35,899 nt of DNA from an uncultured Alphaproteobacteria bacterium (GCA_904502245.1 CAJGDN010000002.1:1-35899); one strand, 5' to 3'. Counted from the stretch's first letter, positions 1-35,899 are shown. A program made the numbers and translations. The notes: a model not told the origin generated them from the sequence alone.

Positions 1-34
1 TAATTCTGTGTGAGATATAATAAAAGGATTCTAA

Positions 35-295
35 ATGACAGAAAAAAAACGTTCTATGTTAAGATCTTTGGCTGGTACATCAGGTGCTTTTGGGATACTT
101 CTTGCGCTGTGCGCAGTTGGAACATCAGACTTTCATGATGAACTGCAATTTGCAGACGAAGAAACACGTCAACATTATGAAAACAAGATTATCAGCGAAA
201 AATCATGTGTTAAACTGACTGGACTTGCCACAGTGTTTATGTTAGGCGGGGCCGCAGGGTTAATATTAACCGAAAAGAAAGGCAGAAAGCGTTAA
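35..295 (+). CDS. small membrane protein with two predicted TM helices, basic termini and a Cys...SDF-x-D-E loop
   Basis: ATG at 35 is preceded by AAAGGA (22-27). 86 aa with hydrophobic segments GAFGILLALCAVG and LTGLATVFMLGGAAGLIL. A hairpin terminator follows. Same architecture as the 33903-34109 product. Confidence 0.5.
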   Translation: MTEKKRSMLRSLAGTSGAFGILLALCAVGTSDFHDELQFADEETRQHYENKIISEKSCVKLTGLATVFMLGGAAGLILTEKKGRKR

Positions 296-324
296 TACAC
301 ACCATAAAAACATTTTAAATTAAT

Positions 325-352
325 AACCGCCCAATCGGGCGGTTATTTTTTT
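325..352. terminator. bidirectional intrinsic terminator between convergent genes
   Basis: aaccgccc-aatc-gggcggtt gives a perfect 8 bp stem. A-rich sequence lies upstream and a T7 run (346-352) downstream. Confidence 0.8.
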
Positions 353-354
353 CG

Positions 355-3300
355 TTAAAATTCATATCTGAATTTTGCACGACCGGTTTGCGATGTGTAA
401 TCTGCACGCGCCTCAATATCATAACTGAGCGCCATGTTCAGTGGCCCATACATCATGCCGATTTCAACGCCAACCTCGTTCGCAATACGAGACAGACCTT
501 CGCCCGACAGCGAATACGCACTTACGCCTGGTATCGCCACCGTTACACGATTATCGTCTGATATCAAATCATACTTTAACGCATAATGTAATGCCGGACG
601 CAGAACCCACCCATTATCCATTAATACATCAAAACCATAACGCGTACCAAGCGATGCCGTCAGATAATTACTGCTGTCAATCTTGTTTCTGATACCCATG
701 CTGTTTGTATAGTTCACAGAATCAAGATAGATATAGCGCAAAGATACTTCTGGTGTTATACCACCAATGAAATCATACCCAAATGCAACGTTTGCGCCAA
801 ATGCATCCATATCATAGTCTGACGATACCGCCAACCCCAGCGCAGAACCACGTTCAGAATAATCAGATGTCGTATAGTTCATAACTGCATTCATGTACCA
901 ATTGCTGGGCTTGTACTGAGCATAGACAAATACAGAATGTGAATCTATTTCCGTATTACGTGCAGACGCGCCAATGTCAGAATGCCCAAACATATAACCC
1001 GCCCCAAGTGTCAGAACTTCATTAAATATCCCGTCAATACCGGCGGCAATTCCACGAGTGTACGCATTGAACGCATCACTGTGTTTAGATTTATTGTACA
1101 GACCCTGGGCCCATATGCCACCCGGCAACATGCGAACATCACCACCATTGCGCCCCATTGCCGTCAAACCCATTCGTTCAGCCGCAACACCCGCCACAGA
1201 ACGCTGAATCCCCATACCAATTGATTGAGACACAGATTCTGTTTCTGGATTTATCGCAACAACAGCTTCTTTGACATTCGAACGCGCATCGGGCATACCG
1301 GATGCCAAACTGTTCTGAATCAAAACAGACAAATCATTTAATGGCGACGATGTTGATGAAGCCACACCCGCAACTGTACGCGCCACGTCATCAGACAAAT
1401 CATTTTGGGACGCAATATCAGATACTGATTTTACTGTCGCCGTCACATCTCCGCCGTTCCAGGCCAGGTCATAAATCGGACTGCTGATATCAACGCTGTT
1501 AAACATCTGACTTCCAAACACCTTGTACGTGCCGGCATTGTCAAACGACAGTTTTATTGTGCCTTCGCCTGTAAAACCACCATTGCTTGTGACATTAATT
1601 TGGGCAGTATCGGCTGTACGTAATGTCGCCAACATTGTACCATCCAGCGCAATCGCCCCCTGGGTCACAGACGACATACCAATATCTAGAACTGCACCAG
1701 TGGCAACATTTAATGTCCCGCCACCCGTTATTCCGCCAACAATCGTCGCATTTTTGTTAAAGTTCACAGTACCATCATTATAGATATCATTTCCAACATT
1801 ATTTGCGGTATTACCACGAAATGTGGCATCACCATTAAATGTTATTGTGTCATTATTATATATTGCGCCCCCCATACCACCGGCATGATTATTTACAAAT
1901 GCAACGTTATTGTTAAACACGATTTTAGATGTACCTGTTGAACCACCAGATTCGGCAACCGCGTTCCATATCGCACCGCCATTTAATGTGGCATTATTAT
2001 TTACAAAGCGCGTGGCACCGTTGACTGTTATTTCTGCGTCTTGCCCTGCCCCATCAAATGCACGCGACACAATTGCACCACCGTGGGCACTGGATTTATT
2101 TGATTCAAATAAATTAGTCCCTGTTTCTGTTCCGACAATCAATGCAGTGGTACCGGTATTGCCACGATTATGAATTGCACCGCCGCCACTTTTTGTTGCA
2201 CCTGTGTCACGCGCAATATTGCCAACGAAAATATTTTCTGTCCCCAAGATATTCATATCCCCGGCATTGAATACCGCACCACCATACCCTGCATTTGAAG
2301 AATTATTTGAAAACGATACATTTTTGGCAATAAATGAAACCAAACCACCGTTGTCTAATGCGCCTGCTGAACTGGACGTTGCGTTAGACGCAAACAATAT
2401 ATTGCCAGTTGTGTTTGCACTGGCAGTCCCAGAGTTTTTTATTCCACCACCATTACTGCCCGTATTGCTGGTAAAGACAAGGTCGCCACCCGTCAGGGAA
2501 ACCGTACCCAAATTAACCAATGCGCCATTTAAATTGTTTGTATTAGACGTAAAATTTGCCCCCTTGGCAAAAGTTACTGTGCCAGACGTATTATTATTTA
2601 GCAACGTGCCAACACCTGTATTCCCAGTAAAATTTGCCGAATCCGCAAACGACAGCTTACTGTTGGATTCATCCAAAAATATCGCGGACGCACCAGCAGC
2701 AGTATTGTTTGCAAATGTTGCCGCCTTTTCAAATTCTAGGTTACCACCCAGAATCGCAATCGCACCACCACTTGTACCGGCTGTGTTCCCTGTAAATTCC
2801 GCATCGCTGTTAAATATCATATCACCACCCGCGATTATTGCACCACCACGACTGGCACTTTCATTGCCGTTAAATGTGGCACTGTCCGCAAAAACAATCA
2901 TACCACCGCGATGATTGATTGCGCCACCGCCGGAAAAGACACTGTTTGAAGATGCGGTCACTTTATTGCCACTGAATGTAGTCGCGCCCAAAAATAATAC
3001 ATCAGGGGCTGTCGCCGTACCGTTACCATAATTAAATATTGCACCACCACCGTTTGTATTATTCGTGGCATTGTCATTAAATACAGATTTTCCGTCAAAA
3101 ACAATTTTACCACCCTGGGTATATCCAGAACCACTGATTGATGACAACCAACCATTTCCAATCACGCCACCCATACCGCCATCATTCAGCGAATTTCCAA
3201 CAAACAAAGTTTCACCATCAAATAACAGCGTTACATCAGGAACATCCTGCATATAAAACACACCACCATTATTTGCAGTTGTAGATGCGATATTTTCGGC

Positions 3301-3423
3301 AACCAGATTATTGTATGTTGTATTTTCTGAAATCACCTGACGGGTGGTAACAGTATCTGCAATTGCCGGCATAACCAATAATGCAGGCAAGATAGAAATT
3401 TTAAATAATATGCTATGTTTCAT
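355..3423 (-). CDS. autotransporter outer-membrane protein with a polymorphic-membrane-protein (Pmp) type repeat passenger
   Basis: 1022 aa. Signal peptide MKHSILFKISILPALLVMPAIADT. The passenger has many GGAI/GGAIxN plus FxxN repeats (e.g. GGAINHRGGMIVFADSATFNGN, GGAIIAGGDMIFNSDAEFTGN). The C-terminal ~280 aa alternates like a beta-barrel and ends RYEF, with an aromatic terminal residue. Confidence 0.85.
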   Translation of the reverse strand: MKHSILFKISILPALLVMPAIADTVTTRQVISENTTYNNLVAENIASTTANNGGVFYMQDVPDVTLLFDGETLFVGNSLNDGGMGGVIGNGWLSSISGSGYTQGGKIVFDGKSVFNDNATNNTNGGGAIFNYGNGTATAPDVLFLGATTFSGNKVTASSNSVFSGGGAINHRGGMIVFADSATFNGNESASRGGAIIAGGDMIFNSDAEFTGNTAGTSGGAIAILGGNLEFEKAATFANNTAAGASAIFLDESNSKLSFADSANFTGNTGVGTLLNNNTSGTVTFAKGANFTSNTNNLNGALVNLGTVSLTGGDLVFTSNTGSNGGGIKNSGTASANTTGNILFASNATSSSAGALDNGGLVSFIAKNVSFSNNSSNAGYGGAVFNAGDMNILGTENIFVGNIARDTGATKSGGGAIHNRGNTGTTALIVGTETGTNLFESNKSSAHGGAIVSRAFDGAGQDAEITVNGATRFVNNNATLNGGAIWNAVAESGGSTGTSKIVFNNNVAFVNNHAGGMGGAIYNNDTITFNGDATFRGNTANNVGNDIYNDGTVNFNKNATIVGGITGGGTLNVATGAVLDIGMSSVTQGAIALDGTMLATLRTADTAQINVTSNGGFTGEGTIKLSFDNAGTYKVFGSQMFNSVDISSPIYDLAWNGGDVTATVKSVSDIASQNDLSDDVARTVAGVASSTSSPLNDLSVLIQNSLASGMPDARSNVKEAVVAINPETESVSQSIGMGIQRSVAGVAAERMGLTAMGRNGGDVRMLPGGIWAQGLYNKSKHSDAFNAYTRGIAAGIDGIFNEVLTLGAGYMFGHSDIGASARNTEIDSHSVFVYAQYKPSNWYMNAVMNYTTSDYSERGSALGLAVSSDYDMDAFGANVAFGYDFIGGITPEVSLRYIYLDSVNYTNSMGIRNKIDSSNYLTASLGTRYGFDVLMDNGWVLRPALHYALKYDLISDDNRVTVAIPGVSAYSLSGEGLSRIANEVGVEIGMMYGPLNMALSYDIEARADYTSQTGRAKFRYEF

Positions 3424-3500
3424 ATATCATCCTTTTTTTAGTTTGACGATATATGTATAAAACTTTAAACAGTAAAAATAACTAGGTTCGTTTTCATACA

Positions 3501-3526
3501 AAAAAACCGGCAAAAGCCGGCATTTT
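3501..3526 (-). terminator. intrinsic terminator after the downstream kinase-like gene
   Basis: ccggc-aaaa-gccgg hairpin (3507-3520). On the minus strand it is followed by a T7 run (3501-3506 region). Confidence 0.55.
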
Positions 3527-3528
3527 GA

Positions 3529-4281
3529 TTAATTTTTTCTGCGCTTTTTTGCATAATATAATTTTGTGTATTCTGACAAAATCTCTATCATCAAACCACG
3601 AATTCCATTCTTGTCCCAGAAATGTTCCGCGCCCGTCAAAGATTCTTTAAAATCACAAAACGCCATCTTTTCACAATCAATAAAACCGACAATATTTAAA
3701 TCATCATCCAGCATAAAGTTATTTCCAATATCATTATGAAACCAACCATACAGATAATCAGGATCGGCATCAGATACAGGTTTTAAATCAGACAATTCTG
3801 ACGGATCAGAATTGCCGATAACATACAAGAAATTAGCCAGCTGTTGCGCAATTTTTGTTTTATTTTTATTTATATAGACCGGTGAAAAATCCGTCAGCAT
3901 TTTACCCGGAATATATTCATAACGCCGAACAATACTGTTATTGTATTTTATTAATTCCATTTCTGGAAATCGTATTGGCGTAATATTTTTGAACGCCGTT
4001 ACAACACGCGATTCATGGTACGCACGCGATTCGCGTCCTGGAATCAAAAAGAATTTAAACACATGTTCATCATTTAATAACACAACCAGATTGTGACATC
4101 CAACACCAAATTCAACAGATAATTTTTTTACACCACCACAATTTTTATCCGCCCAGCGACGTACATATTTTACATATTTATAAATCGATGGATTATTTAA
4201 AATAACACGAACCTTGCTGCGAGTCTTCTTATTTGGAATAAAACCACAAATAATATTTGAAAAAATATGTCTAAGAGCCAT
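3529..4281 (-). CDS. APH/choline-kinase-fold phosphotransferase, paralogue 2
   Basis: Start moved to the internal ATG (MALRHIFSNIICGFIPNKK), which aligns with the N-terminus of the upstream paralogue. Motifs: VFKF (Lys), FHNDIGNNF (HxDxxxxN catalytic loop), FIDCE (metal-binding Asp). Confidence 0.6.
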   Translation of the reverse strand: MALRHIFSNIICGFIPNKKTRSKVRVILNNPSIYKYVKYVRRWADKNCGGVKKLSVEFGVGCHNLVVLLNDEHVFKFFLIPGRESRAYHESRVVTAFKNITPIRFPEMELIKYNNSIVRRYEYIPGKMLTDFSPVYINKNKTKIAQQLANFLYVIGNSDPSELSDLKPVSDADPDYLYGWFHNDIGNNFMLDDDLNIVGFIDCEKMAFCDFKESLTGAEHFWDKNGIRGLMIEILSEYTKLYYAKKRRKN

Positions 4282-5008
4282 TTTGTCCCCCATCAAACAA
4301 CTTATCATATTCACGTAACACGGCACGCATCAGTTCACGATTTGGAGAACGTTTGTCCGCAGTAAACGTCGCAGAAAAATCGCCAAAATAACAATCTTCC
4401 CAATCTATAAAAGATATTATCTTCATTGTATTCATATCTACAAAAAAATTATCCCCAATATCACCGTGAAACCAGCCATATTTATAACCTGGTCGCGCAT
4501 CCGGCACAGGTTTCAGATCACGAATCTGTTCAAGATCACAGGATGCCAACGTATGAATAAAACCGGCAATTTGTGGCGCTAATTTTTTTATATTTTTTAA
4601 CGCAATGTCTGTCGGCATTTCACGTAGACGCACCCCACATACAAATGGATAGCGACGAACCAACATTCCACGATGCATGAATACATCAACTGGTGGAATA
4701 TTTATTGGCGATATGGAAACAAATGCATCAACAAGCCTTTTTTCACGCATCGCCAGTTCATCAGAATCAGAACGACGCAACGGAAACTTGAACACATATT
4801 CATCATTTACACTGATTATTAAATTGCGCGCCTGATACCCAACAAATGTTTTTAGTTTTTTTATTGGACGACCTGTATTTTTGCGAACAAATCGCACATA
4901 AGACAGCATAGGAGAATTCATAATGACACGTAAACGCTTGCGCTTGTCTTTGTTATAAACACAACCACATATAATATTTGTAAAAAATCGCCGAATTTTA
5001 CCCGCCAT
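4271..5008 (-). CDS. APH/choline-kinase-fold phosphotransferase, paralogue 1
   Basis: 245 aa. Motifs: VFKF, FHGDIGDNF (HxDxxxxN) and FIDWED (IDWE as in the APH family). N-terminal FTNIICGCVYNKDKRKRLRV motif. Collinear similarity with 3529-4281. Confidence 0.65.
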   Translation of the reverse strand: MAGKIRRFFTNIICGCVYNKDKRKRLRVIMNSPMLSYVRFVRKNTGRPIKKLKTFVGYQARNLIISVNDEYVFKFPLRRSDSDELAMREKRLVDAFVSISPINIPPVDVFMHRGMLVRRYPFVCGVRLREMPTDIALKNIKKLAPQIAGFIHTLASCDLEQIRDLKPVPDARPGYKYGWFHGDIGDNFFVDMNTMKIISFIDWEDCYFGDFSATFTADKRSPNRELMRAVLREYDKLFDGGQNGS

Positions 5009-5097
5009 GATATATGTATCCTAGGTTAAAAAAATATTAGGTGCAAGGAAAAGTTTCATTTGAAAAATACAATAAATACGTGTAGTATGTAAACCAC

Positions 5098-5172
5098 GGT
5101 CCCATCGTCTAGCGGTTAGGACATCAGATTCTCATTCTGGTAACACGGGTTCGATTCCCGTTGGGACTGCCA
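5098..5172 (+). tRNA. tRNA-Glu (anticodon CUC)
   Basis: A 75 nt cloverleaf folds by hand. Acceptor ggtccca/tgggact (G-U at 1-72). Anticodon stem tcaga/tctgg with loop ttCTCat (anticodon 5131-5133). T arm acggg-ttcgatt-cccgt. Encoded CCA. The overall sequence is typical of bacterial tRNA-Glu. Confidence 0.9.
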
Positions 5173-5204
5173 TTTTTGTATTTTGCACAGTTAAGGTTTA
5201 AATA

Positions 5205-6047
5205 ATGGCAAATACTATAAAATACGACGATAATTCACCTGTATTTTTATTTACAAACGAAAACATACAGGAATACATTGCAAAATCTGGTGGCGCAACA
5301 AACAAAAATATTTTGACAGTCGCCAGTTCTGGCGATCATGCGTTCGAAGCATTGTTGGCTGGCGCAAAGCGGGTTGATATATTTGATATAAACAAAATGC
5401 AAAAAGCGGTCGTAGATTTAAAATCAAAAATGATACAGCATTTGGATTACGGCGAATTTATGGATTTCTTTTTTTCAAAACGCATGCAATTTAAATTAGA
5501 ACTGTTAACCAAAATCGATCAAAACATAACCCCAGACGAAATTATATTATTATTAGATTTAACCAGTGAAAATTATCGCATTTTTGAATCTGATCGTACC
5601 ATCGAAAATACATCGTATTTACAATACAGCGATAAATACAAAGACCTGAAGGTCAAATTGCCACACAGTTTTGATTTTAAACATGTAGACATAAAACAAT
5701 TACCACATGTGATTAATCAAAAATATGATTATGTAATGCTGTCGAATATTTATGAATCAATGCCAAAAAATAAAAAGAATGAAATTGATGCAATGAACGA
5801 TTTCTATAAACAAGTTTTAAATCCACTGTCTGCAAACCTGAATGATAATGGCATAATATTCCTGGACTATATGTGGTCACCAGACGACACGCCGACAGAT
5901 CAATTCTTAAATTTCTGGAAATCTTTTTTTACTGTCATGAACAAAAAAATACAAAAACATCACAGGATGGATATATGCACCGTAAAATCAAACATGACAA
6001 ACCAACCATTTGATTTTGTCGTGCGCATGCAACAAAAATATAGGTAA
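5205..6047 (+). CDS. DUF3419/BtaA-like SAM-binding protein (short form)
   Basis: 280 aa with AAGG RBS at 5193-5196. ILTVASSGDHAFEALLAGAKRVDIFDINKMQKAVVDLKSKMIQHLDYGEFMDFF matches my recollection of the DUF3419 N-terminal SAM-binding consensus (ItSgGcNaL...VDlNpaQ...LK...L.y.eF). Confidence 0.5.
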   Translation: MANTIKYDDNSPVFLFTNENIQEYIAKSGGATNKNILTVASSGDHAFEALLAGAKRVDIFDINKMQKAVVDLKSKMIQHLDYGEFMDFFFSKRMQFKLELLTKIDQNITPDEIILLLDLTSENYRIFESDRTIENTSYLQYSDKYKDLKVKLPHSFDFKHVDIKQLPHVINQKYDYVMLSNIYESMPKNKKNEIDAMNDFYKQVLNPLSANLNDNGIIFLDYMWSPDDTPTDQFLNFWKSFFTVMNKKIQKHHRMDICTVKSNMTNQPFDFVVRMQQKYR

Positions 6048-6050
6048 AGC

Positions 6051-6079
6051 AAAAAAAACGCCCGATTGGGCGTTTTCTT
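6051..6079. terminator. bidirectional intrinsic terminator
   Basis: A8 tract, then aaacgccc-gatt-gggcgttt (8 bp stem), then a T-rich tail. It lies between the convergent DUF3419-like gene and rpmH. Confidence 0.8.
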
Positions 6080-6080
6080 A

Positions 6081-6233
6081 TTATCTGACCGCAGACACTG
6101 CAATTCTTTTGCGACCCGCTGCGCGACGACGATTCAAAACTTCGCGGCCGCCCTTGGTTTCCATTCTGGCACGGAAGCCGTGTGTACGGATACGACGTGT
6201 CTTAGAAGGCTGATATGTACGTTTTGTTGCCAT
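6081..6233 (-). CDS. rpmH: 50S ribosomal protein L34
   Basis: Not in the ORF track because it is under 60 aa. My reverse-strand translation is [50 protein letters not shown] (50 aa), the canonical L34 sequence. Confidence 0.93.
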
Positions 6234-6477
6234 GACTTAATTCCCTTAGTTCTACTTTTCTTTTTTCGTTCCGCGTGCCCGAGCAGCATCATAAGCACCC
6301 AGAAAAAATCCGTTTGTGCGTCTATTTAATCACACGAATTATAAAAACGCAACTATTTTCTTTAAATTATTTTGATTTTACCAACCCCATCTTTTTTAAG
6401 CCCTCTAAAAACAAATAATATACAAATATAGATGTTAATAATCTGTAAAATGGTAAAAACATATCTTGTACCCCTGT

Positions 6478-6669
6478 TTACTTTTGCTTTTGCTGCATTA
6501 AACGTTTAACACAACGTGCAACATCAATCATATCTATTACACGATCAATCCCCCACGCATAACATGTATAATACGCACGTACTAATCTATCATCACGCGA
6601 CGCTTCGCGGGCATCGTTAATAATCTGTTGACCTTCTTTTAAATCTTGTTTTATCTGCTCTAGTTTCAT
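6478..6669 (-). CDS. hypothetical small protein (63 aa)
   Basis: The internal ATG at 6669 is preceded by AAGGAGA. MKLEQIKQDLKEGQQIIND... looks helical. No recognisable family. Confidence 0.4.
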   Translation of the reverse strand: MKLEQIKQDLKEGQQIINDAREASRDDRLVRAYYTCYAWGIDRVIDMIDVARCVKRLMQQKQK

Positions 6670-6736
6670 CTTTATTCTCCTTATAAACATTACCACAAAC
6701 AACAGTTTTGTCAAACGTTTTTTTAACCTTTATTTC

Positions 6737-6766
6737 TTGACGAAAAGCCTATAAATCTGCTATGTT
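6737..6766 (+). promoter_or_regulatory. candidate sigma70 promoter for gyrA
   Basis: TTGACG (6737-6742), a 17-18 nt spacer, then cTATGTt (6760-6766), about 30 nt upstream of the gyrA ATG. Confidence 0.3.
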
Positions 6767-6796
6767 TTGTGTGTTATTAACAATAGGAAAGGCAGT

Positions 6797-9523
6797 ATGT
6801 CAGAAAATATCAATGAAGTGAATGAAGTAAAAGTTCCACAGTCTTCGTTGGAACACGAGATGCGAACCAGCTTCCTGGATTACGCAATGTCTGTTATCGT
6901 TGACCGCGCATTGCCAGATGTGCGCGACGGATGCAAACCTGTGCACCGCAGAATTCTGTATGTTATGAACGATGTTGCACCGGCAACAAAACCAACCGTT
7001 AAGTCTGCACGTATCGTCGGTGATGTTATGGGTAAATACCATCCACATGGCGACAGTTCTATTTATGAAGCCATGGTGCGTATGGGTCAAGACTTTTCAA
7101 TGGGCGAAATGCTGGTTCAGGGTCAGGGTAACTTTGGTTCACGCGACGGTGACAAAGCTGCGGCCATGCGTTATACTGAGGCACGCCTGTCAAAACTGGG
7201 TGCATCATTGATGGACGATATGGACAAGGATACAGTTGATTGGATGCCAAACTTTGACGGCAGCTTGCAAGAACCGGTTGTTTTGCCAACAAAATTCCCA
7301 AACTTCTTGGTAAATGGCGGTTCAGGTATTGCGGTTGGTATGGCAACAAACGTTCCAACATATAACCTGGGCGAAATTTGCAATGGTATATTGGCAATCT
7401 TGGATAATAAAAATTTAACTGACGATGAATTGTTCGGAATCATCCCAGGGCCAGACTTTCCAACAGGCGCAATGATTATGGGACACGCTGGTGCGTACAA
7501 GGCACACACAACTGGGCGCGGTTCAATCATCGTTCGTTCAAAAACACATATGGAAGATTTTCGCGATCACCAGGCAATTATCGTTGATGAAATTCCATAT
7601 CAGGTAAACAAAGCACAACTGATTATCAAAATCGCAGAATTAATCAAAGATAAACGCATCGAAGGCATTTCTGAAATTCGCGACGAATCATCCAAGGAAG
7701 GTTTACGTATCGTTATTGAATTGAAACGCGACGCAATTTCCGAAGTAGTATTGAACCACTTGTTCCAATACACAGAAATGCAGACCAGTTTCCCTGTTAA
7801 TATGATGGCACTGAACCGTGGCAAGCCGATGCTGTTTAACGTTCGTGGCGTACTGGACGCATTTATTGATTTCCGCGCCGAAGTTATTCGTCGCCGTACA
7901 ATCTTTGATTTGAACAAGGCACGCAATCGCGCACACACTTTATTAGGTCTGTCTGTTGCGGTCGGCAATTTGGACGAAGTTATAGAACTGATTAAATCCA
8001 GTCCAAATCCAGACGTCGCACGCGAAGCGTTAATTTCACGCGGATGGAAGGCATCAGATATCGAATCATATATCCAACTGATTGATGATCCAAACACAGA
8101 ATACAAGGACGGCATGTTCTATATGTCCGAAGACCAGGCGCGCGCAATTCTGGAATTACAATTACATCGTCTGACAGGACTGGAACGCGATAAAATTCAC
8201 AATGATTTAACAACATTGGGCGCAACAATTCGTGACCTGTTGGAAATTTTAGGCAGTCAGGAACGCATTGTTCAAATTATTCGCGACGAAACAACCGCTG
8301 TGCGCGACAACTGGGCATCACCACGTCGTACAGAAATTTCAGATGCAGAAATCGATATCGATATCGAAGATTTGATTGCGCGCGAAGATATGGTTATTAC
8401 CGTTTCCAACACCGGATATATTAAACGCGTCGCACTGGATACATATCGTGCACAAAAACGTGGCGGCAAAGGACGTAACGCAATGGCAACAAAAGACGAC
8501 GACTATGTTGTACAGGTATTTGTTGCAAACACACATACACCATTGCTGTTCTTCAGTTCCAAGGGTCTGTGTTATAAATTAAAAACATATAAATTACCAG
8601 AAGCCGCGGCAGCTGCCAAGGGACGACCATTGGTAAATCTGTTACCACTGGAAAACGGAGAAACAATTACTGCGATTTTGCCAGTATCCGAAGAAGACGC
8701 TGCACGCGTGGCAGAATCAGACAAAGAACACTTCTTGATGTTTGCGACTGCATCGGGTACCGTACGCCGTAACCGTATGTCTGATTTCGATTCAATTCGC
8801 GCAAATGGAAAAATCGCAATGAAACTGGATGAAGGCGACAGCTTGATTTCTGTTATGCCATGTACCGAAGACCAAGATGTATTCTTGGCCACATATCGCG
8901 GTCGCGCAATTCGATTCCCTGTGCCAGAAATTCGCGTATTCGCCGGCCGCAATTCAACCGGTGTACGCGGTATCACGCTGGGCGCAGATGACCGTATTAT
9001 CGGCATGTCAATGCTGAATCGCGGTGAATCTGATTCATCTGTACGCGCAGCATATATCAAGCAATCACGTGCCGCACGCCGTGCAGAAACAGGTATTGAA
9101 GAAGAAGCAGACGCAGACGAAGAAGAAACAACAATCGTTCTGAGTGATGAAAAAATGGCCGAAATGGCAGCACGCGAAGAATTTATTCTGACCATTTCTG
9201 AAAACGGTTTCGGCAAACGCACCAGTTCGTACGAATACCGTCTGACACATCGTGGTGGTGGTGGATTTACCAACATCAAACTGGGTGGAAAAAATACGGC
9301 TGTGGCCGGTTCGTTCCCAGTTGAAGATGACCATGATATTATCATGGTAACAGATGGTGGTAAAATCATTCGCACGCCAGTAGACGACGTTCGCATCGCA
9401 GGTCGCAGCACCGCCGGCGTTACATTGTTCCGCACTGCGGATAATGAAAAAGTCGTATCTGCCATTTCTATTGAAGGCGCAGACGAAGAAGAAGCAACAG
9501 AAGAAACAATAGTTTCAGAATAA
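6797..9523 (+). CDS. gyrA: DNA gyrase subunit A
   Basis: Start taken at MSENINEV. It has the canonical N-terminus ([30 protein letters not shown]) and active-site [10 protein letters not shown]. The C-terminal domain is beta-pinwheel-like, with an acidic insert and an acidic tail. Confidence 0.95.
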
Positions 9524-9544
9524 TAAACAAAGGAATATGTCGGC

Positions 9545-9922
9545 ATGGAAAACTTAAACGAATACTTTGCATCGATAAACGAAGTTTCAAAACAATTGGC
9601 CGTGCCGGCACATACCCTGCGATATTGGGAAAAACAGTTTCCAACCGCAATTCGACCAACAACCGGGGCGGGCGGGCGCAGATATTACAGAACAGAAACC
9701 GTAAATAAACTGATAAAGATAAAAGACCTGTTGTACACACATGGCATGACAATTGCAGGGGTAAAAAAATTACTGCGCGACGGAAACCTGTCCGGCAATT
9801 TGCCAGATGGCAACGCATCGCAATCGGTGGCAATGTCACAAAAAATCACCCCAACCTATTCGACCGATGAAATAGATACAGCAATAACATTGTTGGAAAA
9901 CGCAAAAAATATTTTGCAATAA
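9545..9922 (+). CDS. MerR-family HTH transcriptional regulator
   Basis: 125 aa. INEVSKQLAVPAHTLRYWEKQFP is a MerR-type N-terminal HTH of the kind conserved in alphaproteobacteria. Confidence 0.75.
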   Translation: MENLNEYFASINEVSKQLAVPAHTLRYWEKQFPTAIRPTTGAGGRRYYRTETVNKLIKIKDLLYTHGMTIAGVKKLLRDGNLSGNLPDGNASQSVAMSQKITPTYSTDEIDTAITLLENAKNILQ

Positions 9923-9933
9923 GAAAAGTTGTT

Positions 9934-9959
9934 AGTGGTTAGTATTAATACTAACCACT
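9934..9959. terminator. perfect 26 nt palindrome, probably a bidirectional terminator
   Basis: agtggttagtatt/aatactaaccact lies between the convergent MerR-like and DUF2147 genes. T-rich sequence flanks it on both strands. Confidence 0.6.
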
Positions 9960-9973
9960 GATTTATTAAGCCG

Positions 9974-10504
9974 CTATTTTATAATTTTTGGAATCCAATT
10001 GGATGTATCCAAATTTTGCAAATCTGATGGCAAATCAGACACAGATAAAATATTCCAGTGTTGCGTGCGACCAAATGGTCCAATTTTACCGCGGACATTT
10101 AAAACAGATGGCGTTTTTTTATCCTGCCACATCAGGCTGGAATAAACCTTGCCTGATTTTGGGTCCATGATTTTCCCGTCTTCGTATTCGGAATCGTCTG
10201 CATCCCATTCCATATTCCAGATTATGTCCAGGCCAACCATCTTTGGCGCACCGGCCACTTTTTCCGCAACACGTATTGGATTAGACAATGTCTCGGATAT
10301 TGCGCCATCGGTACCATACAACGCGACGATACGCCCCGCCAATTCCATGTCGTCACCGTCACGATATTCATACAGCGCAACAATTGATTTTGGCGTTTTT
10401 GTTTCATCATCAATTGTTTGATAAAAACCAACATGTGGCATTGCCGCATTCGCCACAATTGGCAATAAAACGCCCGCAACAACAGATAAAAATCTAAATT
10501 TCAT
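9974..10504 (-). CDS. DUF2147 domain periplasmic protein
   Basis: Start moved to MKFRFLSVVAGVLLPIVANA (signal peptide), with AAGGGGA RBS upstream. GFYQTIDDETKTPKSIVALYEY and the later KIMDPKSGKVYS...GPFGRTQHW fit the DUF2147 pattern. Confidence 0.7.
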   Translation of the reverse strand: MKFRFLSVVAGVLLPIVANAAMPHVGFYQTIDDETKTPKSIVALYEYRDGDDMELAGRIVALYGTDGAISETLSNPIRVAEKVAGAPKMVGLDIIWNMEWDADDSEYEDGKIMDPKSGKVYSSLMWQDKKTPSVLNVRGKIGPFGRTQHWNILSVSDLPSDLQNLDTSNWIPKIIK

Positions 10505-10584
10505 ATTTTCCCCTTTTGTTTGATACATATACAGGACATAAAAATCTTAGCCCAATTACCCAAACTTTGCAACCAAGTTAAGCA

Positions 10585-10612
10585 TTGACAAACCATCCTT
10601 TTGTGCTATATA
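10585..10612 (+). promoter_or_regulatory. strong sigma70-type promoter (consensus -35 plus extended -10)
   Basis: TTGACA (10585-10590), a 16 nt spacer, then TGcTATATA (10604-10612). The TTG listed as the ORF start in the track is more likely this -35 box. Confidence 0.55.
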
Positions 10613-10647
10613 TAACAAACAACAACCAATTACGGAACAAAATCAAA

Positions 10648-11019
10648 ATGAACAGTTTATTAAAAACAATAATTATCAATACAGTTAAACACAGCAACGT
10701 TGTGCTGACACGCCATCCTGGCATCGACGAATACATCGTTAAAGATAATACCGGAAAAACCCTGATGGAATATACAAACGGATGGGATTACGGTCAATAC
10801 GTATTAACAATCAACGGCACAAAATTTGAAATCGAATGGTACGAAAACACAAAAAAAGCGCTAAGCCAGAAACAGCAGGACATGTTTGATATTCTGCACG
10901 AAATCACTGGTCGTTATACTGAATTAGAACGTGCACGCAACGCAACAATGGCTTTAACCACAGCCGAACAAGCCATTATCGATTTCTTGAACGGCAAGAC
11001 AAGCGTAAAGGCAAAATAA
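10648..11019 (+). CDS. hypothetical cytoplasmic protein (123 aa)
   Basis: First ATG downstream of the predicted promoter. No signal peptide. Its stop overlaps the next start (TAATG). Confidence 0.5.
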   Translation: MNSLLKTIIINTVKHSNVVLTRHPGIDEYIVKDNTGKTLMEYTNGWDYGQYVLTINGTKFEIEWYENTKKALSQKQQDMFDILHEITGRYTELERARNATMALTTAEQAIIDFLNGKTSVKAK

Positions 11020-11402
11020 TGCAGTTCGCAGAAGACATGGAATTACAAGAAAAAATCCGCCAAGCAATTATTGGCGGGTATGTATCTGTATACCATGTTG
11101 TATGCAACGGTTCTTTGGACAGCACAGATTATAGCGTCACTGATAAAAATGGTATTACATATGATTTTGAACAACTAAGACTGTTCGAAGACAAAGGTGA
11201 AATTTTTTACGAATACTCTATATATATTGAAGGGAACGATGTTGCCTGCACAATATTATCAGACAAAAAAAAGACTATAGCCGAACCAACACAAACTATT
11301 TTAAAACTATTTCAGTTATGTTCTTCAAAAGTAATTTATCAGGAAATGCAAAACACAATACATAACAATCAAATAAAAAACAGATTCAAAGAAATAAACT
11401 AA
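11019..11402 (+). CDS. hypothetical cytoplasmic protein (127 aa), weakly similar in layout to the upstream gene
   Basis: Translationally coupled to 10648-11019 by a 1 nt overlap. Both products carry a (V/T)-x-D-K/N-x-G-x-T segment followed by an aromatic-rich beta-like segment. Confidence 0.5.
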   Translation: MQFAEDMELQEKIRQAIIGGYVSVYHVVCNGSLDSTDYSVTDKNGITYDFEQLRLFEDKGEIFYEYSIYIEGNDVACTILSDKKKTIAEPTQTILKLFQLCSSKVIYQEMQNTIHNNQIKNRFKEIN

Positions 11403-12124
11403 ATCGTGCGAATAACACGACAAAATGTCACACCATAAACCGCCGATGCGCCGGCACGCATCAAAACACGACGCAATTCTTGGAATGTCGCACCCGTTGT
11501 CATAACATCATCAACCAATAAAATTTTGCAACCACGAATCTTGGAAGGATTTACCACACTGAATACACCATGAATATTTTCTATTCTTTGGCGTGCATTC
11601 TTGTGTCCCATGTCTGGACGAAACTTTCTGCGAACAGAATCCAAATCCATTGTCACACCAATCGCCCGGGCAATTGGACGCGCCAGTAAAGTTGCCTGAT
11701 TATAACCGCGTTTAAATAAACGACGCGACGCCAGCGGCACAGGCATAACAACATCTATATCCGCCACATCAATATCACGCAATGCCCATATCATCGCACG
11801 TGACATAAAACGCGCATATTTTATTCGACCTCCATGCTTGAACGGCAACATCGCTGAACGTGACGCAGAATCATACACACAAGCACTGCGAATCCAATCT
11901 AATTCATTACTGCCGGCTGCACAATTCGGACACAGCGGCGCACCAGACAAATCTAAATCTGACGGAAACGGGTAACCACACCGCATACAATACGGCCATT
12001 CTATCCAATTCATTGATGTCCAACATTCGGCACACAATTCACCATGAATGGATACCGGCGCATCACAAAGTGGACACGCCGGAGGAAATAAAAACTCGAC
12101 AATCTTGTTAAATAATTTTACCAC
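11399..12124 (-). CDS. comF: ComF-family protein (phosphoribosyltransferase domain)
   Basis: GTG start. N-terminal Cys clusters CPLCD...CAECW...CMRCG...CPNC. C-terminal PRTase signature ILLVDDVMTTGAT. Confidence 0.85.
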   Translation of the reverse strand: MVKLFNKIVEFLFPPACPLCDAPVSIHGELCAECWTSMNWIEWPYCMRCGYPFPSDLDLSGAPLCPNCAAGSNELDWIRSACVYDSASRSAMLPFKHGGRIKYARFMSRAMIWALRDIDVADIDVVMPVPLASRRLFKRGYNQATLLARPIARAIGVTMDLDSVRRKFRPDMGHKNARQRIENIHGVFSVVNPSKIRGCKILLVDDVMTTGATFQELRRVLMRAGASAVYGVTFCRVIRTI

Positions 12125-13431
12125 GACATACTTTTATAAGTCTTCTTAGAAACCGTATCACCAAACATATTACGCGACTGTTTGGTCAACGTTTCATATT
12201 CGTCACCAGATATAATACGCAGAACAAAACTGGACTCGTCACGATTTGACAGAACAGGTACAATACGTTGCTTTGCCACACCGTTATCTGTTAAGGCCTG
12301 CTCAATAATCGCCAGACGACGCGCAGCCAATTTTCGTTCATCTGCGTTCTGGGTCATATATTGTGGAATACCAATCTGAATTGCCCGGGTTGGTTTATTG
12401 ACAACGACACCAGCATATTCGGTTAACAATCTGTAATTTTCGCGCGACAAGGCAGAATCCGCATTGCGAAATTTAATTTTTATTTCTAAAGCACGAATTC
12501 CAGAACCTTCTGACAAATCATGTTTTGCTGTAAAACCTTCGACAGATGATGACATATCGCTGGCCGTGTCAAAACGCGAATCAATAGAAAACGTTGAAAG
12601 ATGCTTGTTTTCAGACAAAAAGGTCTTGCGAAACGCGCGACGCAATTCATTTGGATTCATTTTTGTCATATCTTCACGAACAGATGCAATACGCGGTGAT
12701 TTAGTTTTTTCAACCGTACGCGTAACAACATCAGGCGTATCCATCGGCACAACCATACGATGCAAAGATACCGTTTCTTGGGTCTTGGGCGCAGCCGTTG
12801 CAACACGAACCGGCGTAACATCTGTTTTCTTTTCCGCAATTGGCGACGATATTACATTACGCGATATTACAGGCGCACTGTCATTTGCGGCACGCTGCAT
12901 TTCAGACAATCGTGCAATCTGGACATCTAATTCAGATTTATCAGATTCTACGCGTGCAGTCTGAACAGGACGCGGCGCTACACTGGTCTTGTTTACTGTT
13001 TTTGTAGCAGGCACAACAGTTTCAACGGTTGCGAATTTTTGGTCTAAACTCTCCTCTGGTAAAACAGAATCCGTGCGAATTACCGAAAATTCATTCGGCA
13101 TTGGCATACGAAGCGACGAATCGTTTTTCGCCCACAAATCATTGCTGGGGCGACGTGGTGTTAACACGTCGCTTGTCGCGACAATCTGGGCACCAGAATC
13201 AACCGTTTTGGCTGGCGTGGCAGTACGCGCAACAACACGCTTGGCACGGGTTGGCGCAGCCTGTTTCTTTTGTGCAACAGAAACATTTTTAACAGGCACA
13301 TCTGCCCCTTCGCCAAATGCAGCACGCGCAGATACACCACCCGAGGCGATATTCACCACAGGCAAACGAGTTCCCGCAACCGCAGGCAATACAACAAATA
13401 CCGACAATACACTGATTGTAAAACGACGCAT
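12118..13431 (-). CDS. exported protein with a long low-complexity linker and a degenerate OmpA-like (peptidoglycan-binding) C-terminal domain
   Basis: Start moved to MRRFTISVLSVFVVLPAVAG (signal peptide), with AAGGGAAG RBS upstream. The C-terminus IKFRNADSALSRENYRLLTEYAGVV...RKLAARRLAIIEQALTDNGVAKQRI follows the OmpA_C pattern (F..gSa.L......L...a...., ..LS..RA..V...L...GV...RI). Confidence 0.45.
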   Translation of the reverse strand: MRRFTISVLSVFVVLPAVAGTRLPVVNIASGGVSARAAFGEGADVPVKNVSVAQKKQAAPTRAKRVVARTATPAKTVDSGAQIVATSDVLTPRRPSNDLWAKNDSSLRMPMPNEFSVIRTDSVLPEESLDQKFATVETVVPATKTVNKTSVAPRPVQTARVESDKSELDVQIARLSEMQRAANDSAPVISRNVISSPIAEKKTDVTPVRVATAAPKTQETVSLHRMVVPMDTPDVVTRTVEKTKSPRIASVREDMTKMNPNELRRAFRKTFLSENKHLSTFSIDSRFDTASDMSSSVEGFTAKHDLSEGSGIRALEIKIKFRNADSALSRENYRLLTEYAGVVVNKPTRAIQIGIPQYMTQNADERKLAARRLAIIEQALTDNGVAKQRIVPVLSNRDESSFVLRIISGDEYETLTKQSRNMFGDTVSKKTYKSMSW

Positions 13432-13511
13432 TTCTTCTTCCCTTCTGGTGTTATCATAGAACAAATGTCGAATCGTGCGCAAGCAGAAAAATGATTTTAC
13501 AGAAAAAATTA

Positions 13512-13535
13512 CCCACCAAATGGTGGGATTTTTTA
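13512..13535. terminator. hairpin terminator/attenuator directly after murG
   Basis: cccacc-aaat-ggtggg, flanked by A-rich and T-rich runs on both strands. Confidence 0.55.
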
Positions 13536-14576
13536 TTTCGTTACAACATCTGCAATTATTGACACAGCATTATTTTCAACGTATGCCTTTTGCGCCATTT
13601 TTTCCAGACGCGATGGATTATCAAATAATTCAGATAATGTCGCGGTTAACCAACGTGGTGAAAACTTAGACTGTTCAATTGCAAATCCGCCACCCGTCTT
13701 GGCAAATGACGCAGCATTTGCAGCCTGGTCTGGATTTATATTCAACGGCACCAATATCGCAGGACGACCAACAGTTTCCAATTCAACAACCGTACTGGCA
13801 CCACTGCGACCAATTACTAAATCCGCCCCAACAATTGCACCTGCCATATCGTGAATGAACGACAGCACATTTGCACGTATTTTATTTTCTGCATAAAAAC
13901 GTTGTAAACGCTCTACATTCTCAGGACGCGTTTGATGTGTTACGAAAATCTTTTTATTCTTCATCGCTGCAATTGCTGTCGGCACAACATCATCCAATAT
14001 CTGCGCCCCCAGCGAACCACCCGTTACCAACAAACGCCCTGCACCAGACAGTGGAGAATTAGACGCTGCCAAAAAATCTGCACGCACCGGCAGCCCAGTA
14101 TACACAACGCGCGTACCCGTTGATGGAATGCCAGAAACATTTGGGAAACTGGTCATCAAGGTTTTAACCCAACGCATCGCAAATTTATTTGCACGACCAA
14201 TCGCAGCATTTTGTTCATGCAAAAATGTTGGCACACGCCAGACGTGTGCTGCAAACACAGCCGGAACAGATGCATAGCCGCCAAACGCAACGACGCGTTC
14301 TGGACGAAACACCATAAAACGCAGAACTAATGCCATGCTGGACACACCAATCTTGGCCAGGGCCCAGATTTGTTTCAGGCGACTTTTTGCACCAACACCT
14401 GACGCCCATATATGTGCAATATGCGCACCCGATGGCGCACCACGACGTACCATTTCACGCACACGACCATCGCACGAAATTGTAATTTTATGCCCACGCG
14501 ATGCCAATTCTGTGGCAACACTTAATGCTGGATAAACGTGCCCACCTGTACCACCCGTTGCAATCCATATCTTCAT
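13533..14576 (-). CDS. murG: UDP-N-acetylglucosamine--N-acetylmuramyl-(pentapeptide) pyrophosphoryl-undecaprenol GlcNAc transferase
   Basis: 347 aa. N-terminal GGTGGHVYPALSVA motif and overall MurG-like layout. Sits downstream of ftsW. Confidence 0.9.
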   Translation of the reverse strand: MKIWIATGGTGGHVYPALSVATELASRGHKITISCDGRVREMVRRGAPSGAHIAHIWASGVGAKSRLKQIWALAKIGVSSMALVLRFMVFRPERVVAFGGYASVPAVFAAHVWRVPTFLHEQNAAIGRANKFAMRWVKTLMTSFPNVSGIPSTGTRVVYTGLPVRADFLAASNSPLSGAGRLLVTGGSLGAQILDDVVPTAIAAMKNKKIFVTHQTRPENVERLQRFYAENKIRANVLSFIHDMAGAIVGADLVIGRSGASTVVELETVGRPAILVPLNINPDQAANAASFAKTGGGFAIEQSKFSPRWLTATLSELFDNPSRLEKMAQKAYVENNAVSIIADVVTK

Positions 14577-14593
14577 AGCACACCCCCGTTATT

Positions 14594-15736
14594 TTATTTC
14601 CATTTATCTTCGCGCACCAATGCCAAAATCATCCCAAACAGCAAACAATACGCCAACAACGAACTGCCACCATATGATATAAACGGCAACGTCATCCCTT
14701 TGGGCGCAAACAGATTTAATGTCGTTAACATGTTAAAGCAAATTTGAGTACCAAATAATGCTGCCGCACCGCCCGTCGCATATAACACAAACAAATCACG
14801 CGCATTTGTCGCATTTGTTATTAAACGACGAAACACATAAAACAACAGCACCAACAGACCGCACGCCATTATAGCACCCATATCTTCGGCAATGGCAGCA
14901 AATATAAAGTCTGTGTGAACGTCTGGCAAATACTGTTTCACAAACGCATCATCACCTGAACCCAACAGCCCACCATGACGAATTGAATCAACAGAACTGT
15001 CAACCTGATATGTATCACCAGAGCCAGTAAAGAATGCAATTATTCGACGGTGCACATGCCCCAGCGTAAAAAATGCCACCACTAGCATTAATAAACCAGC
15101 AGCACCCAAAACAGGAATTAACACTAATGGCAGCCCCGCAATAAAAATCATTGCAGTAAATACACCCAAGTATAAAATCGAAGTACCAAAATCCGGGTGA
15201 TTAAACACGATAAATATAAACAGCGCAAATGCAGCCAGATAATATGACCAACTGAGCCAGGTATTAAAACGCCATGCGTCTTTGTTAAAGAAAATATTAT
15301 CGCCATAACGCCGTTTCATCTGCGAGAGAAAGTACGCCGTCATAACAATAAAGCCAGGTTTCATAATATCAGATGGCATAATATTCGCGAAACCAAACGA
15401 TACAAATCGCGCAGAATTATTTATCATGTGTGGCGAAATAATAGTCAGCGGCAATAAAGCCAAACCAAACAATAAATTCGCACCTGCCAACCATAAAACC
15501 TGTTTTTTGTTCAAAAAACTGACCCCGAACAAGGTCACAAGGCCCGCAATGTAAAAAGGTGTCGCTTTGACCAGAAAGTAATACCAGGGTTCGCCCATAT
15601 GTTCAGCCTTGATAGAACCGGCAGAAACAACAAATATCACCGATAACAAAATCATCACCAGGACACACCCCAGCAAACGACGATCCGTTTCAAAATACCA
15701 ACTGGTTAACTTACTTTCTTCACTGCGTTTAAACAT
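14594..15736 (-). CDS. ftsW: SEDS-family peptidoglycan polymerase FtsW
   Basis: 380 aa polytopic protein with HTDFIFAAIAEDMGAI and PFISYGGSS signature motifs. Confidence 0.88.
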   Translation of the reverse strand: MFKRSEESKLTSWYFETDRRLLGCVLVMILLSVIFVVSAGSIKAEHMGEPWYYFLVKATPFYIAGLVTLFGVSFLNKKQVLWLAGANLLFGLALLPLTIISPHMINNSARFVSFGFANIMPSDIMKPGFIVMTAYFLSQMKRRYGDNIFFNKDAWRFNTWLSWSYYLAAFALFIFIVFNHPDFGTSILYLGVFTAMIFIAGLPLVLIPVLGAAGLLMLVVAFFTLGHVHRRIIAFFTGSGDTYQVDSSVDSIRHGGLLGSGDDAFVKQYLPDVHTDFIFAAIAEDMGAIMACGLLVLLFYVFRRLITNATNARDLFVLYATGGAAALFGTQICFNMLTTLNLFAPKGMTLPFISYGGSSLLAYCLLFGMILALVREDKWK

Positions 15737-15751
15737 GTCTTACTTTTGTCT

Positions 15752-16840
15752 TTATGCAAATTTTAATAATACCAATGCCAATCCAGAAAACATAATAGAT
15801 AAGATAAAAAATCTGTCTACTATCTTAGTTTCTGGCCAGCCCAATTCTTCAAAATGATGATGCAACGGTGCGCGCAAGAATACACGACGCCCTGTACCGG
15901 TTAATTTACGCGTTGCTTTGAAACACATTGTCTGGATGAAAGAAGATAACAATATCAAAACCATCATACCAGCAGCAATACCCATAATCAGTTCAGACTT
16001 TAACAACATGGCGACCGTCCCCATAAAACCACCCAAAGCAAGCGAGCCAACATCACCCATAAATATCGCGGCAGGCTTTGCATTATACCACAAGAAACCT
16101 AAAACCGCACCAAACGCAGCCCCCAGAACAGCGTACAGACCACTGGCTGTTGGCAAGAACATCACCGTATCCATAAAACCAATGCGCGTCGCACCATACA
16201 ATGCAACAACCAAAACAACCAAAACAGGCAAATATAACTTGGACAGCATACCATCCAAACCATCTGTAATGTTGGTGGCGTTGGCACTGCCGCAAATTAC
16301 AAAGTATGCAAACACATAATACAACAGCCCCAATGGCAAAATTATCCCCGCACCAATAGACAGCGAATATTCAGGTATGTATGGTGGCATCGTTTTATTA
16401 ATAAAGTATGCCAAAATTACTACAAATATCCCTTCGACCACCAGACGAGTTAAGGGCGACAGACCATTGGCCGCCTTGGACGATTGACTGGTGACTTTTT
16501 TATAATCATCAACAAACCCCAGTGCGCCAAACATTATCAATGCCGATAACGAAATCCAACCTGTTGGATTTGAAAATGGCATAAACAATAATGCACCGAC
16601 CAATATCGAAAACACAATTAAAATTCCGCCCATCGTTGGGGTACCTGCCTTTTTTAAATGCGCGTCTGGCACATTTTCACTGATTGGTTGCCCCTGCTTT
16701 TGCAGCGTGCGCATCGCACGAATAAAAGGACGCCCCAAAGTCAGCATTAACATAAACGCCACAAAGAACCCACCGGCAAACTGAGTCCAACCACTGGCAA
16801 AAAATGAATAACCATATGTCAAAAAATAATTAGTCAGCAT
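15752..16840 (-). CDS. mraY: phospho-N-acetylmuramoyl-pentapeptide transferase
   Basis: 362 aa with GTPTMGG, NATNITDGLDG and FMGDVGSLALGG motifs typical of MraY. Confidence 0.92.
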   Translation of the reverse strand: MLTNYFLTYGYSFFASGWTQFAGGFFVAFMLMLTLGRPFIRAMRTLQKQGQPISENVPDAHLKKAGTPTMGGILIVFSILVGALLFMPFSNPTGWISLSALIMFGALGFVDDYKKVTSQSSKAANGLSPLTRLVVEGIFVVILAYFINKTMPPYIPEYSLSIGAGIILPLGLLYYVFAYFVICGSANATNITDGLDGMLSKLYLPVLVVLVVALYGATRIGFMDTVMFLPTASGLYAVLGAAFGAVLGFLWYNAKPAAIFMGDVGSLALGGFMGTVAMLLKSELIMGIAAGMMVLILLSSFIQTMCFKATRKLTGTGRRVFLRAPLHHHFEELGWPETKIVDRFFILSIMFSGLALVLLKFA

Positions 16841-16907
16841 AAAAAATCCTTTCCCTTATGCTGACATTCTATCACAAAAGATTTGATATACAAATGGAAT
16901 ATAAGAA

Positions 16908-18947
16908 TTAAAATACACCACCAACCACAGGCGATTGTCCCGGTGCATTTTTGCGTGGTGCAGGATTTGGTTTTTGACCAACCTTGAACGCTTCTTGTAT
17001 TATCATGCCATCTGGGTCAGACGCAGCAGACGCACCACTGCGACGATTTACACGCATAAACGTCAAGCCATCCGGAACTGCAAAAGGTTGATTCTTTTCG
17101 TCTTTTAATGCGGTACGCATAAAATCTGCAAACACACGCGCAGCCATGTGCGAACCTGCGCCACGCCCCAATGGTTTTGGTGTATCAAACCCCAGATAAA
17201 CACCCGCAATCAAATTCTTTGAAAAACCAATAAACCATACATCTTTGACGTCGTTGGTTGTGCCCGTCTTGCCCGCAATGGTATGACCAGGAACACGCGC
17301 CTGCTTGCCCGTACCACGTTCAACCGCCCCCTGCAAAATCGAAACCATTTGATACAAACTTTGCGGATCAGACAAAGGTTCTGATTCGTTGACCGTTTCA
17401 GGCGGCGTCAGATCTTCGGACCATTCAATAATCTCTGATGGCGTACCACCAATAACACGCCCATATCTGTCTTCGATATAGTCAACCAGCTTTGGCTGAA
17501 TTGCACGACCACCATTAACGAACGCAGAATACCCCAACACCAACTTTTCCAACGTTGTTTCACCAGACCCCAGTGCCATCGACAGATTCATGTTTGGCAT
17601 TTCTGATGGATATACACCAAAACGCTGGGCGGCAGCAATTGCGTTTTGTGTACCAATCTGTTCAACCAAACGCACAGTCGGTACATTTCGCGACGTTTCC
17701 AACGATAGACGCAACGGCACATCACCCAGGAATTTTTTGTCATAATTTTCAGGCTTCCACAATGTATCATTTTCACGCCAACCAACAATTGGCGCATCCA
17801 ATATCATTGTCTGGGGGGTATACCCACGTTCCAACGCCACCAAATACACAAATGGCTTTATAGTAGAACCAATTTGACGATACGCCTGGGTTGCACGATT
17901 AAATGAACTGTCACGGAATGAACGACCGCCCGCCATTGCAAGAATACGACCAGTATGCGGATTCATTGCAATAATTGCACCCTGTAATTTTTCATCACGG
18001 TCAGCATTATACGCATCCAGTTCACGCGCCAAAGCCGCAGATGCCGCGCGCTGCAATTCAGGAACAATCGTTGTTTTGATGTACAGACCCTGGTTATACA
18101 AAACCTCGCGCCCCAGAGAATTCAATAACTGGCGACGAACATCTTCGGCAAAATACTGAAAATCTTCTTCCATTTGGGCGGTAAAACCACTGTTGATATT
18201 TAATTCTTCGGCGAATGCTGCGTCGGCCTGGGACTGGGTAATAAAACCTTCTTCGACCATTCGGCGCAAGACATAATTGCGACGTTCAACTGCACGGTCA
18301 CGATTATTTGGCGCCTTGGGCAAAGATGCCAGAAACGCGCATTCGGCCAGAGTTAATTCATTTACAGGTTTGTTAAAATACATCAGGGCAGCAGAACCAA
18401 CACCATATGCACGCGCACCCAGGAATATCTGGTTTAGATACAAGGTTAAAATATGTTCTTTGGAAAATGCACGTTCCAGACGCAGCGCCAATATCGCCTC
18501 TTTAATTTTACGAGAAATTGTGCGTTCGGATGTTAAAAAGAAATTTTTTGCGACCTGCTGTGTAATGGTTGATGCACCAGACAAGGTTGTATTATACCCA
18601 ATCATGCGCAGTCCATTATTTGCCGCCGCGCGAATAATACCCTGAACATCAATACCAGGATGAGTCCAGAAATTCTGATCTTCGGCCGCAATAAACGCAT
18701 TTACCAATTGCGGTGGCATGTCCGCATAGTCAATAAATACGCGACGTTCTTCGGCGTATTCAATTAACAGCGAACCGTCAGACGCATATAAACGTGTTGC
18801 AACCGGTGGTGCATATGTTGCCAGTTTTTTATAATCAGACAAATCATTTCCATATATCAAAATTAATGCCGCCAGGGTCGCAATCCCCGCAACAAAAAAC
18901 CAAAAGAAAATATTTAACAGAATACGTAAGATTTTTTTGAATTTCAT
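16908..18947 (-). CDS. mrcA: bifunctional class A penicillin-binding protein (PBP1A type)
   Basis: N-terminal TM anchor. Glycosyltransferase motifs: EDQNFWTHPGID, GASTITQQ, RKIKE. Transpeptidase motifs: STIKP, SRN, KTGTT. Confidence 0.9.
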   Translation of the reverse strand: MKFKKILRILLNIFFWFFVAGIATLAALILIYGNDLSDYKKLATYAPPVATRLYASDGSLLIEYAEERRVFIDYADMPPQLVNAFIAAEDQNFWTHPGIDVQGIIRAAANNGLRMIGYNTTLSGASTITQQVAKNFFLTSERTISRKIKEAILALRLERAFSKEHILTLYLNQIFLGARAYGVGSAALMYFNKPVNELTLAECAFLASLPKAPNNRDRAVERRNYVLRRMVEEGFITQSQADAAFAEELNINSGFTAQMEEDFQYFAEDVRRQLLNSLGREVLYNQGLYIKTTIVPELQRAASAALARELDAYNADRDEKLQGAIIAMNPHTGRILAMAGGRSFRDSSFNRATQAYRQIGSTIKPFVYLVALERGYTPQTMILDAPIVGWRENDTLWKPENYDKKFLGDVPLRLSLETSRNVPTVRLVEQIGTQNAIAAAQRFGVYPSEMPNMNLSMALGSGETTLEKLVLGYSAFVNGGRAIQPKLVDYIEDRYGRVIGGTPSEIIEWSEDLTPPETVNESEPLSDPQSLYQMVSILQGAVERGTGKQARVPGHTIAGKTGTTNDVKDVWFIGFSKNLIAGVYLGFDTPKPLGRGAGSHMAARVFADFMRTALKDEKNQPFAVPDGLTFMRVNRRSGASAASDPDGMIIQEAFKVGQKPNPAPRKNAPGQSPVVGGVF

Positions 18948-19000
18948 GATAAATTAAATTTTACGATAAAAACATGACGTTTGCAAATAATTTAAGTAAT

Positions 19001-19030
19001 AAAAAATCCCGCCATTTGGCGGGGATATCT
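19001..19030 (-). terminator. intrinsic terminator after the SuhB-like gene
   Basis: cccgcc-attt-ggcggg hairpin. An A6 tract on the plus strand gives a T-run on the minus strand. Confidence 0.7.
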
Positions 19031-19735
19031 TTATAATTCAACCTTGCCATTTGTGGCAACCAGGTCTGCCATCATTTCAATATGACCACCCGCTTCGCGT
19101 ACAATCAAATCACCCGCGGCAATTTCTGCGAAATCTAATGGATCAGATACAAACGCATCCAGCTTTCCCGCCGCAACCCACGCCAAATCCAATGCCGGAC
19201 AACCTGTGCGACGAACATCGCCAATCATTGGACGCGCATCTGATGTATTGTATGCAATCGTTAATTCCGATGGTTCTGATAAATTTGAAACCTTGATACG
19301 TGCAGAATGATACGCCGAGAAGATATATGCACCACGTTCACTTTCTGCGTAATACAATCTTTCGTCAATCGGTGAATAGATTAATGCAATTTTGGTTTCA
19401 TCATTTGAACGCAACGCCAACGATATCGCAAAATGTGGATTGCCACGCACAAAGTTTGATGCACCCGACAGTGACAAAACAAATTCATCACGACCATCCC
19501 CGGCACGTGATACATTCGGTGTCAACAAACCCGCAGCTGGGCGAACCAACAACAAATCGTTCAAAATACTTTCTTCGATTCGATTCGCAGCCTTTTGTAC
19601 AAAATCACGCGCGCCACGCAATGACTGTTGCAGGTTTTCTACTTCGCCAAAATCACGACGCAGACCAGACGCGGTGCGCTGCAACGCCATAAACATTTTG
19701 TTTAATTCAGTCGAACCTTTTATCAACAGTTCCAT
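19031..19735 (-). CDS. inositol monophosphatase/SuhB-family protein with degenerate catalytic motifs
   Basis: The family fold is recognisable: RDFGEVENLQ, NFVRGNPHFAISLAL, RRTGCPALDLAWVAAGKLDAF, IAAGDLIVREAGG. The EE(S/G), DPxDGT and WD motifs are replaced (see findings). Confidence 0.7.
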   Translation of the reverse strand: MELLIKGSTELNKMFMALQRTASGLRRDFGEVENLQQSLRGARDFVQKAANRIEESILNDLLLVRPAAGLLTPNVSRAGDGRDEFVLSLSGASNFVRGNPHFAISLALRSNDETKIALIYSPIDERLYYAESERGAYIFSAYHSARIKVSNLSEPSELTIAYNTSDARPMIGDVRRTGCPALDLAWVAAGKLDAFVSDPLDFAEIAAGDLIVREAGGHIEMMADLVATNGKVEL

Positions 19736-19765
19736 GTCGCAGCCCCCCGTATTTGCGCGTTAAAC

Positions 19766-19978
19766 TTAGAAGTTAAAGCCAGCAAATTTGCTTTTGAATT
19801 CAGCTGCACGCTGACCTTTGTCACCGGCGTTTGAACGCTGACCAGTCCAGGCAGAATGGTTCAAATTGTCAGTTGACAATAACAAGTCTTTTTTTACAGA
19901 TGAATACATTTTAATTGTTTTACCATCAGTTCTGGTAACGTTAATTTCGTGGTATTCTGGATGAATTCCTTGTTTCAT
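19766..19978 (-). CDS. rpmE: 50S ribosomal protein L31
   Basis: MKQGIHPEYHEINV... and HSAWTG are both typical of L31. 70 aa. Confidence 0.9.
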   Translation of the reverse strand: MKQGIHPEYHEINVTRTDGKTIKMYSSVKKDLLLSTDNLNHSAWTGQRSNAGDKGQRAAEFKSKFAGFNF

Positions 19979-20053
19979 GATATTTACCTTTTTTTAAATT
20001 TTAGCCCGTGAATTATACATGCTTTTTTACATAAATCAAGCAATAATAGCATT

Positions 20054-20563
20054 TTAATATTGACCAATGCAGCCCAGATATGAATTGCCGGTCGATTCTA
20101 GAACATTAATAAACTGGGACTGATTATGCCCAGAAAATAACGCTAAAATCGTCCCAGTATTCGTTGCCAACATGTCCGTCACAGTCGCAATCCCTGAATT
20201 CATCTTCTTGAAAAAACCACTGGACGGATAGATTTCTGCCGCCAGCAGCTGGGTTCGACCACGTGATTTACATGTTTGTCTGGATTCAATTACCATTAAT
20301 TGACATTCAGGGGATATAATCAGCTTGTCACAAACAACCGCATCACCCCCCAACAATTCCCCCCACCAGCCAGTAGACCCACAGAACACAGGGTAATAAA
20401 TTGCCGCGTTCGGATTTGCAGATAACACCGCAGATATATCAATATCATCAGCACAAACATCAGGCATTATGCCGGTTGTACTGTTTATAACTTTGCGTGC
20501 CAACTGATATTCAGAATCACCAGTTGTCTTGCGTGGCCAATAAAGAATCGGAAACTTCGTCAT
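20054..20563 (-). CDS. hypothetical protein (169 aa), co-oriented with and immediately downstream of membrane paralogue P1
   Basis: Long ORF with no signal peptide. No family recognised by eye. Confidence 0.45.
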   Translation of the reverse strand: MTKFPILYWPRKTTGDSEYQLARKVINSTTGIMPDVCADDIDISAVLSANPNAAIYYPVFCGSTGWWGELLGGDAVVCDKLIISPECQLMVIESRQTCKSRGRTQLLAAEIYPSSGFFKKMNSGIATVTDMLATNTGTILALFSGHNQSQFINVLESTGNSYLGCIGQY

Positions 20564-20631
20564 TGCTATGAATTATATCAGATTCGTACCTAACAAAAAA
20601 GGGGGGCGTGTTAAATAAAGGACTTGATTTT

Positions 20632-21930
20632 TTATTTTTTCATAACTTCGTACCATTTTTTCAGGTTTTTCCATACAATATCGATGTTATTTTTTGTAGT
20701 TTTATAGAAGTCGTCTGATATTTGGACATTGAATAACGTCTTGGCCAATGCCGGAATCATATTCATAAACATCGCAACAAATATACCCATTAATATTATC
20801 GTTATTAACGAATCATTACGCATCATTAATGCATCCATTAATATTTTAGCACCATCCGATTCGGATGCACTTAACGCCGCCTGCAATGTTGTCGCCCCAC
20901 CCCAATCGCCAAATATCGCATTCAAAAACATTATAACAAAAGAAACAAAGATACCTGTCACCGCCAAGCCCAGAGTACCGTTAATAACATTATCAATTAT
21001 CCCACGAATCGTTTTCCCAGCCCCTGATAAAGATATCTGCCAACCTTTGAACAACCACGCCAATAACATCAGTGGCAACATCACTAAATCCAGCGATAAT
21101 TTAATAAATATTTCTAAGAAATACAGCGGAATTGGTATTAATGCCATAAAGAACAACACCAACACCAACAATCCAGCAAATAAAATTGGAATATTTGGAA
21201 AAATTGGAATATCCCACATAATCTTGTGCATATAATCAGAATTAAACGACATATTTAACATCGTCCAACCAACCGTCATCCCCAAACCTGTCATCTGATG
21301 CACACCCGCCAATTCGCACGCTAAATTATGTCGAAGACGTGGAGAAAACGCACCCTGTTTCGCCGCATTTACATCAATAGACGTAGGATCTGCAATCGCA
21401 GTTGCAATAACACACGCATCAAACGAATCGTCATGCACAACCGCACGATTTAATGATAAACCAATGTTAAATATAGGTTGAATCGCAATTTCGGAAACCA
21501 TACGTGGCAGTGGTGCAACCAACAGCGCACAGACGAACGCCAACTTTACACAATGGTTTGTAAAAGTACTGACAATTGACCAAGGGGCTTCGACCTTGGA
21601 ATTTAAATAATTACTGGTCAGGCGCCACGCAAAAAATACGGCAGTTAAAATAACCGCAAATGGAACAATCGTCTTGCCCAATGCATCGTAAATACGCGGC
21701 AAAATACGTGACATGGTAAGCATTATGTCAGAAAACATGTTACACGACCAACAGCTGGAAAAAAATTTGTATGCATCTGCCATATCAACCGGCGAAAAAG
21801 ATCGATAGATAGAAAAACCAGCAATAACACCAACACCCGCAATCCCACCAACAATCAATGGCGCAGCCGCCCCAGCCGTAAATGGCAGAAACGATAAAAA
21901 TATTATCCAAAATTTTTTTATTCGATTCAT
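20632..21930 (-). CDS. polytopic membrane protein, paralogue P1 (TrbL/VirB6-like)
   Basis: Start placed at MNRIKKFWIIFLSFLPFTAGAAA (signal-like); 21948 is an alternative. It has a CWSC-NMFSDIM N-terminal motif, several TM helices, the core helix LDLVMLPLMLLAWLFKGW and a Lys-rich tail. Confidence 0.6.
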   Translation of the reverse strand: MNRIKKFWIIFLSFLPFTAGAAAPLIVGGIAGVGVIAGFSIYRSFSPVDMADAYKFFSSCWSCNMFSDIMLTMSRILPRIYDALGKTIVPFAVILTAVFFAWRLTSNYLNSKVEAPWSIVSTFTNHCVKLAFVCALLVAPLPRMVSEIAIQPIFNIGLSLNRAVVHDDSFDACVIATAIADPTSIDVNAAKQGAFSPRLRHNLACELAGVHQMTGLGMTVGWTMLNMSFNSDYMHKIMWDIPIFPNIPILFAGLLVLVLFFMALIPIPLYFLEIFIKLSLDLVMLPLMLLAWLFKGWQISLSGAGKTIRGIIDNVINGTLGLAVTGIFVSFVIMFLNAIFGDWGGATTLQAALSASESDGAKILMDALMMRNDSLITIILMGIFVAMFMNMIPALAKTLFNVQISDDFYKTTKNNIDIVWKNLKKWYEVMKK

Positions 21931-21938
21931 TGCTATTA

Positions 21939-21972
21939 AGTATATCATATTTTGTCCCAAATGTGATATAAT
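21939..21972. promoter_or_regulatory. back-to-back extended -10 elements forming an imperfect inverted repeat in the P1/P2 divergent region
   Basis: Plus strand: TGaTATAAT (21964-21972), about 27 nt upstream of the P2 ATG. Minus strand: TGaTATACT (21947-21939). The arms agtatatcatat and atgtgatataat match at 10 of 12 positions as reverse complements. Confidence 0.4.
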
Positions 21973-21998
21973 TGAAAAGATAAATATAAAAAGAGAGA

Positions 21999-23270
21999 AT
22001 GTTTTATAAAAAAATATTGTTAAAAGCGTTGTATTTCGGGGCATTTTTAATTATGCCGGCTGTTGCACACGCCAGTGTCGTTGATACGTTAAATCTGGCA
22101 CCATTTGTCCCAATGGTATTGGACGCATTGATGATGACCGCCACAGGAATATACGAATATTTTGTCGGAGATGGAAATCACGTTGGTTTTATTAACATAT
22201 TAGTTTGGACGTTTTTAGGAATCACAATAACATTAGGCTTGGTAAAAATGTATTTCCCAAAAAGCGCACTGTCTTTTCTGGGGATGTCGGGTGGCGGTGA
22301 AATGTTGGACGGCAAGGTTAATGCATACAAATTAATCGAAGATACATTAAAACCATGTTTGCGTGCAGTTATAGCATCGCTGGTTTTACTGCAATTAAAA
22401 CCAGTGTTTTTAACTGAATGGTTGGTAAATCCATTCTTACAACTGGGGGCAAATTACACCCACCAAATAACAGGAACTATTAATGAAGTAAATCCAGATG
22501 CAAAAACAGTAGAATGCCCAACAGAAATATTAGAAAAAAAATGGATTAGCGAAGATTCATGCAAGTTCTTGGTCCAACCTGTATACGATTTATCCAGCGC
22601 AAACAACCAAATTGTAAAGCGCGGATTTGATTTCTTGTTCGAAGGAATGCGCGGTCTGATGACTTTGGTACCACATGGCAGCGAAGGCTTTCTGAATGTC
22701 GTGACAGGTATTATTTTAATATCAACATTTGTGGCATCAAACTTATTTATGGCACTGTTGGTAATCCAAGGTATATTTAATTTCGGCATACAATTAATTT
22801 TATACCCGTTCTATGTTTTAACATATGTGTTCAAAAAAAGTGACAAATGGTTTGATGTTTGGCCGGCTTTTGGTGGAATAACCAAAGCATTACAACAATT
22901 GATTATAACAATGATAGCGTGCGCATTTATACTGTGTATTAATATAGCCGTCATCAAAGCTCTGTTTAATTGGAATTCTTCTGTGTTTGTTGTTGCCGCT
23001 GGTGGCAGCGCACACAGCAATATACCAACAATGGCAAGCGCACCAATTGGATTTGGTGGTCATTCTGTAATGTGGCTGTCTGCGATAATGACATTCTATT
23101 TAATGTTTAAGATATTCGATATGACACAAACACAATTAAGAACATATATCGGCAGTGGTATGGATGGACTGTACAAGGATGTAATAGGCGATTCTAAAAC
23201 ATTGTTCAAAGACGCCAAGGATTTTGGCAAAAAAATCGGCAAAGCCGCAGGGTGGATAAAAGGAAAATGA
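21999..23270 (+). CDS. polytopic membrane protein, paralogue P2 (TrbL/VirB6-like)
   Basis: 423 aa. Signal peptide ending AVAHA/S. The core segment LILYPFYVLTYVFKKSDKWFDVW resembles the TrbL/VirB6 conserved helix. Lys-rich tail. Confidence 0.6.
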   Translation: MFYKKILLKALYFGAFLIMPAVAHASVVDTLNLAPFVPMVLDALMMTATGIYEYFVGDGNHVGFINILVWTFLGITITLGLVKMYFPKSALSFLGMSGGGEMLDGKVNAYKLIEDTLKPCLRAVIASLVLLQLKPVFLTEWLVNPFLQLGANYTHQITGTINEVNPDAKTVECPTEILEKKWISEDSCKFLVQPVYDLSSANNQIVKRGFDFLFEGMRGLMTLVPHGSEGFLNVVTGIILISTFVASNLFMALLVIQGIFNFGIQLILYPFYVLTYVFKKSDKWFDVWPAFGGITKALQQLIITMIACAFILCINIAVIKALFNWNSSVFVVAAGGSAHSNIPTMASAPIGFGGHSVMWLSAIMTFYLMFKIFDMTQTQLRTYIGSGMDGLYKDVIGDSKTLFKDAKDFGKKIGKAAGWIKGK

Positions 23271-24457
23271 CAGATACAATGATGTCTTTGGTTGGCGACA
23301 CCGTGCAGTGTTGGGGCTGCCCAGTGTTTGATAGACTGTTTCAAATCATATCTGCGGCTGCAACAGGTTTCTATGAATATTTCAGTGACATGTGCCTGAT
23401 TCTGTTTCTGGCAATGTTCACAGTGTATGCGATTAATGCAATTTGGCAAAATTTCAAAAGTAATTTTGCAGACCCATGGTATAAAAAGTCAGTTCAAAAG
23501 GTTTTCATAAACTCAATCGTAGCAATCAGCCTGATGGGCACGGGTGTTATATTACCACGTTTTATCACAACAGTAACTTTTGAACCTGTGGCACAGATAA
23601 CTTTAACGTACACACAAGCAATGATAAACCAAACCCAAAAAGACGTTGACGAACGGGTGACATACCAACCTGTAAAAATGCAAGAAGATGGTTTTTATAG
23701 ACCAGAACTGCGCAATAAAATTATAGATTTAATGAAAACAACAATTACACAATTCCAGAGTTATATTAAACTGGGGATTGCAGTGATGGATAGTGCATTT
23801 TCATGGAACGCATTGTTGGGGGTTGGCGCATTAATAAAACATATTGTATTGTTCTTTATCGGATTATATTTGGCACAGGGATTTTTCAGATTATTTTTCA
23901 AATATTGCTGTTATTTTGCAGACGCTATTGTTGCAATGGCTTTCTTTGCATTTTTCTTTCCATTATCATTAGCAACATTTGCATTTAATGGTGCAGAAAA
24001 CGTACCAGAAATTATAAAAAAAATTGGTAAAAATGTCGGCGTAAACCAGATTAAAAATTTAATCAGTTCAATTGTCACATTGGGTTCTGTGGTTATAACA
24101 TACACAGTTATTATGGCAATTATTGCAAAATTCTTTTCTGCAACAGATGTCAGTAATGTAGAACTGATGAATGCAATTACCAGCGGAAAAATATTTGACA
24201 AAGATTTAAGTTCAGAAAACTTGGAAGCCTTGACATTAACCAGTTGTGTTGCACTGATGTATGTCTTGACATATGTGTATAAGCAAATACCACAGATTAC
24301 AAAAATGATACTGGGCGCTTTTGCAGTTGAAGAAAAAAATGAATACGGCGACAAACTTGCAGACAATTTAATGAAACTGACAAAAAACATTGTTGATACA
24401 ACCGTTAATGTTGGTAAAATAATCATAAACAGCGACAAAAAAAAGGATTCTAAATAA
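23267..24457 (+). CDS. polytopic membrane protein, paralogue P3 (TrbL/VirB6-like)
   Basis: The ATG at 23267 overlaps the P2 stop (ATGA) and follows AAAGGAAA. CWGC-PVFDRLF N-terminal motif, multiple TM helices and a Lys-rich tail. Confidence 0.6.
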   Translation: MTDTMMSLVGDTVQCWGCPVFDRLFQIISAAATGFYEYFSDMCLILFLAMFTVYAINAIWQNFKSNFADPWYKKSVQKVFINSIVAISLMGTGVILPRFITTVTFEPVAQITLTYTQAMINQTQKDVDERVTYQPVKMQEDGFYRPELRNKIIDLMKTTITQFQSYIKLGIAVMDSAFSWNALLGVGALIKHIVLFFIGLYLAQGFFRLFFKYCCYFADAIVAMAFFAFFFPLSLATFAFNGAENVPEIIKKIGKNVGVNQIKNLISSIVTLGSVVITYTVIMAIIAKFFSATDVSNVELMNAITSGKIFDKDLSSENLEALTLTSCVALMYVLTYVYKQIPQITKMILGAFAVEEKNEYGDKLADNLMKLTKNIVDTTVNVGKIIINSDKKKDSK

Positions 24458-25950
24458 TGTGGAAGGCACAACTGATTTTGATTGCAGTCAGGGTTTTAAT
24501 GTGTCTAATCGCATTAGGATTGGGTATATGGTATTTATCGTCTTCTATTGGTGGCGCCGCATTAACATATACCAGCGCAGATAATTTTATGACTGCAATC
24601 GGGGCGCACAACGGCGATATATCGACCGTAAACGGATGTTTTATGTGCGGATATATTGCGGATTTGTTTTCCATCATTGGAAATGCGGCCGAAAGATTTT
24701 GGGATGTAATGGTTGATAACCTATGGATTATTATGGTCTTGGGATTAGGCATATATGTCTTTATCCACACTGTAAAACACATATTTAATGCTGCAAAACA
24801 AACCGCAAATTTAGACGGTAAAGAAACAGGTATAGATTTTAAATCTTGGTTTGAACCAATCAGCAAACAAGCCCTGCGGTTAATGTTAGTTGGTGCCGTT
24901 ATGGGCGTACTGGGGCTGGGGGGGAGCACCGCACTAAAAACAGTTTCACAAATTACAATTACACCTGTTTTATATGTTGGCGCAGAACTGGGTATGGCTG
25001 CGACAGGTGTAAGTAATGCGGCACAGTGTGGCGCACTAACACCAACCGAAAAAACAGGCGACACATCAGATATATTGAATCCAATTCTGCAACCATTTAT
25101 GTGTGTTATGGGAAACATTAATTCTGTTATGTTGGCAGGGGCCGCTGGTGGTTTTGCGATGATGAACTATGCCTGGCTGGGGATGGGTGGCGGCGCATTT
25201 ACATGGTTGGCAGGACTGACCCTGGTGCTGATGTTTCTGATTATCGGATTTGATTTATTCTTTCAAATTTTATCAGTGGTATTCAAACTGGTGTTCTTAA
25301 TTGTATTCTTGCCGTTCCTGTTGGCTGCGTATGCATATGAACCCGTTTGGTCCAAGGCCAGTGGCTTAATGAGCAAATCGGTTGGGATGCTGGCTTCATC
25401 AGCGGTGCGATTGGTTGCAATTACATTAAAAGTTTTGGTTATTTACGCGACTGTTTCGTATACCGCCGATGCATTTATGCCAGGCCCCACAGATGGATAC
25501 AGTGCAATATTGCCACCATTATTGACAGACGCACCAGAAAATCCAGACGCAAAAACAATGTCTGTTATGCAGGTATTTTCTGACTGTGAACGCGTATCAC
25601 TGATTGATGGTCAAATGGACAAAGATAAATTTACAAATTGCTTTACCGCACGCAAGGCAGAAGTAGAAAGACAATACCCCGGCGCGTTTGATTTCTTGGG
25701 TGATGGGTTCGATTTTCTGCTGATGATGATGTGCTTGTTCTTTTTGTATTACTATGCAATAAGTCCAAAAATTGATAAAATGTTGCCAGCTGGTACTGTT
25801 AAATTACCAATCCCAGGCGAAGAAGCAAATGTTAGCAGCAAAGAAGAGTTTGATTATGGCGCATGGATTCATGACCTGGGACAGAAAATATGGCATGTTC
25901 CAGAACAAATCGCTAAAAAAGCAACCGAAAAAATGGGTAAGAAAAGTTAA
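24457..25950 (+). CDS. polytopic membrane protein, paralogue P4 (TrbL/VirB6-like)
   Basis: The start overlaps the P3 stop (TAATG). CFMC-GYIADLF motif, core helix LVFLIVFLPFLLAAYAYEPVW and a Lys-rich tail. Confidence 0.6.
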   Translation: MWKAQLILIAVRVLMCLIALGLGIWYLSSSIGGAALTYTSADNFMTAIGAHNGDISTVNGCFMCGYIADLFSIIGNAAERFWDVMVDNLWIIMVLGLGIYVFIHTVKHIFNAAKQTANLDGKETGIDFKSWFEPISKQALRLMLVGAVMGVLGLGGSTALKTVSQITITPVLYVGAELGMAATGVSNAAQCGALTPTEKTGDTSDILNPILQPFMCVMGNINSVMLAGAAGGFAMMNYAWLGMGGGAFTWLAGLTLVLMFLIIGFDLFFQILSVVFKLVFLIVFLPFLLAAYAYEPVWSKASGLMSKSVGMLASSAVRLVAITLKVLVIYATVSYTADAFMPGPTDGYSAILPPLLTDAPENPDAKTMSVMQVFSDCERVSLIDGQMDKDKFTNCFTARKAEVERQYPGAFDFLGDGFDFLLMMMCLFFLYYYAISPKIDKMLPAGTVKLPIPGEEANVSSKEEFDYGAWIHDLGQKIWHVPEQIAKKATEKMGKKS

Positions 25951-25955
25951 TTCAT

Positions 25956-27245
25956 ATGAAGATAATTCGCAGATTTTTATCCGTAATAATTATGATACTG
26001 TGCCTGGGGGGGACAGCATTTGCTGCATCATCAAATTTGCCGGCAGCTGATATTGGCGATTATGGCACATGGGCAACAGAAAATAATAAAAAAAGATTTA
26101 TTGAAAATGTATCAAGCGATATAACCAATTTCCAGGATGACTTTCAAAAACAAATAATTGGGAATTATGTCCCGATAGAAGCCAAAGCAGGATTAGCGTT
26201 TATGAATGCGTTCTCGTTTATTTCGCGTGTTTTGGATACTTCTTTGGTACGATTTGTTATATTATTTATTATATTGGCGTATACATTTTGGGTGGCCTTT
26301 GAATCTTACACAATTATAACGGGCAAAAACAAACCTTATGACAAAGTTGTAGAAATCTTAAAAAAAGGTCTGATGGTTGTAATTTGGACTGGAATACTGT
26401 CTATTGGTCCAGCAGAAACGTTTATGATGGTAATGACGCCAATTCTGCGCGCTGCAACTTATACGTCTAATGGAATACTAGACATGGTATCAAGTGTCGT
26501 TGGAACAAAATTGCCGGACACATGTAATGCGATACGCGAATATGCCACAACACACATATCAGATACAAATATTTTACCGCCTGATGCGGCCGCAGATATT
26601 ATGTGTCTGCCAACACGATTGTCTGGATTCTGTTATACCGCAATCGCCGTCGGATGGCGTTGGATGATTGGCGGAATTGGTAACAGCGCATTTACATTCC
26701 TGTGTGGCGGCGCTTTTGTTGCTGGGTTCTTGTACCTGGCATGGCGCTTTGCCTTTATTGCATTTGGGGTTGTGGCCGATTTATTCCTGGGGGTTATGAT
26801 GCTGCCGTTTACTGCCGTTGCTGAAACCATCGGTAAAACATCGTACAAGGGTATCGCAGGCGATATCTTCAATACATTTATGGGAATTTTCAAAGCAGAA
26901 TCTTTACAGACACAGATTATGCGTTTTGTTAATGCCGCATTACACTTTATCGTATTGGCTGTTGTTATCGCTGTTGCGTCTGGATTATTGTCAGGGTTAA
27001 TCGATTTAAATTCTGGTACAGTACTGCCTGATTATAATACATCTGAATTCTGGATTTCGATATTGATGGCTGCTTTGACATGGTATCTGGCCAGCAATGC
27101 AATGAAAATTGCCACAGAATATGGTGGCGCAATAAATACTGCGATGGGCGACACATTAGAAAACGATACAAAAACATTGTTTAACAAAACCAAAGAAACA
27201 GCAACCAAATGGTTGAAGATTATTAAAAACGGTGGAAAAAAATAA
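25956..27245 (+). CDS. polytopic membrane protein, paralogue P5 (TrbL/VirB6-like)
   Basis: Starts 5 nt after the P4 stop. Signal peptide MKIIRRFLSVIIMILCLGGTAFA. Core helix ADLFLGVMMLPFTAVAE and a Lys-rich tail. Confidence 0.55.
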   Translation: MKIIRRFLSVIIMILCLGGTAFAASSNLPAADIGDYGTWATENNKKRFIENVSSDITNFQDDFQKQIIGNYVPIEAKAGLAFMNAFSFISRVLDTSLVRFVILFIILAYTFWVAFESYTIITGKNKPYDKVVEILKKGLMVVIWTGILSIGPAETFMMVMTPILRAATYTSNGILDMVSSVVGTKLPDTCNAIREYATTHISDTNILPPDAAADIMCLPTRLSGFCYTAIAVGWRWMIGGIGNSAFTFLCGGAFVAGFLYLAWRFAFIAFGVVADLFLGVMMLPFTAVAETIGKTSYKGIAGDIFNTFMGIFKAESLQTQIMRFVNAALHFIVLAVVIAVASGLLSGLIDLNSGTVLPDYNTSEFWISILMAALTWYLASNAMKIATEYGGAINTAMGDTLENDTKTLFNKTKETATKWLKIIKNGGKK

Positions 27246-27251
27246 TATAAA

Positions 27252-27280
27252 TAAAAACGGCGTTTGCCGTCTTTATTTAT
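27252..27280. terminator. weak bidirectional terminator between the P5 and dnaQ 3' ends
   Basis: acggc-gttt-gccgt (5 bp stem), flanked by an A5 tract and T-rich sequence. Confidence 0.45.
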
Positions 27281-27950
27281 TTATTTCTGCAATAAACTTC
27301 TCGTGATTTTCTAATTCTTCGGGATGTGGTTCAAATTTACGGTATGGAAACCCATCGCCAATTTTGGGATGCGCCAACATGGCCGCATGTTGTTTCGCGA
27401 TTATTTCAGAAACATCAGGTGCAGGCGCTGTGTTATCCAACTCAATATAAACTTTGGCCAGAATTTCTGAGTCAATTAATGCACCGTGCGCATCCGCACG
27501 TGCAGTCAATGAAATACCATACCATTTTGCCAGCGCATCCAAAGTATAACTTTTTGGACCAAAAACACGATTGCGTGCAATAACCAATGAATCCATCTGC
27601 TGAGCTCGTGGAATCTGGGGCAGATTCAACATTGCTAATTCATGATTTACAAACGGAAAGTCAAAGTCCAGACCGTTGTGCGCGACAATCGGACTGTCTC
27701 CAATAAAAGCCAAGAACTTTGGTGCGATTTCTGACATTTTGGGCTTGTCTTCCAAAAACGCGTTTGAAATTTTATGAACCGCATAGGTATCTGGTGGAAT
27801 AATTTTACCTTCGGGATTAATATATTCATGGAATGTATTGTCAGTTATTTTTCCATCAACAACTTCAACTGCACCAATTTCAATTACGCGATCGCCACGC
27901 ATGTATTCAAATCCAGTGGTTTCAATGTCAAAACAAATAATACGCGCCAT
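27273..27950 (-). CDS. dnaQ: DNA polymerase III epsilon subunit (3'-5' exonuclease)
   Basis: 225 aa. Exo I ICFDIETTG, Exo II VAHNGLDFDFPF and Exo III HGALIDSEILAKVY. Confidence 0.88.
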   Translation of the reverse strand: MARIICFDIETTGFEYMRGDRVIEIGAVEVVDGKITDNTFHEYINPEGKIIPPDTYAVHKISNAFLEDKPKMSEIAPKFLAFIGDSPIVAHNGLDFDFPFVNHELAMLNLPQIPRAQQMDSLVIARNRVFGPKSYTLDALAKWYGISLTARADAHGALIDSEILAKVYIELDNTAPAPDVSEIIAKQHAAMLAHPKIGDGFPYRKFEPHPEELENHEKFIAEINK

Positions 27951-28007
27951 AATTTTCCATTCCTTGATAATAATTGTTTGTGGTATTATAATAGAACGGT
28001 GGATTTA

Positions 28008-30083
28008 ATGCTAGAAAATCTTAATGAAAAACAACGCGAAGCAGTTATGACAACTGATGGGGCGTTATTAGTGCTGGCGGGGGCTGGGACTGGAAAAACA
28101 CGTGTTCTGACCACGCGTATCGCATATATTCTAAATAATAATATGGCCCAAGCATGGCAGGTGATGGCATTAACTTTTACAAACAAGGCCGCAAACGAAA
28201 TGAAAAATCGTCTGAGTGATATGTCAGATGGCGCATGGTACCCTGGGGATATTTGGTGCGGAACATTTCATTCGATTTGTCTGCGAATACTGCGCGCAAA
28301 TGCAGAACGCGCAGGACTGCAACGTGATTTTTTGATATTCGGTGAAGACGACCAAAAAACAGTGATAAAATCACTGCTGAGCGCATCTACAAAAACACCC
28401 GGTGATTATGTTGAAGAATTTTCTGCAATTAAAGACAAAGGACTGATTGCATTAAAAAACAAAGACAAATTGTTCAATGCATATAATGCAGAATTACAAC
28501 GCTTGAACGCGGTGGATTTTGGCGATATTATTTTAAAGGTTCTGGAACTGTTTGATAAAAACCCAGATGTTTTAGCGCGATATCAAAATCAATTTAAATA
28601 TATACTGGTCGATGAATTTCAGGATGTAAACACCGCACAAATGGAGCTAATTACCACGCTAATGCCCGTAAAAGAGACAGAAAGAGAGGGGCGCTATCTA
28701 TTTTGCGTCGGTGATGATGATCAATCAATTTATTCATGGCGTGGTTCTGACAATAAACATATTTTGGGATTTGAGAATTTATATGGTAATGCCTCTATAA
28801 TAATCGATACAAATTACAGAAGCACAGGAAATATATTGAACGCAGCTAATTCTCTGATTGCACATAATCCCAACAGATATGTTAAGGGACTGAACCCATA
28901 TCCTGGTAAAGATGTGGGCGAACCGGTTTATGTTCTGACGTTGCCGGGCGACAGGGATGAAGCAAAAATCATTGCAGATGCAATTTTACGCGATGACACG
29001 AACGATTTTAGCAAGTACGCATTATTAATTCGCGCAGGCAGTCTGTCGCGTATATTCGAAGAAGAATTTGCAATGCGTGGTATTCCATATAAATTGATTG
29101 GCGCAACAAAGTTCTATGACAGAATGGAAATACGCGATGCGATTGCATATCTGCGATTATTGGTGCACCCGTTTGACGATATTTCTTTCCTGCGCGTGAT
29201 TGCAAAACCGCGTCGTGGATTCGGCGATAAAGCAATTGATAAACTGCGTGCAGCAGGACCTAATTTGATTAGTGGACTGCGCAATGCCACATTGGCACCA
29301 AAACTGCGCGCGGCTGCGGATGAATTTTTAAATGCGTTTGATTTTGATTGGAATTTGATGTCACCGATGGATGCAGCAAAAACACTGTTGGAACGCGTAG
29401 GATACTTTAAAATGTGGTCTGAATCAAAAGATGCTGATGCAACAGACAGAATTGCAAATGTTCGCGAATTAATAACATCTGTGATATCAAAGTATGAAAC
29501 GTTGCCTGAATTCTTGGAACAAGCCGCACTGATGATGACAGATGATAACGACAGTAATGATAATGCGCAAAATAGAAATACTGTCAGTATCATGACAATT
29601 CATGCTGCCAAAGGATTGGAATTCCATACAGTATTCTTGCCAGCGTGGGAAGATGGAATCTTTCCAAATGACAAGGCAATTAATGAAGGTGCAATCGAAG
29701 AAGAACGTCGATTGGCATATGTTGCAATTACACGCGCACGTGAACGTTGCATTATATCAAACGCTATGTCACGAATGGTCTTTGGTTCACGCCAATACAA
29801 TTCCCCCAGCAGATTTATTACAGAAATAGATAACCGATATCTGGATTTCCAGGGGGGTGCACCACGCACATATTATGCGCCATCATACAACAATAATTCA
29901 CATTCATCAAAAGAAGCAAAAAAGCCCATCAGTAAGCCAATATCTGCTGTTGGAAAATTAGTATCGCATGACGAACTGGGCGGGGGCGTTATTATTGAAG
30001 ATAATGGCGCAATACTGACCGTTGCATTTAAAACACGTGGTATAAAAAAAGTCGCACGTGATTTTGTGAAATTTATTGGATAA
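28008..30083 (+). CDS. uvrD: UvrD/Rep/PcrA-family superfamily 1 DNA helicase
   Basis: Start moved to MLENLNEKQREAV; the track ORF extension overlaps dnaQ. Motifs: AGAGTGKT, LTFTNKAANEM, VDEFQDVN, TIHAAKGLEF, VAITRAR. Confidence 0.88.
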   Translation: MLENLNEKQREAVMTTDGALLVLAGAGTGKTRVLTTRIAYILNNNMAQAWQVMALTFTNKAANEMKNRLSDMSDGAWYPGDIWCGTFHSICLRILRANAERAGLQRDFLIFGEDDQKTVIKSLLSASTKTPGDYVEEFSAIKDKGLIALKNKDKLFNAYNAELQRLNAVDFGDIILKVLELFDKNPDVLARYQNQFKYILVDEFQDVNTAQMELITTLMPVKETEREGRYLFCVGDDDQSIYSWRGSDNKHILGFENLYGNASIIIDTNYRSTGNILNAANSLIAHNPNRYVKGLNPYPGKDVGEPVYVLTLPGDRDEAKIIADAILRDDTNDFSKYALLIRAGSLSRIFEEEFAMRGIPYKLIGATKFYDRMEIRDAIAYLRLLVHPFDDISFLRVIAKPRRGFGDKAIDKLRAAGPNLISGLRNATLAPKLRAAADEFLNAFDFDWNLMSPMDAAKTLLERVGYFKMWSESKDADATDRIANVRELITSVISKYETLPEFLEQAALMMTDDNDSNDNAQNRNTVSIMTIHAAKGLEFHTVFLPAWEDGIFPNDKAINEGAIEEERRLAYVAITRARERCIISNAMSRMVFGSRQYNSPSRFITEIDNRYLDFQGGAPRTYYAPSYNNNSHSSKEAKKPISKPISAVGKLVSHDELGGGVIIEDNGAILTVAFKTRGIKKVARDFVKFIG

Positions 30084-30206
30084 TTTGCTGTGTTTATTTA
30101 TCAAAACATTTGAATTATTTAATTTTGGGCGGTATAAAAAATATTGCAATCAAAATGTTGGACTTAAAGCTTTAGCAATATGATGATTTTGTATAAAAGT
30201 AATAAA

Positions 30207-30235
30207 TAAAAATCCCCCAATCGGGGGATTTTTTA
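30207..30235. terminator. bidirectional intrinsic terminator
   Basis: aatccccc-aatc-gggggatt (8 bp stem), with an A-tract before and a T-run after. It lies between convergent genes. Confidence 0.8.
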
Positions 30236-32398
30236 GTTGGCTTTTTCACGATTTTGTTCAAACCAGTTGCGGATGTCTTCGACGCCAGAGTCTATCAGGC
30301 ATTTCTCGCGCATCGCAGCGGAATCTGTGCTGGTGCGAACATCAATATCTTTTACATCATCTACCCCTGTACCTTTCAGGATTTCGTTCAGGGTTATGAT
30401 ATTGCGGCATGTGTTCGTTTCATAATCCTGAGTATTACTACATTTGTCGCTGTCCGCCTTGTCAATAACAGCCTTGAACTGAGATGTGGATGGTGTACAA
30501 ATCATTTCTTCATAGCAATGCGGAACATTTGCAACCTGGGAACAATATGTCTTGATACGCGCATCTGGCCACGAAGGATTAGTTGACAGCTGTGTTTCAT
30601 AACAATCATAGATTTCACTGAAACATTCGTTAAAGTTTGTACCCGCTTCGATTGCAGCTGCTAAGACAGATTCTTTTTCAGCAGTCGCAAATTCCAGACG
30701 CTTTTGCTGCAACGCCTGTTGAGCAGCAACCTTTTGATAACTGATATTCTGGGCAGATGTACGCAATTGTTCACCATACAGGTCACAATCTGCATTTGCA
30801 TCCAATGCGTATTTTTGCATAATGCTGCGACGTGCGTCCGCAACCGGCCCACGCAATTCAGAATACGGATCACCATTTGATGATGTATAACCAAAACAGG
30901 TCGCAGAATTCGATGCTGTATAACCAGTGTTTGGCACCACAAAGTTCAATTCATAGGTACCACTGTTATTAACACTAATCACACTGTTGTAATTATATGG
31001 ACACTGGGCGGCACCATTGCCACATTTGCGCGCACCAGACGGTGGCATACCACACGCTTCGTAAATACCGTTAAAGCATGAATCCAGAACACGTGAACAT
31101 ACATTATTATGCGCATATTCGAATAATTCATACCCCCATGTTTCTGCCAATGAATCTTTTAAATTATCAGCATCAGCCAATGCACCACCAATACCAGACA
31201 GTCCATTAACAACATTTGCTAGGTTACTATATGCAGAAGTTAAATTTTCTGTATTATCTTTAGTAATAGTTAATGTTCTTTCTTTGGCATCTGCCCAAGA
31301 CTGTAACTGCGCCAGGATTGTTGAACCGCTGCCATCCAAACGACTTACATCAAAGCCAAAGTCGTTTCCACTTTCTGAACAATAGCTTGGCATTGTTGTA
31401 TTAGAACATTTAGAATTATCATAGTACCCGTGAGACTGACACCATTCGGTAGCATCGTCTTTGCCATTTTCATTACTGTCTTTATTGGCCGTATACCGAT
31501 CTGCCATATCCTGCCATGAAACACAGTTCATAACTTTTTCTGCATCGGTTAACTGAAATGCCTCGGAAACATCTTTACCCTTGTTCGCAATCAAAAGCGC
31601 CAATTCACCAGACACCTTAATTAATTCTTCGTTGGCTGTTTCCAGTTGTGATTCAGCCTCAGCGAATGCCTTGACACGACCAGCACAGGCACAACGACGC
31701 TGGGCCGCGTTACGCGCGGTACAAATTTCATCCATACATGTATAATACGATTCCATACAGTTATTGTATGCTTCATTTGAAATCAATCCTGTTGTTGAAT
31801 CCAAAATATTTGCATAATTTCCTGTATTCAATTTACTGGACAATGTGGAATAAGAATAACTGCTTTTTGTAGAGCCACGGATGCCCGCACTGGCCATTGA
31901 TGCACGCGACGTGTTAACCACAGGATTTGATGCAGTCCGTGCACGTACACTGCGTGTGTTACGGGCATTGGCACGAGATGTCGCCGCCGTCGCACGTGAA
32001 ACGACATTGCGAACACCACCAGCATTGGCACGAGATGTCGCCGCCGTCGCACGGTTAATTGTTGCACGGGATGTCACCCCACGCGATGATACTGCACGTG
32101 ATGGGGCAACGTTATCAGAAACAACATTCTTTGGCACAACCGCTGCACGCGACATAACTTCACGCGTTGCAGTTGTACGCGTCGCGTTCGAACGCGGATT
32201 AGAACGATTGGCTGCACGCGTTGATTGTGCACGACCATTTTGCACACGTGCATTAGCAATATCATTAATTGGTGCAATTGGATCTGCAAACACCGAACGA
32301 ATTGAAAACAATGTCGAACAAACAAAAAACGCACCAGCCAGTAAAAATACTGTGCTCATGGCATTCTTGAAAGAATTTGCGATTTTTTGACTTTTCAT
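30233..32398 (-). CDS. exported or membrane-anchored cysteine-rich protein with an Arg/Ser/Thr/Ala/Asn-rich repeat region
   Basis: Start moved to MKSQKIANSFKNAMSTVFLLAGAFFVCSTLF (AGGGAGAG RBS upstream). About 160 aa of basic low-complexity sequence, including two RATAATSRANA copies. Then about 520 aa with 24 Cys and a predicted coiled-coil stretch. No family recognised. Confidence 0.6.
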   Translation of the reverse strand: MKSQKIANSFKNAMSTVFLLAGAFFVCSTLFSIRSVFADPIAPINDIANARVQNGRAQSTRAANRSNPRSNATRTTATREVMSRAAVVPKNVVSDNVAPSRAVSSRGVTSRATINRATAATSRANAGGVRNVVSRATAATSRANARNTRSVRARTASNPVVNTSRASMASAGIRGSTKSSYSYSTLSSKLNTGNYANILDSTTGLISNEAYNNCMESYYTCMDEICTARNAAQRRCACAGRVKAFAEAESQLETANEELIKVSGELALLIANKGKDVSEAFQLTDAEKVMNCVSWQDMADRYTANKDSNENGKDDATEWCQSHGYYDNSKCSNTTMPSYCSESGNDFGFDVSRLDGSGSTILAQLQSWADAKERTLTITKDNTENLTSAYSNLANVVNGLSGIGGALADADNLKDSLAETWGYELFEYAHNNVCSRVLDSCFNGIYEACGMPPSGARKCGNGAAQCPYNYNSVISVNNSGTYELNFVVPNTGYTASNSATCFGYTSSNGDPYSELRGPVADARRSIMQKYALDANADCDLYGEQLRTSAQNISYQKVAAQQALQQKRLEFATAEKESVLAAAIEAGTNFNECFSEIYDCYETQLSTNPSWPDARIKTYCSQVANVPHCYEEMICTPSTSQFKAVIDKADSDKCSNTQDYETNTCRNIITLNEILKGTGVDDVKDIDVRTSTDSAAMREKCLIDSGVEDIRNWFEQNREKAN
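31965..32053. repeat. in-frame direct repeat: a perfect 32 nt unit twice, with 57 nt period
   Basis: gcattggcacgagatgtcgccgccgtcgcacg occurs at 31965-31996 and again at 32022-32053. It encodes RATAATSRANA on the minus strand. Confidence 0.85.
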
Positions 32399-32625
32399 AA
32401 AACTCTCCCTGTGTTCCGGGAAACGCCCAGAAACCCGACCTTTCCGAGACACAACACCATATAGATGCATGTCTATTTTATTTGATTATAGCAATTTTTT
32501 TTAGGTCTGTAAACAGTTTAGTGTACAGGATTCACTAATATATTTTCCAGGAATAGCATCAAATAGATAAACATATGAATGTGTATATAATTGTGATATG
32601 AACATGACAATAAATTACAGTTTTT

Positions 32626-32649
32626 AAAAACCGCCAAATGGCGGTTTTT
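32626..32649. terminator. bidirectional intrinsic terminator
   Basis: aaaaaccgcc-aaat-ggcggttttt gives a perfect 10 bp stem that includes the A/T tracts. Confidence 0.8.
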
Positions 32650-32650
32650 G

Positions 32651-33310
32651 TTATCTTGATATACCTTTCAATTTTTCCAACAAACGTGCACGCACCTGAG
32701 AACGTTCTGCAGGCGTTATAAGAGCAGATAATTTATGATGTTTAACCGCGATTTGGCGCAATTCATATTCGGTATCCAAGATAAAATACAGATCACGCGC
32801 AGCATCAAACAGATGTTCATTTTGTTTGGTGCACAAATTCTCGAACTCATCAGCGTTGTTATTTATATATATTTGCGATGGACTAAATTGCCCCATGTCA
32901 GTCGCCATTGTTCCAGCCAACATAAGCTGATTTCCAGGTTGCGCATAAGAAAGGTGTTTGTGCGTATAATCTGACTGGCGTGTGCTGAATGCGTTTTCAG
33001 TTATGTCTAACTGATACCGTTCATATTTACCAGGCTCAAACATCCATTTACCAAAACAAAAAACACGATTCCATTTCTTTGGGTATGTGTAGACAGGTGT
33101 GCGACGAATGGAAATTTCATAATTATCAACCAGGATATTATATTCTCGATGTCCCCCCTCTAGTTTTTCACCTTTTAAATCCAACTTTGCCAAATCGGTG
33201 TTACGCAAAACCTTGACCAATTCTTTTAAAAATTCAGCTTCAGCCTTTTGTTCAGAGGTAAAATTACAATGCATTTCTTCCGGCGAAAATTTAATTACTT
33301 TATCTGTCAT
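32651..33310 (-). CDS. hypothetical protein (219 aa)
   Basis: Long ORF with GGAG-like RBS (aaaggagttttt ATG). No signal peptide and no recognisable family. Confidence 0.5.
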   Translation of the reverse strand: MTDKVIKFSPEEMHCNFTSEQKAEAEFLKELVKVLRNTDLAKLDLKGEKLEGGHREYNILVDNYEISIRRTPVYTYPKKWNRVFCFGKWMFEPGKYERYQLDITENAFSTRQSDYTHKHLSYAQPGNQLMLAGTMATDMGQFSPSQIYINNNADEFENLCTKQNEHLFDAARDLYFILDTEYELRQIAVKHHKLSALITPAERSQVRARLLEKLKGISR

Positions 33311-33410
33311 AAAAACTCCTTTTTATTGACAGTAGAACACATAAACACAAAATGTCAAATGCTTTCATTCCTGTGGCACAGCACATAAAAAAGCTGGTAA
33401 TCTGAACATT

Positions 33411-33896
33411 ATGAAGAAAATACAAATTCATGCCGGTGCAATTATTTTAGGCATGCATGACGCACTGGTATCTTTAACAGGATTGATATCAGGGCTGACA
33501 TTCGCGTTGGCAAATCAAAAAATAATTATATTATCCGCAATAATTGCATCTGCGACTGCGGCACTATCAATGGGCGCATCAGAATACCTGGCAGAAAAAA
33601 CAAGACATAACAAATATGCAATTCGAACAGGAATAATAACCAGTTCTGCATACGCAATAACATGTGTTATTTTACTGATACCATTTTACATGACAAATAA
33701 AACTAATATCGCATTATTAGCATCGTTGGCAATTGCAGTATTAATAATTTTTTGTTGTAATTTTTTTATCAGACGCGCACACAACAGACGCTGGTGGCGA
33801 CACGCAATTGAAATGCTTATTATATGCACAATCGTGTCTGTCATCGCGTTTTTAATTGGCGATGTTGCACAAAAAACACTGGGTATAAATATATAA
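33411..33896 (+). CDS. VIT1/CCC1-family (iron/manganese transporter) membrane protein, short form
   Basis: 161 aa. HDALVSLTGLISG and MGASEYLAEK resemble the VIT-family TM1/TM2 motifs. The N-terminal cytoplasmic domain is missing. Confidence 0.55.
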   Translation: MKKIQIHAGAIILGMHDALVSLTGLISGLTFALANQKIIILSAIIASATAALSMGASEYLAEKTRHNKYAIRTGIITSSAYAITCVILLIPFYMTNKTNIALLASLAIAVLIIFCCNFFIRRAHNRRWWRHAIEMLIICTIVSVIAFLIGDVAQKTLGINI

Positions 33897-33902
33897 TATA
33901 AA

Positions 33903-34109
33903 TTATCTTTGTTTGCTGTCGCGAACAGAAATTACAAGACCACCAATCAACGCAGACATACAAGAACTTGCCATTGAACGTGTTTGTGATTTCTCATTTT
34001 CAAAATCAGATGCACATGTGTAAATCATACCGATCATTCCACCAACCACAGCCAAAACACCAATAACATCCGTTAAGTTTCTTTTTTTATTTTTCGTTTT
34101 TTTTTTCAT
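33903..34109 (-). CDS. small two-TM membrane protein, paralogue of 35-295
   Basis: 68 aa. Lys-rich N-terminus, TM helix, CASDFENE loop, SC, second TM helix, basic C-terminus. An A10 homopolymer follows the ATG directly. Confidence 0.45.
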   Translation of the reverse strand: MKKKTKNKKRNLTDVIGVLAVVGGMIGMIYTCASDFENEKSQTRSMASSCMSALIGGLVISVRDSKQR

Positions 34110-34199
34110 TTATTAATCGCCGTTTGTACATATGTTATACAGTTTTTTACAACTGTCAAACATCAAAATTGTTAATTAATTAAATTATCAGACATTATT

Positions 34200-34499
34200 T
34201 TATCGCATCTTGAAAAACGCACAAAAACTTTTCTGTGGATAATTTACAAAAAGTGCTACATCAGAATGACCAGAACATAAATATTTTACAATTCCACATG
34301 TTGTGCCAACCTGTCTGTCAGGATATAAATTATAACAACATTTAAAACAATTTTTTTCGTTTATGATATTTTTATCACACCTGAATTCTATAAGTTGTCT
34401 TAATCTATACTGCGTAACATTCAAACAAAAATATTCTTGTTTTGCCCTAACAGATGGAATGCCTGCAAATAATCGTGCACGTAAAATTTCCAGATCCAT
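34200..34499 (-). CDS. hypothetical Cys-rich small protein (99 aa)
   Basis: ORF directly downstream of the HTH gene and its terminator. Contains 8 Cys. No family recognised. Confidence 0.35.
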   Translation of the reverse strand: MDLEILRARLFAGIPSVRAKQEYFCLNVTQYRLRQLIEFRCDKNIINEKNCFKCCYNLYPDRQVGTTCGIVKYLCSGHSDVALFVNYPQKSFCAFFKMR

Positions 34500-34600
34500 A
34501 ATATATATATTCCTTTGATAACGACCGGCAAATATATCAATTATTTTTCAAATGTCACGTGATTTATTTCTTATATTCCAGGGAAAGATTATTTAATATA

Positions 34601-34631
34601 AAAAACAATCCCCTTTAGGGGGACATTTTTA
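34601..34631 (-). terminator. intrinsic terminator after the HTH gene
   Basis: tcccc-tttag-gggga hairpin, flanked by A5 and T5 runs. Confidence 0.55.
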
Positions 34632-34652
34632 TTATGTGTGAACAGGATAAAT

Positions 34653-34928
34653 TTATGCTAATTTATCATATGGCTTTTCCAAAAAATGCTGATAAATATG
34701 CGCAAATTGAATTGGTGTTGTACCAGTTGCAGTTAACACCTTGACCAATGTATCACCTGTTATCCATCGCGGCTGTCCGTACTTTGATTGGCGTTTACTG
34801 ACATTAAAAGTAGTCGCATCCATTCCGCACAATAATGCCAGGCCAGAACACGACTTGCCGTTTTGTTTTGCAATGTGATTTATTGTTGACCACAACGCAT
34901 TATTGTAAATAAGATATTTATCTTTCAT
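34653..34928 (-). CDS. small HTH (XRE/phage-repressor-like) DNA-binding protein
   Basis: Start moved to MKDKYLIY, with AAGGAAAGG RBS upstream. KSCSGLALLCGMDATTFNVSKR looks like a helix-turn-helix followed by a conserved basic segment. Confidence 0.5.
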   Translation of the reverse strand: MKDKYLIYNNALWSTINHIAKQNGKSCSGLALLCGMDATTFNVSKRQSKYGQPRWITGDTLVKVLTATGTTPIQFAHIYQHFLEKPYDKLA

Positions 34929-35055
34929 AACCTTTCCTTTGTCACATGTTAACAAAACGCGAACAGGACTAATTATGGAATAAATTCATGCATTTTGTAA
35001 TAAGTTGTATTTCCTAATTTTAATAAAAAAATCGCCCACGTAGAGCGGAGGAATT

Positions 35056-35640
35056 TTATTTATGTTTTGATAATTTTTTTGCAACCCATTTATCAATACC
35101 ACGCTGACGACCACCACCCCAACTGGACCAACCATCGGTATCAACAATGCATCCATCACACAGTTCTGCAACATCCGAAAAACTGCGGCCGCGACCACCA
35201 CCACCATGTGACGCGAATGGAATAACAGTCTTGCCTGACAAATCATATTTATGCAGGAAACTTTTTACAGGCTGGGACAAGTGATTTGCCCAAACGGGTG
35301 AACCCAGAAATATAATATCATACTCGGTAAAGTCCGGCGCAGGTCCTGCCAGTGGTGGCAATATATTTTCTTTTACCTGCTGCGTTAATAATTCTTTACG
35401 CACCTTGTCATCTGCAGGATACGGTTCTGCAACCAGTATGCGATACATATCACCTCCGGTCTGCTCGTAAATTGCACGCGCAACATCACCAGTATTACCG
35501 TCCTGCATTGAAAAATATGCAACCAAGACACGTGGTTCTGACGATGTGTGCGCGTTGCTTGCGTTTGTTGTATTCGCTGTGGCATTAGCGGTAATACCAA
35601 GTATCAATATTGGCAATGTAATAAAATTTTTTGTGCGCAT
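35056..35640 (-). CDS. flavodoxin-like protein with an N-terminal signal peptide
   Basis: Start moved to MRTKNFITLPILILGITANA. VLVAYFSMQDGNTGDVARAI and IIFLGSPVWANHLSQPVKSFL fit the flavodoxin (Flavodoxin_4-like) FMN-binding layout. Confidence 0.65.
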   Translation of the reverse strand: MRTKNFITLPILILGITANATANTTNASNAHTSSEPRVLVAYFSMQDGNTGDVARAIYEQTGGDMYRILVAEPYPADDKVRKELLTQQVKENILPPLAGPAPDFTEYDIIFLGSPVWANHLSQPVKSFLHKYDLSGKTVIPFASHGGGGRGRSFSDVAELCDGCIVDTDGWSSWGGGRQRGIDKWVAKKLSKHK

Positions 35641-35719
35641 GTGGGTTCTCTCTCTTCCTCTGGCCAGCATATAATGCCACGAGCTGCAGCAGATTTCCAC
35701 AGGACGCTTTACCCAATTT

Positions 35720-35744
35720 TAAACCGCCCATTGGGCGGTGGGTT
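35720..35744. terminator. hairpin terminator after the edge-truncated gene
   Basis: ccgccc-att-gggcgg, flanked by A/T-rich sequence. Confidence 0.5.
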
Positions 35745-35899
35745 TAACGCGTACGTTGTAATTTTCTAAATGGGCAAGATGCGCCAAAAATATACCTGTA
35801 ATCTGCACCACCCAGTGCGCGCGGGCAATTTTTATCTGTACATCCCTGTGATTTACACGAATTAAATTTACAACTGAATTTACGAACAGGTTCTGTCCA
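35744..35899 (-). CDS. 3' end of a gene running off the window (Cys-rich C-terminus)
   Basis: My reverse-strand translation is open from the window edge: WTEPVRKFSCKFNSCKSQGCTDKNCPRALGGADYRYIFGASCPFRKLQRTR, then stop. Identity unknown. Confidence 0.3.
   Translation of the reverse strand, partial: WTEPVRKFSCKFNSCKSQGCTDKNCPRALGGADYRYIFGASCPFRKLQRTR

Follow-up and report, generated by a model that had tools for sequence, protein, structure and literature searches.

Five extremely diverged TrbL/VirB6-superfamily membrane proteins form a conserved gene array without neighboring secretion genes in reduced-genome Alphaproteobacteria

We analyzed a stretch of 35,899 nucleotides from an uncultured Alphaproteobacteria bacterium (GCA_904502245.1, CAJGDN010000002.1:1-35899), referred to here as the window; the bacterium belongs to Candidatus Enterousia, which lives in the gut and has a tiny genome. 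Five ORFs for polytopic membrane proteins lie in it between rpmE (19766-19978, minus strand) and dnaQ (27273-27950, minus strand), and an ORF check located all of them, within 20632-27245, where the original prediction, made from the sequence alone, had placed them. P1, a VirB6/TrbL-superfamily polytopic membrane protein, fills slot 1 of the array on the minus strand (20632..21930 or 20632..21948; 432-438 aa, the public gene call being 438 aa). The other four genes are on the plus strand. P2 (slot 2, 21999..23270, 423 aa) has a signal peptide and the best-kept VirB6 P-x17-W motif, whereas P3 (slot 3, 23267..24457, 396 aa) is without a signal peptide and carries an N-terminal CWGC motif. P4 (slot 4, 24457..25950, 497 aa) shows the best cross-lineage conservation among the slots; P5 (slot 5, 25956..27245, 429 aa) has a signal peptide, lacks the Trp and is the fastest-evolving slot.

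The genes P2-P5 had been described as translationally coupled, and the junctions agree exactly, i.e., an ATGA overlap for P2/P3, a TAATG overlap for P3/P4 and a 5-nt gap for P4/P5. A bidirectional hairpin terminator (27247..27280) closes the P2-P5 unit and is common to the convergent dnaQ; its stem measures 15 bp, and a T-run comes after it on either strand. P1 is divergent, also as predicted, and the 50-bp, AT-rich region between P1 and P2 (21949..21998) presumably holds the promoters of both transcription units. Promoter-like matches in this region were not above shuffled expectation, and we therefore place promoters there by inference only. P1 is followed, again as described, by a gene for a 169 aa protein, U169 (20054..20563, minus strand), which is Cys-rich and has no predicted signal peptide or transmembrane (TM) helix.

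Hydropathy analysis revealed one layout common to P1-P5. A signal or anchor sequence, which only P3 lacks, opens it together with an amphipathic N-terminal segment that contains a CxxC in P1, P3 and P4. Two TM helices, a hydrophilic, Cys-containing loop of about 100 aa and a TM cluster follow, and each protein ends in a Lys/Arg-rich tail with 8-12 K+R. The multi-TM plan with its amphipathic start and Lys-rich tails was thus read correctly from the sequence. The proposed all-vs-all comparison confirmed the paralogy, at two levels of sensitivity. By pairwise comparison P1-P3 was the sole significant pair; at E about 1e-8 to 1e-10, the two align over 379 aa with 18% identity. Profile-profile comparison of the families joined all five collinearly, with links of 97.6% for P1-P3, 95.3% for P2-P5, 89% for P1-P5, 81.5% for P4-P5, 79% for P3-P4 and 74% for P1-P4. 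On sequence grounds, the paralogy of P1-P5 is real but remote.

Direct searches did not assign the proteins to a family. With hmmscan, P1-P5 matched no Pfam or NCBIfam family at E<=1, TrbL and TraG_N included. Every one of their homologues is named "hypothetical"; none of the 1030 P3 homologues has a Pfam match, and the precomputed Pfam field was empty for 240 of 240 listed orthologues. A phmmer search of PDB sequences with P3 and with the superfamily profile matched no VirB6 chain. Single-family profiles aligned to a profile of 11 plasmid VirB6 sequences with hhalign reached at most 5.8%, which is not significant, and the superfamily profile gave 0.2-6.6% against single VirB6 sequences. In hhalign, the relationship emerged once the families were pooled. 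The idea of a VirB6 paralogue array hence failed the direct Pfam test proposed with it and was upheld by more sensitive methods, so that a VirB6 paralogue array uncoupled from virB3/virB4 is supported.

These methods converged from several sides. Two weak relatives found with the P3 profile, P0316 and P0321, matched Pfam TrbL with 34.2 and 26.3 bits, respectively, i.e., above the gathering score of 25.9 bits. A third protein, P0328, matched TrbL below the gathering score, and this match (514-624) is nested within a near-full-length match to the P1 profile (331-671). An iterative search seeded only with the 11 plasmid VirB6 sequences had by round 4 reached each of the five families and every distant array protein, with hardly any decoys among its recruits; its reversed-sequence control recruited nothing. 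Already in round 1, the plasmid VirB6 profile matched two P5 orthologues directly (E 4e-4 to 7e-4). Moreover, a superfamily profile that pooled the families and contained no VirB6 sequence aligned to the VirB6 profile in hhalign with 87.6-91.3% (E about 1e-6) over 247 collinear columns, corresponding to TrwI residues 32-278. Reversed profiles scored 0.3-0.4% and the unrelated FtsW, MraY and VIT1 at most 0.3%. Identity to VirB6 is about 13-14%. We conclude that P1-P5 are homologous to VirB6, as very distant, unannotated members of the TrbL/VirB6 superfamily.

The conserved TM/cytoplasmic core of VirB6 proteins includes an invariant Pro and an essential invariant Trp (Gillespie 2009, PMC2653234), and GP-x17-W is present in all 11 plasmid VirB6 sequences. 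The GP of VirB6 lines up with the only Pro that is invariant throughout the superfamily; this Pro is present in each of the five families and also in 43-44 distant members. How the Trp is kept differs between the slots. P2 has the exact plasmid VirB6 spacing, with Pro270 in 80/80 orthologues and a Trp at +18 in 79/80, so that the motif named in the original prediction for the P2 core helix, GPLFIL...F.DRWF, holds up against LYPFYVLTYVFKKSDKWFDVW, with W at +18 in both. In P3, Pro232 is invariant and a Trp at +17 occurs in 68/81 orthologues, the copy in the window being one without it. P4 has both Pro286 and a Trp at +12 in 80/80. In P1, Pro286 is invariant and Trp residues are found at +6 and +11; in P5, Pro284 is invariant (78/78) and the Trp is absent.

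We compared AF2 models of P1 and P3 with the PDB using Foldseek. Five of the six best matches of the P1 model were TrwI/VirB6 chains (probability 1.00, TM 0.55-0.58), and the top four matches of the P3 model were R388 TrwI/VirB6 (TM 0.39-0.47). Confidence is only moderate for both models (pLDDT about 63), and their matches to TrwI, with probabilities of 0.97-1.0, have weak Foldseek E-values of 6e-3 to 4e-2. As modeled, P1 and P3 adopt the VirB6 fold, i.e., a long-helix bundle as in R388 TrwI, and the suggested structural comparison thus led to VirB6 first in both cases.

About 75 of 80 Enterousia species have all five genes in an unchanged order, with P1 inverted relative to P2-P5. Median identities across species are 49-66%, with P5 lowest at 49%. 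Slots are orthologous one to one between Enterousia and the more distant locus L098, between L093 and L097, and between L094 and L097, and slot 4 pairs with slot 4 in every inter-lineage comparison. In L098 the P1 orthologue is the first gene of the array and co-directional. We conclude that a five-member set with fixed order and slot orthologues exists in Rs-D84 (Enterousia) and in other uncultured, reduced-genome Alphaproteobacteria. The distant relatives are 470-990 aa long, and a few of them have weak TrbL matches.

Instead of VirB genes, the distant arrays have conserved accessory genes of their own that are not recognizable; Pfam scans of divergent-strand accessory genes and leader ORFs gave noise only. 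The accessory families comprise proteins A (roughly 500-700 aa), B (270-420 aa) and C (170-190 aa). The leader ORFs precede the array and encode proteins of 71-88 aa with two TM segments, a topology that fits VirB3, with no VirB3 match in Pfam and no VirB4 present. In L097 and L107 the last protein of the array carries a fused Peptidase_M23 domain, which P0335 has as well. One related lineage has a solitary TrbC/VirB2 pilin gene at a distance of about 10 kb from its array. The L096 contig has a BamE-like neighbor gene.

U169 is syntenic in 73/80 loci, always downstream of P1 in Enterousia, with a median identity of 76%. It is absent from the distant-lineage arrays, unrelated to P1-P5 by profile and without a match in Pfam; a fimbrial match was at noise level (E 0.023). 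We did not adopt U169 as a VirB5- or pilin-like partner, given that it has neither signal peptide nor TM helix nor a homologue in distant arrays. Its membership in the array system is uncertain.

The original prediction had also stated that no other secretion genes are nearby, which is true of the window and equally of about 80 related species and six more distant lineages. The window contains no secretion-system gene. [quoted passage not shown] A tblastn search with R388 VirB1-B11 and D4, and with a TrbC pilin, against the window and the 80 Enterousia loci, a method insensitive to diverged proteins, returned nothing. Across about 87 loci, drawn from at least seven lineages, the array nowhere stands beside virB3/virB4. 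In close relatives, checked as had been suggested, the array is not annotated as a virB6 cluster, all homologues being named "hypothetical". In Rickettsiales, T4SS genes are scattered (PMC2653234), and their absence near the array therefore says little.

The closest known counterpart is TrwI/VirB6 of R388, an MPF-T VirB6 (PF04610). P1-P5 share with it the periplasmic N-terminal helix, two TM helices, the loop of about 100 aa, the TM cluster and the basic cytoplasmic tail, as well as the invariant Pro in the post-loop helix; the Trp about 18 residues further on is exact in P2, shifted in P1, P3 and P4, and absent from P5. In contrast to the one copy of TrwI, the array has five distinct ones; four of the five proteins have a signal peptide or anchor and three an N-terminal CxxC. 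Moreover, virB5, eex and virB8 are missing from the flanks of the array, whose genes reside in a chromosomal housekeeping neighborhood, not on a conjugative element. The N-terminal domain of F-type TraG (TraG_N), a VirB6 analogue, is likewise a polytopic inner-membrane T4SS component of similar size class; however, it is not matched in Pfam at E<=1, and fold and profile evidence point to P-type VirB6.

In gene arrangement, the array resembles the rvh system of Rickettsiales, where five tandem RvhB6a-e proteins (four in Anaplasmataceae and Wolbachia) are encoded directly after rvhB3-rvhB4 (Gillespie et al. 2009, PMC2653234). In both cases, tandem VirB6-family paralogues of reduced-genome Alphaproteobacteria have orthologues that are likewise arrayed in other lineages. 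RvhB6 proteins measure 674-1154 aa, with extensions flanking a recognizable TrbL domain (PMC2653234). The distant array relatives are similarly enlarged, whereas the Enterousia proteins are, as the original prediction remarked, much shorter (396-497 aa) and not recognized by the TrbL model. Furthermore, P2 in Enterousia is preceded by the divergent P1 and not by rvhB3-rvhB4, and the host order is Rs-D84, found in the gut and not known as intracellular, rather than Rickettsiales.

P1-P5 are best explained as five ancient, non-redundant, extremely diverged paralogues of the TrbL/VirB6 inner-membrane protein. We regard them as non-redundant because all five are kept in order with one-to-one slot orthology, and we link them to the envelope and a T4SS because of the Peptidase_M23 fusions and the lone TrbC/VirB2 gene in related lineages. 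VirB6 is a pentamer in R388, where its ring is the inner-membrane base of the stalk (PMC9259494), and a hetero-pentameric base is therefore the best mechanistic reading. A single coupled operon would supply P2-P5 together, the divergent promoter would drive P1, and one copy of each could assemble into a hetero-pentameric version of the VirB6 ring; it is copy number and gene order, and these only, that suggest the hetero-pentamer. Such a ring may serve a T4SS-type, envelope-spanning, contact-dependent apparatus, through which a transporter-poor, partner-dependent bacterium would exchange material with its partner. The remaining parts may be encoded elsewhere, scattered as in Rickettsiales, or be too diverged to be recognized. 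As a whole, a hetero-pentameric ring of VirB6 paralogues within a T4SS-type apparatus is the explanation towards which we lean, with modest confidence.

The absence of T4SS genes around about 87 arrays in at least seven lineages, and the presence of unrecognizable conserved accessory genes in the distant arrays where VirB genes might stand, would suit a stand-alone inner-membrane channel or platform derived from VirB6, one that needs neither T4SS ATPases nor an outer-membrane core and has taken on the uptake or exchange of metabolites or lipids. It would also fit published work on Enterousia, which are without standard transporters, have many unexplained membrane proteins and are thought to be partner-dependent, and whose metabolic reconstruction mentions no secretion system (PMC12306168). 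The TrbC/VirB2 pilin gene in one related lineage argues against it, and the argument from nearby absence is weak, with T4SS genes being scattered in Rickettsiales. Also, we know of no VirB6 that acts without VirB4. We hence consider such a channel possible but rather unlikely. In its specific form, i.e., a hetero-pentameric ring with one subunit per slot that dispenses with VirB4-type ATPases and would itself be a so far unrecognized envelope machine of transporter-poor, partner-dependent Alphaproteobacteria, it appears unlikely.

Alternatively, each paralogue could form its own homopentamer, as an alternative or redundant VirB6 subunit for different conditions or substrates. The literature describes the VirB6 duplicates of Rickettsiales as "presumably functionally redundant" and what they do as "a mystery", and the paralogues of the array evolve fairly fast, as seen from their median identities. 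However, P2-P5 are coupled in translation, which speaks for synthesis of these four proteins at equal levels, and five slots have been kept one to one over deep divergence in genomes below 1 Mb; we regard separate homopentamers as improbable. Even less credit is due to a new polytopic family unrelated to VirB6 that resembles it by convergent topology and chance hydrophobic matches. The lack of direct Pfam, NCBIfam and PDB sequence matches, the non-significant single-family profile comparisons and the low confidence of the structural models would all be expected from such a family. By contrast, the transitive TrbL matches, the iterative search, the pooled hhalign result of 88-91%, the invariant Pro, the Trp at +18 in P2 and the two folds agree in register, with unrelated polytopic proteins at <=0.3%, and we therefore judge this reading very improbable.

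Well over a thousand gut-metagenome proteins, all "hypothetical", hence appear as a very diverged branch of VirB6 that current Pfam and NCBIfam models miss completely. The number of these ordered, co-translated and slot-orthologous paralogues, five, agrees with the cryo-EM structure of R388, in which the stalk base formed by VirB6 has five-fold symmetry. A hetero-pentamer is our proposed answer to the question of why four or five copies of VirB6 have been retained in rvh-type systems; were the ring a stand-alone one, a hetero-oligomeric stalk base would likewise explain the VirB6 paralogues of Rickettsiales. If the rest of the T4SS is truly absent, the array would encode the first VirB6-derived machine working alone. 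Enterousia and relatives, with genomes below 1 Mb, do not respire and have none of the ordinary nutrient transporters. In such small, transporter-poor bacteria, a conserved secretion-type platform is therefore a prime candidate for the interaction with partner cells.

The six ORFs of the original prediction were confirmed at their positions, i.e., P1 (20632–21930, or to 21948 in the public gene call; minus strand), P2 (21999–23270), P3 (23267–24457), P4 (24457–25950) and P5 (25956–27245, P2–P5 on the plus strand), together with the 169-aa ORF U169 (20054–20563, minus strand). The junctions were also as claimed, with an ATGA overlap between P2 and P3, a TAATG overlap between P3 and P4 and a 5-nt gap between P4 and P5; P1 and P2 are divergently transcribed, with an AT-rich spacer of 50–68 bp between them. 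From these junction sequences P2–P5 are translationally coupled, and a strong hairpin terminator lies downstream of P5. Hydropathy analysis bore out the common membrane plan of P1–P5: a signal peptide or anchor (missing in P3) precedes an amphipathic N-terminal segment, which contains CxxC in P1, P3 and P4, followed by two TM helices, a hydrophilic loop of about 100 aa containing Cys, a cluster of 3–4 TM helices and a Lys/Arg-rich tail.

The window is otherwise ordinary chromosome, with an autotransporter gene (355–3423, minus strand; 1022 aa, beta-domain E 1.4e-28), gyrA, mraY-ftsW-murG cell-wall genes, PBP1A, an inositol-monophosphatase-family gene (IMPase, SuhB-like; 19031–19735, minus strand), rpmE, dnaQ and uvrD. 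Adjoining the autotransporter gene is an 86-aa ORF with two hydrophobic segments (35–295, plus strand); the gene calls of two independent contigs, L100 and L101, include it too. The space that separates murG from a ComF-like phosphoribosyltransferase gene holds a 454-aa ORF starting with TTG (12118–13482, minus strand), which had no Pfam match at E ≤ 1e-3; the expected occupant of this position in a cell-wall cluster is a Mur ligase.

Pairwise alignment of P1–P5 gave only one clearly significant pair, P1–P3 (E ~1e-8 to 1e-10, full length). Profile–profile comparison, based on per-family alignments of ~78 sequences each drawn from 80 related loci, gave probabilities of 97.6% for P1–P3, 95.3% for P2–P5, 89% for P1–P5, 81.5% for P4–P5, 79% for P3–P4 and 74% for P1–P4, and these collinear, near-full-length alignments join all five; U169 was unrelated to them by family profile comparison. 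A joint alignment of 150 sequences contained five invariant columns (P152, G221, G253, F260 and P286 in P1 numbering). Because only P1–P3 is significant pairwise, yet profiles join all five and five columns are invariant, the paralogy is real but old.

The original prediction read P1–P5 as TrbL/VirB6-like and named a direct profile scan as a check. This Pfam/NCBIfam scan returned nothing at E ≤ 1, sequence searches did not match the VirB6 chains in the PDB, and no single-family profile exceeded 5.8% against a profile of plasmid VirB6 built from 11 genuine proteins (R388 TrwI and ten others). On these standard tests the VirB6 reading would have fallen by its own measure, and P1–P5 are outside the Pfam TrbL family as now modelled.

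More sensitive tests do favour VirB6 and agree with one another. The P3 profile, searched exhaustively against 1.84 billion representatives, found only 99 proteins. Two weak full-length matches among them, P0316 and P0321, scored above the gathering score of Pfam TrbL and a third, P0328, just below. The matches of P0328 to TrbL and to plasmid VirB6 (~514–624) are nested within a near-full-length P1-profile match (331–671), and therefore the TrbL core maps onto the post-loop TM cluster with the invariant G, F and P. An iterative HMM search of 2720 local ORFs, seeded with the 11 plasmid VirB6 proteins only, recruited P0316 and two Enterousia P5 orthologues in round 1, all of P5 in round 2 and, by round 4, the complete set of five families together with each of the distant array proteins and next to no decoys. 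Of the ~33 sub-threshold matches of round 1, 28 belonged to P5, P3 or the arrays and shared a single register; reversed VirB6 recruited nothing in five rounds of the same procedure. A pooled superfamily profile without VirB6 sequences matched the VirB6 profile with 87.6–91.3% probability (E ~1e-6) over 247 collinear columns, i.e., TrwI residues 32–278, compared with 0.3–0.4% for reversed VirB6 and ≤0.3% for FtsW, MraY and VIT1.

The invariant "GP" of VirB6 falls on the sole invariant Pro of the whole superfamily. A Trp essential in VirB6 (Gillespie et al. 2009, PMC2653234) lies 18 residues past this Pro in 11/11 plasmid proteins. P2 has W at +18 (79/80), P1 at +6 and +11 and P4 at +12, and P5 has none. 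W occurs at +17 in 68 of 81 P3 orthologues, with Ile in the window copy (residue 249 region); this W is likely the counterpart of the essential Trp. AlphaFold2 models were of moderate confidence only (pLDDT 63.5 for P3, 62.5 for P1), and their best PDB matches were R388 TrwI/VirB6 chains, with Foldseek probability 0.97–1.0 and TM 0.39–0.47 for P3 and probability 1.00, E 6e-3 to 3e-2 and TM 0.55–0.58 for P1. P1–P5 thus very probably belong to the TrbL/VirB6 superfamily as strongly diverged representatives.

A collection of 5.8 billion proteins contains 1030 homologues of P3; none carries a Pfam domain and every named one is a "hypothetical protein [Alphaproteobacteria bacterium]". A relative is encoded in 170 stretches of a species-level genome collection, and the best 80 of these are nearly all gut MAGs of Candidatus Enterousia, including a closed chromosome of 958,618 bp. 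Enterousia is a member of the uncultured order Rs-D84, with genomes of 0.75–1.0 Mb from which the TCA cycle, respiration and the standard transporters for sugars, amino acids and peptides are missing (PMC12306168).

In the synteny check that the original prediction suggested for rpmE–array–dnaQ, the block IMPase-U169-P1/P2-P3-P4-P5 keeps order and orientation in ~75 of the 80 loci. Its flanks, PBP1A, dnaQ/uvrD and a 745-aa gene, are rearranged. Median identity to the window is 49–66% for the P proteins vs 82–85% for IMPase and DnaQ; evolution is thus faster in the P proteins than in the genes around them, yet none of the five is lost. U169, which is Cys-rich and for which neither a signal peptide nor a TM helix is predicted, lies between P1 and rpmE in Enterousia (syntenic in 73/80 loci) with a median identity of 76%, above that of P1–P5; it is absent from distant arrays and its sole match was a noise-level 'fimbrial-like' one (E 0.023). 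The IMPase gene is linked to the array through U169 and rpmE in ~73/80 loci, probably as plain synteny within the genus because distant arrays lack it. The 745-aa ORF (30233–32470, minus strand) has no Pfam match; orthologues adjoin dnaQ/uvrD near the array in many Enterousia loci, in some as two copies, and similarity to accessory genes of distant arrays was not found.

The same array occurs in more distant uncultured Alphaproteobacteria, one labelled "Rickettsiales bacterium". Locus L098 encodes P1-P2-P3-P4-P5 in order on a single strand, five paralogues of 470–900 aa stand in tandem in each of L093, L094 and L097, and L107 has at least four in the stretch read. Best matches by array position form clean diagonals for Enterousia vs L098, L093 vs L097 and L094 vs L097, and slot 4 pairs with slot 4 in every inter-lineage comparison; for this reason the five-fold duplication must predate these lineages, every slot being a distinct orthologue.

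A two-TM hairpin ORF of 71–88 aa with a basic tail heads the arrays of L093 (9734–10000), L094 (4967–5227), L097 (2887–3102) and L105 (65–331, all plus strand); its topology is VirB3-like, without sequence support, and Enterousia has no equivalent. Accessory genes lie on the divergent minus strand (L093 5811–9659, L098 3562–7212, L094 1567–4889, L096 5633–9884, L097 1–2903). Their common families, A (~500–700 aa), membrane protein B (270–420 aa) and C (170–190 aa), have no recognisable domains and could be unrecognised partners of a VirB6-like ring. An RHH_4 protein is often found near distant arrays, and in L094 the gene that follows the array has a faint OmpA match.

Among known systems the nearest is the rvh T4SS of Rickettsiales, which has RvhB6a–e, i.e., five copies, or four in Anaplasmataceae and Wolbachia (PMC2653234); the role of these duplications is still called "a mystery" (PMC2653234; PMC12407924). 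Whereas the rvh array follows virB3-virB4, the array described here does not. Its Enterousia proteins are half the size of RvhB6, its sequences are invisible to the TrbL model, and its host is a gut bacterium of another order.

In the R388 T4SS, VirB6 is an inner-membrane-inserted pentamer on which the stalk rests and where pilin is proposed to assemble (PMC9259494). The five paralogues, with one subunit each, accordingly would probably build a hetero-pentameric VirB6 ring, a platform in the inner membrane for a contact-dependent apparatus of T4SS type. Homopentamers of the single paralogues, serving as alternatives with only one in use at any time, seem improbable; the retention of five copies in genomes below 1 Mb argues against redundancy. 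That the family converged on VirB6 features without relationship is very improbable: the standard tests speak for it, the sensitive ones against it.

A stand-alone VirB6-derived channel without ATPases is a somewhat stronger, still doubtful, alternative. It fits the finding that, as originally noted for the window, no secretion-system gene is present there, and that canonical T4SS genes were found neither among 1.59 Mb of Enterousia loci nor closer than 10 kb to any distant-lineage array. Two features hint at a connection with the envelope or with a T4SS. In L097 (10517–13213) and L107 (11407–14367) the last array member ends in a fused Peptidase_M23 domain, a peptidoglycan endopeptidase, as does an array member in L095 (1938–3899, all plus strand), and P0335 has one too. 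In the P0321 lineage of related gut Alphaproteobacteria, a lone but typical TrbC/VirB2-type pilin gene (L099 10949–11305, minus strand), encoding a signal peptide and two-TM hairpin, lies ~10 kb from the array among housekeeping genes. A few kb from it is a gene for a 668-aa ankyrin-repeat protein (L099 4935–6941, plus strand); in host-associated bacteria, proteins of this kind are typically T4SS effectors. The lone pilin gene resembles the scattered gene style of the Rickettsiales rvh system (PMC2653234), and within the hetero-pentameric ring explanation we prefer the sub-case of a full but scattered T4SS.

With the VirB6 assignment, a large family of "hypothetical" proteins gains annotation, and a testable stoichiometric explanation is offered for five VirB6 copies. 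It also points to a candidate machine for interaction in a gut lineage that is enigmatic and depends on a partner.
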